Shown here: piece after piece, positions 1 through 64,000 of the stretch
How the letters are laid out: every line of letters begins with the position of its first letter
Position numbering within the stretch: position 1 is the first letter of the stretch
Source: a candidate division FCPU426 bacterium
Lineage (GTDB): Bacteria > Oederibacteriota > JAAXVQ01 > JAUVAV01
DNA length: 64,000 bases
Assembly: GCA_040756875.1 (NCBI GenBank)
Contig: JBFLYH010000002.1
Span: 478,526 to 542,525 of the forward strand
Direction of reading: 5' to 3'
The notes under the pieces: generated by a model
What the model saw: the letters and a program-made list of their open reading frames with translations, nothing else
Told to the model about the DNA's origin: nothing
Database searches by the model: none
Made by a program: the position numbers and the translations under genes

Positions 1-533
1 GAACCCGAGGTCAGCCAACCTGTAACCGCCGCCCCCAGGATCAGGGCCAGGCGCAGGGTGTTGAAGGATTGCACGAGATTGTAGGAAGCGTAATCTTCCT
101 CGGTCTGGGCCACTCCGGAAAGGAACTGGCCGAAACTGACCAGGAAGCCGGTGACCAGTCCCAGCGCCAGTTCCCAGCGCAGGGTTCCTCCCCAGATCAG
201 GCTGGCAGCCACGCTGGCGGCCAGGACCAAAACGCCGAGCAGGGTTTTCAGTTTCAAAATGGCCGAATAATACCCGAGTTTGCGGTCCAACTCGCCCCGC
301 GACTGGTGAAAAGCCCCGTAGCGCAGGAGGGTCCTCGTCAGGCCGAAATCGAAAAGGATCGTGGCCACGACCGCGGTGGAGACAAAGAAGAAAAAGTCGC
401 CGAACACGCGGGGGCCGACCCAGCGCGCTACCAGCAGATTGATGACAAAAGCGCTGGCCGAATTAAGCAGCAGAAAAAGGGAAACCCTGATGAATTGGGC
501 GAGAAACTGTTTGGAACTCGAGGCGGGGTTCAT
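1..533 (-). CDS. Wzx-like oligosaccharide flippase (5' part; runs off the window start)
   Basis: Absent from the ORF track (no stop in window). Manual translation from ATG at 533: MNPASSSKQFLAQFIRVSLFLLLNSASAFVINLLVARWVGPRVFGDFFFF...FDFGL...; multiple TM helices with the 'ARxLGP..FG' and 'DFGL' pattern of polysaccharide flippases; lies downstream of the sugar genes. Confidence 0.75.
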   Translation of the reverse strand, partial: MNPASSSKQFLAQFIRVSLFLLLNSASAFVINLLVARWVGPRVFGDFFFFVSTAVVATILFDFGLTRTLLRYGAFHQSRGELDRKLGYYSAILKLKTLLGVLVLAASVAASLIWGGTLRWELALGLVTGFLVSFGQFLSGVAQTEEDYASYNLVQSFNTLRLALILGAAVTGWLTSG

Positions 534-536
534 GTT

Positions 537-1484
537 TCAACCCAGGCGCTGGCGCCAGTCGTCCATGACCGCCCGCAGGGTCTCTGCCAGGGGGATGCGG
601 GGCTTCCAGCCGGTGTGCCGGCCCAGTTTGGCGATCGAGGCCACTTTGCGCAGTTTTTCCTTCCGCGCTTTGGTGGGCAGCGTGTGCACCTGCACGCGCA
701 CCGAAGTCAGCCGCAGCAGTCCGTCCAGCAGGTCCCGCACGCGGATGCCGCGGCCTGAACCGATGTTGTACACTTCCCCCGGCCGGCCGCGTTCCATCAG
801 CAGCCAATAGGCGCGGACGACGTCGCGCACGTCCGAAAAATCGCGGACCACGTCCAAATTTCCCACTTCCATCAGGGGCACGCGCCGGCCCTTTTCGATG
901 GAAACGATTTGTGAGGCGAAATCCGTGGCTACGAACCCCAGCGCCTGCCTGGGGCCGATGTGGTTGAAAGGGCGGACGCGGATGACCGGGAGCCCGTATT
1001 CGCGGAAATACGTCAGCCCCGTCAAATCCTGGCAAACCTTGGAGACCGCGTAGGGGCTGTCGGGATTCAGCGGGTGCCCTTCGGTGATGGCGCGCAAGTG
1101 CAGGTCCACGGCGCCGTATTCATCCGCGCTGCCCACCACCAGCACCCGGGGCGGAGGCTGCAGGCGGCGGGCCGCTTCCAGAAGGTTCACATTGCCCAGG
1201 ACATTGACCCGGAGCGCGGCCTCGGGATCGCGGCGCGACAGCGTGGGGCTGCTCCAGCCGGCCAGATGGAATATCCACCGGGGTTTCAGGCGGCGCACGA
1301 GATGCTCCACGGCGTCCGCCCGGGTAAGGTCCAGGCGGTGGACGCGCGCCCGCCGGGCGCGGGCCAGATTCTGCAGCGTCGCTCCGGGAAAGGCGGTTCC
1401 GTGGACTTCGCACTTTTTTTCCAGGCAGTATTCGGCCAGGTGGCTGCCCACGAATCCTTCCATGCCCGTGATCAACAGTTTCAT
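537..1484 (-). CDS. rmd: GDP-4-keto-6-deoxy-D-mannose reductase (Rmd-like extended SDR)
   Basis: LITGMEGFVG, FHLAG, GSADEYG, YAVSK, RPFNHIGPRQ, GNLDVVRDFSDVRD; gmd in the same operon. Confidence 0.75.
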   Translation of the reverse strand: MKLLITGMEGFVGSHLAEYCLEKKCEVHGTAFPGATLQNLARARRARVHRLDLTRADAVEHLVRRLKPRWIFHLAGWSSPTLSRRDPEAALRVNVLGNVNLLEAARRLQPPPRVLVVGSADEYGAVDLHLRAITEGHPLNPDSPYAVSKVCQDLTGLTYFREYGLPVIRVRPFNHIGPRQALGFVATDFASQIVSIEKGRRVPLMEVGNLDVVRDFSDVRDVVRAYWLLMERGRPGEVYNIGSGRGIRVRDLLDGLLRLTSVRVQVHTLPTKARKEKLRKVASIAKLGRHTGWKPRIPLAETLRAVMDDWRQRLG

Positions 1485-2827
1485 GTGCGTTTTCGGTTCT
1501 TGAAGAACTCACCGAATACGGAAGCAATGTAGCGGAGATGGGACGAGCGCAGCCCCGGATAAACGCCGATGAAAAAAGTGCGGCGCATGATCATATCCGC
1601 GTTCTTCAGGCCTCCGTACACCCGGTATTTCGTGGAACGGAACGCCGGCTGCCGCACAATGTTTCCGGCAAACAGCAGCCGGGTTTCGATCCGCCGTTCC
1701 TCCAGAAAGCTCTGCAGCGTTTGCCGCGAAAAGCCCGCGTCCTCCCGCACCGTGATCGGAAAGGCGAACCAGGCCGGCTCGGAGTGGGGGGCGGGTTGGG
1801 GCAGGATCAGCCAGCGCTCGAACGGGGCCAGCCGGCGGCTGAGCTCGGTGAAGTTGCGGCGCCGCGCCTTGATGAACCCCGGCACTTTTTTCAGCTGCGC
1901 CAGCCCCAGGGCGGCCTGGAGGTCCGTGGGCTTGAGGTTGTAGCCGATGTGGGTATAGACATAGCGGTGGTCATAGGCTTCGCCCAGACCTTCGATTTTA
2001 TACTGCAGCCGCTTCCCGCAGGCTCCGTGCGGGCCGGCGTCATGGCCGCACCAGCAATCCCGCCCCCAATCCCGCAGGCTGCGGACGATGCGGGCCAGGC
2101 GCGGATCGTTCGTGATCACCGCCCCGCCTTCGCCCATGGTCATGTGGTGCGCCGGATAAAAGCTCAGGGTCGCCAGCTCGCCGAACGTCCCGGTCAGGCG
2201 GCCCTGGTACTTCGAGCCCAGGGCGTCGCAATTGTCCTCGATGAGAAACAGCCGGTAGCGGCGGGCCAGCTGGACGAGCCGCTCGAGGTGGCAGGGGTTT
2301 CCCAGTGTATGCGGCACCATGATGGCGCGGGTTTTGGCGGTCAGGGCGCGCTCCAGCAGGCTGATGTCGATGTTGTAATCTTCCAGGCGCGAGTCCACGA
2401 AGACCGGCACCAACTGGTGTTGCAGCAGCGGCGCCACGGTGGTGGGGAAAGTGACCGCCGGCGTGATGACTTCGTCCCCGGCCTTGAGGCGGTTCGGCAG
2501 CTTGGGATCGCAGAGGGCGGCCACGGCCAGCAAATTCGCCGAGGAGCCCGAGTTGACCAAAATGACGTTGCGGACGCCCAGCCAGCGGGACAACGCCCGT
2601 TCCAATTCCTCGCCGTAGGGGCCGACGGTCACCCAGCTGTCCAGGCTGGCCTTGACCATGGCCGTGATTTCCTGGTGGTCAAAAACCCTCCCGGCATAGT
2701 GCACCCGGTCCTGGCCCGGCCGGAAGGTTCCTGCCTGCCGGTCCAACCGGGCGTAAGCCTTGACCGCCGCCAGGATTTTTTTGCTTTGCTGGAGCCTTTT
2801 TTGTTTGGCAGTGGTGGTTTTTTTCAT
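1481..2827 (-). CDS. rfbH: CDP-4-keto-6-deoxy-D-glucose 3-dehydratase (RfbH/DdhC)
   Basis: NSGSSANL, EDNCDALG, SFYPAHHMTMGEGG (His in place of the aminotransferase Lys), RDWGRDCWC, YDHRYVYTHIGYNLK; start placed at MKKTT. Confidence 0.92.
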   Translation of the reverse strand: MKKTTTAKQKRLQQSKKILAAVKAYARLDRQAGTFRPGQDRVHYAGRVFDHQEITAMVKASLDSWVTVGPYGEELERALSRWLGVRNVILVNSGSSANLLAVAALCDPKLPNRLKAGDEVITPAVTFPTTVAPLLQHQLVPVFVDSRLEDYNIDISLLERALTAKTRAIMVPHTLGNPCHLERLVQLARRYRLFLIEDNCDALGSKYQGRLTGTFGELATLSFYPAHHMTMGEGGAVITNDPRLARIVRSLRDWGRDCWCGHDAGPHGACGKRLQYKIEGLGEAYDHRYVYTHIGYNLKPTDLQAALGLAQLKKVPGFIKARRRNFTELSRRLAPFERWLILPQPAPHSEPAWFAFPITVREDAGFSRQTLQSFLEERRIETRLLFAGNIVRQPAFRSTKYRVYGGLKNADMIMRRTFFIGVYPGLRSSHLRYIASVFGEFFKNRKRT

Positions 2828-2871
2828 GCGCTTCCCTCTCGTTGGTATTGTGAAGTGTTGCACGTCATCGT

Positions 2872-3894
2872 TCAGCTCGACGATTCCAGACCCGCATCTC
2901 CGCCCGATTGGCGGTAGAGCTTGAACATGGACACGTTCAATTGCAGGGCGAAAATCCAGCCCACGATCAATGTCAGGATGTATTGGAGCATGTGAAACGT
3001 GAATCCCAGCCCCAGGGCGGCTTCCTTGGATATGCCGTACGGACCCAGGCCCAGAATGATCATGAACTCAAAAATTCCCAATCCGCCCGGCGAGGAGGGC
3101 AGCATGAGTCCGAAATTGAGCACCACGATCAGGAACATGGCCGCCATGAAATTCAGCGGCAGTCCCAGAGCCAGAAAACAAACATAAACCACGCTGGTCC
3201 ACGCGAGCCAGCCGGCCAAGGCGAACCCCAGCACCTGCAGCAACTGGCCCGGGCTCTCCAGCAATTTCAGTCCCTGCAGGAATTTGTCGAGCTGCGCGTG
3301 CAGCCAGGATCCCCATTTTCCCGGCAACCGTTGCAGCGGCTTTTCGATCCAGTCCATCAAGTGGCCGCCGTAGCGGTAGTTGAGCCCCAGCGCCAGGAAC
3401 AGCACCAGGCCAAAACCCGCCAAAATCAGGCCTGACAACTTGAGCCAAGGCTGGAAGGGAACGAAAAACATCATGAACAGAAAAAAAACAAACAGGGACA
3501 CCAGGTCCATGCCCCGCTCGATCACCACCGTGCCCAGAGCCAGGCTGGTCGGCAGATTTTCCTTGCGGCTCAGCAGCCAGGCGCGGATCACTTCCCCCAG
3601 GCGCAGGGGCAAAATGCCGTTGGCCAGGTAGCCGACGGTGATGATGCGGAACAGATTCCACAGCCGCACCGGATAACGCCGCAACAGGCCGCGCCATAAC
3701 AAGGCCCGAAAAAAGTAGGCCAGCAGCACCAGTCCGCCGCCCAGCACCAGCCAGCCGGGCTGCACGCGGCCGAAGGTGCGCAGCAGTTTGGCGAAGTCAA
3801 CGTTGCGCAGCGCCAGCCAGATGAAGAACAGGCTGAGCAGGATCCCTGCGGCAATCTGCAGGAATTGTTTGGTGGTTTGGCGCGGTGCCGTCAC
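2872..3894 (-). CDS. UPF0104 / lysylphosphatidylglycerol-synthase-TM (flippase-like) membrane protein
   Basis: About 8 TM segments, GYLANGILPLRLGEVIR, ERGMD, PSSPGGLG; GTG start overlaps the upstream stop (GTGA at 3891-3894). Confidence 0.85.
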   Translation of the reverse strand: MTAPRQTTKQFLQIAAGILLSLFFIWLALRNVDFAKLLRTFGRVQPGWLVLGGGLVLLAYFFRALLWRGLLRRYPVRLWNLFRIITVGYLANGILPLRLGEVIRAWLLSRKENLPTSLALGTVVIERGMDLVSLFVFFLFMMFFVPFQPWLKLSGLILAGFGLVLFLALGLNYRYGGHLMDWIEKPLQRLPGKWGSWLHAQLDKFLQGLKLLESPGQLLQVLGFALAGWLAWTSVVYVCFLALGLPLNFMAAMFLIVVLNFGLMLPSSPGGLGIFEFMIILGLGPYGISKEAALGLGFTFHMLQYILTLIVGWIFALQLNVSMFKLYRQSGGDAGLESSS

Positions 3895-4775
3895 GGCAGA
3901 AGTTCCGGGTCCCGCATCTGCGCCAGGGTGAAGTCCAGGGCGCGCTCCACGTCCCACAGCGGATGGCGCTTCAAAACCGACTGGGCTTTGTCCGTCACCA
4001 GGCCGGCCGCGAGCGGGCGCAGCGCTTTTTGTTTGAGCGAGGCCGTGGGCACGGCCGTCACCTGCCCGGGGTCAAAACCAAGCTTCTCCAAAATCCGGCG
4101 CGCGAACGCGTCGCGTCCCACGCGCGAAGTGCCCACCAGGTTATAGACGCCGGTGCGGCCGTCCTCGATCAGCTCGCCCAAGGCCTGCGCCAAATTGACG
4201 GCCTGCGTGGGGTTCCCGATCTGATCAGAGGGCACGGTGATGGGCTCCCGGTTTTGGGCCCTTTGCAATACTTGCATGAAAAAATTGACCGACCCCGGCA
4301 AATAAGAATACACCACGGTGGTGCGCACGATCAGGTGGTTGGGCACCAGCGCGGCCACGACCTGTTCGCCCGCGAGTTTGGTGCGCCCATAGACCGACTC
4401 GGGCTGGGTGGGATCGGTTTCGCGGTAGGGGCCGGAGCGGCCGTTGAAAACGTACTCCGAAGAGAAAAACGCCAGTCCGGCGTCCAGGCGCCGGCAGGCT
4501 TGCGCCACGTGTTCCGCGCCGCGGACATTGATCCGTTCCGCCTCGTCGGGGATGTCCTCGCATTTGTCCACGTGCGTGAGGGCCGCGGTCAGAATCACGT
4601 ACTCAGGCCGGCGGCTTTCCAAATAGCGGTCCACGGCGCCGGGATCGCGGATATCAAGCGCCGGCAGGCCCTTGAGCCCTTGCAGGGACGTGCCGCTGAT
4701 TTCGTGGCCGCGGCCCAGGACGCGGAGCAGAAAGTGCCCCACCTGGCCATCGGCGCCAATGACGAGAATCTTCAC
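3891..4775 (-). CDS. rfbD: dTDP-4-dehydrorhamnose reductase-like SDR (RmlD/RfbD family)
   Basis: ILVIGADGQVG, AALTHVDKCE, SSEYVFNG, YGRTKLAGE, DQIGNPT; GTG start at 4775 with AAGGAG upstream. Confidence 0.8.
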   Translation of the reverse strand: MKILVIGADGQVGHFLLRVLGRGHEISGTSLQGLKGLPALDIRDPGAVDRYLESRRPEYVILTAALTHVDKCEDIPDEAERINVRGAEHVAQACRRLDAGLAFFSSEYVFNGRSGPYRETDPTQPESVYGRTKLAGEQVVAALVPNHLIVRTTVVYSYLPGSVNFFMQVLQRAQNREPITVPSDQIGNPTQAVNLAQALGELIEDGRTGVYNLVGTSRVGRDAFARRILEKLGFDPGQVTAVPTASLKQKALRPLAAGLVTDKAQSVLKRHPLWDVERALDFTLAQMRDPELLP

Positions 4776-4790
4776 AACCTGCTCCTTTTG

Positions 4791-4888
4791 TCCCCTCTCC
4801 CCCGAAGGAGGAGGGGCAGGGAGAGGGTGGGATGCAAATTTAAAACCATCACCCTCCCCTTCATCCCCTCCCCTCAAGGGAGGGGAAA
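4791..4888. repeat. Inverted pair of CCCCTC(T)CCC-loop-GGGAGGGG palindromic units (REP/BoxC-like extragenic repeat)
   Basis: Unit A tcccctctcccccgaaggaggaggggcagggagagggtg resembles the reverse complement of unit B caccctccccttcatcccctcccctcaagggaggggaa; an AT-rich spacer separates them; intergenic. Confidence 0.65.
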
Positions 4889-4904
4889 ATACTGTTGGTA
4901 TCCG

Positions 4905-5909
4905 TTAAAAATATTCCGCACGGCGCTCCCGGTAGAAGGCCACCGTGCGCGCCAAGCCGTCGTCCAGCGTGACCGTCGGCTCCCATCCCAGCAGACGCCG
5001 GGCCTTGTCGATGGACACCACATAATCGCCGATCTCGATGGCCTTGCGCTCTTCGTCCCAAGGAAGATGGCGGATCGGCGGGCGCAGGCCGGTGGCCTGC
5101 CGGATCTTCTCCACCATCTCCACAAAGGGCGTCGCCTGCCCCGAACCGAGCATGAAGGCTTCGCCCACGGCCTCGGGCCGGACGGCGGCCAGCAGAAAGG
5201 CGCGGTTCACGTCGTCCACGTAGTTGTAATCGCGCGTCTGTTTGCCTTCGCCGTAGATCGCGATTTCCCGGCCTTCCAGTCCCAGGCGGATGAACCAGTT
5301 GACGATGCCGTAATCCCCGTGCCGCATCTGACTGCGCGGCCCGAAGGTGTTGGCGATGCGCAGGGACGTGGTCTTCAAGCCGTGCACGCGGTGGTAGAAC
5401 TGGTAGTATTTTTCAGCGGCCAGTTTGTCGATGCCGTTGATGTCCGTGGGATGGGTGGGATGCAGCTCGTCGACCGGCGAGGCGTGCATGCGTCCGATCA
5501 CGCCGCGCGTGCTGGCATAGACGATGCGGGCCTTGGGCGCCACGCGCCGCAGGGCCTCGAGCACGGTCAGGGCGCCCCGGCAGTTGATGTCCGCGTCCAG
5601 GAGCGGATCGCGCACGGACAGGGTGTGGGACACCTGCGCCGCGCAGTCGTAAACCACGTCCGCGCCAGCCAGGGCCTGCTCCACGATCCGGGGATCGCGC
5701 ACATCACCGACCACCACCTCGGGCGCCGGGCGCAGGTCCCGGATATTGGCTTCGTTCCAGCCGTAGGGGTCCAGCTTCGCGTCCAGAATCCGGACCTTGG
5801 CGCCCGCGTTCGTCGCGGCCACAGCCAGGTTGGACCCGATAAACCCCAGGCCGCCGGTGATCACCACCCGTTTATCCTTGAAAGCGCCCGCCAGCGCGTC
5901 CGACGTCAT
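4905..5909 (-). CDS. NAD-dependent epimerase/dehydratase (extended SDR; NGIDK where YxxxK is expected)
   Basis: VVITGGLGFIGSNL, CAAQVSH, TDINGIDKLAAE, NTFGPR, YGEGKQTRDYNYVDD. Confidence 0.85.
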   Translation of the reverse strand: MTSDALAGAFKDKRVVITGGLGFIGSNLAVAATNAGAKVRILDAKLDPYGWNEANIRDLRPAPEVVVGDVRDPRIVEQALAGADVVYDCAAQVSHTLSVRDPLLDADINCRGALTVLEALRRVAPKARIVYASTRGVIGRMHASPVDELHPTHPTDINGIDKLAAEKYYQFYHRVHGLKTTSLRIANTFGPRSQMRHGDYGIVNWFIRLGLEGREIAIYGEGKQTRDYNYVDDVNRAFLLAAVRPEAVGEAFMLGSGQATPFVEMVEKIRQATGLRPPIRHLPWDEERKAIEIGDYVVSIDKARRLLGWEPTVTLDDGLARTVAFYRERRAEYF

Positions 5910-5925
5910 GGTCGTTCCTGCCTCC

Positions 5926-6900
5926 TCACTTGCCCTTCAGAAAGTCGCGGTACCAGGCGATGGTTTCCTTGAGCCCCTGCTCCAGGGTGTAGGCCGGTTT
6001 CCATCCCAGCACGCGTTTGGCTTTGGAGGAATCCAGGTATTGATGATGGATCTCTCCCTGCCAGGTGTTTTGAATCTCGGGTTGAAGCTGGACGTTCATC
6101 AGGCGGCGCAGTTCCTCGATGATCTGCAAAGGCGTCAGCGGTTCGTTGGTGCCGAAGTTGAAGGCCTGTCCCTGAACTTCGGGACGGTCCAGGTTTTCCG
6201 CCAGCAACAGGTACGCGGAAGCCGCGTCCCGCACGAAGAAATAATCCCGCTTGGGCGACCCGTCGCTGCGGATGATCGGCCGCTCGCCGGCCAGAAAGGA
6301 GCGGATCGTCCCCGGAATGAGGCGGTTGAAATTCAAATCCCCGCCGCCGAACAGGTTGCCGCAGCGCGCGATGGCCAGCGGCAACCGGTAGGTCTGCACA
6401 TAGGCCTGGGCGAGAAGGTCCGCGCAGGTCTTGGAAACATCGTACGGATGACGCCCGGCCAGGGGCACGTCCTCCGTATAGGGCAGCTGGGGCTGGTCGC
6501 CGTAGGCCTTGTCCGAGGAGGCGACCAGGAGCTTGGGCTTGAGCGGCGAGGTCCGAACGGCCTCCAGCAGGTTCCACGTGCCGCGGATGTTGGCTTCAAA
6601 CGTCGCGAGCGGCGAACGGTTGGCCGTGCCTACGATGGTCTGCGCGGCCAGGTGGAACACCACCTGGGTTTCGTACTCGTTCAGGGTGCGTTCGATCAGC
6701 GCATAATCTTCCAGCGGGCCGCGGACCGCGGTCACGCGCTGGTCCAGGCCGGCCAGATAGAACCGGGAACGGGGCACGTGGTCCCGGATCAGCACCACGA
6801 CCTCGGCCTTTTGCGCCGCCAGTTCCTCGGTCAGCCACGAGCCCAGCAGCCCGGTCGCGCCGGTCACCAGCACCCGCTTCCCCTGCCAAAAGTTGCTCAT
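5926..6900 (-). CDS. rfbG: CDP-glucose 4,6-dehydratase-like SDR (RfbG/DdhB family)
   Basis: [49 protein letters not shown]; directly follows rfbF. Confidence 0.75.
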   Translation of the reverse strand: MSNFWQGKRVLVTGATGLLGSWLTEELAAQKAEVVVLIRDHVPRSRFYLAGLDQRVTAVRGPLEDYALIERTLNEYETQVVFHLAAQTIVGTANRSPLATFEANIRGTWNLLEAVRTSPLKPKLLVASSDKAYGDQPQLPYTEDVPLAGRHPYDVSKTCADLLAQAYVQTYRLPLAIARCGNLFGGGDLNFNRLIPGTIRSFLAGERPIIRSDGSPKRDYFFVRDAASAYLLLAENLDRPEVQGQAFNFGTNEPLTPLQIIEELRRLMNVQLQPEIQNTWQGEIHHQYLDSSKAKRVLGWKPAYTLEQGLKETIAWYRDFLKGK

Positions 6901-6929
6901 GTTCCCACTCCCTTTTTCTTCTTTTTCAA

Positions 6930-7045
6930 AGCCGGAAACGCATAGGCGAGCAAGCCTTTGCGAAAAAGACTCATTCTCCCACTTTTTCGCAACGGAGACC
7001 GCCCACCCCATGGCGGTCGTCTTGCGTGTCTATGCGTTCCCGGCT
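6930..7045. repeat. 116-bp structured intergenic element: terminal inverted repeat enclosing two hairpins
   Basis: AGCCGGAAACGCATAG (6930-6945) and CTATGCGTTCCCGGCT (7030-7045), 15/16 complementary; inner stems TTGCGAAAAAG/CTTTTTCGCAA and GACCGCC/GGCGGTC. Confidence 0.75.
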
Positions 7046-7047
7046 AA

Positions 7048-10834
<3,787 letters not shown>

Positions 10835-10836
10835 GC

Positions 10837-11592
10837 TTAAACCGTCCTGTTTTTCTTGTTTTGGTGGGTTTCGCGGGCCAGCAGGTTGGCCGCGAACCAG
10901 GAATCGATGGATTCGCCGGCGTCGGCCCAGTGCCCCTTGAGAATGCCGTAGGCCATCTGCTTGCGGCGCAGGTAACTGTTGTTCACGTCCGTGATCTCGA
11001 GTTCGCCCCGGCCCGAGGGGCTGAGGGTTTTGATGATCTTGAAAACCGCATTGTCGTAGAAATAGACGCCGATCACCGCGTAGGGCGAAGGCGCCTTTTT
11101 GGGTTTTTCGATGATGCGCTCAATGCGCTCCCCCTTGAATTGGGGCACGCCGTAGGCCGAGAGGTTTTCCACGGCCTTGAGCAGGATCATCGCGCCGTGC
11201 GGATGCTGCTTGAACTGCTGCGCGTAAGGCAGCAGCGAATCATGGACGATGTTGTCCCCCAAAAAAACCAGGATCGGGTGCCCCTCGGCGAAATCTTCGG
11301 CCAGCCCCAGCGCTTCGGCGATCCCGCCTTCGCCGCGCTGGTAGGCGTACTGCAGGCGGCGCAACCCGAACTGGCGGCCGTCGCCCAGGAGCCGCAGAAA
11401 CTCGCCGGCATGGTGGCCGCCCGTGACCAGCATGACTTCTTCGATCCCGGCCTCGGCCATCTTCTGCAGGGGATGGAAAATCATCGGCTGGTTGTAGACC
11501 GGGAGCAGGTGCTTGTTGGTGATGTCGGTCAGGGGTTTCAGCCGCGTGCCCAGGCCGCCGGCCAGAATGACGCCACGCAGGGTGGTGGTCAC
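10837..11592 (-). CDS. rfbA: Glucose-1-phosphate thymidylyltransferase (short RmlA/SpsI type)
   Basis: GVILAGGLGTRLKPLT, KHLLPVY, LGDN, EKP, RGELEITD; GTG start with AAAGGAG RBS. Confidence 0.88.
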   Translation of the reverse strand: MTTTLRGVILAGGLGTRLKPLTDITNKHLLPVYNQPMIFHPLQKMAEAGIEEVMLVTGGHHAGEFLRLLGDGRQFGLRRLQYAYQRGEGGIAEALGLAEDFAEGHPILVFLGDNIVHDSLLPYAQQFKQHPHGAMILLKAVENLSAYGVPQFKGERIERIIEKPKKAPSPYAVIGVYFYDNAVFKIIKTLSPSGRGELEITDVNNSYLRRKQMAYGILKGHWADAGESIDSWFAANLLARETHQNKKNRTV

Positions 11593-11614
11593 GGTGGGAT
11601 CTCCTTTATGGATG

Positions 11615-12904
11615 TTAACGCCGGCCGATGCCCCGGTAGGTGAAGCCCAGGGCCTTGACTTTGGCCGGATCATAGATATTGCGGCCGTCCACGATCAGGG
11701 GCGAACGCATCAACTCCTTCACGCGCGCGAGATCCATTTCCTTGAATTCGTTCCACTCGGTCAGGATGACGAGGCAATGCGCCCCCTCCACCGCGGCATA
11801 GGCGGTGTCGGTCAGCTTGACGCCCGGCAGCAGCCGGCTGGCGTGCTCCATGGCGGCCGGATCATAGGCCCGGACGCGGGCGCCGTTTTCCTGCAGCAGC
11901 GGAATCACGGCCGTGGACACCGCTTCGCGCAGGTCGTCGGTGTTGGGCTTGAAGGAAAGCCCCCATATGGCGATTTGTTTGCCTTCGAGCGGACCCAGGA
12001 TCTCCTTGACCTTGGCCAGCACGGATTGCTTTTGGTGCTCGTTCGCCGCGATGACCGCCTTCAGGGTTTTGAATTCATACCCTTCCTTGGCGGCTTTCTG
12101 CACCAGGGCGGAGACGTCCTTGGGAAAACAGGAGCCGCCATACCCGGCGCCGGCGCTTAAAAACGCCGGGCCGATGCGGCGGTCCAGGCCCATGCCGTGC
12201 GCCACTTTGGCCACGTCCGCGCCCACGCGATCGCACAGGTTCGCGATTTCGTTGATGAACGTGATTTTGGTCGCCAAAAAGGCGTTGCTGGCGTATTTGA
12301 TCATTTCCGCCGAACGCAGGTCCGTCACCATGATCTCCGCGTCCAGGGGTTTGTAGAGCTCGCTGACCTTTTCCGCGGCCGCCGGATGGTTGGTGCCGAT
12401 CAGAATCCGGTCCGGGTTCATGAAATCGTGCACGGCCGAACCCTCGCGCAGGAACTCCGGATTGGCCACCACTTCCACCGAATGCCGGTGACGGTCGTGC
12501 TCCTCGATGATGCTGGCTACGAGATCGCCCATTCCGACCGGCACCGTGCTTTTATCCACGACGATTTTCGGTCCGTTGAGGTGCCGGCCGATATCCGCGG
12601 CCACGGCTTTCACGGCCGCGAGGTCCGCCTCGCCGCTCTCCAGGGGCGGAGTGCCGACGGCGATGAAAATGAACTCGGAGGTTTGGACCCCCTTGGCCAA
12701 ATCCGTGGTAAAGGTCAGGCGCTTGCCCCGGTGCCGCTCGACAAGTTCCTGCAATCCCGGTTCGAAAATCGGGATATGCCCCTGTTCCAGGGCGCGGATT
12801 TTGTCCGCATCCTGGTCAACGCCGACCACCTCGTTGCCCAGATCGGCGAAACAGGCGCAGGTCACCAAACCGACATAACCGGTCCCCACCACGCAGATTT
12901 TCAT
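11615..12904 (-). CDS. ugd: UDP-glucose 6-dehydrogenase
   Basis: VVGTGYVGL, KSTVPVG, NPEFLREG, KYASNAFLATKI, GYGGSCFPKD, FKPNTDD. Confidence 0.95.
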   Translation of the reverse strand: MKICVVGTGYVGLVTCACFADLGNEVVGVDQDADKIRALEQGHIPIFEPGLQELVERHRGKRLTFTTDLAKGVQTSEFIFIAVGTPPLESGEADLAAVKAVAADIGRHLNGPKIVVDKSTVPVGMGDLVASIIEEHDRHRHSVEVVANPEFLREGSAVHDFMNPDRILIGTNHPAAAEKVSELYKPLDAEIMVTDLRSAEMIKYASNAFLATKITFINEIANLCDRVGADVAKVAHGMGLDRRIGPAFLSAGAGYGGSCFPKDVSALVQKAAKEGYEFKTLKAVIAANEHQKQSVLAKVKEILGPLEGKQIAIWGLSFKPNTDDLREAVSTAVIPLLQENGARVRAYDPAAMEHASRLLPGVKLTDTAYAAVEGAHCLVILTEWNEFKEMDLARVKELMRSPLIVDGRNIYDPAKVKALGFTYRGIGRR

Positions 12905-12939
12905 GCTCGCATTTCCTCCTCGGCTGCAAAAAGGATGGA

Positions 12940-12968
12940 ATTATAGCATCGTTCCCATTATCCCTCAA
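12940..12968 (-). promoter_or_regulatory. Sigma70-type promoter of the ugd/sugar operon
   Basis: Minus strand TTGAGG-N17-TATAAT with extended -10 TG, 36 nt upstream of the ugd ATG. Confidence 0.7.
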
Positions 12969-13023
12969 GCGCAAACCCGGTGGAGCCATCCCCGGCCAAA
13001 AGGCCTTGGGCCTGAATCAGGGA

Positions 13024-15162
13024 TCATTCCCCGAAAGAGCTGCCTTCTGGTCCCGACCCCACGTGGAATTCCGGGAAAGCCTTTAAATTAAGGCCGAAAC
13101 CGACGTCATAATGCCCGTCGGCATACACTTTCAGCCCGGTTTGCATCTCCCAGCAATGCAGGTCGTGCGAAAGGGTCAGGGAATAATTGGTGAATTTTTT
13201 TTGCAGCACTTCGAATTGCAGGCCGGTTTGCAGCGAGATTCCCACCCCGGGCCGCACGCCGGCGGTCAGCATGGCAAACCAGGAATGTTCGCGGCCGGTT
13301 TGGCCGATATACGAATAGGAATTGTTCAAAGCCACATTCCACGCGCTCTGGGCCATGCTGGCGGAAACATACCCCGAGGTGATGCGCTCCTTGAGCCAGT
13401 CATGGGTCCCCTGCCAGTTCAGGGAAACGCCGGAGCCCAGACTGGCATTGCCGCTGAAATTGAGGGCTTCCAGGTGGTCCCGCCAATCCGGCGATTCCTC
13501 AAACAGGAAGAATTTATAGCCCGTACTGCCGCGCAGCACGAAAAAAGTGCCCATAAAATAATCCAGACTCAGGCCCATGCGGTTGGACGTGACGCCGGCG
13601 GCTGCCAGCGAGCGGTTGCCCTCCAGGGAGAACTGCCGGCTGAAGTCGTGGGACAGGCGGCTTTCGACCAGGTGCGTGGGTTTGGTGTAGCGGTAATTCA
13701 CCCATTTGTTGGTCAGGGTCAGGTTGGTCGTGTACCCGCCGTCGATCTGGGTTTGGGGCGAGGTTTGATCGCTGGTGTGGTCGGAAAAGACGATTTCCTT
13801 GTACGTGCCGGTCAGGGGCAGGGAGAGCGAGCCCGACAGGCTGGGCTGCGTGGGAACACGCACGGGGAAAGTGTAGGTTTCGGTCAGTCCGGGCGTCAGC
13901 CTGAAGCTGTCCACATAACGGTCGCGGATGTCGCCGCTGGGAATCACGGTCACGCGCTGGTAGGTGCGGTTCAGCCCGGCGCTCAGGTTCAAATAGAGCG
14001 GCTGCACCAGGCTGAACAGTTTTTGCGGCGTAAGGGAAACAGAAGCGGTCGGCAGTTCACGGCTTTGGGTGTAATAAGTTCCCAGCAGCGGATCCCAATA
14101 CTCCACGTCGCTGGCATTCAGGCTCCAATAGAAAATGTCGCCCCGGTGCGAATAGGCCAGGTAGGATTTCTGCTGGAACGAGTCCACCACGTCCGCCGAA
14201 AATTCCCGGTTGAACGCCTGGTCCGAAAGGTAATCCAGGTTGAGCTGCATCTGGTCCCGCTCGCTGAATTCATGGCGGTTGTCCACGTGGGCGGTCCAGC
14301 GTTCGGTCCCGAGCTCCTTGTCCCGCACGTAATAGACCGACAGATCCCCCGCCCCCTTGCCCAGGGCCTCGTAGCCGAGGTGGTGCTCCACGCCCCAGCC
14401 CAGGCCTTTGCGCTCCATAAGGTCGAGCAGCAGGCCGCCGTAGTTTTCCTTGCCCAGATAATAATTGAAGCGCAGGCGCGCGTACCAGCCTTCAAAATCG
14501 TTGTACCCCACGCGGATGGAAAAAGGCGGCCGGCTGTCCTTGAGCGAGCGCTGGATCCAGGGCAGGTAAAAGACCGGGGTGGTGCCCACGTACAAAACCG
14601 CGTGGTGGGCCGTGAGGGATTCGCCCAGCACCACGTCGATCCGGCTGGCCGTGAGATGATAATGGGGATGGCGGGCGTCGCAGGTGGTGAACAGGGCGTG
14701 GTTGATGGCCACTTCCTTCTCGCCGTGTTTTTCGACGGACTCGCCCTGGTAATACCAGGGCCGGGTGGCGAAGCGGATGCCCCGCGCGGCGGCCGACTGG
14801 CTCTGCAAATCGTAGTCGAGTTCTGCACAGTGGATGGTCCGGTCGGTTTCAGTCAGCGTGACATTGCCGCGAGCTTCGATCCGGCGGGTGGCGAGGTCCG
14901 CCTGCGCCGCGTCGGCGGTGAGCGTCAGGTTGGAATACCAGATGCGGACCGAGCCGCGCGCTTCCATGCGTCCCGTGTCCTCGGCATAGCTGAGCCAATC
15001 CGCGGCCACGCTCACCCGCTGGCCGGCCGTGGTATTGGGCGCGGCCTCGGGCACAGGCGCAGCCGCCCGGGCGGAAGCGCCCAGGAGCCAGAATGCCGTA
15101 ACAAAAAAAAGCAGGGGCGCGCCGTATGCTTGCACGCCCCTGCCGATGGTCTGCATTCTCAT
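13024..15162 (-). CDS. lptD: LPS-assembly protein LptD-like (OstA jellyroll + beta-barrel)
   Basis: Signal peptide; 'ADWLSY...EARGSV...LTAD' OstA pattern; FTTC..PHY; C-terminal 'DLHCWE...LNLKAFP'; start uncertain (15156-15192). Confidence 0.8.
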   Translation of the reverse strand: MRMQTIGRGVQAYGAPLLFFVTAFWLLGASARAAAPVPEAAPNTTAGQRVSVAADWLSYAEDTGRMEARGSVRIWYSNLTLTADAAQADLATRRIEARGNVTLTETDRTIHCAELDYDLQSQSAAARGIRFATRPWYYQGESVEKHGEKEVAINHALFTTCDARHPHYHLTASRIDVVLGESLTAHHAVLYVGTTPVFYLPWIQRSLKDSRPPFSIRVGYNDFEGWYARLRFNYYLGKENYGGLLLDLMERKGLGWGVEHHLGYEALGKGAGDLSVYYVRDKELGTERWTAHVDNRHEFSERDQMQLNLDYLSDQAFNREFSADVVDSFQQKSYLAYSHRGDIFYWSLNASDVEYWDPLLGTYYTQSRELPTASVSLTPQKLFSLVQPLYLNLSAGLNRTYQRVTVIPSGDIRDRYVDSFRLTPGLTETYTFPVRVPTQPSLSGSLSLPLTGTYKEIVFSDHTSDQTSPQTQIDGGYTTNLTLTNKWVNYRYTKPTHLVESRLSHDFSRQFSLEGNRSLAAAGVTSNRMGLSLDYFMGTFFVLRGSTGYKFFLFEESPDWRDHLEALNFSGNASLGSGVSLNWQGTHDWLKERITSGYVSASMAQSAWNVALNNSYSYIGQTGREHSWFAMLTAGVRPGVGISLQTGLQFEVLQKKFTNYSLTLSHDLHCWEMQTGLKVYADGHYDVGFGLNLKAFPEFHVGSGPEGSSFGE

Positions 15163-15184
15163 CACCCTGCCTTGCGGGCGGGAC

Positions 15185-16288
15185 TCACACAATCGTTTGT
15201 TCGGTTTCTTTGTCGAAGAAATGGGCTTTGCTCATGTCAAGGACGAGATCCATGTCCTGATTGACTTCCAACTGCTCGTACGTGTCCATGCGCGCGATAA
15301 AGGGCGTTTTGCCGGTCGTGAGATAGATGAAGGCGTCCCAGCCCATGGGTTCCACCACTTCCACGGTGGCGGTGATCGTGTTTTCCGGCGACGCGGGATA
15401 ATACACCTTGTCGTAGATGTTTTCCGGCCGGATGCCCATGACCAGTTCCTTGCCCACCAAGTCCTCCAGGGCAGCCGCATGGTCGTCGTGAATCTTGACC
15501 GTGAAATTTTCCTCCGAAAAATACAACACGTCCTTTTTCTTGATGATCGTGCCTTCCATGAAATTCATGGGCGGCGACCCGATGAAACTGGCTACGAACT
15601 TGTTGCTGGGCTGGTCGTACAGGGTGATGGGGTCGGCGATTTGCTGGATCAGGCCGTCCCGCATGACCACGATCCGGTCGCCCATGGTCATGGCTTCCAC
15701 CTGGTCGTGCGTCACGTAGATCATGGTCGCCTGCAGGCGGGTGTGCAGCTTGCCGATCTCGCCGCGCATCTGCACGCGCAGTTTGGCGTCGAGGTTGGAG
15801 AGCGGTTCGTCGAAGAGAAACACCTTGGGATTGCGCACGATCGCGCGCCCCAGGGCCACGCGCTGGCGCTCGCCGCCGGCCAGGGACTTGGGCCGGGAGT
15901 CCAGCAGCCGCGTAATGCTCAGCGTTTCAGCGGCCTCCAAGACGCGGCGTTTGATCTCGTCCTTGGGGAGCTTCTTCAATTTGAGCCCGAAGGCCATGTT
16001 CTCATATACGGTCATGTGCGGATACAGGGCATAGTTCTGGAAAACCATGGCAATATCGCGGTCTTTGGGCGGAAGGTCGTTGACGACTTTGTCGTCGATC
16101 AGAATATCGCCGCTGGTGGCTTCCTCCAGCCCGGCGATCAGGCGCAGGGTGGTGGACTTGCCGCAGCCCGAAGGCCCGACCAGAACGATGAATTCCTTGT
16201 CTTCGCAGGTTAAATTGACGTTTTGAACGGCATCCCGGTCTTTGCCGGGGAAATGCTTGCGGACATTTTTAAGGACAACCCGTGCCAA
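15185..16288 (-). CDS. Carbohydrate ABC transporter ATPase (MsmK/UgpC/MalK family)
   Basis: [47 protein letters not shown]-terminus; TTG start with GAGGAGG RBS. Confidence 0.93.
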
Positions 16289-16374
16289 AACACGACCTCC
16301 TCATGCACAATACGACTGGCAGGAATTTATGGGCAGGCCCAGAAAGAGAACAAGAAACACAGCAGGTCGAGGCT

Positions 16375-16404
16375 ATTGTAGCGGCTGAATCCCGGCCCTG
16401 TCAA
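16375..16404 (-). promoter_or_regulatory. Sigma70-type promoter for the ABC ATPase-lptD unit
   Basis: Minus strand TTGACA-N18-TACAAT just past the argH stop. Confidence 0.6.
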
Positions 16405-17829
16405 TCATATTTTTCCAAGCCTTTTCCGCTCCCTTTGCAGGGCGGCAGCGACCCGGTTGGGCGCGGTCCCGCCCCAGGAACGCTTGGCCGCCACGGAGCG
16501 CCGGAGCCCGACTTCCCCGAGCACGCCAGGCTGAAAAGCCGGGTGAAAGGCCCGCCAACGCTCCAGGGGGATGGATTCCAGGGGAATGTCGGCCTCGCTG
16601 GCCCAGGTGACCAGGCGTCCGACCGCTTCATGGGCCTGCCGGAACGGCACGCCCTGGCGGACCAAATGGTCGGCCGCTTCGGTGGCGGTCGGGAATCCCA
16701 GGCTGCAGGCCTGTTCGAGGCGCTCGCGGTTGAAACGCAGAGTGTCCAGCATGGGGCAAAGAACCAGCAGGGTTTCATCCAGAATGTCCGCGGCCTCAAA
16801 CACCACCACTTTGTCTTCCTGCAAATCCCGGTTGTACGTCAGCGGCAGGCCCTTCAGCACGGTCAGCAATGTGACCAGGCAGCCGTTTAAGCGGCTGCTG
16901 CGGCCGCGGATCAGTTCAGCCACGTCCGGGTTGCGCTTCTGGGGCATGATGGAAGACCCGGTGGCGAACCGCTGGGACAGGGTGATAAAGCGGAACTCGT
17001 GGCTGGAAAACAGCACCAGCTCCTCGGCCAGGCGCGAGAGATGCACCCCGCAGATCGCGGCCGCAGACAAAAATTCCAGGGCGAAATCGCGGTCCGCGAC
17101 CGTGTCCAGCGAATTGTCCGTCACGCGGGCGAAACCCAGCAGGCGCGCCGTGAACTGCCGGTCAATGGGATGGCTGGTGCCGGCCAGGGCCGCCGCGCCC
17201 AGAGGCAAATCCTCCAGGCTGCCCTGCCGCAACTCCCACAGCCGGCGCTCATCCCGGGCAAACGCCTCGAGATGGGCCAGCAGCCAGTGCGCCACCAGCA
17301 CCGGCTGGGCGGTCTGCAGGTGCGTGTATCCGGGCATGATCCAGTCCCGGTGCTTTTCCGCCAGGCGCAGGAGCGAACGCTGCAGGAGCCGCAGGGCGCC
17401 GGCGAGGTGCTCGGTTTCCCCTCGCAGGTACAGTTTGAAATCCAGGGCCACCTGGTCGTTGCGCGAACGCGCGGTGTGGACCTTGCCAGCCACGGGGCCG
17501 ATCAATTCATGCAAGCGCCTCTCCACCAGCATGTGCACGTCCTCGTCCGAAGGCTTGTGCGCCAGTTTGCCCTGCTCCCATTCGTGCAGCACGGCGCGCA
17601 GGCCGCCCTGGATTTTCCGCGCTTCGGCCAGGGACAGGATTTTGCATTTGGCCAGCATCTCCACGTGCGCCAGACTTCCCGCAATGTCCGCGGGCAGCAG
17701 CCGCCAATCCACCTCCAGCGAGGCGGTGTACGCTTCGGCGCGCGGGTCCGGCGCTTCGGTGAAACGTCCGGCCCAGGCTTTATGCGGGGCCTTTGCGGCA
17801 GATGGCTTGCGGCGTTTGCGTGCGGGCAT
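16405..17829 (-). CDS. argH: Argininosuccinate lyase
   Basis: WAGRF, EDVH, HTARSRNDQV, PGYTHLQ, GSSIMPQKRNPD, YNRDLQEDK. Confidence 0.96.
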   Translation of the reverse strand: MPARKRRKPSAAKAPHKAWAGRFTEAPDPRAEAYTASLEVDWRLLPADIAGSLAHVEMLAKCKILSLAEARKIQGGLRAVLHEWEQGKLAHKPSDEDVHMLVERRLHELIGPVAGKVHTARSRNDQVALDFKLYLRGETEHLAGALRLLQRSLLRLAEKHRDWIMPGYTHLQTAQPVLVAHWLLAHLEAFARDERRLWELRQGSLEDLPLGAAALAGTSHPIDRQFTARLLGFARVTDNSLDTVADRDFALEFLSAAAICGVHLSRLAEELVLFSSHEFRFITLSQRFATGSSIMPQKRNPDVAELIRGRSSRLNGCLVTLLTVLKGLPLTYNRDLQEDKVVVFEAADILDETLLVLCPMLDTLRFNRERLEQACSLGFPTATEAADHLVRQGVPFRQAHEAVGRLVTWASEADIPLESIPLERWRAFHPAFQPGVLGEVGLRRSVAAKRSWGGTAPNRVAAALQRERKRLGKI

Positions 17830-17855
17830 GGTGGTCGCTCCCCGTAGTTTCGGTT

Positions 17856-19085
17856 TCAGGCTTTTTTGCGCTGCTTGCCCGATTTGCTTCTCAGCTGCGC
17901 CTGCACCTTCAGGGGCAGGCCGTAGAGGTTGATGAAACCCGTGGCGTCTGATTGGCGGTAAACGTCATCCCGGCTGAAGGTGGCCAGTGCCTCCGAGAAC
18001 AAGGAGTTGGGCGAACGCCGGCCCAGAGCCGCGGTTTGCCCGCGGTAAAGCTGCATGCGCACTTCGCCCGTGGCCGCGGACATCACCTGGTTCATGAAAG
18101 CATCCAGGGCTTCGCGCAGAGGCGTGAACCACTGGCCATAGTAGACCATTTCCGCGTATTTCAACGCCAACTGGCTGCGGAAATGCATGGTTTCCCGGTC
18201 CAGCACCAGGCTGGCCAGTTCGTGCAGGGCCGCCACCAGTACCGTGCCAGCCGGCGTTTCGTACGCCCCGCGCGATTTCATGCCCACCAGGCGGTTCTCC
18301 ACCAGGTCCGTGCGGCCCACGCCATGGCGGCCGGCTTGGATGTTGAGGGTCTGGATCAGCTTGACCAGGTCCAGTTTGCGGCCGTTCAGGCTGACGGGCA
18401 CGCCGGCGTCGAAACCAATAGTCACTTCCTCGGGTTCGGCCGGCGCTTGTTTGGGGTCCTGGGTCAGCATCCACACTTCGGAACTCGGGGCCTGCCAGGG
18501 ATCTTCCAACTCGCCGCCCTCGTGCGAAATGTGCCAAAGATTGCGGTCGCGCGAATAGATCTTCTTCAAAGACTGGGAGACCGGCACGTGATGGGCCTCG
18601 GCGTAAGCCAGGGCGTCCTCGCGCGAACGCAGGGTCCACTTCGGGTCTCGCCAGGGCGCGATGACCGTCAACTGAGGGGCCAAGGCCTGGTAGGTCAGCT
18701 CGAAACGCACCTGGTCATTGCCCTTGCCTGTGCAGCCGTGCGCCACGGCGTCGGCTTTTTCCTTAAGCGCGATTTCCACCTGGTGCCTGGCGATCAAAGG
18801 CCGGGCGATGGACGTTCCCAGCAGGTATTTGTTTTCGTACACCGCTCCGGACTTCAACAGCGGGGCGAGATAGTCTTCGGCGAACTCCTTTTTCAAATCC
18901 AAAACATAGCACTTGGAAGCGCCGGTCTGTTTGGCCTTGGCCGGCAAACCGTCCAGTTCCTCCTCCTGGCCGATATCCGCCGCGAACGCAATCACTTCGC
19001 AATTGTAATTCTCTTTAAGCCAGGGAATGATCACCGAGGTGTCCAAACCCCCGGAATACGCCAGAACGACTTTCTTGATGGCCAT
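17856..19085 (-). CDS. argG: Argininosuccinate synthase
   Basis: [59 protein letters not shown] before MAIKK. Confidence 0.97.
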
Positions 19086-19349
19086 GGAAGTAGGCTCCAT
19101 ATAAGATTTGATATTAAAACATCTTGATTCAAGACTTATTTTCTATATCTGATTAATGATAGCGGAAGCTATGTGGGAATGCTACTTCATTTTTAAACTG
19201 CTTTTCCCGAAGAACTCTGGTGGCTTCGGTTCTTTACAAAACGCCTTAATTCTGCCAGGGGGCTGAAAAACACTCATGACAACAGCTAGTTATACACATC
19301 TTTTCATAATCAGAACATATCATTGCCTATTATAACTTTTCGGATATTT

Positions 19350-20807
19350 TCATTTATCAGCAGATTCCGCCGCAAGAGAATAAACCATTAAGGCTTTATC
19401 ACCCGAACCGACTTCCAGAACGCAGGTAGACACAATACCTGGAATCGTCCGAAAGGTTTTATCTTGAGCATTCGTAAGTACTAACCATGCCTTCAAAAGA
19501 TCTTGCCTTGCCCGGGTTTTAACCACATCATTCAATACCCAGACCGAATCGCCGTCTCGATTTCGTTGGTCGAAGTAACCTGACCGAACATAAACATGGT
19601 CGCTCGATGGTTCTAAATAATAAGCCAAACAACCTCGTTCAATCAAATCAACAACTAATACTTTGGATGATTCCTCCATGTGCTCGCGTAAATAATTCGC
19701 CACCGTTTTATAATCTTGTTTGGAATATTGGCTCGGCTGCAAATGATATTGATAAACCGGGAATAGCAGTATTCCAACCACCATGACATTTTTTAACCAC
19801 TTTGGCCCCGGTATCAATTCCAATAAAATTGAAGTCCCATATCCCACTACCAAGAGATATATCGGCAATAAAAATATAGTATTACGCGTGGTTACAATCT
19901 GAGCATGCGAAGTTATTAAAAACAGAGATACAAGCATGATCACAAATGCGCTTGCCAGAACCACAAGTTTGTGGTTCTTATGTATTATTGCCATGATTGT
20001 ACCCAGCAAAAACAAAAGCGCAAACCCGTAATACCACCCATTAAAAAAACCTATGGAACTATATTGGGAAAGTAGCACAGAAAAAAACAGCGGCAAGAAA
20101 GGCATTCCGTATCCCGGGGTATGCTCCGCGTGGCGAAATTGGTTTAGAAGCAATGGTACCCAAGGGCTAAATATCAGCAGAGAAATGCCCGCATTAACTA
20201 CCGCTTGAGGTATTTTCCAGGAAGTGATTTTAACGTTTTTATATCTCCATAGCCAATAGAGGCCTTCGATAACCATAACAAACATTCCAAAATAATGCGT
20301 AAGCAGGAGGAGTCCATTAACTGCTCCCAACCCTATTGCCCAGGGCCAGCTTTGTTCTTCACACCATCGGACAGTCAAATATAAACTAACCAATGACAAC
20401 AAAAGAAACAGCGAATACATTCTGGCTTCTTGTGAGTAAGCTATGGCCATCGGGGATAAGGTAAAATACATCGTGGGCACCCAAGCCTGTGTTTTGCCAA
20501 TAAAATAGCGCGCCAATAAATAAAACACAGGGATGGATAGAATCCCATAAATGGCCGCTGGCAGGCGGACAATCCAGTCCGCTTTCCCAAACACAAGAAA
20601 AAATTTCAGCAGGATATAATCCAACGGCGGCGAAAGGTGGGTTCCAACGATGCGAAACAGATCATGCCAAGAGGAAGAAGCAGTAATAACCTGGCCAATC
20701 TCATCCAGCCAGAGGGATTGATGACCTAAATGGTACAAACGGACAATACTTCCTAAAATGACTATAATTAGAAGCGGATTATTTTCTCTGATGTTATTTA
20801 GTGTCAT
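19350..20807 (-). CDS. GT39/PMT-family (GT-C fold) membrane glycosyltransferase
   Basis: RLYHLGHQSLWLDE, SPPLDY, RLPAAIYG, YSQEARMYSL, LLTHYF; about 11 TM helices plus a periplasmic tail. Confidence 0.85.
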   Translation of the reverse strand: MTLNNIRENNPLLIIVILGSIVRLYHLGHQSLWLDEIGQVITASSSWHDLFRIVGTHLSPPLDYILLKFFLVFGKADWIVRLPAAIYGILSIPVFYLLARYFIGKTQAWVPTMYFTLSPMAIAYSQEARMYSLFLLLSLVSLYLTVRWCEEQSWPWAIGLGAVNGLLLLTHYFGMFVMVIEGLYWLWRYKNVKITSWKIPQAVVNAGISLLIFSPWVPLLLNQFRHAEHTPGYGMPFLPLFFSVLLSQYSSIGFFNGWYYGFALLFLLGTIMAIIHKNHKLVVLASAFVIMLVSLFLITSHAQIVTTRNTIFLLPIYLLVVGYGTSILLELIPGPKWLKNVMVVGILLFPVYQYHLQPSQYSKQDYKTVANYLREHMEESSKVLVVDLIERGCLAYYLEPSSDHVYVRSGYFDQRNRDGDSVWVLNDVVKTRARQDLLKAWLVLTNAQDKTFRTIPGIVSTCVLEVGSGDKALMVYSLAAESADK

Positions 20808-20825
20808 TATTAATCAGTATTATGT

Positions 20826-21593
20826 TTATTTTATTTTCATAATCCAAATAATCGTCATATTTTTAGGTCTAGTTTCAGTACCTCCCGTTGTTCCAATTAT
20901 ATACGAATTCCAAGTTATTGTATGATCAGTAAGAGTATTTGAGATAGGATACTGCCCGCCTCCCGAACCAGCGTCTAACGCTATTGCATGGTTATGAGCT
21001 TTAAGGTCATCTGCTTGCAATACACCCGAAGAAGAACCGCCACGCAAAAATCTTCCTTGATTGTTGAGGTCCGGAATTATTTGTCCATCAAAAACACTTT
21101 CCGGATCACTCAGTGTCTGGCCATTGCATTCCACCCACTGCGAAGAGAGGGTCGGGGCGCCAGGGGGCATGTTTTTATGCCAGGCGATGATACTGCCAAT
21201 CGGCACATCATAATTCAAAACAAACGGCACACCGTTGAGCGGCTGGCGGGGTAACATTTCATTATCCGATCCCACCTGCACTCCCAACCAGTACTGATTG
21301 CTGAAATCCACATTTTTAGATAAAAGTGGAGTAGTTACGCCCAGTCGCACGTTGAAATATCCGTTCTTCACTTCCACATTGGTTAAGCTTTCGCTCCATT
21401 TGGCCGAGCCAACCAAGGCATTTGGATCGTCATACAGCCTGAAAGTAATGACATAATTGCCATCTGTCACCGGATTGCCTAGACTGTTGGTCAATCTTCC
21501 CTGATAATTAATCGTTCTTGATGCGGGCGTGGCAAAAACTGTCGAGCAGATCAAGAATAATGAAAGCAACCCCAGTAGTGCTTGCTTTTTCAT
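20826..21593 (-). CDS. Secreted protein: N-terminal INYQGRL...VPF domain + phage tail-collar/fibre-tip C-terminus
   Basis: Signal peptide MKKQALLGLLSLFLICSTVFA; INYQGRLTNSLGNPVTDGNY...PRQPLNGVPF; then VPIGSIIAW...WVECNGQ...PDL...RFLRG...QADDLKAHNH...GGTETRPKNMTIIWIMKI; GGAGG RBS. Confidence 0.75.
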   Translation of the reverse strand: MKKQALLGLLSLFLICSTVFATPASRTINYQGRLTNSLGNPVTDGNYVITFRLYDDPNALVGSAKWSESLTNVEVKNGYFNVRLGVTTPLLSKNVDFSNQYWLGVQVGSDNEMLPRQPLNGVPFVLNYDVPIGSIIAWHKNMPPGAPTLSSQWVECNGQTLSDPESVFDGQIIPDLNNQGRFLRGGSSSGVLQADDLKAHNHAIALDAGSGGGQYPISNTLTDHTITWNSYIIGTTGGTETRPKNMTIIWIMKIK

Positions 21594-21610
21594 TTTATTC
21601 CTCCCTCTTT

Positions 21611-22189
21611 TCATTTCACCAACGCTATTTTTTTAGACAGCGTGGTTGTTTTTCCTGCTTCAGACTTGGCCTTTATCCATAATAAATAAACGCCATTGGC
21701 AATATTGGACGTATCCCAGGTCCAGCTATTTGAACCCAAGGGTAAACTAGCCCAATGCTGAGAAATCACCAGATCCCCATTGACTGTAAATACTTTCAAT
21801 TCCACCTCAGCCCGCATGGCCAAATCAAAATGGATGGTGCCGCGTTTGCCCCGGATAGGGTTAGGTGCGGCATAGACATAGTCCGCGCATATCACTTCTC
21901 CTCCGAATGAGCGGATGGGAGTTGGGGTTACAGTTGGAGTCGGCGCGGGTAAAAAATAGTCATTAAAATATCCGGCCTGAACTGAATAGCGCCCACTCCA
22001 GCTTTGGCCTACCAATGATTCCCCGCTAGAATCGAACAGATAGATTCCTGAAGATTCCTGGGTATTGCCTGTACTACTGACTTGCATTTGATTGAGCTGG
22101 TAATTGGCCGATGATTGAGCTGCCTCGAGCGGACTGCTGGCAAAGATTATTAAAATAACCGCCAGCCACATTTTCGCAAGCGTCTTCAT
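21611..22189 (-). CDS. Small secreted protein with PT linker and T9SS type-A-CTD/FlgD-Ig-like C-terminal domain
   Basis: Signal peptide; SSANYQL...GRYSVQAGYF domain; PAPTPTVTPTP; YAAPNP...KVFTVNGDLV...WTWD...ANGVYLLWI...KKIALVK. Confidence 0.75.
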   Translation of the reverse strand: MKTLAKMWLAVILIIFASSPLEAAQSSANYQLNQMQVSSTGNTQESSGIYLFDSSGESLVGQSWSGRYSVQAGYFNDYFLPAPTPTVTPTPIRSFGGEVICADYVYAAPNPIRGKRGTIHFDLAMRAEVELKVFTVNGDLVISQHWASLPLGSNSWTWDTSNIANGVYLLWIKAKSEAGKTTTLSKKIALVK

Positions 22190-22225
22190 TTTATATCCCC
22201 CTTAAACCGGGTGATTTTATCATTA

Positions 22226-23995
22226 CTAGAAAGCAATACCTACATTAACACCGACGCCGGGATAAGTAAGCGATACCGATAGCGACGATTTAATATCCAT
22301 ATCAGGGCCTTTTATACTGCCATTGGTTGCGGTTAGATTGTACAAACCCAGATATGGGGACAACACAAACCAATCATTTTTGCCTAATAATATTTTATAT
22401 CCCACTTCTGCTCCAATGGTCAGAACGGTAGCTTTCATCGTCGCTAGTTCTTCATTGAATAGGCTCCCACCTAGCTCCCCTAACTGGTATTTGATTATTG
22501 GTCCCATCCAAAAGCCAGAATACTTCTTACCATCATGCGGTAAATAATATCTCCCCGAAAGACCGGCACCATATATTAAATTACTATATGAAGAAACACC
22601 GTTGCTTCCGCTCCTAATAGTCAACAGACCTTTTACTGCCGCCGAGAATTCAGAAGTTAATGCTCTTTCATATTCCAATTCCAAGGAAATACCCGACCAA
22701 TTACTGAAAGAGAATAATCCAAGCGGATTTATTGTCAGGGCATTGGGTTTTTCCAAAGATTCCATATGTGATTTTAAAACAGGCCCGGATTTCAGCTCGG
22801 TTTCTGTTTTTACCTCTGGTTTGGCAGGTGTCGCTTTTTCGGATGTAATCTGCGCCATGATCACAGGCGTCGCGTCTGCGGTTTTTTGCGTTGGCTCTGG
22901 AGTCGGCGTCTGGGTCGGCTCTGGGGTTGCAGGAGTTGGCTGGGGAGTGGGTGCGGGCGTGGCCGGAGTTGGAATAGGTGTAGGTGCCGGAGTCATTGGT
23001 TCTTCTGACGTCGAGGCTATTTCCGTCGGCACAAGCTGACGCAGCGTCCCGCTTCCTTCTCCGGGAATGCGCAGCATCAGGGAAACGCGATGCTGATGCG
23101 CCTGCAGTTCGCCGGGATCGTAGCGGAAAGCGTAATCCACTTCGTAATATTCCGAACTATAGGAGGCGCCGGCAGTGATGCCCTGGCCGTCATACCCCAG
23201 TCTGGCAGCCAAGTTCTGTATAAACCAATACTCGGCTCCCAACCGAAAATTAAACCGGGAGTATTCGGAAAATTCGATATCCAGGGCTGTAACCAAGTGG
23301 TTAAAGTACATCCTGTCCTGGGATGGAAAGAATTTCAGCGACGTACCGAGTTTGACATTGAGCGGAGTGAAATCCATGCTGTTTTCCGCCACATTCCAAT
23401 ACAACCGCTGAAAGACATTTTGCACGTTCAGACCAATAGTATGGTCCAAGTACAATACCGGCTGCCATAAAGCGCCGATATCCAAACCATGGCCAACCGC
23501 TGTAAATCCGTCCATTCCTTGGTGGAGATATTTTAAACTGGCACCCAGCGAAAGGCCCTTGACCCACTCGAAGGTTTTACGTCCATAACTGAGAAAAATG
23601 GCATTTTCCGCATTGATAAAAGTCCCGGCTACTAGGCCGTTTTCATCGCGTTTTTCGATCTCGCCGCTATTGAAATTGATCCAACCTAATTCCAAGTTGC
23701 CCACTTCAGGCCATTGAAATGCATACGAGAGATAACTGGAACTCATTTGATTAGACAATACGGCATACTGCGATCCGACTTCATACATATATAAATCCAT
23801 TTGCGCTAAACCTGCCGGGTTCCAATAACCAGCAGTTGCGTCATCAGCCAAAGCCACGAACGCACCGCCCATTCCTAATGCCCTGGCGCCTACGCCTTGC
23901 CGCAAGTAAACGCTACTGCCGTAATTATTGCCATCCGACCACGCTGAAATCGGAAGTAAAACCAAGGCTATTGCCAACCATGGCATTCTTTTCAT
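22226..23995 (-). CDS. PorV/PorQ-family beta-barrel fused via Pro/Thr linker to a second (DUF3575-like) beta-barrel
   Basis: Signal peptide; GVGARALGMGGAFVALADDATAGYWNPAGLA signature; PorV-like end DYAF...HRVSL; TPAPTPIPTPATP linker; C-domain NALTINPLGL...ELEYERAL...GVNVGIAF with terminal Phe; GGAGG RBS before MKRMPW. Confidence 0.8.
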   Translation of the reverse strand: MKRMPWLAIALVLLPISAWSDGNNYGSSVYLRQGVGARALGMGGAFVALADDATAGYWNPAGLAQMDLYMYEVGSQYAVLSNQMSSSYLSYAFQWPEVGNLELGWINFNSGEIEKRDENGLVAGTFINAENAIFLSYGRKTFEWVKGLSLGASLKYLHQGMDGFTAVGHGLDIGALWQPVLYLDHTIGLNVQNVFQRLYWNVAENSMDFTPLNVKLGTSLKFFPSQDRMYFNHLVTALDIEFSEYSRFNFRLGAEYWFIQNLAARLGYDGQGITAGASYSSEYYEVDYAFRYDPGELQAHQHRVSLMLRIPGEGSGTLRQLVPTEIASTSEEPMTPAPTPIPTPATPAPTPQPTPATPEPTQTPTPEPTQKTADATPVIMAQITSEKATPAKPEVKTETELKSGPVLKSHMESLEKPNALTINPLGLFSFSNWSGISLELEYERALTSEFSAAVKGLLTIRSGSNGVSSYSNLIYGAGLSGRYYLPHDGKKYSGFWMGPIIKYQLGELGGSLFNEELATMKATVLTIGAEVGYKILLGKNDWFVLSPYLGLYNLTATNGSIKGPDMDIKSSLSVSLTYPGVGVNVGIAF

Positions 23996-24076
23996 CTTGC
24001 CTTCCCCTCCGGGATATTTGTTCTTTTTATATTTAGACTGACAAGACAAAATTTCATTGCACCTTTTATTTATAAA

Positions 24077-24787
24077 TTAGTCCCACAACCCATAGCGCAG
24101 GATGCAGTAGAGGGCGCGGAAGGCGTCCTTGGCCCCGATCTTTTTGCCTTCCTGGTAGGTGCGGCCGTGGTAGGTGATGCCCACCTCGTAGAAGCGCAGG
24201 CCCCGGCGGGCGAACTTCAAGGTGATCTCGGGTTCAAAGCCGAAGCGGTTTTCCTTGAGGGTCACGCCCGTCAGGGCGTCCCGGCGGAAAGCCTTGTAGC
24301 ACACTTCCATGTCCGTCAGATTGAGGTTGGAAAAAAGGTTGCACAGGGTGGTGAGAAAGCGGTTGACCAGCGCGTGCCAGAAAAACAGCACGCGGCGCGG
24401 CTTAGTGGTGAGCAGACGGCTGCCGTAAACCACGTCCGCCACCCCGCGCACCAGCGGTTCGAGCAATTCGGGGTAATCGGCCGGATCGTATTCCAGATCG
24501 GCATCCTGGACCAAAATCACTTCCTGCCGCGCCTGCTTGAAGCCCTCCCGCAAGGCCGCACCCTTGCCTTGATTCCGCGGCTGCCTGAAAACGCGCAGAT
24601 CCCGGCCCTTCAGCTTGGCCAGGATGGCGGGCGTGCGGTCCGTGGAGGCGTCGTCCACCACGATGATTTCTTTGGCCAGGGGCACGGCCCGAACGCGGCG
24701 GATCAGCTCGGCCACTGTCTGTTCTTCGTTATAGACGGGAATGACGACGGAAATCGCCGGAAAACGCAGGCGGCCGGAGGCGGGCAT
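24077..24787 (-). CDS. GT2 glycosyltransferase, DPM1/polyprenol-phosphate glycosyltransferase-like
   Basis: SVVIPVYNE, VVDDASTD, NQGKGAA, QDADLEYDP, YGSR, TDMEVCYK, FGFEPEIT, RTYQEGKKI. Confidence 0.9.
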   Translation of the reverse strand: MPASGRLRFPAISVVIPVYNEEQTVAELIRRVRAVPLAKEIIVVDDASTDRTPAILAKLKGRDLRVFRQPRNQGKGAALREGFKQARQEVILVQDADLEYDPADYPELLEPLVRGVADVVYGSRLLTTKPRRVLFFWHALVNRFLTTLCNLFSNLNLTDMEVCYKAFRRDALTGVTLKENRFGFEPEITLKFARRGLRFYEVGITYHGRTYQEGKKIGAKDAFRALYCILRYGLWD

Positions 24788-24789
24788 GC

Positions 24790-25755
24790 CTAGCCTTTCC
24801 GCTCCATGAGGAGCTTGAGAATAGCCTTTTGCACGTGCAGGCGGTTTTCGGCCTGGTCAAAGACAATGGACTGCCGCCCCTCGATGACTTCCTCGGTCAC
24901 TTCCTGGCCGCGATGGGCGGGCAGGCAGTGCAGAAACACCGCGCCCGGCGCGGTGTGGGCCATGAGCTTCTCGTTGACCTGGTACTTTCTCAACGCCTTG
25001 AGCCGCTGCGCCTGTTCTTTTTCCTGGCCCATGGACACCCATACGTCGGTGTATACGGCGTCCACCTGCGTGGCCGCCTGCACCGGGTCCTGGGTTAGGC
25101 GCAAGGTGCCGCCGCTGCGCTTGCGGTCTGCTTCGCTCAGCTCGACCGTGTGCCGGTCGATTTCAAACCCCATGGGCGAGGCCAGGGTCAGGTCCATGCC
25201 GGTTTTGGCCGCACCGTAAATGAGGGAACGGGCCACGTTGTTGCCGTCGCCGATGTAGGCCAGGCGCAGATGCTTGAGCCGCCCGAAGCGTTCCCGCAGG
25301 GTGAGCAGGTCGCTGAGGATCTGGCAGGGATGGGAATAATCGGTCAGGGCGTTGATCACCGGCACCGCGGCGTGTTTGGCCATTTCCACCACTTTTTCGT
25401 GGGCGTCGGTGCGGATCATGATGCCGTTCACGTAGCGCGAAAGCACGCGGGCCGTGTCCGCGATGGTCTCGCCGCGGCCGAGCTGCAAATCGCGCCCGGC
25501 CAGGTAAAACATGGCGCCGCCCAGCTGGTACATGGCCGCCTCGAAGGAGACGCGGGTCCGGGTTGAGCTTTTTTCGAAGATGCCGGCCAGGATCTGCCCC
25601 TGCAGGCTGCGGTCGCTCCGGCCCCGGCGGAAGGCCGCCTTGAGCTGCTCGGCCGTGGCCAGGATCAATTCGATGTCCCGGGGCGTGAGCTGCGCCATGG
25701 TCAGCAGGTTTTCCACGGATAGTTTTGAAGTTTTGTTTTTTTTCTTCGCGGTCAT
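24790..25755 (-). CDS. argF: Ornithine carbamoyltransferase
   Basis: FEKSSTRTRVSFE, HPCQ, GDGNNV, DVWVSMG, HCLPAHRG, DQAENRLH. Confidence 0.96.
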   Translation of the reverse strand: MTAKKKNKTSKLSVENLLTMAQLTPRDIELILATAEQLKAAFRRGRSDRSLQGQILAGIFEKSSTRTRVSFEAAMYQLGGAMFYLAGRDLQLGRGETIADTARVLSRYVNGIMIRTDAHEKVVEMAKHAAVPVINALTDYSHPCQILSDLLTLRERFGRLKHLRLAYIGDGNNVARSLIYGAAKTGMDLTLASPMGFEIDRHTVELSEADRKRSGGTLRLTQDPVQAATQVDAVYTDVWVSMGQEKEQAQRLKALRKYQVNEKLMAHTAPGAVFLHCLPAHRGQEVTEEVIEGRQSIVFDQAENRLHVQKAILKLLMERKG

Positions 25756-25772
25756 ATCGTCCTCTCTTCCCT

Positions 25773-26981
25773 TTAACCCAGCTGCGCCAGCACGCGGCGC
25801 AAAATGGATACAGCTTCCTCGATTTCAGCCTGGCTGACGATCAAGGCCGGCAGAAAACGCAGAACGTTGACGGCCGTGCAATTGACGACCAACCCGGCTG
25901 CGAGCGCCAGGCGGACCGCCTCGGCGCCCGGCTTTTTCAGCTCCAGGCCATGCATCAACCCCGCGCCCCGGTGCGCAGCCACCAGCGCCGGAAACTCCCT
26001 GGCCACCTGGTCCAGCTGTTCGCCGAGGTATTGCCCGGCCTGCCGCACATTTACCAGCCAGCCGGGCTTGGCCAGCTGTTCCAGCAGCACGCAGCCGCCG
26101 GCCGCGGCCACAGGGTTGCCGCCAAAGGTGGTGCCGTGGTCGCCGGTTTTCATGGCCGCGGCCACGTCCGTCCGGGTCACGAGCGCGGACAACGGCAGCC
26201 CGCCGCCCAGGGGTTTGCCCAGAAGCAGCACGTCCGGCGTCACGCCGAAATGCTCGTAGGCGTGGAAATGCCCGATGCGGCCCAGTCCGCACTGGATCTC
26301 GTCAAAGATCAGCAGCAGCTTGCGTTCGTCGCACCAGGCCCTGAGCCCCCGCAGGTATTCCATATCCAGGGGCCGGATGCCGCCTTCGCCCTGGATGGGT
26401 TCCACCAGCACTGCGCTGGTCGCCGCGGAAGTGGCGGCCTTGATTTTTTCCAGGTCATTGGCCGGCACGTGTTTGAAGCCGGGCAGCATAGGCTCCAGGC
26501 CTTCGTGGTACTTGGGCTGGCCCGTGGCGGTCAGGGCCGCAAAGGTCCGGCCGTGAAAAGAGCCTTCCAGGCAGATGATTTCATATTTCTGCGCTCCGTT
26601 TTTCCGGCCCCATTTGCGCGCCAGCTTGACGGCCAGCTCCACGATTTCAGCGCCGCTGTTGGCGAAAAACACCCGCTCGCCGAAGCTATGCCGGACCAGC
26701 AGGTTGGCCAGCCGGATCTGCGGTTCCAAATAATACAGGTTGCCGCTGTGCGCCAGCCGTTCCAGCTGCGCTCGCATGGCTGCCAGCTGTTCCGGATGGC
26801 CGTACCCCAGGTTCATTACCGCGTGCCCCGAGAAAAAATCCAGGTACGTTTTGCCTTCGCGGTCAACCAAACGGCACCCCTGGCCCTGTTCCCAGACCAC
26901 GGGCTGGCGCTGGAAAGTCTGAGCCAGTACTCTTGACTCAAGCTGCATGATGGCGGCGGTGTCGGGCTGAAGCGGGTTCAT
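25773..26981 (-). CDS. argD: Acetylornithine aminotransferase
   Basis: NSGAE, SFHGRT, EPIQGEGG, DEIQCGLGR, GKPLGGG, HGTTFGGNP; ATGA overlap with argB. Confidence 0.93.
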   Translation of the reverse strand: MNPLQPDTAAIMQLESRVLAQTFQRQPVVWEQGQGCRLVDREGKTYLDFFSGHAVMNLGYGHPEQLAAMRAQLERLAHSGNLYYLEPQIRLANLLVRHSFGERVFFANSGAEIVELAVKLARKWGRKNGAQKYEIICLEGSFHGRTFAALTATGQPKYHEGLEPMLPGFKHVPANDLEKIKAATSAATSAVLVEPIQGEGGIRPLDMEYLRGLRAWCDERKLLLIFDEIQCGLGRIGHFHAYEHFGVTPDVLLLGKPLGGGLPLSALVTRTDVAAAMKTGDHGTTFGGNPVAAAGGCVLLEQLAKPGWLVNVRQAGQYLGEQLDQVAREFPALVAAHRGAGLMHGLELKKPGAEAVRLALAAGLVVNCTAVNVLRFLPALIVSQAEIEEAVSILRRVLAQLG

Positions 26982-27853
26982 GCCGGTTCCTCCGACCGGC
27001 GCAGCTCCGTGCCAATGCCCCGGTCCGTGAAAAGTTCCAACAGCAGGGCGTGGGACACCTTGCCGTTGATGATGTGCGCCTTGTGCACGCCGCCTTGCAG
27101 CGCCCGAGTGCAAGCCTGGACCTTGGGCAGCATGCCGCCCTTGATCACGCCGCTCTTGACGAGCCCCTCCACCTCGGCCAGGGGCAGGCTGGAGATCAGC
27201 GAGGCCGGATCCGCCGGGTCGCGCAGAATGCCCGGCACGTCCGTGAGCAGGATGAACTTGTCGGCCGACAGCGACCCGGCGATGGCTGCAGCCACGTCGT
27301 CGGCGTTGATGTTGTAGGTCTGCCCCGCGTCATCCACGCCCACCGGGGCGATGACGGGGATGAATTTTTCCCGGTCCAGCGCGTGGATCACGTCCGGCCG
27401 CACCTGCTTGATTTCGCCCACGAACCCCAGGTCCACCTGCTGGTGCGCCAGCTTGCGCACCTTGAGCAGGCCGCCGTCCTTGCCCGAGAGGCCCACGGCC
27501 AGGCCGCCGTGCCGGTTGATCGCCGCCACGATTTCCTGGTTGAGCTTGCCGACCAGGACCATTTCGATCACTTCCATGCTGGCGGCGTCGGTGACGCGGC
27601 GGCCGTCCACGAATTCCGACTTGCGGCCCATCTGCTCCAGCACCCGCGTGATCTCCGGGCCGCCGCCGTGCACCACCACGGGCTTCATGCCCACGTATTT
27701 CATGAGCACCAGGTCCTGCATGACCTCGTCCTTCAGGTGGTCGTCCACCATGGCGGCGCCCCCGTACTTTACCACCACGGTCTGGCCGTAGAAGGCCTTG
27801 ATGTACGGCAGGGCCTCGATCAGGATCTTGGCTTTGGCAATCAGGGTTTCCAT
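26978..27853 (-). CDS. argB: Acetylglutamate kinase
   Basis: EALPYI, VKYGGAAM, VHGGGP, RVTD, NINAD, GGMLPKV. Confidence 0.96.
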   Translation of the reverse strand: METLIAKAKILIEALPYIKAFYGQTVVVKYGGAAMVDDHLKDEVMQDLVLMKYVGMKPVVVHGGGPEITRVLEQMGRKSEFVDGRRVTDAASMEVIEMVLVGKLNQEIVAAINRHGGLAVGLSGKDGGLLKVRKLAHQQVDLGFVGEIKQVRPDVIHALDREKFIPVIAPVGVDDAGQTYNINADDVAAAIAGSLSADKFILLTDVPGILRDPADPASLISSLPLAEVEGLVKSGVIKGGMLPKVQACTRALQGGVHKAHIINGKVSHALLLELFTDRGIGTELRRSEEPA

Positions 27854-27875
27854 GGGTATGCTCCCGGCGTTTCCC

Positions 27876-29264
27876 TTACAGAATGTAGCGGTTGAAATCC
27901 TGCTCTTTCAGCAGGTCACCGATGCGCTCGCGCACGTATTCGGGCGTGACCACCACTTTATTGCCCGGCATTTCCGGGGCGCTGAAGCTCACTTCCTCCA
28001 GCACGCGCTCCATGACGGTGTGCAGGCGCCGCGCGCCGATGTCCTCGCCCAGCTGGTTGGCGCGGTAGGCCAGCGACGCCATCTCCGCAACGGCTTCGGG
28101 CGTAAACTCCAGGGTCACCCCGTCCGTGGCCAGCAAGGCCTGGTACTGCTTGGTCAGGGCCTGGCGCGGCTCCTGCAAAATACGCTGAAAGTCCTCGGCG
28201 CTCAGCGACGAGAGCTCGGCGCGCAGCGGAAAACGCCCCTGCAGCTCCGGGATCAAATCCGAAGGCTTGGAGACGTGAAACGCGCCCGCCGCGATGAACA
28301 GGATGTGGTGCGTGCGGATTTCGCCGTGGCGGGTGTTTACGGTCGTGCCTTCCACGATGGGCAGCAAATCCCGCTGCACGCCCTCGCGGGACACGTCCGG
28401 CCCGCGCCCCTGTTCCCGGCCGGCGATTTTATCCAGTTCGTCGATGAAGACGATGCCCATCTCCTCCACGCGGCGGACCGCCTCGGACTTGATCTCGCCC
28501 ATGTCCACCAGCCGCCCCAGTTCCTCCTGCACGAGCAGGCGCCGGGCCTCCGACACCTTGACCCGCCGGCGGCGCGACTGGCCCATGCCCCCGGGCATCG
28601 CGTTCTGCAGCATGTCCTGGAGGTTCATGCCGATTTCTTCCATGTTGGTGCCGGAGAAAATCTCAACCATGGGCATGGGCGTCTCCTTGGCCTCCCATTC
28701 CACGGTTTCCTCTTCGAGCAGCCCGTCCCGAAGCTCGGTCCGGACTTTTTCGCGCGCCTCGCGGTGGCGCAGCACGCGCGCCTCCCCCTCCTCGGGCGTG
28801 CCTTCGCGGCGCTTGGCCAGGGGCGGCACCAGCAGGTCGAGCAGCCGCTCCGCGGCCAGCTCCTCGGCGCGCGGCCGGAGTTTGGCGTAGCGCTCCTCCC
28901 GCACCAGGTTGACCGCCTGGTGCGCCAGGTCGCGGATCATGGACTCCACGTCGCGCCCCACGTACCCGACTTCCGTGTATTTGGAGGCCTCCACCTTCAC
29001 GAAGGGCGCCTGCTCAAGGGCCGCCAGCCGGCGGGCGATTTCGGTCTTGCCCACGCCCGTGGGCCCGATGAGCAGGATGTTCTTGGGCGTCACTTCGTCG
29101 CGCATGTCATCGCCCAGCCGGCGCCGCCGCAGGCGGTTGCGCAGGGCAATGGCCACGATGCGCTTGGCCTGGTGCTGTCCGACGATGTACTTGTCCAGTT
29201 CCGCCACAATTTGCCGCGGCGTGAGGTCCGGTTCCGCGGTTTCGGCCGGAAGCGGCTTGCTCAT
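27876..29264 (-). CDS. hslU: ATP-dependent protease ATPase subunit
   Basis: [56 protein letters not shown]. Confidence 0.97.
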
Positions 29265-29800
29265 AGTTCCTCCACCGTGATCTCGCGATTGGTGAAAATG
29301 CAGATGTCCGAGGCGATCTGCAGGGACGCCAGCGCGATTTCGCGCGCCGACAACTGGGTGTGGTCCAGCAGGGCCTTGGCCGCGGCCAGCGCATACGCGC
29401 CGCCGGAGCCGATGGCCGCCGCGGGCTCGTCCGGCTCGATGACTTCGCCGGACCCGCTGACCACCAGCGTCCGTTCGCGGTCAGCCAGCAGCAGCAGGGC
29501 TTCCAGGCGGCGCAGATACTTGTCCGTGCGCCACTCCTTGGCCAGCTCCACGGCCGCCCGGGTCAGGTTCGCTTGGAACTGTTTGAGTTTCTCCTCGAAC
29601 CGTTCAAACAGCGTGAAAGCGTCCGCCGCCGCGCCGGCAAAGCCCGCCAGGATCTTGCCGTCGCCCAGGCGCCGCAGCTTGACCGCGCGGCGTTTCATTT
29701 TAATGTTGCCCACGGTCACCTGGCCGTCTCCGGCCATGGCCACCTGGCTGCCGCGCCGAACGACCGCGATGGTGGTGGCGTGCATGGTAGTGGGTTCCAT
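29261..29800 (-). CDS. hslV: ATP-dependent protease peptidase subunit
   Basis: [43 protein letters not shown]. Confidence 0.97.
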
Positions 29801-29897
29801 TTGACAGCACCTCTTTCGAATGAAAACCGATGAGCAGTTGATCAGGCCAGGAGGAAACCGCAGGTCCGCTGTTGCCGTCTGTCCCCGGCTCTCCGGC

Positions 29898-30761
29898 TCA
29901 AGCTCTGGGATGGGCCCGTCGGTATGCGCTTTTAAGCTTTTCCGCGGTCACGTGCGTATAAATCTGGGTGGTGCTTAAATTGGCATGGCCCAGAAGTTCC
30001 TGCACCGCGCGCAGGTCCGCGCCGTTGTCGAGCAAGTGGGTGGCGAAAGAATGGCGCAGACTGTGCGGCGACAGCCCCCGTTGGGCCCCGACCCGCAGGA
30101 TGTAGGCGGCCACAATGCGCTCCACGCTCCGGGGCGTGATGGCCGCGCCCCGGAGGCTGCGGAACAGCCTGCCTCCCGGCGGCGGTGGATCCGCGCGCAG
30201 ATAAGCGCGCAAGGCTGCCAGCGCCGGCCCGCCGACCGGAAGCAGCCGCTCTTTCCGGCGTTTGCCCAGCACGCGGACCAGCCCTTCCGCAAAATCCACG
30301 TCCGAGGGGGTCAGCGCGGTCAATTCGGAAAGGCGCATCCCGGTCGAGTAAAAAGTCTCCAATAACGCCCGGTCCCGCAGCCCGGAGCGGCTGGCCGGAT
30401 CCGGCGCCGCCAGCAAGGCGGCGACGGCCGCTTGGTCCATAAAGCGCGGCAGACGATGTTCGGCTTTGGGCGTCTTGGCCCGGCCCACGGGATTGTCCGT
30501 CACCATGCCCTGACGCCGCAGCCAGCGGTACAAGGCGCGCAGGCTCGCGAGCTTTCGGGCCAGGGTGGCCGGAGCCAAGGCGCGCTGCTTGAGTTCGGCC
30601 AGGTGGGCCCGTACCGTGCGCAGGGTGACACCCGCGGGAAAGTCCTTGCCCGCGAAGGCGCGAAACTCCAGCAAATCCCGCCGGTAGGCGGCGCAGGTGT
30701 GCGGCGAAGCGTTGCGGGCTTGGGCCAGGTAGTCCAGAAACGCCTGCAAGGCGTCCTTCAC
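29898..30761 (-). CDS. xerC: Tyrosine recombinase XerC
   Basis: [53 protein letters not shown]; topA-xerC-hslVU synteny. Confidence 0.88.
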
Positions 30762-31909
30762 GCAGCCGCCTCTCCCTGGGCTTTTTCCAACAGACGCGAG
30801 AGCTCGTAAAGGAATTTGATGATCGTAAAATTGCCCTGGTAGTTCTTACGGCTGGCCGCCAGTTTGTCGTTGAGCTCGGCCAGGCCCTGCGTGAACAAAG
30901 GGCCGGGCAGTTTCTTCTTCATCGCCGTCAGGCGGAACCACACCAGGTCATTCATGCCTTTGACCAGTTCGACCTCCCGCTCCTTGTAAGGGAAGGCGTT
31001 TTTGGCCTTGAGCAGGTGCTCGAAATTGACCAGGCCGCCGGAGAGCAGCGAGCCGTCGTCCCGCTTGTCCACGTTGCGGAACAGGGCGGAATGCTTGTAG
31101 CGCGCCTGCTCGAAACACTCGGTGAACATGACGTCCACCTCGGCCGACGTCAGGTGCCGGGTGCTGACCTCGGCCATGATCCGGAAAAACTCTTCGTAGA
31201 TGGCCACCAGGCACAGGTCGAGGATCTCGGCGGTGAACTGGTCCCGTTCCTCCTCGCCGACCGGCGCTTCCTCGGCCTGCGGTTTGGGCGCCCGCTGGCC
31301 GGCGTCAGCGTGCAGTTCGTTCTCACCCACGGATTCGTACACATTGATCTCGCTGCGTTCGTCCGAATTCTCCACCATCTGGGTGATCAGCTTGACCGGA
31401 AACTCCATTTCCTCGGGCGTGGCATCGTGCGCGAAGTATCCTTCGCGCGGCGTCCCTTCGAAGAAGGTCAGGTAATTCAGGCGGCTCTGGTCGAGCAACT
31501 CCAGGTAGCCGGTGAAGCGCTTGCGGGTAAAAAGGTTCAGCAGGCTCTGAAAGTTGATGAGCTTGGCTTTCAAGCCCGCGTGGGTCGGTTCGAACATGAA
31601 TGTCCCCATGATCACGATCATCAGGAGTTTGGATATCTCGTAAAATCCGATGGAACCCTGCTTGGCCGTGCGCAGTTTCTGCATGGCCTCGTTGACGGTC
31701 AGGATTTCCCGTCCCTGGGCGTGGAAACGCCCGGCCTTGACCGCCTTGCCGCCCAAAAGGAAGATGACGTCCTGCGAATCCGCATAGCGGATGTCCAGAT
31801 AGCTGGCCACCCGGCTCTGGCTCTCGGCCAGGATTTTATCCACCTTGGCGCGCTCCAGGGGCACGTCGGCCACGATGGTGCGCATGGAGGGCAGGAGCCG
31901 GTAGTTCAT
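30758..31909 (-). CDS. Hypothetical protein with two tandem DUF4388/PATAN-like repeats and a helical C-domain
   Basis: Start MNYRLLP overlaps the topA stop (ATGA) and its stop overlaps xerC (GTGA); repeats 'VDKILAESQSRVASYLDI...IFLLGG' and 'FQSLLNLFTRKRFTGYLEL...TFFEG'; family call is by resemblance only. Confidence 0.6.
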   Translation of the reverse strand: MNYRLLPSMRTIVADVPLERAKVDKILAESQSRVASYLDIRYADSQDVIFLLGGKAVKAGRFHAQGREILTVNEAMQKLRTAKQGSIGFYEISKLLMIVIMGTFMFEPTHAGLKAKLINFQSLLNLFTRKRFTGYLELLDQSRLNYLTFFEGTPREGYFAHDATPEEMEFPVKLITQMVENSDERSEINVYESVGENELHADAGQRAPKPQAEEAPVGEEERDQFTAEILDLCLVAIYEEFFRIMAEVSTRHLTSAEVDVMFTECFEQARYKHSALFRNVDKRDDGSLLSGGLVNFEHLLKAKNAFPYKEREVELVKGMNDLVWFRLTAMKKKLPGPLFTQGLAELNDKLAASRKNYQGNFTIIKFLYELSRLLEKAQGEAAA

Positions 31910-34215
31910 GCCACCTCCCCTTCCGCGCGGGGCGGGGCGACCACTTGCTGATATCCGCAGTTTTCCTGCGGACAGATCCATAGGGTCCCGGTCTTTTTGC
32001 CGTGCTTCTCGACCAGATACGGGTGCCCGCATTGCGGGCAGGCCTGGGCCACCGGCCGGTTCCACGACACGAACTGGCACTCCGGATACCGGCTGCAGCC
32101 GTAGAACATCCGGCCGCGGCGGCTGCGGCGTTCGATCACCTGGCCTGTGCATCCCGGTTTCGGGCAGGCCATGCCGATCTCCTTGTTGATCGACTTGGTG
32201 AATTTGCACTCCGGGTACCGGCTGCACGCCAGGAATTTCCCGAAGCGGCTGTACTTGACCCTCAGCGGGCTGCCGCAGGTCTCGCAGGTGCCGGACACTT
32301 CCTCCTCGGGTTGCACCGTGATGCGGCCGTCGGCGTCCCGGTTGAGGGGCTTGGTGTTGCGGCAGGCGGGATAATTGGAGCAGGCGATGAACTTGCCGTG
32401 CCGGCCCCATTTCACGGTCAGCCGGCCCCCGCATTTTTCGCACACCTCATCCAGCGCCACCTCCACCTCGGACTTGACGTCCTGCATGTCCCGCTGCGCC
32501 CGCTCGAGATCCTGGTGGAAAGAACCGTAGAAATCCTTCAGCACCTGCGTCCACTCGGCTTCGCCGGATTCGATCAGGTCCAGCTTGTCCTCCATGGACG
32601 CGGTGAATTCGATGTTCAGAATGTCCGGAAAATGGGCCACCAGCAGGTCGTTGATGATGATCCCGATCTCCTCCGGATGAAACCGCCCTTCCCGGCGTTC
32701 CACGTAGTTGCGCGCCAGAATGGTGCTGATGATCGGCGCGTACGTGCTGGGACGGCCGATGTTGTTCTCTTCCAGCGCCTTGACCAGCGTGGCGTCGTTG
32801 TAGCGGGCAGGCGGCTGGGTGAATTTCTGCTCCGGCCGCACGCCCAGGCGGTTGAGGGGCTGGCCGTCCGTCAGGACGGGCAGCTGCTTGTCCGTGCTTT
32901 CGCCCCCGGCCTGGCTTTCCGCGTTTTCCGCCCCCTCCTCCGCGGTCTCGGCGTACAATTCCAGGAAGCCGCGAAATTTCAAAACCGACCCCGTGGCGCG
33001 CAGAATATACGGCCCGGCCTGGATGTCCACGCTGGTGGCGTCGTACAGCGCGGGATTCATTTGCGAAGCCAGGAAGCGCTGCCAGATCAGGCGGTACAGC
33101 TTGAACTGGTCGGCCGTCAGGTGCTTCCTCAGGGTCTCCGGCGACTTGTCGGCCGAAAAGTACGTGGGCCGGATCGCCTCGTGGGCGTCCTGCACCGCGC
33201 GCTTGCTGCGGTACTGGGGCGCTTTGTCGGGCAGGTATTCCTGCCCGTACTGGCCCGCAATGTACTCCCGCGCCTGCCCCTGGGCTTCGCTGCTGACGCG
33301 CACCGAGTCCGTGCGCATGTAAGTGATGAGCCCCACCGGACCCTCGCTGCCGATCTCCAAGCCCTCGTACAGCTGTTGGGCCACGAGCATGGTCTTCTTG
33401 CCCGTGAAGTGCAGCTTATTGGCCGCTTCCTGCTGCAGTTTGCTGGTAATGAACGGCGGCGCCGGAAAACGCCGCTGCTCCTTGCGTTCGACCTTGGCCA
33501 CCTGGTACGAGGCGGCTTCCAGTTCCGCCACCACGGCCTGACTGGCGGCTGCATCGTGGAGCTCGAGTTTTTCCCCGTTCTTGCTCAACACCAGGGCCGT
33601 GAACTTCTGGCCGGATTCGGTGGCCAGGTCCACTTCGATTTTCCAGTATTCCACCGGAACGAACTTTTCGATTTCCCGTTCCCGGTTGACAATCAGCCTG
33701 ACGGCCACGGACTGCACCCGGCCCGCGGAAAGCCCCTTGCGCACTTTCTTCCACAGCAGGGGCGAAAGCGAATAACCCACCAAGCGATCCAGAATGCGCC
33801 GGGCCTGCTGGGCGTTGACCAGGTTCTGGTCGATCTCCCGGGGCTGGTGAATCGCCTGCTCGACCGCATGCTGGGTGATTTCATTGAACATCACGCGGTA
33901 GATGACCTTGCTCTTGCCATTCAATTCCTGGTTCAGATGCCAGGAGATGGCTTCCCCTTCCCGGTCCGGGTCAGGCGCCAGATAGATTTTATCCATTTTG
34001 GACGCCAGGCGTTTCAGTTCCTTCAGAATTTTCGAGCGGGAACGGATTGTTATATAATGTGGTTTAAACCCGTCTGCAACGTCCACGCCCAGCTTGCTTT
34101 TAGGCAAATCCCGCACATGACCCATGGAGGCCACGACTTTAAAAGTCTTGCCCAGGATCTTATTGATGGTCTTTGCCTTGGCCGGAGATTCAACTATTAC
34201 CAGATTCTTCTGCAT
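31906..34215 (-). CDS. topA: DNA topoisomerase I with C-terminal zinc ribbons
   Basis: LVIVESPAKAKTI, DPDREGEAI, SAGRVQS, ITYMRTDS, QDAHEAIRPT, GRPSTYA, three C4 zinc ribbons. Confidence 0.97.
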   Translation of the reverse strand: MQKNLVIVESPAKAKTINKILGKTFKVVASMGHVRDLPKSKLGVDVADGFKPHYITIRSRSKILKELKRLASKMDKIYLAPDPDREGEAISWHLNQELNGKSKVIYRVMFNEITQHAVEQAIHQPREIDQNLVNAQQARRILDRLVGYSLSPLLWKKVRKGLSAGRVQSVAVRLIVNREREIEKFVPVEYWKIEVDLATESGQKFTALVLSKNGEKLELHDAAASQAVVAELEAASYQVAKVERKEQRRFPAPPFITSKLQQEAANKLHFTGKKTMLVAQQLYEGLEIGSEGPVGLITYMRTDSVRVSSEAQGQAREYIAGQYGQEYLPDKAPQYRSKRAVQDAHEAIRPTYFSADKSPETLRKHLTADQFKLYRLIWQRFLASQMNPALYDATSVDIQAGPYILRATGSVLKFRGFLELYAETAEEGAENAESQAGGESTDKQLPVLTDGQPLNRLGVRPEQKFTQPPARYNDATLVKALEENNIGRPSTYAPIISTILARNYVERREGRFHPEEIGIIINDLLVAHFPDILNIEFTASMEDKLDLIESGEAEWTQVLKDFYGSFHQDLERAQRDMQDVKSEVEVALDEVCEKCGGRLTVKWGRHGKFIACSNYPACRNTKPLNRDADGRITVQPEEEVSGTCETCGSPLRVKYSRFGKFLACSRYPECKFTKSINKEIGMACPKPGCTGQVIERRSRRGRMFYGCSRYPECQFVSWNRPVAQACPQCGHPYLVEKHGKKTGTLWICPQENCGYQQVVAPPRAEGEVA

Positions 34216-34369
34216 CTTTCCTCGCCGTATATATATAGATAAATGGCCCCGGCCAACGTAGACCAGTGGCCCGGGTTCTTTCCCTCCGAAGAAATCCCAC
34301 AACGCTCTTTCCGGGCACAGTCCCCAAAGGAACCACTGTCCGGGAATGCCTGAGGAGGGATCGAATAAT

Positions 34370-34400
34370 AATTTAAGCACAGGCTGCTTGTAAAAGTCAA
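34370..34400 (-). promoter_or_regulatory. Putative sigma70 promoter of topA
   Basis: Minus strand TTGACT followed 18-19 nt later by TTAAAT/TAAATT, with AT-rich upstream tracts. Confidence 0.45.
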
Positions 34401-34528
34401 TAAATTCCAGGAGAAAACCGAGGCAAGAAAAAAACGATTTCAACACGACATACAGGCGGAATTTTCTTATCGGCAACCACAATTGATTTCTCTAAAATAA
34501 CTTCAATATTTCTACAAAAATAATGACG

Positions 34529-35299
34529 TCATTTGCATTGAATAATACCCAGGCCACTCCTGCAGCCAACGATGCGGTTGGAATCCACTCGTCCGGCGAA
34601 GCGCACGTCCATCGCAAATCCCAGCTTGCTTATTTTTTTTCCGTGCGGAGTGGAAACGAGAAAGCGCGTCCAGTTATTAATGCCGCGCGCCGACCTATAA
34701 GCAGCGCTCGCTTCTCTTGACCAGGTTTTTTCCCAGGCCTGAGGATCAGGGCTGCGTTTTCTCAGGCCGGCCAGCAACTTTCCCAAAACAGCGGTATCCT
34801 CGGGCGAGGTGCGGCCCTGATCGCCGGCTGCCAGCAAGACCAGATGTTTTTCAGGCCTGCTTGCCAGCCTGCTGCAAACCGAGGACAAATTGAGCAGGCT
34901 GAGAATGAACACCCGCCTGGCCGGTGCCGCGGCAGCCAGCGCGCGCGTGCCGTTGCTGGTCGTGAGAACCACTTTTTTGGGAGGAAGGTTCAAAAAAGCC
35001 AAGGGCGAATTGCCCAGGTCAAAACCCCGGACCGCCAAACCACCCCGCTCTCCTGCCAGGTAGCACGGTTCTCCGTCCGCACGCAATTGCGCGGCCGTGC
35101 GCCTGGCTGAAGCCAGCGTGGCGCAGGGCAGAATGCGGGGGCAACCGGCTGCCAGGGCTGCAATCATGGTCGTGGTGGCGCGCAGTACGTCGCACACCAC
35201 GACCGTGGCCCCCCGCACATCCGCGACGCGGACAGCGGCCGGATGCGGAAAAAAGTCTACCCTTGGCCACCAGGATGTGCCGTCTGCCGCTTTACGCAT
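34529..35299 (-). CDS. comB: 2-phosphosulfolactate phosphatase family protein
   Basis: DVLRATTT, LAGERGG, FDLGNSP, LTTSNGT, ED motif. Confidence 0.85.
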   Translation of the reverse strand: MRKAADGTSWWPRVDFFPHPAAVRVADVRGATVVVCDVLRATTTMIAALAAGCPRILPCATLASARRTAAQLRADGEPCYLAGERGGLAVRGFDLGNSPLAFLNLPPKKVVLTTSNGTRALAAAAPARRVFILSLLNLSSVCSRLASRPEKHLVLLAAGDQGRTSPEDTAVLGKLLAGLRKRSPDPQAWEKTWSREASAAYRSARGINNWTRFLVSTPHGKKISKLGFAMDVRFAGRVDSNRIVGCRSGLGIIQCK

Positions 35300-35356
35300 G
35301 GGTTCCCACAGTCTCCGGATCAGTTCTGGACCAGATGAGACGGGCGCGCCCTGTCT

Positions 35357-36121
35357 TCAAAACATCAGGATCAGGGCGCCGGCAATGCTGCCGCTGACCG
35401 CGTTCAAGACCGGCGTGCCGCTGAAAACCGAACGGGACAGGCTGTACTGCAGCTCCAGGCCCCAGCCCGCGCTGTCGCGGTAGCGGAATCCCAGCAGCCC
35501 CTGCCAGCGGGAGCCAGTGCGTTGGGTCGCATAGCGGATGACTTCGATGTCCAGTACGGTGAAATAAATGCTCTCGAAAAAATCCACTCCAGTCCAGGGC
35601 GCGTACCCGGCCAGGGCGGAGAGCGTCAAGCTTGGAGTCACCTGCCACTGGTACCCCAGCAGGCCTTCCGTGTATTGTTCCTGATAGCGCATGAATGTAT
35701 AGTGGCTGGGACCTTCATAATGGGTAAGGTTGCGGTGGGTGTAGCGCGCGCCGGCGGTAAAGCCGCCGAAAAAGCGGTACAGCACCTCGGCGGTCCATTG
35801 ATCCTGGCCGACCCAGTAGAACGGTTCGGCGCTCAGCCTCGGCTGCCCTGGAATGTCCCATTCCCCGCTGACGTTCCAGTCCGACCATCCGCCCGCGAGC
35901 GTGGCCAGCCAGCCGGCTTCGGCCCAGCTCACCCGGGCGTGCGTGAGCGTGCTTTGCAGGACCGTATCGTACTTTTGCCCGACTCCGTCCTCGAACTGGG
36001 TGTGCAGCGTGAAGTATTCCATGCCCGCGCCCGCTTCCCACGCGGCCCCGGCGGTCAACGGCAGCAGGCATCCGGCCGCAGCCGCCAACACCGCCAGCGC
36101 CAAACCCGGTTTGAACGTCAT
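35357..36121 (-). CDS. Hypothetical outer-membrane beta-barrel protein
   Basis: Start MTFKPG overlaps the dprA stop (ATGA); signal peptide ending AGA; alternating aromatic/polar strands; terminal ALILMF. Confidence 0.65.
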   Translation of the reverse strand: MTFKPGLALAVLAAAAGCLLPLTAGAAWEAGAGMEYFTLHTQFEDGVGQKYDTVLQSTLTHARVSWAEAGWLATLAGGWSDWNVSGEWDIPGQPRLSAEPFYWVGQDQWTAEVLYRFFGGFTAGARYTHRNLTHYEGPSHYTFMRYQEQYTEGLLGYQWQVTPSLTLSALAGYAPWTGVDFFESIYFTVLDIEVIRYATQRTGSRWQGLLGFRYRDSAGWGLELQYSLSRSVFSGTPVLNAVSGSIAGALILMF

Positions 36122-37233
36122 ACCGCCTCCCCTGCCCAGAGAAAACACGGGCCCGGACAGCTGCGCACCATTCCCAGCAGTTCCAGGCGCGTCAGCTCGG
36201 CCAGGAGCATGGGCAGCGGCTGCCGGCAGCGCGCAGCCAGCAAGTCGATGTGCAGGGTTTCCGCGCCCAGGGCCTGACGGATCGTCTCCTGGCCGGGCGT
36301 CAGTACCGCGCTGGTGGCCGGGTCCGCGGCTGCCGCCGGAACGGGCATCCGCCGCGGCCGCGAAGATTGCGGCAGTTCCCGCAGAATGTCCTCGGCGCCG
36401 GTGATCAGCTTGGCGCCGTCCTGGATGAGCGCGTGCGCGCCGCGCGATTGGCGCGACTGGTACGGCCCGGGCACCGCGAAAACGTCCCGGCCCTGTTCCC
36501 CGGCCCAGCGCGCCGTGATGAGCGCGCCGGACTCCGGTCCGGCTTCCACGACCACCACGCCCTGCGACAGGCCGCTGATGATCCGGTTGCGGCGCGGGAA
36601 ATGGGCGGGGCGCGGCTCCACGCCCAGCGGAAACTCGCTCAGCACGGCGCCGCTTCCGGCCACGCGTTCGGCCAGACGCTTGTGCTCGGGCGGATACACC
36701 CGGTCCAGCCCGTGCGCCAGCACGGCCAGCGTGCGGCCGCCGGCCCGCAGGGCCGTTTCGTGGGCCTCGGCGTCGATGCCTCGCGCCAGGCCCGAGACGA
36801 TTGCATATCCGGCTGCGACCAGGTCGCGCGTCAACGACCGGGCCGCGGACAATCCGTACTCGCTCGCCCGCCGCGTGCCGACCAGGGCCAGGGCCTGCTG
36901 GTCCCCGGGCTCCAGCCGGCCCCGTACGTACAGCACGGGCGGCGGGCAGGAGGTGAAACGCAGGTTGGCCGGGTAGTCGGATTCCTCCAGGGTCAGCACC
37001 CGCACGCCCAGGCCGGCGGCGCGTTCGCATTCCCGCCGGGCCGCCTCCTCCCAGGCAAAACCCCGGAAGTGTTCGGCCAGGCTGTCGCCGCCGCGCAGGG
37101 CCTGCCAGGCCGCGGCTGGCGCGGAAAAAACCGCGGCCGCGGAACCGCAGCGCTGGGCCAGCAGATGGGCGGTGGACGGACCGATGCCGGGGATGAGATT
37201 GAGGGCAATCCAAGCGAGGCGATCAGCTGGCAT
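36118..37233 (-). CDS. dprA: DNA-processing protein DprA
   Basis: PGIGP, VGTRRASEYG, SGLARGIDAEAH, FPRRNRIISGLS, VEA...SGALITA, FAVPG, LIQDGAK; winged-helix tail. Confidence 0.95.
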   Translation of the reverse strand: MPADRLAWIALNLIPGIGPSTAHLLAQRCGSAAAVFSAPAAAWQALRGGDSLAEHFRGFAWEEAARRECERAAGLGVRVLTLEESDYPANLRFTSCPPPVLYVRGRLEPGDQQALALVGTRRASEYGLSAARSLTRDLVAAGYAIVSGLARGIDAEAHETALRAGGRTLAVLAHGLDRVYPPEHKRLAERVAGSGAVLSEFPLGVEPRPAHFPRRNRIISGLSQGVVVVEAGPESGALITARWAGEQGRDVFAVPGPYQSRQSRGAHALIQDGAKLITGAEDILRELPQSSRPRRMPVPAAAADPATSAVLTPGQETIRQALGAETLHIDLLAARCRQPLPMLLAELTRLELLGMVRSCPGPCFLWAGEAV

Positions 37234-37344
37234 GCGTGCAAATCCTTGTTGAAATCGGCCTTGACTGCTGACAGATATTACCACGACGGCGCGAAGCGCA
37301 CGCAAGAAAACGCCGGGCAGGAAGGAAAATCGAAAAAGCTGCGG

Positions 37345-39477
37345 CTATCCGAACGTTATTTCGATTTCCGCGCCGTCGCGCAGGGGCGTGGTGAAAGCCG
37401 CCTCCTGGCCGTTGACTTTCAGCTTCAGCGGTCCGGCGTTGGGCGGCGGCGTGAGGTTCAGGTCCGCCAGGGCCTGGGACAGGATCGGCGGCTGGCCTCC
37501 GGCGGATTCGACCACGATTTCCGCTTCCGGCGGAACCGGGTCATCCACCCCGGCCGGCTGGCCGTTGAGCAAAATGCGCGCGCCGCCGGTTTCCAGCCAC
37601 TTGGGTTCTCCGTTCACCATGACCTTGATCTGCTGGCGGATGGGCAGTTCGCCGAGCAGGTCGCGGAGGCGGACGGACTCGGGCACGGCCTGCGACCATT
37701 CGATGCGGTCGCCGGGTTTGGGATGGTAATCCGGCGCGCACGGCCGGCCGTTGGCGTGCAACCGCGAGGGATGCATGCGCCGCACTTCGCGCGTTTGTCC
37801 GTTCATGCGGATGGAGATGTTTTCCTCGGCCGGATCGGCGGCCAGGCCGGCTGTTTCCGGAACCAGCTGGGCCAGGCTGCGGTCGGAAACCCAGGCCAGC
37901 TCGCTGCGGTCAGGCAAGGGGTCGTCGCCGGCCGCCGGTTGGCCGTTGGCCGCCAATACGACGGCCAGTTCGATGTTTTGGCCGTTCACGGTGCACCAAA
38001 AAGGCCCCTGCGGCCGCGGCACCTGGGAAGGCCGCAGCACCGCGTCCTGCCCGTCCACCGCCTCGGTCACTTCCACCCGCGAGCCCTCGGCCACCGGGGT
38101 GTCGAGCGTGGCCGGCTTTCCGTCCACGCTCAGCCGGGCCGGTTCGCCGATGGTTCCGGGCACGGTCTGCAGTCGGCCGTCCAGGGTATAGGTCAGGGCC
38201 TGGCCCGGACGGGGGACCAACCGCTTGATCTCGCGGCCCGCGGACAAAAGCGCGTCAAAAACCGTGGGGCGTTCATGCAAGGCCAGCAATTGCACGGCCT
38301 CCTGGTTCACCCGGGCGTCCAGGAATTTGAGTCCCCGGCCGCGCAAGGCGGTCAGGGCGATGCCCAGGGGCGTGACGCCTTCGATGCCGTGCAACCAGGG
38401 CGTGGGGTTGTCCACGCCCGCGATGGTTTCCGGCCCGCGCGCGCCGACGCGGGTGGGTTCGAGTTCCAGCGCTCCAGCCACTGCTTCGCCCAGCCCTGCC
38501 AGGCTGCTGCCGCCGCCGACCATGACCACGGCCCGGGGCGACCCGCCGTTCAACTGCCGGATGGGCTCGGCGATGGCTTGGGCGAGCCGGGCCATATCCT
38601 CGACCAGGGCTTTCCGCACTTCCGCCACGGTCAGGCGCAGCGGCTGGTTGAGGATGCTCACCGCTTCCAGCACGGTGTCAGCCGGCGCGTCGAGCCTGCG
38701 TTTGAGGCGCTCGGCCTCCTGAAAACTGAGCAGATAATGTTCGCACAGCCGTTCGGTCACTTCATCGCCGGCCTGCGTGACCATGGCGTAGCCGAACACC
38801 GAACCGTCGCGCGTCAGGGCGATGTCCGAGGTGCCGGCGCCGATGTCCACCAGCGCGAGGTTCAGGCGGCGCAGGTCCTGCGGCAGCACCGCTTCCAGGG
38901 CCGCGATGGGCTCCAGGGTCAGGCTCGTGGCCTGCAGGCCCGCGCGGCGCAGGACGACCAGCAGCGAATCCACCACCTGGCGCGGCAGGAACGTCGCCAG
39001 CACCTCCACGCCGATTTCCAGGCCCCGGTGGCCGGCAATGTCGTCCAAGGCCTCGCCGTCCACATATTGCCGGACCGTGGAGAACCCGACGCAATGGAGC
39101 TGGCCCGAAGGCTGCAGGCCGGCCTGAGCCTGCCGGACGGCCTCCAGTTCCATTTCCAGCACGGCGGCGTGCTGCACTTCCGCCGGAAACGGCAGCCTCC
39201 GTTTGGCCTGCCCCGGCCGGGTCAGCAGGGCGCGTCCGGCCGCGGCTACGGCCGCGCTGCGGAGCTTCAAGCCCAGATCCGCCTCGAGCGCCGCTTTGAC
39301 CTCGGCCACCACGGCGGCCACGGCCTCGACCTTGTGCACCTGGCCGTCCAGCATGGCGCGGTCCGGGTGTTCCTGCACGCGGGCGGCCAGCACCCGCAGG
39401 CCGCGTTCCCGCGGCTCCACCACCAGTCCCGCGACTTTGCGGGTGCCGATGTCGAGGGCGAAAAGCGGCGCGGTCAC
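37345..39477 (-). CDS. FtsA-like actin-fold ATPase with C-terminal ThiS/MoaD (ubiquitin)-like repeats
   Basis: ALDIGTRKV, LEPIAA, VDIGAGTSD, AGDEVTE, EAERLKR, VGGGS; about five '(V/L/A)(N/D)G.....D.P...G..I' repeats; GTG start overlaps the cheC stop. Confidence 0.8.
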   Translation of the reverse strand: MTAPLFALDIGTRKVAGLVVEPRERGLRVLAARVQEHPDRAMLDGQVHKVEAVAAVVAEVKAALEADLGLKLRSAAVAAAGRALLTRPGQAKRRLPFPAEVQHAAVLEMELEAVRQAQAGLQPSGQLHCVGFSTVRQYVDGEALDDIAGHRGLEIGVEVLATFLPRQVVDSLLVVLRRAGLQATSLTLEPIAALEAVLPQDLRRLNLALVDIGAGTSDIALTRDGSVFGYAMVTQAGDEVTERLCEHYLLSFQEAERLKRRLDAPADTVLEAVSILNQPLRLTVAEVRKALVEDMARLAQAIAEPIRQLNGGSPRAVVMVGGGSSLAGLGEAVAGALELEPTRVGARGPETIAGVDNPTPWLHGIEGVTPLGIALTALRGRGLKFLDARVNQEAVQLLALHERPTVFDALLSAGREIKRLVPRPGQALTYTLDGRLQTVPGTIGEPARLSVDGKPATLDTPVAEGSRVEVTEAVDGQDAVLRPSQVPRPQGPFWCTVNGQNIELAVVLAANGQPAAGDDPLPDRSELAWVSDRSLAQLVPETAGLAADPAEENISIRMNGQTREVRRMHPSRLHANGRPCAPDYHPKPGDRIEWSQAVPESVRLRDLLGELPIRQQIKVMVNGEPKWLETGGARILLNGQPAGVDDPVPPEAEIVVESAGGQPPILSQALADLNLTPPPNAGPLKLKVNGQEAAFTTPLRDGAEIEITFG

Positions 39478-40088
39478 TTGGCCACCTGGATGGCCCGCAG
39501 AATGATGTCGAGGGAGACCTTGTCGGGCATGAGGAAGAAGTACCCTTGGATGACCCGTTGGGATTCCATGAATTCGGTCTCGATGCAGATGACTTCGGCG
39601 CTGGACGGCAACCCCTTGGAAAGCTCGTTTACCACGGCTTCCGCCATGTCGAAGACCAATTGCGGCACGGACTGCAGCAGGAGCAGTCCCAAAAATTCCG
39701 TGAGCGCGTTCAGGTAGGCGCCGGCCAGGATGTTGCCGGCTTCCTTGATGGCCGAGTGCTCCAGCATGGTCAGGGTTTGGCGCTCGCCCGCATCCTGCTT
39801 GGTCAGGAGGCTGGCCAGTTGCAGCGCGCTCTGCCGCGGCAGGATGAGCACGATCTTGGAGGAAATGTCCCCCAACACGTGCATGGTGACGCCGGCCACC
39901 AGGGCCTGGGAACCGCCGACCAGGTCCACCACCCGCGCCAGAGGCAGGCACAGCACCTTGGGCACGGAGATGAGGATTTTCTTGTCGATCAGCTGGGAGA
40001 GCGCCGTGGCCGCGTGGCCGGCGCCGATGTTTCCGACCTCCTTCACGGCGTCCAACTGCAAATCCGACAACGCCCGAATATCCGCCAC
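39474..40088 (-). CDS. cheC: Chemotaxis phosphatase CheC
   Basis: DAVKEVGNIGAGHAATALSQL...ISVP; SAIKEAGNILAGAYLNAL; DMAEA. Confidence 0.92.
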   Translation of the reverse strand: MADIRALSDLQLDAVKEVGNIGAGHAATALSQLIDKKILISVPKVLCLPLARVVDLVGGSQALVAGVTMHVLGDISSKIVLILPRQSALQLASLLTKQDAGERQTLTMLEHSAIKEAGNILAGAYLNALTEFLGLLLLQSVPQLVFDMAEAVVNELSKGLPSSAEVICIETEFMESQRVIQGYFFLMPDKVSLDIILRAIQVAK

Positions 40089-40119
40089 GATCCTACCTCC
40101 CGCTCCCAGAGTGTTTAGC

Positions 40120-42189
40120 TCAATTAATCAAACTAGGCACGTCGAGCACCAGCGAAATGCGCCCGTCGCCCAGAATGGTGACGCCGGAGAAGCCCTTGAC
40201 GGCCTTTAACAGGCTCCCCAGCGATTTGATCGCGATTTCCTGCTGGCCCAGCACTTCGTCCACCAGCAGGCCCACGCGCATTTCCCCCACTTCGGTCACC
40301 AGCACCGCGCGGTTGGGGCTGCGCGATTCCTCGCCCGGCACCTGCAGCACGCGGTGCAGCCGCAGCAGCGGCAGCACGCTGTCGCGGTACATGACCACCT
40401 CGCCCTGCTGCACGAACTTCACCGCCGCCTCGTCGAAATCGATGGTCTCGACGGTGTTGATGACCGGCAGCGCGTACACTTCGCTGCCCACCCTAAACAG
40501 CAGCGCCTGGATGATCGCCAACGTCATGGGCATGCGCAGAATGAAGGCGCTGCCCCGGCCGGCCAGGCTTTCAATGCGCAGGCTGCCGCCGAAGGATTCG
40601 ATCTTGGTCCGGACCGCGTCCACACCCACGCCCCGGCCGCTGACCTCGGTCACCCGCTTCGCGGTGGTGAAGCCCGGCAGGCTGACGAGGTTGATGGCTT
40701 CCTGGTCGGTCAGGCGCTCGCTTTCCTCCTGGTTCATGATCCCGCGTTCCACCGCCACGCGGCGGTTCACGGCCGGGTCGATCCCCCGGCCGTCGTCCTG
40801 CACCTGGATGATGACGTGGTTTTTTTCCCGCGTGGCCGTGAGGCGGATCAGCCCCTGCCTGGATTTGCTTTGTTTCTGGCGTTCGGCCGGGTCCTCGATG
40901 CCGTGGTCCACGGCGTTGCGCAGCAGGTGCACCAGCGGGTCATTGATCTCGTCGAGCACCGTGCGGTCCAGTTCGATGTCCTTTCCCTCCATCACCAGTT
41001 CGATTTCCTTTCCGCCCTCCTTGGCCAGGTCGCGGACCATGCGCGGAAAGCGGTTGAAAATGTGCTCCATGGGCACCATCCGCACTTCCGTGACTTCGTC
41101 CTGGAGGTCGTTGGTGATGCGGTCGAACTGGATCAGGGCCTCTTTGAGCTCCTTGAGGCCGTGACGTTTGGATATCTGGGTCAGGCGGATCTTGCTGATG
41201 ACCAGCTCGCCCACCAGGTTTTGCAGGTTGTCCAGGCGTTCGATGCTCACCCGGATGCTCTGCAGGGCCCGGTTGGCGGCCGGCCGGGCCTGGCGCTCTT
41301 CCGGCGCCACGGGGCGGGAGACGAGCACCTTGGCGCGGGCGCGGGTTTCGCCGAAAAAGTCGTCCACCTTGTCGGCGGTCAGGGTTTCGAGGTCGAAACT
41401 CTCGATCTCCGAAATGCTCTTCAGGCTCCGCTGCAGCAGTTCAGCCTTGCGCTGGGACAGGGCCAGGAGCAGGAACTCGCGGTCGAACTGCCCTTCCTGC
41501 AGGGCCTGCGGCTCGGGATAGCTGGCGATGACCTCGCCGTGTTCGGACAGGGCCTTGAAGACCATGAAGGCCCTCACGCCCTTGAACATGCAGGTGGTTT
41601 CCAGCTTCACGCGGACGCCGTAGATCAGGTATCCTTCGGCTTCGGCCTTGGATACCAGGCTGTCCAGGTGTTCAATGCCCGCGTCAGCTTCCGACACGGA
41701 GGTCATGGGCGCCCGGGCCGCAGCTGGCGCTGCGGCCGGCGCCGCGGGAGCGGGTTCTGCCGGCTGTTTTTCTACGGCGCCCCGGTCCCGCGCCGAGGCG
41801 GGAAGGTCCTGGCCGCTTTCCACCAGCCTGAGTTTTTCGACCAGGGCCGTCACGTCGACCTGTTTGGGCTGGGCCGAGGAAATCTCCTCGATCAGGAGCT
41901 GCAGCGTGTCCAGACACTCGAACAACACGTCCACGATGCCGGGGGTGATGGCGCTCCGGCTGCCGCGGAGCTTGTCCAGCACGTTCTCCATCTGATGGGT
42001 CAGTTCGGTGATTTGGTCGAACCCCATGGTGGCGGACATGCCTTTGATGGTGTGCGACGTGCGGAAGATTTCGTTGAGGGAATGGCTGTCCGAAGGGTTT
42101 TTTTCCAGCGTCAGCAGGGCCTGGTTCAACCGGTCAAGGTGTTCCAGGGATTCGCTGATGAAAAGGTCTTTGTATTCGAGAGTGTCCAT
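40120..42189 (-). CDS. cheA: Chemotaxis histidine kinase CheA (Hpt-P2-dimerisation-HATPase-CheW)
   Basis: IFRTSHTIKGMS, IRVSIERLD..NLVGELVI, HLLRNAVDHGIE, DDGRGI, SGRGVGVD, GVTILGDG. Confidence 0.95.
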   Translation of the reverse strand: MDTLEYKDLFISESLEHLDRLNQALLTLEKNPSDSHSLNEIFRTSHTIKGMSATMGFDQITELTHQMENVLDKLRGSRSAITPGIVDVLFECLDTLQLLIEEISSAQPKQVDVTALVEKLRLVESGQDLPASARDRGAVEKQPAEPAPAAPAAAPAAARAPMTSVSEADAGIEHLDSLVSKAEAEGYLIYGVRVKLETTCMFKGVRAFMVFKALSEHGEVIASYPEPQALQEGQFDREFLLLALSQRKAELLQRSLKSISEIESFDLETLTADKVDDFFGETRARAKVLVSRPVAPEERQARPAANRALQSIRVSIERLDNLQNLVGELVISKIRLTQISKRHGLKELKEALIQFDRITNDLQDEVTEVRMVPMEHIFNRFPRMVRDLAKEGGKEIELVMEGKDIELDRTVLDEINDPLVHLLRNAVDHGIEDPAERQKQSKSRQGLIRLTATREKNHVIIQVQDDGRGIDPAVNRRVAVERGIMNQEESERLTDQEAINLVSLPGFTTAKRVTEVSGRGVGVDAVRTKIESFGGSLRIESLAGRGSAFILRMPMTLAIIQALLFRVGSEVYALPVINTVETIDFDEAAVKFVQQGEVVMYRDSVLPLLRLHRVLQVPGEESRSPNRAVLVTEVGEMRVGLLVDEVLGQQEIAIKSLGSLLKAVKGFSGVTILGDGRISLVLDVPSLIN

Positions 42190-42328
42190 GGAGCCCCGCG
42201 GGCGTTCCCCGTGCCGGGAACGGCCCCGTTATCTCGCTTTTGGCCTGAAAACAGCTCCAGGCAGCAGCATCGTTTTAATGGTATCAAGAATCACTGGGCC
42301 AGGCAATCCTGATTTTTAACACCCAGCT

Positions 42329-43534
42329 TCAAACCACCCGCCCCCACACGCAAGTGAGATAGCGGCTTTCCGGCACCTGGGACTTTTCCGGATGGTCCTC
42401 GTCCGGCCCGAACACTTCCGCAGCCTGCAGGCGCCGGCCCGCCTGGCGCACTGCGGCCGACACCACGGTATGAAAGGCTTTCCGGCTCACGGCATGGGAG
42501 CAGGCGCAGCTGAGCAAAAGGCCGTTCGGCTCCAAGAGCTGGGCTGCCCGCCGGTTCAGCTCCCGGTAGCCGCGCAGGGCCGACGGCAGTTCGGCCCGGG
42601 CGTGGGCGAAAGGCGGCGGATCGAGTACCACGGCCTGAAAGCGCTCCTTGCGGGCCACGGCTTCGGGCAGCAATTTGAAGAGGTCCGCGGCCCGGGGGCG
42701 GATCCGGTCCGCGCAGCCGTTCAGTTCGGCGTTGCGGGCCAGCTGCCGCAGGACCTGGGCCGAGGCGTCCACGGCCAGCACCTCGGAAGCTCCCGCGCTG
42801 GCGGCGGAAACGGAGAATCCGCCGGTATAGGCGCAGCCGTCCAGCACCCGGCCCTGAAGCCGCGCCTGGCGCAGCCGGCGGCGCGCGGCGCGCTGGTCGA
42901 GGTAAAAACCGGTCTTGTGCCCCTGCGCCACGTCCACTTCGAACCGCAGCGGGCCCTCGTGGATTTCGCAGGCCGTGGCCATCTGCCCAGAACCGGCGGT
43001 CCACAGCCACTCGCGCCTGGGAGGCAGCCCTTCCGCCGCGCGGCCCGAACCTTCGCTGCGTTCGAAAATGCCCGCGGGTTTGAGCCGCGTGCGCAGCCAA
43101 TCCGCCACCCAGTGGCGCCGTTGTTCCGCGCCGGCGGTCAGGCATTGCACCACCGCGATCCGGCCGTAGAGGTCGCACACGAATCCCGGCAGGCCGTCGG
43201 CCTCGGACCACACCAGCCGCCAGGCGTCGCTGTCCAGCTTTAAGGCCCGGCGCCGGGAGAGCGCGCGGTCCAACTTGCGTCCGATTTCCAGCGCTTCGTC
43301 CGGTCCTTCGCTCCGGCCCCGGCCGGTTGCAGGCGTGTAGAGCAGCCGCAGCGTGATGACGGAGCGCGGGTTGGCGTAGGCGAAACCCAGCGCCTGTCCG
43401 CTGGGTCCGGCCACGGACACCAGTTCGCCCGGCGCCAGCCCGGGGTCCAGGCGCGTGATCTGGTTGTCGAACACCCAGGGATAGCCGCGGCGCAGGCGCA
43501 GCGCGGCCCGCGAGGAAACCTGAACGCTTTTCAC
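42329..43534 (-). CDS. rlmI: Class I SAM-dependent rRNA m5C methyltransferase (RlmI family)
   Basis: PUA-like GYPWVF, SEADGLPG, GHKTGFYLDQR, YTGGFS, LDPPPF, CACS, DHP..YL. Confidence 0.85.
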   Translation of the reverse strand: MKSVQVSSRAALRLRRGYPWVFDNQITRLDPGLAPGELVSVAGPSGQALGFAYANPRSVITLRLLYTPATGRGRSEGPDEALEIGRKLDRALSRRRALKLDSDAWRLVWSEADGLPGFVCDLYGRIAVVQCLTAGAEQRRHWVADWLRTRLKPAGIFERSEGSGRAAEGLPPRREWLWTAGSGQMATACEIHEGPLRFEVDVAQGHKTGFYLDQRAARRRLRQARLQGRVLDGCAYTGGFSVSAASAGASEVLAVDASAQVLRQLARNAELNGCADRIRPRAADLFKLLPEAVARKERFQAVVLDPPPFAHARAELPSALRGYRELNRRAAQLLEPNGLLLSCACSHAVSRKAFHTVVSAAVRQAGRRLQAAEVFGPDEDHPEKSQVPESRYLTCVWGRVV

Positions 43535-43535
43535 C

Positions 43536-44435
43536 TCAGGCGGCGCAGCACGCCGCCGCGATGGCGAAAAAGCGGTTGTCCAGGGAGTCGGCGCGCGAAT
43601 TTAATACCATGGGCACTTTGGCGCCGATGGCCACGCCCGCGAGCGGGCCCCCGGCCAGGAAGGTTTGCGCCTTGGAGAGGATGTTGCCGGCTTCGATATT
43701 CGGCACCAGCAGGATGTCCGCATCGCCCTGCAGCGGCCCTTCGATCTTCTTTTCGCGGCTGACCCAGGCCGAAAGGGCGTCGTCCAGGGCCAGGGGGCCG
43801 GCGACGATGGCGCCCGTGATCTTGCCCTGCGCGGCCAGGCCCACCAATTGCGCGGCCTCCACGGTGACCGGCATTTTGTCGTTCACGTATTCCACGGCTG
43901 CCAGAATCGCGGCCTTGGGTTGCGCATAACCCAGGCGCCGGACGAAATCCACGGCATTCTGCAGGATTTGCGCCTTGCGCCGCAGGTCCGGCGCGATGTT
44001 GACCGCGGAATCCGTGACGAACAGCAGCCGGCTGCAGGGCTTGCTTTCCAGGATGAACACGTGGGAGATGATCGCGTCTTCCGGCCGCAGCCCGTAGTCC
44101 TTATGCAGCAGCGCGGAAACGATGGTGCTGGTGTGCAGGTTGCCCTTCATCAGGAGCTGCGCGTCGCCGTCGGCGATCATGCGCACGGCCGCGTGGGCCG
44201 CGCTCTGCTCGTCGCGGGCGTCCACCTGCTTGCGGACCGGGAAGGTCAGCTTAAGTTCCTTGCGCAGGGCCTCGATCTTGTCCGCGTCCCCGGCCCACAC
44301 CACCTCCACGATGCCTTCCCGGACCGCGCGGTCCAGGGACTGCAGGATCTCCTTGGATTCCGGCACGGCCACCGAGATGGTCTTGCGGGGCCGCCCCCGT
44401 GTCAGGGACACCAGTTCGTCGAATGAACGCAGCAT
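43536..44435 (-). CDS. Phosphate butyryl/acetyltransferase (Ptb family)
   Basis: LMKGNLHT, ISHVF, TDSAVNIAP, GPLALDDA, DILLVPNIEAGNIL, SRADS. Confidence 0.88.
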   Translation of the reverse strand: MLRSFDELVSLTRGRPRKTISVAVPESKEILQSLDRAVREGIVEVVWAGDADKIEALRKELKLTFPVRKQVDARDEQSAAHAAVRMIADGDAQLLMKGNLHTSTIVSALLHKDYGLRPEDAIISHVFILESKPCSRLLFVTDSAVNIAPDLRRKAQILQNAVDFVRRLGYAQPKAAILAAVEYVNDKMPVTVEAAQLVGLAAQGKITGAIVAGPLALDDALSAWVSREKKIEGPLQGDADILLVPNIEAGNILSKAQTFLAGGPLAGVAIGAKVPMVLNSRADSLDNRFFAIAAACCAA

Positions 44436-44439
44436 GAGA

Positions 44440-44967
44440 TTATCCTTTCCGGTTTTTACGCCAGGTCAGAATGCTCCGGGCGATTTGTTCGGGCGTGGAG
44501 TGGTCCGTGGGGCACTGCCAGTCCGCGCGGGCGTAGGCGGCCTGCCGTTCCGCCAGCAGGGTTTGAATGCGATGGCGGACCTCGTTTTCGCTGCCGGCCA
44601 GCAGCGGGCGGTCCGGGGCCAGGCCCACGCGCCGCCAAATGCAATCAGGAGAGGCGGTCAGGCACACCACGTCGCCGAGCCGGCGCAGCAGCGGCCAGTT
44701 GGCCTCGCGCAGCACGATGCCGCCGCCCGTGGCCACGACCCGGGCCGGCTGGCCGGACGCGGCCAGCCCCGTCAGCACGCGCGTTTCCCATTCGCGGAAA
44801 GCCGCTTCGCTGTCTTCGGTGAATATGCGCGTAATGGGTTTTCCGGCCTGCTGGACGATCAGGTCGTCCGTATCGACCCAGGCCAGGCGCAGGTGTTGGG
44901 CCAGAAGGCGCCCCACCTCGGTCTTGCCCGTGCCCATGAATCCCACCAACACCACACCTTTAATCAT
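44440..44967 (-). CDS. aroK: Shikimate kinase
   Basis: LVGFMGTGKT, DTD, FREWE, ATGGG, RPLL. Confidence 0.93.
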   Translation of the reverse strand: MIKGVVLVGFMGTGKTEVGRLLAQHLRLAWVDTDDLIVQQAGKPITRIFTEDSEAAFREWETRVLTGLAASGQPARVVATGGGIVLREANWPLLRRLGDVVCLTASPDCIWRRVGLAPDRPLLAGSENEVRHRIQTLLAERQAAYARADWQCPTDHSTPEQIARSILTWRKNRKG

Positions 44968-45058
44968 CGGCCTGTTTCTTTTAGCATGAAGTTCCGCGCA
45001 GCAAACTGCGCGGGGCATAGGCAAAGGGGACCGTTCCAGAGTGAACGATTGTTCTGCG

Positions 45059-46219
45059 TTACCGCCTGGCCACGGCGCGCCGGTAGGCGCGCAAATTCTC
45101 CGCCATTTCGCGGACCGAATCGCCGCCGAATTTTTCCTGGTAGGCCTTGGCCAGTTCCAGGGCCAGCACCGCTTCCCCGACCACAGCTGCGGCCGGCACG
45201 GCGCAGACATCGGAACGCTCGTAGCCCGCGGCCCGGCTTTTCTTGGTGGCGAGGTCCACCGAGGCCAGCGGTTTGCGCAGCGTGGCAATGGGCTTCATGG
45301 CCAGGCGCAGCAGCAGCGGTTCGCCGGTGGTCATGCCGCCTTCCAGGCCGCCGGCATGGTTGGTTTTGCGGCCGAAGCCGCCCCGGCGGTAGTTGATCAC
45401 GTCGTGCACCTGCGACCCGGGCCGGGCCGCGGCGGCAAATCCCTCCCCGAATTCCACGCCTTTGATCGCCGGAATGCTGGCCAGGGCACCGGCCAGGCGC
45501 GCGTCCAGGCGCCGGTCCCAGTGCACGTGGCTGCCCACACCCGGGGCCGCGCCCCAGGCCGAGACCGCGAACACGCCGCCCAGCGTATCTCCGGCGGCTG
45601 CCGCGCGGTCGATGGCCCGGCGCATGCGGCTGGCTGCGGCCGGCTGGGGGCAGCGCACGTCCGAGCGTTCGGCCCGGCGGGCCAGGCTGGCCGGCGCGCC
45701 GGACAAGTTGGCCGCGGCCTCGGACCCAATGCGTTCCACCCAGGAGCCCACGGTCACGCCCAGGGCTTTCAGCAGCGCCTTGGCCGCCGCACCGGCAGCC
45801 ACCCGCGCCGCGGTCTCGCGCGCCGAGGCGCGTTCCAAAATGTCGCGCATGTCCGTGCGCCCGTATTTCAACGCGCCCACCAGATCCGCGTGCCCCGGCC
45901 GGGGCCGGGTCAGGCGGCTGGCGCCCTTCGGCCAGGCCGCGGGTTCCACGGCCATGAGGGCCTGCCAGTTCGCCCAGTCGCGGTTCGGAATCCACAGGGC
46001 CAGCGGCGAACCCAGCGTTTCGCCCAGGCGGACGCCGGCCGTGATCTGGGCCTGGTCGCGTTCGATCTGCATGCGGCCGCCGCGGCCATACCCCTGCTGG
46101 CGCCGCGCCAGGTCCCGGCTGATGTCCCGGGCTGTCAGGGACAGGCCGGCCGGAAGACCTTCCAGCACGACGGTCAGGCCCTGGCCGTGGGATTCTCCGG
46201 CAGTTAGAAATCGCAGCAT
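45059..46219 (-). CDS. aroC: Chorismate synthase
   Basis: LTAGESHG, RRQQGYGRGGR, PRPGHAD, ERASARET, GGLEGG, KPIATL, ERSDV. Confidence 0.96.
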   Translation of the reverse strand: MLRFLTAGESHGQGLTVVLEGLPAGLSLTARDISRDLARRQQGYGRGGRMQIERDQAQITAGVRLGETLGSPLALWIPNRDWANWQALMAVEPAAWPKGASRLTRPRPGHADLVGALKYGRTDMRDILERASARETAARVAAGAAAKALLKALGVTVGSWVERIGSEAAANLSGAPASLARRAERSDVRCPQPAAASRMRRAIDRAAAAGDTLGGVFAVSAWGAAPGVGSHVHWDRRLDARLAGALASIPAIKGVEFGEGFAAAARPGSQVHDVINYRRGGFGRKTNHAGGLEGGMTTGEPLLLRLAMKPIATLRKPLASVDLATKKSRAAGYERSDVCAVPAAAVVGEAVLALELAKAYQEKFGGDSVREMAENLRAYRRAVARR

Positions 46220-46297
46220 GACAGGAGGCTCGCTTTCTGACGGGCTATGGATAACGCGGACGCCTTTCGCAGCTCAACCCCGAACATCCACCGCACG

Positions 46298-48457
46298 CTA
46301 TTCTAAAATATGCGTGGTCAGGAACACCACCAGTTCGACCTTCTTCTTGTTCACCACCGTGCTCCGGAACAGCGCGCCCAGAAGCGGAATGTCGCCGAGC
46401 AGCGGCACCTTCGATTCATCCGTGCTTTCCTCATCCCGCACCATGCCGCCGATGGCGATCGTCTCGCCGTCCTGCACCTGCATCTGCGTGGAAGCCGTGC
46501 GGGTGCTGGTGGGCGGCGGCGTGCCCGGGCCGGTCACGGTCGTGACTGTCAGGGTCATGGGCCCGAGCAGCACGTTGCGGTCCTTGGTGATCTGCGGCGT
46601 CACGGTCAGCGAAATCGGCAGCTCCAGGTAATTGACCTGCGTGCTCACCACGCCGTTGCTCACCAAACTGGTGGTATAGGGCAGGTTCTGGCTGGCGGAC
46701 AGCGTGGCGCTCTGGTTGTTCAAGGTGGCGATGCGGGGATTGGACAGGATGTTGACCTTGCCCTTGGCCTCCAGCGCGGAGAGCGTAGCGTTGAGGTTCC
46801 AACCCTGGGGCAGGGTGCCCACGGTCAGCCGCCCCACGGCATTGACTGCCCGCGGATTCGAACTGATCGAAAGTTGGGGATCGTGGCCGGCTTGATTGGT
46901 CGCATCCCAACGAATGCCCAGGTCCATCTCGTCCGTCCGGCCCACTTCCACGATGCGGGCCTCGATCATCACCTGCTCGGCCTTGGTGTCCAGGCTGCGA
47001 ATCAGGCGGGCCACAGCGTTGAGGTTGCCCGGGATGTCGGTGACCACCAGCGAATTTTCGCCGGTGTTCTCCTGCATAGTGCCCAAAGGCGACAAAGCGG
47101 GCTGCACCAGGGGGCGCAGGCGTTCAGCCTGCGTGTAATTAAGCACAAAGGCCCGGCTGACTAGGCGCCGCTCCACGTCCATGCGCCGCAGCACGGATTC
47201 CACGGCCGCCAAGTCGCTGGGGATGGCCGAGACCACCACGCGGTTGCTGTAGGCGTCCACCACCACTTTGCCCTTGGTTCCCTCGGTCAGGGACGCCTCC
47301 AGGGACTGGACCAGGTTGGCTTCGCCAGCGGCGAGATTTTTCAGCGTGAAGACCTTGGTCTCCAGGGGAAATTCCGTGGCCAGGCCGATCCGCAGCGTGT
47401 TGCCGCTCACCGCGTAAGCCAGGCGCCGGGGCTTGAGTACGAAATCCAGCACGGAACGCAGGGGCTGTTCGTTGATCGACAGGGTCACCAGGGCCTGGGG
47501 GCCCGAGAGGTTCTCCGCGGCCGGCGTGAACACCAGGTCAAACCCGGCGTCCTGCGCCAGGGCGCGCAGCACCGCGCCCACGTCCGCGGCCTGCAGGTCC
47601 ACGGACACGCGCGCGAGCAGGTTTCCCCGGCGTCCGCGGACCATGCCCGCGTCGCCGGATTCCAGTTCGAGGATCACCTGGTTCTGGTCTTGAAACACCA
47701 GGTACGGCGCCGCATCGGCCAGTTGCACGCGGATGCGGACCACGGATTCTCCGGCCGCGGCTTCCTGCCGGGCCGTCACCCGCTGCACCGGCCCCAGGGG
47801 CAGGCCGGAAACCGGGCCGGACCAGGACAAGGCCGCGCTGTGCAATGACAGCGTGAGTTGGCGGCCGGAAGGGTCCCTTTCAAGGCGATAGCGCGCCTGG
47901 CCGTCCGTGGTGATCACGAGGCGGACTTTGTCTTCCTCGGACTCGACCGCGATATCGGCCACTTGATAGGCCGCGCCGGCCGTCTCGACGCCGGCAGCCG
48001 CGGGACGCGCGGTGGGGATGGCTTCAGCCTCCGCTTCCCGGCTCCCTTCCAGACGCAAGGTAATGCCGCGGGACTGGGTCTGTCGCTGCCAACGCACTGG
48101 CTCGTTCAAATCCAGAACCACCCACACTTCGTTGCCGTGCTGGGCCGAGCGGATGCGCCGCAACGGCGGCTGGTTGACTTCGCGCAGGGAGGGGCGCCAC
48201 ACCAGCATGGTGTCCTTGAGCTTGATCAACAGGCGGTCCGGATCGCGCAAATAGGACATGGTGCTCGCGACCTGCTGGTTGGTCATCAACTTGACCACCG
48301 GCTGCCCGGCCTCGGACTGCACGGCCACCTGGGTCAGTCGCGCCAGCGGCCCGCTGGCCGCCTCTTCGGGCTCCCCGTCCTCCTGGGCCCAGGCCAGGCT
48401 GGCAGCCACGGCCAGGGGCAGGAGGAACAGACGGCCCCATTTCGCCCACTGATTCAT
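46298..48457 (-). CDS. pilQ: Type IV pilus secretin with N-terminal AMIN domains
   Basis: Signal peptide, AMIN-like 'YLRDPDRLLI', N-domains, QVMIEARIVEV, KVPLLGDIPLLGALFR, ELVVFLT. Confidence 0.9.
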   Translation of the reverse strand: MNQWAKWGRLFLLPLAVAASLAWAQEDGEPEEAASGPLARLTQVAVQSEAGQPVVKLMTNQQVASTMSYLRDPDRLLIKLKDTMLVWRPSLREVNQPPLRRIRSAQHGNEVWVVLDLNEPVRWQRQTQSRGITLRLEGSREAEAEAIPTARPAAAGVETAGAAYQVADIAVESEEDKVRLVITTDGQARYRLERDPSGRQLTLSLHSAALSWSGPVSGLPLGPVQRVTARQEAAAGESVVRIRVQLADAAPYLVFQDQNQVILELESGDAGMVRGRRGNLLARVSVDLQAADVGAVLRALAQDAGFDLVFTPAAENLSGPQALVTLSINEQPLRSVLDFVLKPRRLAYAVSGNTLRIGLATEFPLETKVFTLKNLAAGEANLVQSLEASLTEGTKGKVVVDAYSNRVVVSAIPSDLAAVESVLRRMDVERRLVSRAFVLNYTQAERLRPLVQPALSPLGTMQENTGENSLVVTDIPGNLNAVARLIRSLDTKAEQVMIEARIVEVGRTDEMDLGIRWDATNQAGHDPQLSISSNPRAVNAVGRLTVGTLPQGWNLNATLSALEAKGKVNILSNPRIATLNNQSATLSASQNLPYTTSLVSNGVVSTQVNYLELPISLTVTPQITKDRNVLLGPMTLTVTTVTGPGTPPPTSTRTASTQMQVQDGETIAIGGMVRDEESTDESKVPLLGDIPLLGALFRSTVVNKKKVELVVFLTTHILE

Positions 48458-48507
48458 AGTCGGGTCAGGTCTCCCATTCCGCGCCGCGGCCCCGCAGGAC
48501 CCGCTAG

Positions 48508-48528
48508 CGCAAGGTGAATACGATTTGC
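48508..48528 (+). repeat. 21-bp direct repeat, copy 1 (orphan duplicate of the pilP 3' end)
   Basis: CGCAAGGTGAATACGATTTGC, identical to 51135-51155; minus strand reads QIVFTLR-TAG. Confidence 0.92.
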
Positions 48529-48547
48529 CATTTATTGTTATACTATA

Positions 48548-50062
48548 CTACTCCAGTCTTATAATCCCGCTGGATTTCATTTGATTTACGCCACTCACAT
48601 CATTGTGCAGCAGAAGAATCTTCCCTTCAGGGGAACCCTTCACAATGAAAATGGTAGGACTAAGCAGCATCATCACCATCTGCTGGCGAGTTTCATAATG
48701 GCCGCCAACCACCTTGGTTTCTCCATCGCCACTCAGGATTGAAGACCCGACCAGTTCTTTCATCCGGACCACTTGCATTGTCATCGATACAAACATCATG
48801 TAACTGTCACCTTGCTTCATCCCAACTAACGCAGTTAAGTGTTCCGGAGTTAAACCCTTCCGGTAATCCCCCCGAAATAAACCACCCATTTGAAGGGGGA
48901 ATTCGAAGTTTATTTTTTTATCAACTATTTCAGGCGTAAGTATGGGCCGTTGAGCGCTTTGGTCAATATTCAACTCGACCTTGGCCGTCCCATCAATCAT
49001 GGCATAATCATAATCGCCCCATTGAATCGAGGGCCCAGCAAAGGACAATTTATCTTCGAAAGTCTCTTTTTCCTTTCCAAACCTCGTTATCTTAAAATCT
49101 TTGAAGCGAATTTCAAAAGCTATTTTCGCCTCCCAAGCCTTGATATAATTAACACCTCGAACGATTCCCTCCCCGGGTTTTAACTCGCCAACATCTGTAG
49201 CTTCTTCCTTCTTCTCGTTGGCGACTTCCACCGAGATTTTATCTTCAGAAGCCTTCGGAATCTTAGCGGTGATTCGGTGCTGGCCGTCTTTAACAGAAGT
49301 CGAATCCCAGGAATGTTGATACTGGTCAATCAAACGGATGGATTGTTTATTAATTATCTTTTCATCAATTATACAGGTCACCACAACCTGTTGCTCCCAA
49401 GGTTTTTTATCAACAACTTTATTTACCGTGTTTACATATGCCCAAGCTTCTTTGGATGGCGCCTGTGGTTTGCCAAATCCGTTATATGCCCTCAGCAAAA
49501 CATCCTGGTCACTATGACCTTCGAGGTCATATTTAAGTTTAGTCTTTTCCCAATTTTTCCTTTTTAAGAATTCGACATACTTTTGTTTGTTTTCAAGGCA
49601 CGCCACTCCCGCTCTGATATTGTAGTCGGGATCGCTTTTTATCTTGTCCATGTCCCACTTATTAAAATCCAGGGGACTGTTTTTATCGTTAATTTGCATA
49701 ATTCCCCAGTCTGTCGATTCCAGTTCTTTTTCCTTCGTCTCTTTATTAATTGAATAATTTGGCGACCCATAGGTGCTTCCATCATCCACAAATTGAACCC
49801 ACCCCTCGCTTTCAAGCCAAGCGACTGCCTCTAGCACTTCCGACGACACAACCGTATTGATATTGCTGATTTTTTTAGCAATCTCCATATAACTTATATT
49901 GCTATCGCATCGGGTTGCTTTTATAACGGCAACAATATTTTGAATCCCAACAATTTCCTGACCATCTTGAGGCAAAGTTATTTTTATACTTAAGGCAAAA
50001 GCCCGAGGGTGAAAAGCAATTAAAGTAACAATGGCGATGAAACATATCGATTTTTTATTCAT
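48548..50062 (-). CDS. Secreted lytic transglycosylase (SLT) nested in an Ig-like domain, plus unknown C-terminal domain
   Basis: Signal peptide MNKKSICFIAIVTLIAFHPRAFA; SLT motifs AVAWLES, DWGIMQIN, DPDYNIRAG, AYNG; Ig halves SIKITLPQDGQEIVG... and ...WDSTSVKDGQHRITAK...ISVEVAN. Confidence 0.78.
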   Translation of the reverse strand: MNKKSICFIAIVTLIAFHPRAFALSIKITLPQDGQEIVGIQNIVAVIKATRCDSNISYMEIAKKISNINTVVSSEVLEAVAWLESEGWVQFVDDGSTYGSPNYSINKETKEKELESTDWGIMQINDKNSPLDFNKWDMDKIKSDPDYNIRAGVACLENKQKYVEFLKRKNWEKTKLKYDLEGHSDQDVLLRAYNGFGKPQAPSKEAWAYVNTVNKVVDKKPWEQQVVVTCIIDEKIINKQSIRLIDQYQHSWDSTSVKDGQHRITAKIPKASEDKISVEVANEKKEEATDVGELKPGEGIVRGVNYIKAWEAKIAFEIRFKDFKITRFGKEKETFEDKLSFAGPSIQWGDYDYAMIDGTAKVELNIDQSAQRPILTPEIVDKKINFEFPLQMGGLFRGDYRKGLTPEHLTALVGMKQGDSYMMFVSMTMQVVRMKELVGSSILSGDGETKVVGGHYETRQQMVMMLLSPTIFIVKGSPEGKILLLHNDVSGVNQMKSSGIIRLE

Positions 50063-51035
50063 ACATGAGGAGCGCATATGGCTCATCACCAACTTTGATT
50101 TTTGACAACACTTTAAAATCACGGCTATCGATAACCACTACCTCGTTATCTCCGGGAACCGAAATAAAGATTTTTATATTATCATTCGTCATACAAATAT
50201 CGCCGCCACTAATGTCAATTGTTTGTACAATACCCATTTGGGCAGTATCGATTTTAACAAACCTCTTTTTACAAGCAATATAAAGATACTTATCCTTTCC
50301 AAAGAACATACGTACGGCGTCCTCATGTAAAGAGATGGTTTTTTGATCTCTTTTAACCAGATCGTAAATCAACAAACGATCGTTTTTTTGAGAATCCGCA
50401 GGATAATAATATAAAATCGCATAGAGAAGATTACCGTCACCAAAAACGACATCTCGAACGAATTCATTTTTCTTCAAATTTAGAGTCAATGCCACGGCTT
50501 TTGTATCATCAGTCGTGTTTATAACAACCAAGGAACCCGTTTTTCCATAACTAAGATATTTCCCGTCAGGGGAGATATCTAAATACCCCGAGGTAATGTC
50601 ATTTTTGTCTATTACTTTTTCCGCTTTGCTGGCAACTAAATCGATAATATAAATGCCAGAATCAGCTTCCTTGCCCCAGCCAACAAGACCAAGATACATC
50701 TTTTTCCCGTCGGGCGTGATGCGTATTTTTGAAAGTCCCGGCGTTAGAAATCCATCAAACTCAATAGTTTTTTGATATGTGAAGCTGTTCTTTAAATAAA
50801 TATCTATATAGGGGGAATAAACAAAATACAAATCATCCCGAAAAACAGCCATCGCTTGCGCACCGACAACAGAGTTTGGTACAGATTCGATCACCTGATA
50901 AGAATCAACATCAATGACATTGATTGTTGCTGAAAACTTGTCTGCAACTAATAATTTTTCTTTACCACTAGCTACGTCGGGCAGAATTAGAGTAAATAAT
51001 AATCCTATGGTAAGTAAAAATTGTTTTTGCCCCAT
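50055..51035 (-). CDS. Secreted YncE/YVTN-type beta-propeller protein
   Basis: Signal peptide; repeats INVID...VI, ITPDGKKMY, ISPDGKYL, VVVID...KIKVGDEP; stop overlaps the SLT start. Confidence 0.8.
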   Translation of the reverse strand: MGQKQFLLTIGLLFTLILPDVASGKEKLLVADKFSATINVIDVDSYQVIESVPNSVVGAQAMAVFRDDLYFVYSPYIDIYLKNSFTYQKTIEFDGFLTPGLSKIRITPDGKKMYLGLVGWGKEADSGIYIIDLVASKAEKVIDKNDITSGYLDISPDGKYLSYGKTGSLVVINTTDDTKAVALTLNLKKNEFVRDVVFGDGNLLYAILYYYPADSQKNDRLLIYDLVKRDQKTISLHEDAVRMFFGKDKYLYIACKKRFVKIDTAQMGIVQTIDISGGDICMTNDNIKIFISVPGDNEVVVIDSRDFKVLSKIKVGDEPYALLMYE

Positions 51036-51130
51036 AACCTTTTCTCCGCTATCTGGTAAATAAAATTTACTTCCGTATAATCCCACCAAAGCCGTTATTC
51101 AATCTGCAACTACTTCTGATTATTAACTTG

Positions 51131-51544
51131 TCACCGCAAGGTGAATACGATTTGCTTGTCGTCCTGCTGCAGCACTACTTGGTTGGAATTATACACCCGG
51201 CCGGTCACGCCGGGAACCGGCTGCTGGTTCTCCTGGTACAGTTTCTCGTTCTTCAACAGGTAGCCGAAGCGCGGCCCGGTCTGCGAAACGAACAGGGCCA
51301 GGCTCCGCCGGGGATTGCTGATCACGCCGGTCAGCCGCAGGTTGGCGATCTCCACCTTACCCATGACGTTGCGCAGGCGTCCGGCCTGGGGCTGCACGAA
51401 GGGGTCGCGGCGGCCGCGGCTCTCGTAAACCGGGCGCGGCGCGCCGGCCGGATTTTCCTGCGCAGCCGCGGGCCAGGGGCACGACAGCCCCGCGGCCAGG
51501 GCCACGGCGAACCAGCGAAAGACGCTACGGTTGCGAACGCACAT
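51131..51544 (-). CDS. pilP: PilP-like type IV pilus assembly protein
   Basis: Position after pilO; YESRGRRDPF motif; LRLTGVI..ALF beta domain. Confidence 0.7.
   Translation of the reverse strand: MCVRNRSVFRWFAVALAAGLSCPWPAAAQENPAGAPRPVYESRGRRDPFVQPQAGRLRNVMGKVEIANLRLTGVISNPRRSLALFVSQTGPRFGYLLKNEKLYQENQQPVPGVTGRVYNSNQVVLQQDDKQIVFTLR
51135..51155 (+). repeat. 21-bp direct repeat, copy 2 (within the pilP 3' end)
   Basis: CGCAAGGTGAATACGATTTGC; minus strand reads QIVFTLR-TGA. Confidence 0.92.
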
Positions 51545-52076
51545 AAGTCACCAAAGTCATTTCGGCGGACACGGAACCGGTCCCGCCGGTCTGATCGCGC
51601 CCGGTCAGCTGCAGTTCGCGGGCCACGGCCAGCCGCTGGAGTTCGGCCAGGCGGCTGACAAACCGCCCGATATCGTGGTAGTTGCCGCTGATGGTCAGGC
51701 GCACGGCCTGGACCGAATAACGCGCATCCTCCGGATTCGGGGCCAGCGGCTGCGGCGTAAACTGCAGGTTGCTCAGGTTGCACTCCGCCGCGATCCGCGT
51801 GACGTCCTTCAGCAGCTCCGGAATCCGCGGCTGGGCCGGCAGGCGACGGTCCAGCTTTTCGAACTGCAGCCGCGCCGTTTCCACCTCGGCGCTCAGCTCG
51901 GGAAAACGGGCTACCATTTCCTGCGCCTGTTTCCAGGCCTGCTCCTGGCCGGTCAGCAGGCGGCGGTGTTCGGCCAGGCGCCGGGACAGCGGCAGATACG
52001 CGAACAGCAGGTACAGAACCAGCACCGCCACCACCGCGGCGCCGATACCCAGGTACAGCCACCATTCGCGCTTCAC
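51525..52076 (-). CDS. pilO: Type IV pilus assembly protein PilO
   Basis: TM helix, coiled coil, LPAQPRIPELL, GNYHDIGRFVSRL. Confidence 0.88.
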   Translation of the reverse strand: MKREWWLYLGIGAAVVAVLVLYLLFAYLPLSRRLAEHRRLLTGQEQAWKQAQEMVARFPELSAEVETARLQFEKLDRRLPAQPRIPELLKDVTRIAAECNLSNLQFTPQPLAPNPEDARYSVQAVRLTISGNYHDIGRFVSRLAELQRLAVARELQLTGRDQTGGTGSVSAEMTLVTYVRSQP

Positions 52077-52654
52077 GGTTTGGCCTCCGCCGGCGCGGGG
52101 GCGGGTGCATACGCCAGCTTGATCTTGAACTGAACCTGGACCTGATCGTCCGCCGACACCTCGGCCAGGGATTCCAGCATGACGTCGCGGAAACGGCCCG
52201 AGCCTTCCAGCCCGGTCAGAAAATCCGCCACGGAGATTTTATGATAGGCGCGCCCTTCCAGCGTCAGCTGGGGCGGATCCGTTTCCTTGGCCTGCTGCGA
52301 CGTCAGCTTGGTCAGCCACATGTCCGGCTGCACGTGTTCGGACAACTGGTCCAAAATGCTGATCCAGACCGCCTGCGGAACCGTCAGGGACCCCGCCAGG
52401 CGCTTCAGCTCGCCCTGCTTCTTTTCCTGTTCAGCCAGGTGCCGCACCGGTCCCAGCTGGTCCGCCAGCGAAGCCTCGGCGGCCTGGAGCTTCAGCCGCT
52501 GCGCGTCCAGCCGCCGGGTTTGCGACAGCAGGCTGAGCAGCTGCAGCACCAGCAGCAGGGCCAGGACCGAAAGTCCGATGATCAGGTAGGTGGTCAGCTG
52601 CACCACCACCTTGGTTTTGCGGACTTTGAGGGGCAGCAGGTTGATTTTGATCAT
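52073..52654 (-). CDS. pilN: Type IV pilus assembly protein PilN
   Basis: MIKINLLP, TM helix, coiled coil, W..IL..LS...PDMWLT. Confidence 0.9.
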   Translation of the reverse strand: MIKINLLPLKVRKTKVVVQLTTYLIIGLSVLALLLVLQLLSLLSQTRRLDAQRLKLQAAEASLADQLGPVRHLAEQEKKQGELKRLAGSLTVPQAVWISILDQLSEHVQPDMWLTKLTSQQAKETDPPQLTLEGRAYHKISVADFLTGLEGSGRFRDVMLESLAEVSADDQVQVQFKIKLAYAPAPAPAEAKP

Positions 52655-52657
52655 GCG

Positions 52658-53764
52658 CTACTCCGGACTGCGCAGCGCCAAGCCCACGGCGATGTTGAAC
52701 ATCTGGGCGTTGCGCTGAATGAAATCCAGGTCGAACTTCTTGTCCGGGATCAGTATTTCCTTGAAGGGATCGTTGATCTCGACTTTCAGATTGAATTTTT
52801 CCGCCAGGTACTTGTCGAGGTTCTTGAGGCGGGCCGCGCCGCCGGAGAGGACGATGCGCGAAATGGGTTTTTTACGGATCGTGGATTCGTAGTAATCGAA
52901 GGAGCGCTGGATCTCGGCCACCAGCTTGTTGAGCACCGGCGAGATCGCCTCGCCGATCCGGGTGGCATTGTCCTCTTTCTTGGAAATCTCCATCTGCAGG
53001 AGGTCCTCGGACTCCACCAGCACCTGCCCCTCCTGGTTCTTGAGCTCTTCGGCCTGGGCGAAGGTCACGTCGAACTCCCGCTGGATTTCGCGGGTGAAAT
53101 TATTGCCCGCCACGGCCACGTCGCGGGTAAGGTGGGTCACGCCGTTTTCCAAAATGTTAATAGTCGTCAGCTTTGCGCCCACGTTGATGAGGCTGATGGT
53201 TTCGTCGGGAATGCGGCCGTAGTTGGTTTCGAAGGCGTTTTGCAGGGCAAAGGTATCCACGTCGATCACGGACGGAGAGAGGCCGGCCATCTGCAGCAGG
53301 TGGATGTGCTGGTCAATGACGTCCTCTTTGGCCGCCACCAGCAGCACCTCGAGTTTCTGGGCGCCTTCCTCCTCCACCTCGCCCAGGATTTCGAAATCCA
53401 GCACCATCTGGTCGATGGCCAGGGGAATGTATTGCTCCGCCTCGTAGTTGATGACGTTTTTCAGCTCCTCCTCGGGCATGTGCGGCATTTTCACGTAGCG
53501 CACAATCACCGAGTCGCCGGAGATCGCGGTGACCACTTGTTTGGCGGTTATCTGGTTGTCTTTGAAGAGTTGTTTCAGCGTGCGGGCCAGGAGTTCGTCG
53601 CGGACCGCGGGGTCCGCTTCCTCCTGGATTTCAGGCGGCACTTCCAGGAAGGCGAGGTTGACCAGCTGGAGTTGTTCCGGGGTTTTTTTTAGCTGTACGG
53701 CCTTGATCGTGTGCGTGCCGATATCCAGGCCGATCAGGTTCTGGCTTTTGAGAAATTGAAACAC
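52658..53764 (-). CDS. pilM: Type IV pilus assembly protein PilM
   Basis: IGLDIGTHTIK, EAEQYIP, LVAAK, DVDTFAL, INVGA, LSGGAA, AVGLALR; GTG start with GGAGAGG. Confidence 0.93.
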   Translation of the reverse strand: MFQFLKSQNLIGLDIGTHTIKAVQLKKTPEQLQLVNLAFLEVPPEIQEEADPAVRDELLARTLKQLFKDNQITAKQVVTAISGDSVIVRYVKMPHMPEEELKNVINYEAEQYIPLAIDQMVLDFEILGEVEEEGAQKLEVLLVAAKEDVIDQHIHLLQMAGLSPSVIDVDTFALQNAFETNYGRIPDETISLINVGAKLTTINILENGVTHLTRDVAVAGNNFTREIQREFDVTFAQAEELKNQEGQVLVESEDLLQMEISKKEDNATRIGEAISPVLNKLVAEIQRSFDYYESTIRKKPISRIVLSGGAARLKNLDKYLAEKFNLKVEINDPFKEILIPDKKFDLDFIQRNAQMFNIAVGLALRSPE

Positions 53765-53872
53765 TCGGGTCTCCTCTCCCAAAGCTACCAACAACCTGAA
53801 TGGGGGCCCCCGGACGCTGCCTTCCCGCCAGGAGGACGTGTATCAACCCTGAAAAAACAATACTTTTTTTTC

Positions 53873-53902
53873 ATCATAAATGAAAAGGCATTGAAAAATC
53901 AA
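53873..53902 (-). promoter_or_regulatory. Putative sigma70 promoter of pilMNOPQ
   Basis: Minus strand TTGATT-N18-TATGAT in the AT-rich intergenic region. Confidence 0.45.
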
Positions 53903-53984
53903 CCGAAAAAGAGATTTTCGTATAAATGGCCTAAAACGCTTTTACCCCGGAAGAATGCGCTTGATTTACTTGGGTTTTATTAGA

Positions 53985-54014
53985 TGAAAATAAATCCCCC
54001 ACGATACTGTGGGG
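53985..54014 (-). terminator. Putative intrinsic terminator after the prepilin gene
   Basis: Minus strand CCCCAC-agtatc-GTGGGG followed by gATTTATTTT. Confidence 0.5.
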
Positions 54015-54021
54015 TTATGGC

Positions 54022-54516
54022 TCATTGATAGCCATAGGTTGTATAGGATTGGCCCTTGGTATCTGTAAGCGAACTGTTGATCCAGATCCGGCCGGTATTG
54101 GATTGCATGGGACCGTCGTATCTCCAACCCGCGCCTTCGCTGCCGGGCTTTCCCAAATCAGGTTCATCGGAAAAGGATTTGTAGGTGACGGTATTCCCGG
54201 CCGGGCCTTTCGAGCGGTCCGGTGGAAAGGTGACTTTGACTTTTGGCATGACCGGAAGATATTCGCCGAACCCGTACCCCGGCGTATGGTCATTGACATC
54301 CAGGGTGGTGGGCCACACGCCCTCGTGATCGCCGTAATAGATGGAGATCGCGGCCTTGATCGCGGCAATGTTGGCCCGCGTAGCCGACTCGTTCGCCTTT
54401 TCGCGCCAGGTCTGCAGATAAGGATAAGCCAGGGCGGCTATGATCCCCAGGATCGCGGCCATGACCGCCAGTTCAATAAAGGTAAAGCCCGCTTCCGGTC
54501 TCCGGCAACTCCGCAT
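54022..54516 (-). CDS. Type IV prepilin / GspG-like pseudopilin
   Basis: Class III signal AG|FTFIEL with hydrophobic helix ILGIIAALAYP; AI.IYYGD.EG.WP. Confidence 0.88.
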   Translation of the reverse strand: MRSCRRPEAGFTFIELAVMAAILGIIAALAYPYLQTWREKANESATRANIAAIKAAISIYYGDHEGVWPTTLDVNDHTPGYGFGEYLPVMPKVKVTFPPDRSKGPAGNTVTYKSFSDEPDLGKPGSEGAGWRYDGPMQSNTGRIWINSSLTDTKGQSYTTYGYQ

Positions 54517-54521
54517 GATTG

Positions 54522-55586
54522 CTACATGGTTCCTTTCACCAATTGCTGCAAATCCCGCGGGTCCGTGGTCCGCGAAAAAATCTCGTTGTAGGTCACCAGT
54601 TGTTTTTGGTACAGCTCGTAGAGGGCCTGATTCATGGTCTGCATGCCGTACTCGCCGCCGGTCTGCATCAGCGAATACACCTGGTGTTCCTTCTCTTCGC
54701 GGATCAGGCTCCGGACCGCGGAGGTTGGGATCAGAATCTCGCAGGCCAGCACCCGGCCGGAAGCGTACCCGCGCGGAAGCAATTGCTGGATCAGCACCGC
54801 CTGGAGCACCAGGGACAGCTGCATGCGGACGCGGTATTGCTGGTGCGGTTCGAACGCGTCCACGATCTGGGTGATGGCCTGGACCGAATCCGTGACCGGC
54901 AGGGCTCCGAACACCAGATGCCCGGTCTCCGCCAGCCGCAAGGCCGTGCGCAGGGTGTCGAGGTCGGTCATTTCGCCGAGCAGCACCACGTCGGGGTCGC
55001 AGGAGCGGGTGCTTTTCAGCGCCAGGGTTTGGTTCGGGCTGTCATAACCGATTTCCCGCTGATGCACGATGGCCTTGGCTTTGGCATGCTGGTATTCGAT
55101 CGGATCTTCCAGGGTCAGCACATGCACGGATTTGTTCTGGTTGATCCATTCCACCATGGCGGCCAGGGTGGTGGATTTCCCGGAACCCGTCGGGCCGGCC
55201 ACGATCACCAGGCCTTTGGGCAGCTGGACGATGTCGGAGATGATGGGCGGCAGTCCCAACTCCTCGAACGTGGGCAATTGCAGGGGAATGCCGCGCAGGT
55301 TGGCCGCCACCATGCCGCGCTGTTTGATGACCTGCATGCGGACCCGCCCGATATTCTCCAGGCTGAAGGACACTTTGAGCTCCGCATCCCGCTCGAAACG
55401 GGCGCGCTGCTCGTCCGTAAGCACGCTGAACACCAAGGCCGCGCAGGCCGTGGGCTGCAGCACTTCCAGGTCCGTGGGAACCAGTTCGCCGTCGATGCGC
55501 AGGGCCGGGGGGGAATCAGGGGAGAGATGCAGATCCGAGGCTTTCTTCTCGAACATCAGCCGAATCAAGGCATCCATGGTCAGCAT
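54522..55586 (-). CDS. pilT: PilT/PilU-family retraction ATPase, divergent
   Basis: ASDLHL, RIDG, GPTGSGKSTTLAAM, TLEDPIEY, QREIG, DPDV..GE, AETGHLV, AVRSLIRE, GMQTM. Confidence 0.85.
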   Translation of the reverse strand: MLTMDALIRLMFEKKASDLHLSPDSPPALRIDGELVPTDLEVLQPTACAALVFSVLTDEQRARFERDAELKVSFSLENIGRVRMQVIKQRGMVAANLRGIPLQLPTFEELGLPPIISDIVQLPKGLVIVAGPTGSGKSTTLAAMVEWINQNKSVHVLTLEDPIEYQHAKAKAIVHQREIGYDSPNQTLALKSTRSCDPDVVLLGEMTDLDTLRTALRLAETGHLVFGALPVTDSVQAITQIVDAFEPHQQYRVRMQLSLVLQAVLIQQLLPRGYASGRVLACEILIPTSAVRSLIREEKEHQVYSLMQTGGEYGMQTMNQALYELYQKQLVTYNEIFSRTTDPRDLQQLVKGTM

Positions 55587-55630
55587 AAAGAGGCCCTCCG
55601 CAGCGTTTGCCAATGGGGCAAACTCATTTC

Positions 55631-55659
55631 ACCTTACACTAAGTAACGGTGTTTTTCAA
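55631..55659 (-). promoter_or_regulatory. Putative promoter of the pilT-prepilin pair
   Basis: Minus strand TTGAAA-N17-TAAGGT. Confidence 0.35.
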
Positions 55660-56552
55660 ATCTCTTTTAACCCGCCGGCGGACAGCAATGCTTCCTGCAT
55701 AAGCTTCACGGGCGGTTGTTTGCCCGTCCACAGCCGGAAAGCCTCGGCGCCCTGGCCCAGCAGCATTTTCCAACCCGGAACCACGCGGTTCCGGCGGCGT
55801 TTGGCCAATCGCAGAAACGGCGTCAGCTGTCTGCCATACACCAAGTCATAGACGCAAATGCCTTCCGGCATCCATGGCTCGGGCAGGGGCAGGGGGTCCC
55901 TGGCTTGCAGTCCCAGGGGAGTGGCCTGCACCAGCAAGGCGCACCGGTCCAGGGCACTCCGCAGTTCCGCGGTTCCCGGACGCGCCGCCACGACGGCGGA
56001 ATAGCCCAGCCGCTGCTTCAAGTCGCGGATCAGGCGGTTCCGGCGTCCTGAATCCGGCTCCACCAAGGTGATCCGGGCCGCGCCGGCCTGAGCCAGTGAA
56101 AACGCCACAGCACGTCCCGCGCCGCCGCCGCCCAACAGCACGACCTGCAGGCCCTGCGGCGCCAATATGCCTTTCAGGCTGGCCAGGAACCCGAACCCGT
56201 CCGTATTGTGCCCGATCCAGCGGCCAGCGCGGCACACCACCGTATTGACCGCCCCCATGACGCTCGCGCTGGCGGCCAGTCCGTCGAGCAGCGGGATGAC
56301 GGCTTCCTTGTGCGGGACCGTGATGTTCAAGCCCGCGGGCTCCAGCGGCCGCAGGCCCCGGCAAAAAGCGGCCAAGCCGGCTGGCGACACTCCCAAGGGC
56401 AGGTAGGCGACGTTCAAGCCGTGATGTCTGAACGCCGCGTTCTGCATGGCCGGGGACAGGGTATGCCCGATGGGCCAGCCCACCACGCCGGCCAGGCGGG
56501 TGTGCCCGTTGATTCCCGTTTTTTCCCGCTGTGAAGCAATGCGCTTGTTCAT
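55656..56552 (-). CDS. aroE: Shikimate dehydrogenase
   Basis: GWPIGHTLSPAMQN, NITVPHK, AVNT, NTDG, GGGGAG, DLVY, MLLGQG. Confidence 0.93.
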   Translation of the reverse strand: MNKRIASQREKTGINGHTRLAGVVGWPIGHTLSPAMQNAAFRHHGLNVAYLPLGVSPAGLAAFCRGLRPLEPAGLNITVPHKEAVIPLLDGLAASASVMGAVNTVVCRAGRWIGHNTDGFGFLASLKGILAPQGLQVVLLGGGGAGRAVAFSLAQAGAARITLVEPDSGRRNRLIRDLKQRLGYSAVVAARPGTAELRSALDRCALLVQATPLGLQARDPLPLPEPWMPEGICVYDLVYGRQLTPFLRLAKRRRNRVVPGWKMLLGQGAEAFRLWTGKQPPVKLMQEALLSAGGLKEI

Positions 56553-57289
56553 CCCAGGTCTCCCCATAAAAATTGCGCCAAGGCCACGGCCACGATGCCC
56601 GCGGTTTCCGTGCGGAGGATGCGCGGGCCCATTCCCAGCGTCCGCAGGCCGCGCTGACGGGCCAGCGCCAGTTCTTCAGGCGCAAATCCGCCCTCCGGAC
56701 CCACCCACAACCCCACGGTTTTCGGCGCTTGGCCGACCAGGCCGGTTGCGTTCAAGGCCGGGGCCGCGCTGTCTTCGTCCAGAATCAGCCCCAGACCGCC
56801 GGCTGGTAGGTCTTCAAGACTGGCGGCAAACGTCAACGGCGGGCTCACTTCAGGCAACCGGGTGCGCCCGCACTGGCGCGCAGCCTGGCGCACGATCTCC
56901 TCCCACCGGCGCTGCTGGGGATGGGGCCCCGGAGCCCAGGCGCCCTGGGAACGGGCGGCCACCACGGGCACGAAACGGGACAGTCCCAGTTCCGTGGCTT
57001 TTTGCAGGACCAGCTCCAACTTGCTGCCGCGCGCCATTCCCTGGTACAGGGTCAGGGACAACGCCGACTCGGCGTTTCGCCCTGTCTCCGCTCCCAGCTC
57101 GATCTCCACGAAGCGCCGGTCCCACCGGACCAGCGTGGCGGCGACTTCCCGCCCCTGGCCGTCGGTGACCAGCAGGGCTTCCCCGACTTTCAGGCGCAGG
57201 CTGCGGCAATGGTGCAGTTCGGGACCGGTCAGGCGCAAAGATCTTTCGGCCAACTGCTGTGGCGTGAGCACCAGGCGCGGCAGGGACAT
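56549..57289 (-). CDS. rsmE: 16S rRNA m3U1498 methyltransferase
   Basis: QKATELG, AARQCGR, VGPEGGF, GPRILRTETA. Confidence 0.94.
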   Translation of the reverse strand: MSLPRLVLTPQQLAERSLRLTGPELHHCRSLRLKVGEALLVTDGQGREVAATLVRWDRRFVEIELGAETGRNAESALSLTLYQGMARGSKLELVLQKATELGLSRFVPVVAARSQGAWAPGPHPQQRRWEEIVRQAARQCGRTRLPEVSPPLTFAASLEDLPAGGLGLILDEDSAAPALNATGLVGQAPKTVGLWVGPEGGFAPEELALARQRGLRTLGMGPRILRTETAGIVAVALAQFLWGDLG

Positions 57290-57299
57290 GGACGGCCCG

Positions 57300-58355
57300 T
57301 CACCACGCGGGGTCGAAGCAGGTTCCGTTTTGGGTCAGGCGGCGCTGGCGGGTGCCGTTGATGCTCATGATCCAAACATCCGAGGCCACCGCCTGGTCTC
57401 CCGATCCCACCTGGCCTTCATGGGTGACGCCCATGATGCAGGCGATCTGGTTGCAACTGGGCGAGAACGACGGGCAGGAAAGTTCGCCGGAAAAATCCTG
57501 GGGAACCACGGTGTATACCTGAAGGTCGAGCCCAAAGGACTTTGACATGACGATGATGATCTTGTCCAGTTCAAACGCCACCAACTGACCGTCATAGGAC
57601 CAAACGATCGACCCCAGGTGGAAAGACCCCTTTTGAAAGGGACGCATGAGGTCGGTTTCCATCTTGCCATCCCGGCGGATAGTGCCCACATGCAGGACAT
57701 TGTCCTTCTTGGCCGGGCCGGAGCCGCCCAAATAAGACAGGTCCGGTGACAGGGAGTGCACTTCGGTCAGGAAACTGTTCTTGGGCAGGCGGATGGTTTC
57801 CACCTGGGAGCCGGTGGCCACATCATACCCGTAGAGAATCGAGGGAAAATCGATTTCCTGCACGTACAGCACTGTGTTGTCCGGTTTCCAGCAGGCCCGC
57901 AGCCGGCGGGCGTCAATCCGCTTGCCGCTTACCACGGCCCGCGCGCCGCTGCCGTCGGCCTGCATGACCATCAGCGACACCTCGTCGCCCAGGGGGCGAT
58001 CGTCCGGATATTGATAAAAAACGATTTGGGTGTGCTGCAGGTTCCAAACCGGGCGGGTTTTATAGCCTGCATCGCGCGTGAGCTGGACGATGTCCGTTCC
58101 ATCCGGCTTGATCGAAAAAATCTGCGCCTGGCCGCCGGCCATGGCCACGTACAGGATGCGCGCGGTGTCATCCACGCCGGCCAGGTATTTGGACAATCCC
58201 GACCGCTGCAATTCCGCCTGGCGCTTGATCGCCCGTGCTTTTTTGAACCGTTCGGCGGTGTAGCTGCCCTCCTGCATGGGATTGCAGGCCGAAAGCGACC
58301 AGGCCAAACCGGCCAGCATCCATCCGACGAGCAGACGGCGCAGAAGGTTGGTCAT
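57300..58355 (-). CDS. TolB-like (PD40) beta-propeller lipoprotein
   Basis: Lipobox LSA-C; QIFSIKPDGT..QLT, WSYDG, PSFSP, VWIMSING...RLT...DPAW. Confidence 0.75.
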   Translation of the reverse strand: MTNLLRRLLVGWMLAGLAWSLSACNPMQEGSYTAERFKKARAIKRQAELQRSGLSKYLAGVDDTARILYVAMAGGQAQIFSIKPDGTDIVQLTRDAGYKTRPVWNLQHTQIVFYQYPDDRPLGDEVSLMVMQADGSGARAVVSGKRIDARRLRACWKPDNTVLYVQEIDFPSILYGYDVATGSQVETIRLPKNSFLTEVHSLSPDLSYLGGSGPAKKDNVLHVGTIRRDGKMETDLMRPFQKGSFHLGSIVWSYDGQLVAFELDKIIIVMSKSFGLDLQVYTVVPQDFSGELSCPSFSPSCNQIACIMGVTHEGQVGSGDQAVASDVWIMSINGTRQRRLTQNGTCFDPAW

Positions 58356-58380
58356 GATATAAAGCTCCTCTCCTCGGGCC

Positions 58381-59544
<1,164 letters not shown>

Positions 59545-59546
59545 TT

Positions 59547-59593
59547 AATAAAAAGACCGCGGGCGCGGCCGGTTGGCTCGACGCGCCGCGGTC
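59547..59593 (-). terminator. Intrinsic terminator-like hairpin between dnaK and dnaJ
   Basis: Minus strand GACCGCGGCGCG...CGCGCCCGCGGTC followed by TTTTTATT. Confidence 0.6.
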
Positions 59594-59626
59594 AGAAAAT
59601 CACCGTGACCCCCCCCGACGGTCCGA

Positions 59627-61537
59627 TCAGGCTTTCTCTTCCGGCCGGTCCTGGGATTTGAACTCCGCATCCACCACGTTTTCTTCGGTACCCGGTTGCG
59701 GGTTCCCGGGTTCGGCTTGCGCCTTGCCGGCCGACTGCGTGGCGCGCGCGTAAACCGCTTCGCCGAGCTTTTGCGCCAGCTTTTCGACCTTGCCGCAGGC
59801 CGCCGTGATCGCGTCGTTGTCATCGCCGGCCAGGGCCTTTTTCAGCTCTTCGACGGACTTCTTCACCTGGTCGCGGACTTGTTCGTCCACTTTATCACTG
59901 TGCTCGGCCAGGATTTTTTCCGTATTGTAAACCAGCGCGTCGCCCCGGTTGCGGGCCTCGGCCGTCTGCTGACGTTTGACGTCGTCTTCCGCGTGGCTCT
60001 CCGCTTCCTTGACCATGCGGTCAATGTCCTTCTGGTCCAGGCCGGAACTGGCCGTAATGGTGATTTTCTGTTCGCGTCCGGTTCCCAGATCCTTGGCCGA
60101 AACATGCACGATGCCGTTGGCGTCGATGTCAAACGTGACTTCGATCTGCGGTACGCCGCGCGGGGCCGGCGGAATGCCTGTCAGGTCGAAGCGGCCCAGC
60201 GTCCGGTTGTCGTCGGCCATCTTGCGCTCGCCCTGCAGGACCCGGATGGAGACCGTAGTCTGGCTGTCCGAGGCGGTCGAGAATATCTGGCTCTTTTTGG
60301 TCGGGATGGTGGTATTGCGCGGAATGAGCTCGGTGCTTACGCCGCCCAGGGTCTCGATGCCGAGGGTCAGGGGCGTCACGTCCAGCAGCAGCACATCCTT
60401 GACCTCTCCCTTGAGCACTCCGGCCTGGATGGCCGCGCCCACGGCCACGACCTCGTCGGGATTCACGCCTTTGTGCGGTTCGCGGCCGAAAAACTCCTTC
60501 ACTTTCTGCTGCACCAGGGGCATGCGCGTTTGGCCGCCCACCAGCACCACTTCCTGGATGTCGCCCGGCTTAAGGCCGGCATCCTCCAGGGCCCGCTGCA
60601 TGGGCTGAATGGTCCGTTCCACCAGGTGCGCGGTCAACTGTTCCAGCTTCGCGCGCGTCAGCGTAGTGGTGAGATGCTTGGGGCCCGAGGCGTCCGCCGT
60701 GATAAAGGGCAGGTTGATCTCGGTTTGCAGCATGCTGGAGAGCTCGCACTTGGCTTTTTCCCCGCCCTCTTTCAACCGCTGCAAGGCCATCTTGTCCTGG
60801 CGCAGGTCGATGCCGTAGTTCTGTTTGAAGTCGTCCGCCAGCCAGTTGATGATCACCTGGTCGAAATCGTCGCCGCCCAGGTGGGTGTCGCCGTTGGTGG
60901 ACTTGACCTCGAACACGCCGTCGCCCAGCTCCAGGATGGAAATATCGTAGGTGCCGCCGCCCAGGTCGTAGACCGCGATTTTCTGGGCCTTCTTTTTCTC
61001 CAACCCGTACGCCAGGGAGGCGGCCGTGGGTTCGTTGATGATGCGCAGCACGTTGAGCCCGGCGATCTTGCCCGCGTCCTTGGTGGCCTGGCGCTGGCTG
61101 TCGTTGAAGTAGGCCGGCACCGTGATCACCGCCTCGGCCACGGGCTCGCCCAAAAAGGCCTCGGCGTCGGTCTTGAGCTTTTGCAGAATCATGGCCGAAA
61201 TTTCCGGCGGCGCGTACTGCTTGCCCATGACTTCGACGCGGACATCGCCGTTGGAGGCGGCTACGGTGTGGTAGGGGACGATTTTTTCCTCTTCGGTCGC
61301 CTCGTTGAAACGCCGGCCCATGAACCGTTTGATGGAAAAAACGGTGTTTTCGGGGTTGGTGATCGCCTGGCGTTTGGCCACCTGGCCGACTAGGCGCTCC
61401 TGGTTTTTGGCGAAGCCCACGACCGAGGGAGTGGTCCGCGCGCCTTCGGCGCTGGGGATGACCACCGGTTCCCCGCCTTGCATGACCGCCACGCAGGAAT
61501 TGGTCGTTCCCAGATCGATGCCGATGACTTTACCCAT
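59627..61537 (-). CDS. dnaK: Chaperone DnaK
   Basis: [47 protein letters not shown]. Confidence 0.98.
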
Positions 61538-61584
61538 GAAAGTCGTTCCTTTCGCCGCGAAACGGGAACCTTCCCGGACGCCGC

Positions 61585-61614
61585 AAAAAAATGTCCCGCG
61601 TTTTCATCCGCGGG
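61585..61614 (-). terminator. Terminator-like hairpin between grpE and dnaK
   Basis: Minus strand CCCGCG-gatgaaaa-CGCGGG-aca-TTTTTTT. Confidence 0.45.
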
Positions 61615-61629
61615 TCTCATGCGAAGGGA

Positions 61630-62265
61630 TCAGTGCTTGGCCACTTTCACCATGGCCGGGCGGACGACTTTGCCGTTGAGGGTGTACCCTTTTTGCAGGA
61701 TCTCCACCACCGTATCGTCCGGAATGCTTTTGTCTTCGACGCGCTGCAGAGCCTGGTGAATGGCCGGGTTGAAGGCGCAGGGGGCTTCGGCGATGCGCGT
61801 GATCCCCAATTTTTCCAGCGCGGTCACGAATTGCCGGTGGATCAGCTCCACGCCCTCGGTGATCTTTTTCACTTCCGTCGCTTCCGCTGCGTGGGCGAGC
61901 GTGCGCTCCAGATTGTCCAGCACCGGCAGGATCTCCAGCAGCAAGTCCTCGCCGGCATAGCGCATGAGCTCCGCCCGTTCCCGGCCGACGCGTTTCTTGT
62001 AATTCTCCAACTCGGCCAGGGCCCGCAAGTAGCGGTCATAGTTGAGGTTGGCCTTTTCGTCCAACTCCTTGAGTTTGGCCCGCAACGCGGTCAGTTCGTC
62101 ACCCGTCGCTTCTCCGCCCGGCAGATCCTCGACTTCTTCGCCGAAAGCTTTGGTCGGGTCCTGGCTGCCGGGAAACGGGTTGTTGGTCGCCACCTTGCCG
62201 TGTTCCTGGGCCTGAGGGTGCGGGGCGGATTTCGGGGCTTCGTCCTCGGGGTTATCGTACCACAC
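61630..62265 (-). CDS. grpE: Nucleotide exchange factor GrpE
   Basis: [33 protein letters not shown]...RPAMVKV. Confidence 0.95.
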
Positions 62266-63316
62266 GGTCTGACTCCCTTTGGGATGGTGCGGCCTGGGCG
62301 TACGCCAACGCCTGCGCGGCCGTATTCACAAGCGGAATGATCCTCTGATACGCCATGCGCCGGGGTCCGATCACGCCGATGCAGACCCATTCGCCGGCGC
62401 TGCCCAGCGGCACGGTCTCGGTGATGAACGCCAGCGCCGACAAGGGGCCGGCGGCGTCCTCGCCAAACACGACCCGGACGCCTTCGCGCTCGATGCCCGG
62501 CGCCTCGAAAGACCGCAGCAGATCCTCGCGGCGGTCCAACATGGCGATCAGGCGGCGCGTGGCGGCCAGATCGTTGAATTCAGGCTGCTGAATCAGGTTG
62601 CTGGCGCCTTCCATCACCACTTCGGACCGGCGATGGGCCTGCAACTGCGCCACGGCCCAGGCCAGCGCCCGCTGCAACCAGGTGGCCAGACGCCGATCCG
62701 TGCCCGGCCAGGGTGACCGCGACAGTTGCTCCAGCTCGGAAGCCGTAAGCCCGCGGCCCCGTTCATTGATCAGCCGGGTCGCATGTTCCAGGAGATCCAG
62801 GTTGACCTGCTCGCCCAGATCCACCACTTGGCGGAAAACCGCGTCCGACTGGGTCTCCACCGCCAGCAAGACTCGCCGGCTGGCCAGTCGGTAAAGCTGA
62901 ATGCGCTTGAGCCGTTCGCCCGCCTGCGCGGGCAGCCAGCTCACCGCCAGCAATTGGGACGTGACGGCCAGCACCTGGGCCGTAACCTGGATCAGGTCTT
63001 CGCGTTCCTGGACTTGCTTCAGGATTTCAAAAGCCGAAAGCCGGGAATTTCCGGCGTGCCGGGGCACTTGTTTGAGCAGATGCTCAACGAAATAACGGTA
63101 GGCGCGCCCCGTGGGGACTTTCCCGGACGAAGTGTAGGGATGCTCCAGATAGCCGGCGGCTTCGAGCCTGGCCAGCACGTTGCGGACGGTGGCCGAGCTC
63201 CAGTCCAGCCCGTAGTGCACGCAGAGTTCCTGCGAACTGACCGGCTCGGCGGTCGCGATGTGCCTTTCGATCAAGGCCCCCAGCAGAATGTGGTCCCGTT
63301 CGTTCAGCAAGGTCAT
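62252..63316 (-). CDS. hrcA: Heat-inducible transcription repressor HrcA (divergent)
   Basis: EPVSS, SSATVRN, GYLEHPYTSSGKVPT..AYRYFV, QPEF, GVIGPRRM.Y; directly upstream of grpE. Confidence 0.88.
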   Translation of the reverse strand: MTLLNERDHILLGALIERHIATAEPVSSQELCVHYGLDWSSATVRNVLARLEAAGYLEHPYTSSGKVPTGRAYRYFVEHLLKQVPRHAGNSRLSAFEILKQVQEREDLIQVTAQVLAVTSQLLAVSWLPAQAGERLKRIQLYRLASRRVLLAVETQSDAVFRQVVDLGEQVNLDLLEHATRLINERGRGLTASELEQLSRSPWPGTDRRLATWLQRALAWAVAQLQAHRRSEVVMEGASNLIQQPEFNDLAATRRLIAMLDRREDLLRSFEAPGIEREGVRVVFGEDAAGPLSALAFITETVPLGSAGEWVCIGVIGPRRMAYQRIIPLVNTAAQALAYAQAAPSQRESDRVVR

Positions 63317-63335
63317 AGGCGCAAGCGGCTCCCAA

Positions 63336-64000
63336 TCAAGCCCGATGGGCGTAAAGCTTGTAATCCAGGTCCGGAAAGACATTATCCTTATATTCGATAT
63401 CCGACAGCCAGTCAACCTCAACCCGATGGTTTTTCAAGTCCCAGTACAGCCGGTTGAACCGCTCCAGGTGGTCGCGGGTCCGTTTGACCGCGTACTCCAC
63501 CATGGTGCCGGTCTTCATGATGAAGGCCCAGTCCGAACTTTGGGCCAGCAGCAATTCCCTGCCCGCCTGGTTGAGGGCGCGGCGCTGCAGATAGCTCGGG
63601 TGATGGAAGGAGTCGGCCAGTTCGACCATCCGTTCCACGGCCTTGTGCAAATGGCGGTAGACCCAGTCATTGGGCCCGGCCAGCCATTGTTCATGATAGC
63701 CCTTGTAGCCCCAGGACGACGTGGTGGGCGTCACCACCTGCAAGGTCGGGTTCTCGGCGAGGTATTCGGGCGCGGTCACGGAACGCAGGTCGTTCTGGTC
63801 GTAGTGCAGTTTCCGGAACAGGAACTCCAGAAACTCGGGGCCTTCGTACCACCAGTGGCCGTACAACTCCGCGTCGTAGGGCGACACGATCACCGGCTTC
63901 TTGCCCATGAGCCCGTGGAGGAACTCCGCCTGCTTCTGGCGGTTGAACATGAAGTTACCTGCATGCTCGGCCGTCTTGTCCCGCGCGGCTTGGGGATGAT
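63336..64000 (-). CDS. GH57 1,4-alpha-glucan branching enzyme (DUF1957 C-domain; 3' part only)
   Basis: HAGNF, PYDAELYGHWWYEG, SSWG..GY, RELLLAQSSDWAFIM, DNVFP. Confidence 0.9.
   Translation of the reverse strand, partial: HPQAARDKTAEHAGNFMFNRQKQAEFLHGLMGKKPVIVSPYDAELYGHWWYEGPEFLEFLFRKLHYDQNDLRSVTAPEYLAENPTLQVVTPTTSSWGYKGYHEQWLAGPNDWVYRHLHKAVERMVELADSFHHPSYLQRRALNQAGRELLLAQSSDWAFIMKTGTMVEYAVKRTRDHLERFNRLYWDLKNHRVEVDWLSDIEYKDNVFPDLDYKLYAHRA

Follow-up and report, generated by a model that had tools for sequence, protein, structure and literature searches.

How an uncultured groundwater bacterium could hold a phage-like fibre at its own surface is the question raised by an AT-rich island that encodes such an adhesive fibre with a small protein, here termed the adaptor, alongside it. 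We analysed the island within its window (the whole stretch of 64,000 nucleotides under study) and within the host genome, which is 3.2 Mb in size, is rated 100% complete, contains 15,723 ORFs, and is related to Goldiibacteriota and Firestonebacteria MAGs.

The island consists of four co-oriented, low-GC genes on the minus strand, placed between a GT2 gene and argG (Table 1). The ORF list and the GC profile agree on this layout, as described in an earlier note on this DNA, with GC contents of 0.40 to 0.50 across positions 19000 to 24000 versus 0.60 to 0.68 in the flanks. The lengths of the intergenic gaps vary with the start codon chosen, such that the tight spacing claimed earlier is found with the database gene call for the fibre (P0001, 255 aa), which would give a 17-nt gap to the adaptor gene, but not with the longest ORFs, which overlap by 4 nt. 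A repeat scan of the island revealed neither flanking direct repeats nor a mobile-element signature, and no operon boundary was clearly visible in a promoter and terminator scan. In the related genome G001, the order GT2-PorV-adaptor-fibre is kept, and identities to the window are 55 to 73% for the island proteins versus 82 to 92% for the flanks. The GT2 gene had been counted as part of the module by the earlier note. Its product belongs to Glycos_transf_2 (PF00535, 130.8 bits; cut-off, 23.3), and the gene is GC-rich, is 89% identical in G001, and stands between argF and argG, with a 180-nt gap, in the relative L091, which is without the island; we therefore place it outside the module, as a backbone gene that is older than the island. 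The island itself is a low-GC insertion between this backbone GT2 gene and argG. As the adaptor-fibre module is located at differing positions in related genomes, it is portable in that sense, as had been proposed.

TABLE 1 Features of the island and its flanks, in window coordinates
Feature	Residues	Positions (nt)	Strand	Remarks
argG		17856-19100		Flank
Intergenic, AT-rich, 249 nt		19101-19349	.	Island to argG; marks distal island border
PMT_2-family GT-C membrane glycosyltransferase	485 aa	19350-20807	-	PF13231
Fibre	262 aa	20826-21614	-	Signal peptide, fibN, gp12/collar-type tip
Fibre, alternative start	M8; 255 aa	21593	-	
Fibre tip	137-262	20829-21206	-	Phage gp12/collar-type
fibN (fibre N-domain)	33-136	21207-21518	-	Conserved
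Adaptor	192 aa	21611-22189	-	Signal peptide, N-module, Pro/Thr linker, T9SS type-A CTD
Adaptor T9SS type-A CTD	101-192	21614-21889	-	Extreme C-terminus
Adaptor N-module	24-79	21953-22120	-	Conserved, ~55 aa
PorV/PorQ-family outer-membrane barrel	607 aa	22226-24049	-	NF033709
PorV likely start	M19	23995	-	
PorV second small C-terminal domain	426-607	22229-22774	-	
PorV Pro/Thr-rich linker	about 345-400			
PorV barrel	48-327	23069-23908	-	
DPM1/AglJ-like GT2	236 aa	24077-24787	-	PF00535; neighbour only
argF		24790-25755		Flank

The adaptor was confirmed as a secreted protein with a type-A CTD, since its C-terminus scored above the cut-offs of both Por_Secre_tail (PF18962, 30.3 bits; cut-off, 27) and TIGR04183 (27.3 bits; cut-off, 23) on a protein with a signal peptide and was modelled by AF2 as a confident beta-sandwich (pLDDT 94 to 98). 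NCBIfam models of PorU and PorZ also match this CTD. Its Foldseek matches include many Ig-like domains, PorZ (5m11) among them, and the nearest in both rmsd (2.4) and identity (25% over 100 columns) was the PorU CTD (6za2_A). The N-module is conserved across the family (alignment A1, 35 sequences), as is a T-x-T-x-T...F stretch that is invariant in the Pro/Thr linker, and yet, modelled alone, the N-module has a pLDDT of <50 (residues 30 to 80). A phmmer search with the N-module alone recovered 19 representatives from a set of 1.84 billion; the lengths of 17 lie between 117 and 206 aa, and the two long matches, P0157 and P0169, were repetitive and of low complexity and were judged by eye to be spurious. 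Neither the N-module nor fibN had a matching Pfam model in the proteins tested.

The fibre (family alignment A2) has no CTD of its own according to our CTD HMM. Its tip matches the profiles of solved short tail fibres (9cuy_c, E = 5.3e-7; T4 gp12, 1ocy_A, E = 2.5e-5) and PHROG tail-collar-fibre families (phrog_1800, E = 3.6e-9), and VIA-align superposes it on 1ocy_A (Z, 6.0; rmsd, 4.2; 70 aligned residues; 31% identity). These lines of evidence agree on the tail-collar tip proposed earlier, although the match to Collar (PF07484) is below the cut-off (17.3 bits; cut-off, 24); a homologue, P0031, which is 38% identical over 97% of the query, scored 26.5 bits. A Foldseek search of the PDB with the fibre monomer returned nothing at E <= 0.001. 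In the AF2 model, fibN is a confident beta-sandwich, which VIA identified as a generic Ig-like sandwich (Z, 6 to 7.4) with no specific fold relative. The Bdello_MAT_N model (NF053851; cut-off, 60 bits) matched the window fibre at 34.2 bits and all six fibres tested at 27 to 36 bits, and in a genome-wide search it matched five of the six fibN places at 20.7 to 34 bits, none above the cut-off; the match starts in the signal peptide, which can inflate these scores.

The recurrence of the CTD protein with the fibre, which the earlier note had made a check of its proposal, was evident both in the host genome and in neighbourhood surveys. An iterated N-module HMM matched six of the host's 15,723 ORFs, each of which adjoins, on the same strand, one of the six fibN genes of the genome in a one-to-one relationship; all six adaptors end in a CTD, behind Pro/Thr stalks that range from ~13 to ~250 residues. 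Among 17 loci with a full-length adaptor, 13 had at least ~1.2 kb of downstream sequence, and a fibN gene lies downstream of the adaptor in 12 of these. In a fibre-centred survey (51 of 52 loci scanned, L087 being dropped as a duplicate), we identified 25 N-module ORFs in 24 loci, each with a fibN gene on its own strand at a distance of no more than 1.05 kb, in records titled Zixibacteria, Ignavibacteria, Chlorobiota, Armatimonadota, Chloroflexota, and Acidobacteriota. The wide profile behind these counts was iterated on the same loci in which it was then counted; without iteration, nine loci were found at E <= 1e-3, with five more ORFs at 0.0016 to 0.015. No N-module ORF was seen within the fetched flanks of the other 27 loci; many of these are on cut contigs, but tandem fibre arrays such as that of L185 (five genes) are also without one. 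The adaptor and fibre pair is a real unit and the core of the island.

What changes among these loci is the C-terminal domain of the adaptor. Goldiibacteriota-like loci have a CTD in this place, as do L176 and L177. Among the 10 of 25 N-module proteins on which Pfam was run, the Dockerin_1 scores of L183 (33.6) and L206 (24.8) exceed the cut-off of 22.9 bits and those of L200 (22.3), L188 (19.4), and L186 (15.3) fall short of it, and the N-module proteins of L211 and L213 have neither a CTD nor a dockerin. As judged from domain matches, the C-terminal partner of the N-module thus varies by lineage and may be a T9SS CTD, a dockerin, or a domain of some other kind. Identities of the N-module and fibN are correlated across 12 pairs (Mantel test, r = 0.42, p about 0.004), a correlation that reflects shared descent of loci (the window with L048, and L032 with L038) and is no proof of contact. 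A complex prediction, run without controls, with three copies each of fibre residues 30 to 136 and adaptor residues 24 to 92 scored 0.13 and 0.21 relative to a mark of 0.32, and these scores weigh on neither side of the binding question.

As had been stated, the window is without sprA and porKLMN genes. The secretion context is given by the host genome as a whole. A 2,111-aa ORF (C1:863629-869964) encodes SprA/Sov (TIGR04189, 224.2 bits; cut-off, 200), and the genome contains 43 PorV paralogues, as found with an HMM built from its own members, and 101 ORFs with a C-terminal CTD. The system is therefore not self-contained, contrary to the compact, T9SS-independent arrangement first envisaged; the other possibility raised at that time, that these genes encode ordinary T9SS cargo, holds at least as far as the translocon (SprA). 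As GldK, GldL, and GldM (PorK, PorL, and PorM) had no match in the genome, we treat export by a canonical T9SS as provisional; the GldM model was also silent in 5 other genomes and in the 14 controls, so that this negative comes without a positive control, and SprA_N (PF14349) had no match anywhere, controls included. A candidate PorU sortase (1,188-aa ORF) scored 84.3 bits against a cut-off of 420 and matched model positions 587 to 772 alone. In a report on Goldbacteria (PMC7031533), type IX secretion appears in the reference list alone.

The assignment of the large barrel to the PorV family was upheld, as residues 49 to 326 scored 131.7 bits with PorV_fam (NF033709; cut-off, 90) and the match to the own-genome PorV HMM had an E value of 1.3e-80. 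Its scores are below the equivalog cut-offs (NF033710 PorV, 56.9 versus 250; NF033711 PorQ, 71.2 versus 220), so by these profiles it is a member of the family and an orthologue of neither PorV nor PorQ proper. The GC content of its gene (0.473) is the lowest among the 43 paralogues. It forms a clade (support, 100/100) with the PorVs of L048, L051, and C2:1065814, which holds three adaptor-linked PorVs, and all other paralogues are at most 31% identical to it; the barrel thus belongs to a distinct and strongly supported subclade. This subclade favours the earlier claim that the barrel is the partner of the CTD protein, but it is not a constant partner, as a PorV gene adjoins the adaptor gene in only 3 of the 15 loci with enough upstream sequence. 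In the genome, a CTD gene lies on the same strand and no more than 300 bp away for 35 of the 43 PorV genes; the PorV gene is downstream in 29 of these 35 pairs and upstream in the window. The second domain of the barrel protein has one stand-alone paralogue (C1:3593-4216) and resembles a DUF3575 small barrel (language-model score, 0.97; 19 of 30 matches), a resemblance that serves as a lead only.

The remaining island gene encodes a polytopic membrane protein with at least seven hydrophobic segments. The GT39/PMT enzyme reported earlier was recovered as a PMT_2 protein (PF13231, 56.2 bits; cut-off, 26.1) but not as a member of PMT (GT39) itself, since PF02366 gave nothing at E <= 0.1; paralogues in L031 and L055 match PF02366 (29.3 and 37.9 bits). 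PMT_2 genes are found repeatedly beside adaptor-fibre pairs, and the four subfamily members that the host genome contains (HMM scores of >400 bits, the next best being 83) all lie no more than 6 kb from such a pair. In L038, a 40%-identical copy comes after the pair, whereas a 183-aa reverse ORF takes its place in L048 and it is missing from the syntenic island of G001. PMT_2 is thus an accessory part of the island, and of the supposed linked glycosylation pair, this recurring enzyme is retained and the backbone GT2 is not.

Based on these observations, we hypothesize, with belief slightly outweighing doubt, that the two genes encode a surface-fibre module in which the N-module docks the fibre and an exchangeable C-terminal domain anchors it. 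The fibre would be exported by Sec and is presumably trimeric, with a fibN distantly like the Bdellovibrio MAT N-domain and an exchangeable tip, here a T4 gp12/collar-type receptor-binding tip that would engage a ligand. The adaptor would combine an N-module dedicated to the fibre with a swappable anchor for the surface. In the window, this anchor is a type-A CTD that follows a Pro/Thr stalk, and through it the adaptor may be exported via the host T9SS (SprA). At the outer membrane, the upstream PorV-subfamily barrel would receive or hold the adaptor, a contact modelled on PorV holding PorU and PorQ holding PorZ. The N-module, which is not confidently folded alone, would fold onto fibN, and the fibre, either riding out with the adaptor or captured after export, would thus be displayed. 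PMT_2 probably O-glycosylates the Pro/Thr stalks. The module would show a way for bacteria to mount phage-derived receptor-binding fibres on themselves, with a modular adaptor as a protein in its own right and no anchor built into the fibre.

The small gene strictly adjoins a gene for a phage-like fibre, on one side of it or the other, and this is also what would be expected if the small protein were an assembly chaperone, needed for trimerisation of the fibre and outside the final structure; genes of phage fibre chaperones commonly adjoin the fibre gene, and the N-module is disordered by itself in the AF2 model. However, we consider this unlikely, given that the adaptors pair a signal peptide with a surface-attachment domain (a CTD, or a dockerin above the cut-off in 2 of 10 tested), that Pro/Thr stalks of up to ~250 residues fit a spacer instead, and that the adaptor belongs to no PHROG family at E <= 0.001. 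It is also improbable that the adaptor is an ordinary small T9SS cargo, co-regulated with a separate fibre that is anchored or released otherwise. One more cargo would be unremarkable among 101 CTD proteins, but the one-to-one linkage (six of six in the host) is kept from phylum to phylum even as one anchor domain gives way to another. Unless the N-module and the fibre are directly tied in function, such constancy is difficult to account for.

We regard as very improbable the original proposal of a portable system that is sufficient by itself for display, with the PorV barrel alone, and no T9SS, both exporting and holding the CTD protein and with the GT2 and GT39 enzymes as a dedicated glycosylation pair. 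The lack of detectable GldK, GldL, and GldM, the extra small barrel-like domain of the PorV protein, and the foreign composition of the island are all compatible with it, but SprA scores above its cut-off, PorV is missing from most adaptor loci, the GT2 gene predates the island, and to our knowledge PorV-family barrels have no translocase activity. The tip of a phage family and the presence of a half-length fibN-like domain in five viral contigs might further suggest that the island is what is left of the tail module of a prophage or tailocin. This reading was rejected, and we give it scarcely any credence, because no other phage genes were found in or around the island (ORF list and Pfam), the adaptor and the fibre both have signal peptides, a T9SS CTD and a PorV barrel accompany them, and the arrangement is kept in a relative.

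Beyond the docking and anchoring module favoured here, we tentatively suggest, as possible but with doubt prevailing, that the N-module is a general docking peptide for a large class of trimeric phage-derived adhesive fibres with fibN- or MAT-like N-domains, the C-terminal domain being swapped to suit the machinery of each host: a PorV-held T9SS CTD, a dockerin, an Ig-like domain, or possibly a PamT tip pilin. If so, a T9SS substrate would carry or capture a CTD-less folded trimer, and the long-sought surface partner of the MAT-type fibre N-domain would be a small protein of the adaptor kind. Phrase searches of the open-access literature found no account of PorV paralogue expansions, no precedent for a CTD-less partner exported with a CTD protein, and no description of tail-fibre, T9SS, or dockerin adaptors of this sort. 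Whether the T9SS can deliver a CTD-less partner protein is a testable question raised by this module.

Among known systems, the type-B CTD cargo proteins SprB and PG1035 are linked to their own PorP/SprF-like shuttling or anchoring barrels (SprF and PorP), according to passages of PMC12618676 and PMC9143113, whereas a single PorV serves all type-A CTDs in Flavobacterium johnsoniae, according to a passage of the former. The linkage of a CTD gene to a barrel gene is shared here, by 35 of 43 PorV-family genes; however, these barrel proteins belong to the PorV/PorQ family, the models matched by the CTDs are those of type A, and in the window the barrel gene precedes that of the cargo, on its upstream side. 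The concept of matching each cargo with its own barrel may thus extend from type-B/PorP to type-A/PorV systems, by way of a little-studied phylum with 43 PorV paralogues. In Porphyromonas gingivalis, PorU-PorV and PorZ-PorQ likewise consist of a surface CTD protein held by a PorV/PorQ-family barrel, as we propose here, and the PorU CTD is the closest to the adaptor CTD model by rmsd and identity. The CTDs of PorU and PorZ are retained and not cleaved. The adaptor differs in that it carries just a module of 55 aa with a stalk, and no domain for enzymatic activity or LPS delivery.

A further likeness concerns PamT, the predicted tip pilin of the CPR Pam pilus, with passages of a preprint (PMC13278184) describing a tail-fibre-like gene that co-localises with pam operons. 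The PamT model (NF058579; cut-off, 240 bits) matches the adaptor N-terminus (about residues 4 to 78) in 14 adaptor-sized ORFs from 10 of 21 related genomes; the matches reach 17 to 31 bits, signal peptide included, that of the window adaptor being 31.2 bits over its N-terminal 75 residues. Five of five other adaptors had no match at a library-wide E <= 0.01, and the phmmer search with the N-module returned no PamT-sized outsider. This likeness to the adaptor may suggest a role for PamT-like proteins. The N-module adaptors from some Zixibacteria- and Ignavibacteria-labelled records end in a type-I dockerin, as in the dockerin-cohesin pairs of the cellulosome, which implies non-covalent docking to a surface scaffold, although the cargo would be a fibre held via a separate adaptor rather than a dockerin-bearing enzyme. 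With T4 gp12 and other collar-domain tips, the fibre shares a homologous C-terminal tip, but it is a cellular gene product with a signal peptide, lies outside any baseplate, and has an N-terminal half unrelated to gp12.

A parallel in overall design is offered by the mosaic adhesive trimer (MAT) fibres of Bdellovibrio bacteriovorus, whose N-domain has a binding partner described as unidentified in passages of PMC10769870. None of the N-module relatives retrieved came from a MAT genome, Bdellovibrio genomes being outside the set searched. At 255 to 450 aa, the present fibres are short, and fibN scores 27 to 36 bits against 60 and spans model positions about 2 to 83 of 162. Nevertheless, both kinds of fibre combine a conserved N-domain with phage-like tips that vary, occur as several paralogues in a genome, and serve as surface adhesins, here by prediction. 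The adaptor is a concrete candidate for the kind of partner that MAT-like fibre N-domains may bind.

Four low-GC genes, whose products belong to the PorV, T9SS CTD, fibre and PMT_2 families, form an island between a GT2 gene and argG, and ORF, GC and family scans upheld this part of the earlier note. The composition profile of the window gives a GC content of 0.40 to 0.50 at ~19000-24000 versus 0.60 to 0.68 in the flanks; genome-wide, 171 of 3216 1-kb windows have GC below 0.48, and the gene for the 607-aa PorV-family protein has the lowest GC (0.473) among 43 paralogues (median, 0.60). A repeat scan saw no flanking repeats around the island. A second GC dip (0.51 to 0.53) occurs at 33500-35000, on the margin of the profiled region.

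Features of the island and its surroundings, and small genes found between adaptor and fibre genes in other loci
Feature	Position	Strand	Assignment or remark
argF	24790-25755	minus	preceded in run by argB, argD
GT2, 236 aa	24077-24787	minus	Glycos_transf_2
PorV-like ORF, 607 aa	22226-24049	minus	NF033709
Adaptor ORF, 192 aa	21611-22189	minus	Por_Secre_tail at C-terminus
Fibre ORF, 262 aa	20826-21614	minus	Collar and Bdello_MAT_N, both sub-threshold
PMT_2 ORF, 485 aa	19350-20807	minus	PMT_2, 56.2 bits
AT-rich gap, 249 nt	between 485-aa ORF and argG		
argG	17856-19100	minus	followed by argH
Small gene between adaptor and fibre	L036:4153-4563		
Small gene between adaptor and fibre	L039:7431-7805		
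Small gene between adaptor and fibre	L055:8694-9071		

The GT2 gene, which had been counted as part of the module, is GC-rich like the flanks (Glycos_transf_2, 130.8 bits; AglJ/DPM1-like neighbours in NCBIfam). At the same site in the relative genome G001 (locus L048; a repeat of it, L087, was left out of counts), PorV, adaptor and fibre are 55%, 73% and 65% identical to those of the window and flank proteins 82 to 92%, and a 183-aa reverse-strand ORF (L048:10872-11423) takes the place of PMT_2. In MAGs titled Candidatus Firestonebacteria and Candidatus Goldiibacteriota, ArgG is 82 to 83% identical, after which identity falls to 64%; the lineage was named on this basis. In another locus, L091 (ArgG, 78%), the order is hslU-argB-argD-argF-GT2-argG-argH without the island, GT2 and argG being separated by 180 nt, and the adaptor-fibre-PMT_2 locus of that MAG (L210) lies at a different site. 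Because GT2 is 89% identical in G001 and L091 has argF-GT2-argG, GT2 is an old resident of the arg cluster that predates the island, which was inserted between GT2 and argG; we drop GT2 from the module.

The adaptor consists of a signal peptide, a strongly conserved N-module of ~55 aa, a Pro/Thr linker that includes invariant Thr and Phe positions, and a CTD (alignment of 35 sequences). Its C terminus exceeds the Por_Secre_tail cut-off, and in the AF2 model the CTD has a pLDDT of 94 to 98 and residues 30-80 fall below 50. Among many Ig-like Foldseek matches to this CTD, which also include PorZ, the PorU CTD (6za2_A) combines the lowest rmsd (2.4) with the highest identity (25%). Searched alone by phmmer against 1.84 billion representatives, the N-module retrieved 19 proteins, 17 of them 117 to 206 aa long; the two long matches look like low-complexity artefacts.

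The fibre (33 aligned sequences) comprises a signal peptide, a conserved N-terminal domain, fibN (~residues 33-136), and a C-terminal tip that contains an HxH stretch and whose last strand is conserved; our CTD HMM found no CTD on it. Family scans of the window fibre gave only sub-threshold matches (Collar, 17.3 versus a cut-off of 24; Bdello_MAT_N, 34.2 versus 60), and a homologue 38% identical to it passes the Collar cut-off. Positions 126-261 of the fibre profile match phage short tail fibres (9cuy_c, E = 5.3e-7; T4 gp12, 1ocy_A, 2.5e-5), residues 132-262 match PHROG tail-collar-fibre families, and VIA-align placed the fibre with 1ocy_A (Z = 6.0; rmsd 4.2; 70 aligned; 31% identity) and 5iv5_O (Z = 5.7). 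The fibN domain is a confident beta-sandwich in the AF2 model, with structural likeness by VIA-align to generic Ig-like folds only. In viral contigs (L225-L229), virion proteins of 413 to 526 aa begin with a fibN-like domain of half length (profile positions 2-66), which may mark a phage origin for fibN. In L227 the gene is preceded by those for portal, protease and major head and by a 200-aa ORF without assigned function.

The pairing of the two genes recurs within the genome. A tblastn search found four adaptor-fibre pairs; profile searches found six fibN genes and only six N-module matches among 15,723 ORFs, adjacent one-to-one, with all six N-module proteins terminating in a CTD after Pro/Thr/Ser-rich stalks of ~13 to ~250 residues. 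A survey covered 17 full-length adaptor loci, taken from this genome, from G001 and from other MAGs and metagenomes; a fibN gene lies within 1.1 kb downstream of the adaptor in 12 of the 13 loci with enough downstream sequence, the exception being L052. A small HEPN, NTase-substrate-binding or PD-(D/E)XK gene intervenes in three of the 12; these genes, together with the 183-aa ORF of G001, suggest that small mobile or toxin-antitoxin-like genes tend to land in the islands. Two adaptor-fibre loci have TadE/TadG-like (Flp pseudopilin-type) proteins at their flanks (L031:9522-11537, L031:3936-5078 and L038:6595-7731); one of these loci is followed by two DUF2079 membrane proteins (L031:525-3984).

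The pair also extends beyond the lineage. A scan with the fibN alignment returned 52 loci, 51 of which were scanned for the N-module. The un-iterated N-module profile detected an adjacent ORF at E <= 1e-3 in nine loci, and five further ORFs at 0.0016 to 0.015, each directly adjoining the fibN gene; after four iterations (inclusion E <= 0.01) it matched 25 ORFs in 24 of the 51 loci, all on the same strand as the fibN gene and within 1.05 kb of it. As the iterated profile was trained on the same pool of loci in which it was counted, that count leans towards its own result; the whole-genome check, in which all six matches adjoin a fibN gene, nevertheless tells against a loose specificity of the N-module profile. 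Among 10 of the 25 proteins run against Pfam, Dockerin_1 exceeded its cut-off in two (L183, 33.6 bits; L206, 24.8) and fell below it in three (22.3, 19.4 and 15.3 bits), Por_Secre_tail was weak in L176, and the other four yielded nothing informative. Our own HMM assigned CTDs to the L176 and L177 proteins, and those of L211 and L213 carry a domain of another, unassigned kind. In Zixibacteria/Ignavibacteria MAGs (L185, L186 and L192), four or five fibN fibre genes stand in tandem; an N-module gene was not detected in the L185 and L192 arrays, and one is present in L186 (5532-6206). Our main argument for an adaptor is that a constant N-module adjoining the fibN gene is fused to alternative domains of known surface-attachment role. 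Gene context strongly supports a functional linkage of adaptor and fibre, and the island is best explained as the form that a widely distributed fibre-plus-adaptor module takes in one lineage.

PorV and PMT_2 were considered as accessory parts. Residues 49-326 of the 607-aa barrel protein match NF033709 (131.7 bits versus a cut-off of 90), and the protein scores below the cut-offs of the PorV and PorQ equivalog models. After a Pro/Thr linker comes a second C-terminal domain (22229-22774, minus strand), with an aromatic residue at its end; a single stand-alone paralogue of this domain lies at C1:3593-4216, and its likeness to DUF3575 small barrels is confined to language-model features. Of 15 loci with sufficient sequence upstream, 3 have a PorV gene next to the adaptor (the window, its G001 orthologue and metagenome contig L051). 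These three PorVs form a clade (100/100 support) with a paralogue in this genome (C2:1065814; 65% identical) that likewise lies ahead of a small, Pro/Thr-stalked CTD protein; all other paralogues are at most 31% identical. We infer that this PorV subfamily serves stalked small CTD proteins, with two such barrels for six adaptors in the genome. A PMT_2 gene follows the pair in the window, L031, L032 (two), L038/L195 (two), L055 and L210, and none was found at the pair in L033, L037, L048 and L054; the genome has four members of this PMT subfamily, each within 6 kb of an adaptor-fibre pair. Given the known properties of PMT-type enzymes, the Pro/Thr stalks are plausible targets of O-glycosylation. 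A ~55-kb stretch (C2:1013921-1069707) has the appearance of a region for surface glycans and fibres: it contains many GT2 and PMT-like genes besides sugar-nucleotide genes, two PorV genes and an adaptor-fibre pair.

The earlier note had proposed a compact, portable display module. The genome (3.22 Mb, rated 100% complete) speaks against a self-contained system, as it encodes a 2111-aa SprA/Sov (224.2 bits versus a cut-off of 200), 43 PorV ORFs by an HMM built from its own paralogues (44 matching stretches in an earlier search) and 101 CTD-ending ORFs by an HMM iterated within the genome (previously 68). A PorU-like protein gives a partial match (84 bits versus 420), and profile searches of the genome matched no GldK, GldL or GldM, which carries little weight, as these models had no positive control. 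A 1067-aa ORF (C1:1002060-1005263) contains a LysM-like piece and a stretch weakly similar to SprA (30.9 bits); a divergent PorV-like gene (C1:1006273-1007241) is ~1 kb away. A same-strand CTD gene is found within 300 bp of 35 of the 43 PorV genes, upstream in 29 of these pairs and often with a 4-nt overlap (for example, just upstream of C1:1100063-1100977); the window, with its CTD gene downstream, belongs to the minority. C-terminal extensions occur in roughly half of these barrels (ORFs of 420 to 850 aa). The genome thus gives type-A-like CTDs one barrel per cargo. Of the earlier interpretation, the adaptor idea and the tie to PorV survive and the self-sufficiency and GT2 link do not. In the best explanation, the adaptor would be delivered by the T9SS, associate with PorV and display the CTD-less, phage-like fibre.

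Compared with known systems, a PamT model matched the N termini of adaptors in 14 ORFs, spread over 10 of 21 related genomes and without exception scoring far under its cut-off; the loci fetched through such matches in relatives carry adaptor and fibre in five of five cases, and at a library-wide E <= 0.01 the match is absent from five of five other adaptors. A preprint on Pam mentions that pam operons have a tail-fibre-like gene nearby (PMC13278184), and we treat this gene and the PamT likeness as leads. In F. johnsoniae a single PorV serves all type-A CTDs, and cargo with type-B CTDs relies on cognate shuttles of the PorP/SprF-like kind whose genes lie close by (PMC12618676); type-B cargo is anchored by PorP-like barrels (PMC9143113). 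The present genome applies this one-barrel-per-cargo logic to barrels of the PorV family.

Follow-up and report, generated by a model that had tools for sequence, protein, structure and literature searches.

How did two AT-rich genes come to lie between pilP and pilQ, in the middle of an otherwise GC-rich pilMNOPQ operon that remains unbroken, and what might they do there? We addressed both questions in a stretch of 64,000 nucleotides (here called the window) from a candidate division FCPU426 bacterium, contig JBFLYH010000002.1. The features of the locus, compared where possible with its counterpart in a relative (L001), are as follows.

46298..48457, minus strand: pilQ secretin, 719 aa (Pfam Secretin 4.7e-42, Secretin_N and AMIN; 84% identity to the L001 PilQ)
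48458..48503, minus strand: native pilP-pilQ spacer with the pilQ ribosome-binding region, intact (aligns with the L001 spacer)
48504..48506, minus strand: displaced original pilP stop codon TAG (CGC TAG ending as in L001 pilP)
48508..48528, no strand: direct repeat copy 1, on the pilQ side, a duplicate of the final 21 nt of pilP that is cut off from the gene (L001 7932-7952 aligns)
48529..51134, minus strand: unique inserted DNA, 2,606 bp, GC about 0.40 (absent from L001; set apart by composition; no similar plasmid or phage DNA)
48548..50062, minus strand: ORF A, 504 aa, predicted signal peptide and SLT-type lytic transglycosylase domain at about residues 58-227 (Pfam, HMMER, AF2)
50055..51035, minus strand: ORF B, 326 aa, predicted signal peptide and seven-bladed YVTN/YncE-type beta-propeller (NCBIfam, AF2, Foldseek, Atlas)
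51036..51134, minus strand: AT-rich leader of the insert, 99 nt, whose first 4 nt (G+TGA) finish the last pilP codon and add a new stop
51131..51544, minus strand: pilP, 137 aa, intact, native C terminus ...QIVFTLR (PilP relatives)
51135..51155, no strand: direct repeat copy 2, the final 21 nt of the intact pilP gene
51525..53794, minus strand: upstream operon genes pilO, pilN and pilM (Pfam PilO 2e-21, PilN 1.9e-13, PilM_2 8.9e-66)

The repeat, the empty site and the inserted DNA

With up to three mismatches allowed, the 21-mer has exactly two matches in the window, at 48508-48528 and 51135-51155 on the plus strand, a count reached in none of 100 shuffles. The window contains 56 maximal exact direct repeats that reach 14 nt, and this one is the longest (runner-up, 17 nt). 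Identity between the copies ends abruptly, their flanks differing at once on either side, and inverted symmetry within the 21-mer spans only 4 nt (GCAA...TTGC). Xer-dependent integrating elements (IMEX) insert at a dif-like site of 28 bp. GC content per 300 nt was 0.35 to 0.46 between the copies versus 0.65 to 0.71 outside. An earlier note on this DNA had described an exact 21-bp repeat at the GC/AT boundaries of a pilP-pilQ cassette; the two copies, at which GC falls from 65-70% to 35-45%, confirm this description. Its further claim, that both copies read QIVFTLR followed by a stop (TAG and TGA) and that pilP is kept whole, was borne out by reading the minus (gene) strand. There, the pilP-attached copy continues with G+TGA (CGG TGA, stop at 51131-51133) and the pilQ-proximal copy with C+TAG (CGC TAG, stop at 48504-48506), so that either reads QIVFTLR-stop.

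Because the insert supplies G+TGA, PilP ends at its native residue; the C-terminal column of the window protein is also the end of 23 of 27 aligned relatives. The chance of an immediate stop at the insert border is 3/64. The window PilP itself has no match to Pfam PilP, and its L001 orthologue matches weakly (E = 0.0029, below the cut-off). Among 28 homologues, three are named PilP by their source and one carries PF04351. We use the name pilP because of the position of the gene between pilO and pilQ, these relatives and the weak Pfam match in L001.

The genomic context was compared with a single genome, the MAG L001, which was the sole relative found among 53 pattern-matched stretches. Its PilP, P0095, is one of four close relatives of the window protein (P0092-P0095). 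In L001 the site is empty: the pilP stop is followed by 47 nt and the pilQ start. A single 21-bp sequence (L001 7932-7952; 19 of 21 positions identical) aligns to both window copies, which share the lineage-specific synonymous variants CAA and GTA, absent in L001. Because the pilP-pilQ junction is empty in L001, we regard the window arrangement as a real 2,606-bp insertion accompanied by a 21-bp duplication. The direction of change was probably a gain in this lineage rather than a loss in L001.

The composition of the insert sets it apart from its host. Tetranucleotide correlations were 0.54 to 0.60 between insert and host DNA versus 0.93 to 0.95 among host segments, and GC3 was 0.34 to 0.44 in the two insert genes versus 0.80 to 0.86 in pilM-Q; because of this GC3 difference we consider the inserted DNA unameliorated. 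The two open reading frames (ORFs) occupy 2,488 of the 2,606 unique bases. Both are intact and oriented as the operon, with an 8-nt overlap between the ORF B stop and the ORF A start, and a GGAG lies upstream of the ORF B ATG in the 99-nt leader. Promoter-like and terminator-like sites in the insert did not exceed shuffle expectation. Neither ORF matched any integrase or transposase family in Pfam, NCBIfam or PHROGs, in agreement with the earlier note that the cassette holds no such gene; PHROGs returned nothing at all for either. No terminal inverted repeats link the two insert ends, PADLOC found no defense systems, Rfam detected no structured RNA over 46000-54600 (E ≤ 0.1), and the 64-kb window contains no tRNA genes. 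A second AT-rich block in the window (19.1 to 24.05 kb) has no repeat of at least 14 nt at its borders.

A predicted wall-cutting enzyme and predicted propeller partner

ORF A is laid out as a signal peptide, Ig-like strands, an SLT domain, a second Ig-like part and a variable beta-rich C-terminal domain. Pfam SLT scored 18.0 bits on ORF A, under the curated cut-off of 21.3. HMMER recovered 83 relatives; 11 relatives of ORF A (P0004, P0010-P0019) are long, and the homologue P0004 carries PF01464. Across 24 aligned family members, E84, D118, G120, N125, Y193 and N194 are invariant and S85, M122 and Q123 nearly so. The catalytic Glu-Ser and the motifs of an SLT-type (family 1) lytic transglycosylase are thus present, with conserved residues that we take to be its GxMQ and AYNG-type motifs. 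A search of the Protein Data Bank (PDB) with the family profile returned EtgA (8urn_A, 4.5e-5; 4xp8_A, 2.9e-4), these being the only two sequences at E ≤ 0.01. The AF2 model has a pLDDT of 74.6 overall, high over residues 21-280 and poor after 330, the C-terminal 170 residues being poorly modeled. The whole-protein fold gave no matches in the PDB at E ≤ 0.001, a search that is uninformative for a multidomain model of this kind. From its sequence, we predict that the ORF A product is exported and acts as a lytic transglycosylase, with EtgA nearest among solved structures.

ORF B matched the NCBIfam model beta_rpt_yvtn (TIGR02276) at 30.6 bits, above the cut-off of 27.85. Its AF2 model (pLDDT 81.2, pTM 0.81) has 28 strands and resembles 1l0q_A in Foldseek (E = 1.3e-16, TM 0.76) and YncE clusters in the Atlas (0.95; TM 0.80 to 0.85). 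On these models we are confident in predicting an exported seven-bladed YVTN/YncE beta-propeller. A model of the ORF A-ORF B complex scored 0.63, versus 0.00 for the best of three controls. Of 157 solved complexes, 116 attained this level, as did 2 of 215 mismatched pairs; these rates apply only roughly here because the model was run on our own alignments. Across model runs, contact agreement was at least 71% and partner pLDDT at least 81. The predicted interface on ORF A comprises residues 102-135, 155-169 and 192-199, including the invariant D118, N125 and N194, while the catalytic E84 falls outside the confident contact residues. The modeling supports binding of ORF B to the catalytic domain of ORF A. 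On the simplest reading, the cargo would be a periplasmic wall-cutting enzyme and its regulator or inhibitor.

Both proteins are distant from those in databases. In 5.8 billion protein clusters, ORF A has its nearest relative at 40% identity across 64% of its length, and ORF B has only remote propeller matches (E of about 5e-5). Neither ORF has another copy in the window or L001 (tblastn, E ≤ 1), and plasmid and phage collections yielded no match to ORF A by tblastn or to the whole insert by blastn. A phage or plasmid origin was rejected on the strength of these empty searches and of PHROGs. None of the other genomes, plasmids or phages searched contained the cassette proteins, and these collections gave no sign that the cassette circulates. 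The suggestion that the site is an exchangeable slot in the pilus operon found no support: the one relative with visible context is empty, with no alternative cassette, and the proteins have no close relatives. The suggestion that the insert may still excise is likewise unsupported.

Possible routes of arrival

Our main reading, which we hold at a probability of about one half, is a recent horizontal gain of an AT-rich two-gene wall-cutter/propeller module by conservative site-specific recombination. A compact foreign module lacking promoter and terminator would have entered the last codons of pilP in operon orientation. A circular intermediate would have integrated through exchange at a common core of 21 bp, leaving attL and attR; the insert would complete the Arg codon of pilP with its third base and bring a stop directly behind it. 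Neither pilP nor the translation start of pilQ would have been disrupted, and the operon could still be read through from pilM as far as pilQ. The recombinase may have been encoded elsewhere, or a once larger element may have been trimmed later, in either case giving an integrase-less element. ORF A and ORF B may now be coexpressed with the pilus alignment complex and the secretin.

The most likely route would be recombination of the att type, with the enzyme either supplied in trans or lost afterwards. The sole recombinase gene in the window is of the XerC (tyrosine) type and lies beside hslVU, about 18 kb from the pil operon; no recombinase matching the specificity of the 21-mer was identified within the 64 kb. 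Counting against the att route, the 99-nt leader and 19-nt trailer of the insert leave little space for arm-type binding sites. In addition, an exact match to the lineage variants CAA and GTA would be surprising in a foreign attP; because both copies carry them, duplication of host sequence, or an element previously resident in this lineage, fits better. The earlier note had proposed a site-specific or microhomology-mediated insertion at an unusual target, mobilized in trans. The insertion itself stands, given the uninterrupted pilP-pilQ junction that comparison of intervals revealed in L001, but the mechanism does not follow, as three routes fit the repeat anatomy. The target is less unusual than that note suggested, since integrative elements are also known to insert at the 3′ ends of protein-coding genes (reviewed in PMC5704250).

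Target-site duplication would account directly for two exact copies that have the synonymous variants of the host lineage and whose identity breaks off sharply at both ends. An enzyme acting in trans would cut the two strands of the pilP 3′ end 21 nt apart, linear DNA of 2,606 bp would be joined and repair would fill both gaps. Casposase or Cas1-type integration, which produces unusually long duplications, offers a likeness. We nevertheless consider this route unlikely: the insert ends lack terminal inverted repeats, neither transposase nor Cas1 lies inside, and the immediate in-frame stop would need chance (3/64) or selection. Duplications of 21 bp with ends of this kind are not the mark of any family known to us.

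Somewhat less likely again is a Campbell-type single crossover, by host or illegitimate recombination, with a circle already carrying the 21 nt, for example one excised in a sibling cell and then acquired by transformation. Its anatomy would be identical to that of att-type integration, and the exact lineage-specific variants suggest that the 21 nt originated in this lineage. Against it, a length of 21 nt lies at the bottom of the range for RecA-dependent exchange, and the first insertion is left unexplained.

It is very improbable that ORF A and ORF B are ancestral at the site and were lost from L001. Deletion between direct repeats would yield exactly the empty site observed, and the context comparison rests on one relative. 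However, GC3 of the two genes is about half that of every neighboring gene, no close relatives were found anywhere searched, and the repeats are still identical. Most improbable of all is an assembly artifact, in which AT-rich DNA of foreign origin would have been spliced into the contig through an overlap of k-mer size (21). Metagenome assemblers often take 21 as their smallest k, the 1.13-Mb contig is of MAG type and the window has another AT-rich block. That block has no such repeat, however, and the foreign piece would need the 21-mer at each end or would have to be a 2.6-kb circle that includes the 21-mer, itself the picture of an excised element. The operon strand, the in-frame completion and stop of pilP and the intact pilQ start would all have to be coincidental.

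Site-specific gain of the module, the reading that we prefer, would give the insert a likeness to the cis-mobilizable elements (CIMEs), described in an extract of PMC5704250 as remnants of integrative elements, with attL and attR retained but no integrase. Like these, the insert is flanked by repeats that include the pilP 3′ end, carries no integration or transfer genes and leaves its target gene whole. It differs in having no known cognate integrative element or integrase, in being 2.6 kb and wholly cargo, and in its target, since pilP belongs to an operon and pilQ can be expressed only by reading through the insert. The insert also resembles an integron gene cassette in being small, promoterless, co-oriented cargo in a transcribed slot without its own recombinase. 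That identity was rejected, as there is no attC-like hairpin and no adjacent intI or attI, and integron insertion, unlike that at the pilP site, leaves no 21-bp duplication. The putative circle junction (142 nt), folded as DNA, gave z values of 0.07 and −0.91 against 200 shuffles, and the XerC-type gene scored 124.8 bits against the integron integrase model (cut-off, 265). A transposon or nonautonomous transposable element was likewise rejected, given the lack of terminal inverted repeats and of a transposase in the insert.

Implications for the type IVa pilus

The identity of the cargo, on which the earlier note was silent, is more interesting than the target site. Like EtgA, IagB and VirB1 are specialized lytic transglycosylases of secretion machines. 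EtgA, presented in an extract of PMC10880428 as a lytic transglycosylase of type III secretion, resembles ORF A in the family profile match, the catalytic Glu-Ser and further conserved residues, and a gene placed within the operon of an envelope-spanning machine. ORF A differs from all three in its 504-aa length, Ig-like parts, variable C-terminal domain and beta-propeller partner, and in being encoded by a recent foreign insert in a type IVa pilus operon rather than as a conserved component. A second comparison is with Tse3-Tsi3, which appears in an extract of PMC3792639 as a periplasmic wall-hydrolase effector/immunity pair. ORF A and ORF B share with it a bicistronic arrangement of predicted exported proteins and a partner that the complex model places on the catalytic domain. 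They differ in that the partner is a propeller, and no secretion-system marker or delivery domain was recognized in either.

The insert is a clean natural case of foreign genes in the middle of an essential operon that remains unbroken. A flanking repeat normally signals an integrase, here absent, and the locus thus bears on the origin and movement of small integrase-less elements. ORF A and ORF B are probably cotranscribed with pilP and pilQ, and they may have a role in pilus assembly. In an extract of PMC5285504, dedicated wall-remodeling enzymes are reported to be absent from the type IVa pilus but present in the secretion systems of types III and IV. Judged by title and abstract, none of the listed papers that mention transglycosylase together with pilMNOPQ, or with pilP and pilQ, described such a gene inside the operon. 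If ORF A and ORF B act in pilus assembly, they would be a counterexample to the enzyme-less type IVa pilus; if they are instead a hitch-hiking enzyme-inhibitor pair, the pilus operon would be usable as an expression platform. A bolder reading, and an improbable one, is that the stop-codon end of pilP serves as an att site for promoterless cassettes moved by a recombinase in trans, which would here have given a type IVa pilus its wall-cutter and propeller regulator. Such a dedicated wall-cutter would let the machine be fitted into the existing cell wall, beyond new poles.

The pilP-pilQ interval and its direct repeat

The genes of the pil operon and the two open reading frames interposed in it are as follows.

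52658-53794, minus strand, pilM (Pfam)
52073-52654, minus strand, pilN (Pfam)
51525-52076, minus strand, pilO (Pfam)
51131-51544, minus strand, gene called pilP, 137 aa (position and relatives)
50055-51035, minus strand, ORF B, in the insert
48548-50062, minus strand, ORF A, in the insert
46298-48457, minus strand, pilQ (Pfam)

The 137-aa gene is called pilP from its position and relatives: its protein had no PilP match in Pfam, and a homologue search returned 28 matches at E ≤ 0.001 among 68 candidates, three of them named PilP at source and one carrying PF04351. Upstream of pilM lies a 164-aa pilin-like gene (54022-54516) with N-terminal matches of the GspG/PilA type; between the two, GC content falls locally to 0.43 to 0.47 (53750-54199). 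Elsewhere in the window, an 868-aa protein (37345-39951, minus strand) has a PilM/FtsA-type actin-like ATPase domain; it is far longer than a normal PilM, and its gene adjoins cheA (40120-42189).

The last 21 nt of pilP (the 21-mer) occur exactly twice in the window, on the same strand, at 51135-51155 (attached to pilP) and 48508-48528 (next to pilQ). No further match with up to three mismatches was found in the window, and no shuffled sequence gave two matches. Among 56 maximal exact direct repeats of at least 14 nt in the window, the 21-mer is the longest, followed by one of 17 nt. Identity breaks off abruptly on both flanks of the copies, and GC content in 300-nt windows is 0.35 to 0.46 between them versus 0.65 to 0.71 on either side. 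In gene orientation, the pilP-attached copy is followed by G and TGA and the pilQ-proximal copy by C and TAG; therefore, both read QIVFTLR-stop. The 21-bp duplication of the pilP 3′ end at GC/AT boundaries described in an earlier note is thereby confirmed.

One PilQ scan of species-representative genomes yielded a single relative among 53 pattern-matched stretches: L001, a contig stretch from an uncultured-bacterium MAG, with 84% PilQ identity. Its pilP, whose protein has a weak Pfam PilP match below the cut-off (E = 0.0029), ends in QIVFTLR (CGC TAG), and only a 47-nt spacer separates it from the pilQ ATG. By blastn, L001 1-7952 corresponds to window 59150-51135 and L001 7932-10165 to window 48528-46299; one 21-nt stretch of L001 aligned twice, to both window copies, and the 2,606-bp insert (window 48529-51134) had no counterpart in L001. 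The 21-mers of L001 and the window differ at 2 of 21 positions, both synonymous third positions (CAG/GTG versus CAA/GTA). A tblastn search with ORF A and ORF B across the L001 sequence (18 kb) and the rest of the window gave no match for either. We consider the insertion at pilP-pilQ real on this comparative evidence. The site in L001 is empty and holds no alternative cassette. Neither the suggested exchangeable slot nor the suggestion that the insert may still excise has found support so far. L001 also shows a GC dip (5101-5400, 0.40) comparable to that between the pilin-like gene and pilM.

Composition marks the insert as foreign DNA. Third-position GC is 0.44 in ORF A and 0.34 in ORF B, versus 0.80 to 0.86 in pilM-Q and other host genes, and the base-composition-normalised tetranucleotide correlation of the insert with host segments is 0.54 to 0.60, versus 0.93 to 0.95 among host segments. 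These contrasts strongly favour gain in the window's lineage over loss in L001, a judgement that draws on the context of a single relative. No similar DNA or protein was found in plasmid and phage collections. At 19100-24076, between argG and a GT2 glycosyltransferase/argF, is a second AT-rich block (GC 0.32 to 0.54 versus about 0.62), oriented like the genes around it. It contains four ORFs. One encodes a PMT_2/Agl23-like membrane glycosyltransferase and another a PorV/PorQ-family protein (4.3e-38); the other two specify a small protein carrying a T9SS C-terminal sorting domain and a fibre-like protein with matches to Bdello_MAT_N (2e-8) and to tail-collar fibre families of phages. The borders have no direct repeat of at least 14 nt, and the block and the pil insert show a tetranucleotide correlation of 0.64. 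GC also dips, to 0.51, at 34001-35000, near where topA starts and a 2-phosphosulpholactate phosphatase-family gene (34529-35299) ends.

A putative transglycosylase and its predicted propeller partner

ORF A and ORF B occupy 2,488 of the 2,606 unique bases, leaving 99 nt before ORF B and 19 nt after ORF A; the ORF B stop and ORF A start overlap by 8 nt. Both N termini read as signal peptide-like. The 504-aa ORF A product matched Pfam SLT below threshold (18.0 bits, cut-off 21.3). A word-indexed search returned two proteins among 6,678 candidates, itself and a 40%-identical protein with PF01464, and an exhaustive HMMER search 83 proteins at E ≤ 0.001 (42 at 1e-10 and 13 at 1e-30). Twenty-four of the 83 (the query and relatives P0004, P0010-P0029, P0033, and P0034) were aligned, with fragments and weaker matches excluded. 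E84, W88, G95, D118, G120, N125, Y193, and N194 are invariant and S85, M122, and Q123 nearly so; they correspond to motifs known from family 1 lytic transglycosylases (Glu-Ser, GxMQ, and AYNG). The alignment profile had two PDB matches at E ≤ 0.01, both EtgA (8urn_A, 4.5e-5; 4xp8_A, 2.9e-4). The AF2 model (pLDDT 74.6, pTM 0.58) is confident at residues 21 to 280 and poor past about 330; a whole-model fold search gave no match at E ≤ 0.001, and an Atlas feature match to an SLT cluster (0.81) is a lead only.

Short family members (267 to 361 aa) share the enzyme domain alone. The 12 long forms (368 to 596 aa, query included) share their first ~300 residues and then diverge completely, into unrelated C-terminal domains of ~170 to 300 residues. 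The C-terminal third of ORF A (window 48548-49200), poorly modelled here, thus looks like a swappable module.

The 326-aa ORF B product scored above the cut-off of the YVTN repeat model; its search gave five proteins, itself included, among 2,398 candidates, the others remote (E 5e-5 or weaker). It was modelled as a seven-bladed propeller (pLDDT 81.2, pTM 0.81) whose best solved match was the YVTN propeller 1l0q_A (E = 1.3e-16, TM 0.76), and it matched Atlas YncE-type clusters in features (0.95) and structure (TM 0.80 to 0.85). Modelled together, ORF A 24-504 and ORF B 24-326 scored 0.63 as a complex, against 0.00 for the best of three controls. Of 157 solved complexes, 116 attain that score, as do 2 of 215 mismatched pairs; the counts apply only approximately here, since the alignments were built for this analysis. 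Contact agreement between runs was at least 71%, and partner pLDDT at least 81. The model thus supports binding as a prediction. Confident contacts on ORF A fall at residues 102-135, 155-169, and 192-199, which form the beta-hairpin and helices within the enzyme domain; they include invariant D118, N125, and N194, with E84 absent. ORF B may therefore be a regulator or inhibitor seated on the enzyme.

Possible routes of insertion

Our leading reading is site-specific recombination in trans, or a larger element since trimmed. A circular molecule would have recombined with the chromosome inside a shared core, leaving the final 21 nt of the target as an exact copy on each side of the insert and the pilP gene end restored. 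The Arg codon is completed by a base from the insert, which also provides a stop directly after it (chance, 3/64); PilP therefore has the same end point as 23 of 27 aligned relatives, the remaining four being longer by one or two residues. The insert is also compact and co-oriented, with the pilQ start region untouched. Against an att-type element, no recombinase was found for it, the insert offers little non-coding DNA for binding sites, and both copies carry lineage-specific synonymous variants, a match that would be unexpected for a foreign attP. The mechanism proposed in the earlier note is plausible but unproven.

The shared variants fit duplicated host sequence, or an element already resident in the lineage. 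A 21-nt target-site duplication is unlikely, and a short-homology Campbell crossover slightly less probable. Assembly error is very improbable; it would require foreign DNA with the 21-mer at each end, or else a 2.6-kb circle that includes the 21-mer.

As the earlier note stated, neither an integrase nor a transposase was found in the insert. Nor were terminal inverted repeats at its ends, an attC-like hairpin (putative circle junction fold, z = 0.07 and −0.91 versus shuffles), a tRNA, or an Rfam or PADLOC match; promoter-like sites (6 versus 6.4 in shuffles) and terminator-like sites (4 versus 3.1) were not in excess. An integron cassette and a recognisable transposon were rejected. The sole recombinase in the window, 18 kb away, is a XerC/XerD-type tyrosine recombinase gene (29898-30761, minus strand) beside hslV/hslU, scoring 326.2 against a XerC equivalog cut-off of 335.15; it is probably housekeeping.

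Relation to known systems

CIMEs are integrase-less remnants of integrative elements that keep attL and attR (PMC5704250); the insert resembles these in its flanking repeats and lack of an integrase, but no cognate element is known for it and its size is unusually small. Its cargo resembles the lytic transglycosylases specialised for secretion machines. One of them, the type III secretion wall glycosidase EtgA, is localised to the system during assembly to open the wall (PMC10880428). Carter et al. state that secretion systems of types III and IV possess such enzymes and that the type IVa pilus system has none associated with it, proposing instead pre-installation at future poles (PMC5285504). 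Among the papers listed in literature searches, none describes, by title and abstract, a transglycosylase gene inside pilMNOPQ. The ORF A-ORF B pair could alternatively be modelled on an effector that hydrolyses the wall and its cognate immunity protein, as in Tse3-Tsi3 (PMC3792639). The main weight of the finding lies in the cargo and in the clean, integrase-less architecture that carries it.
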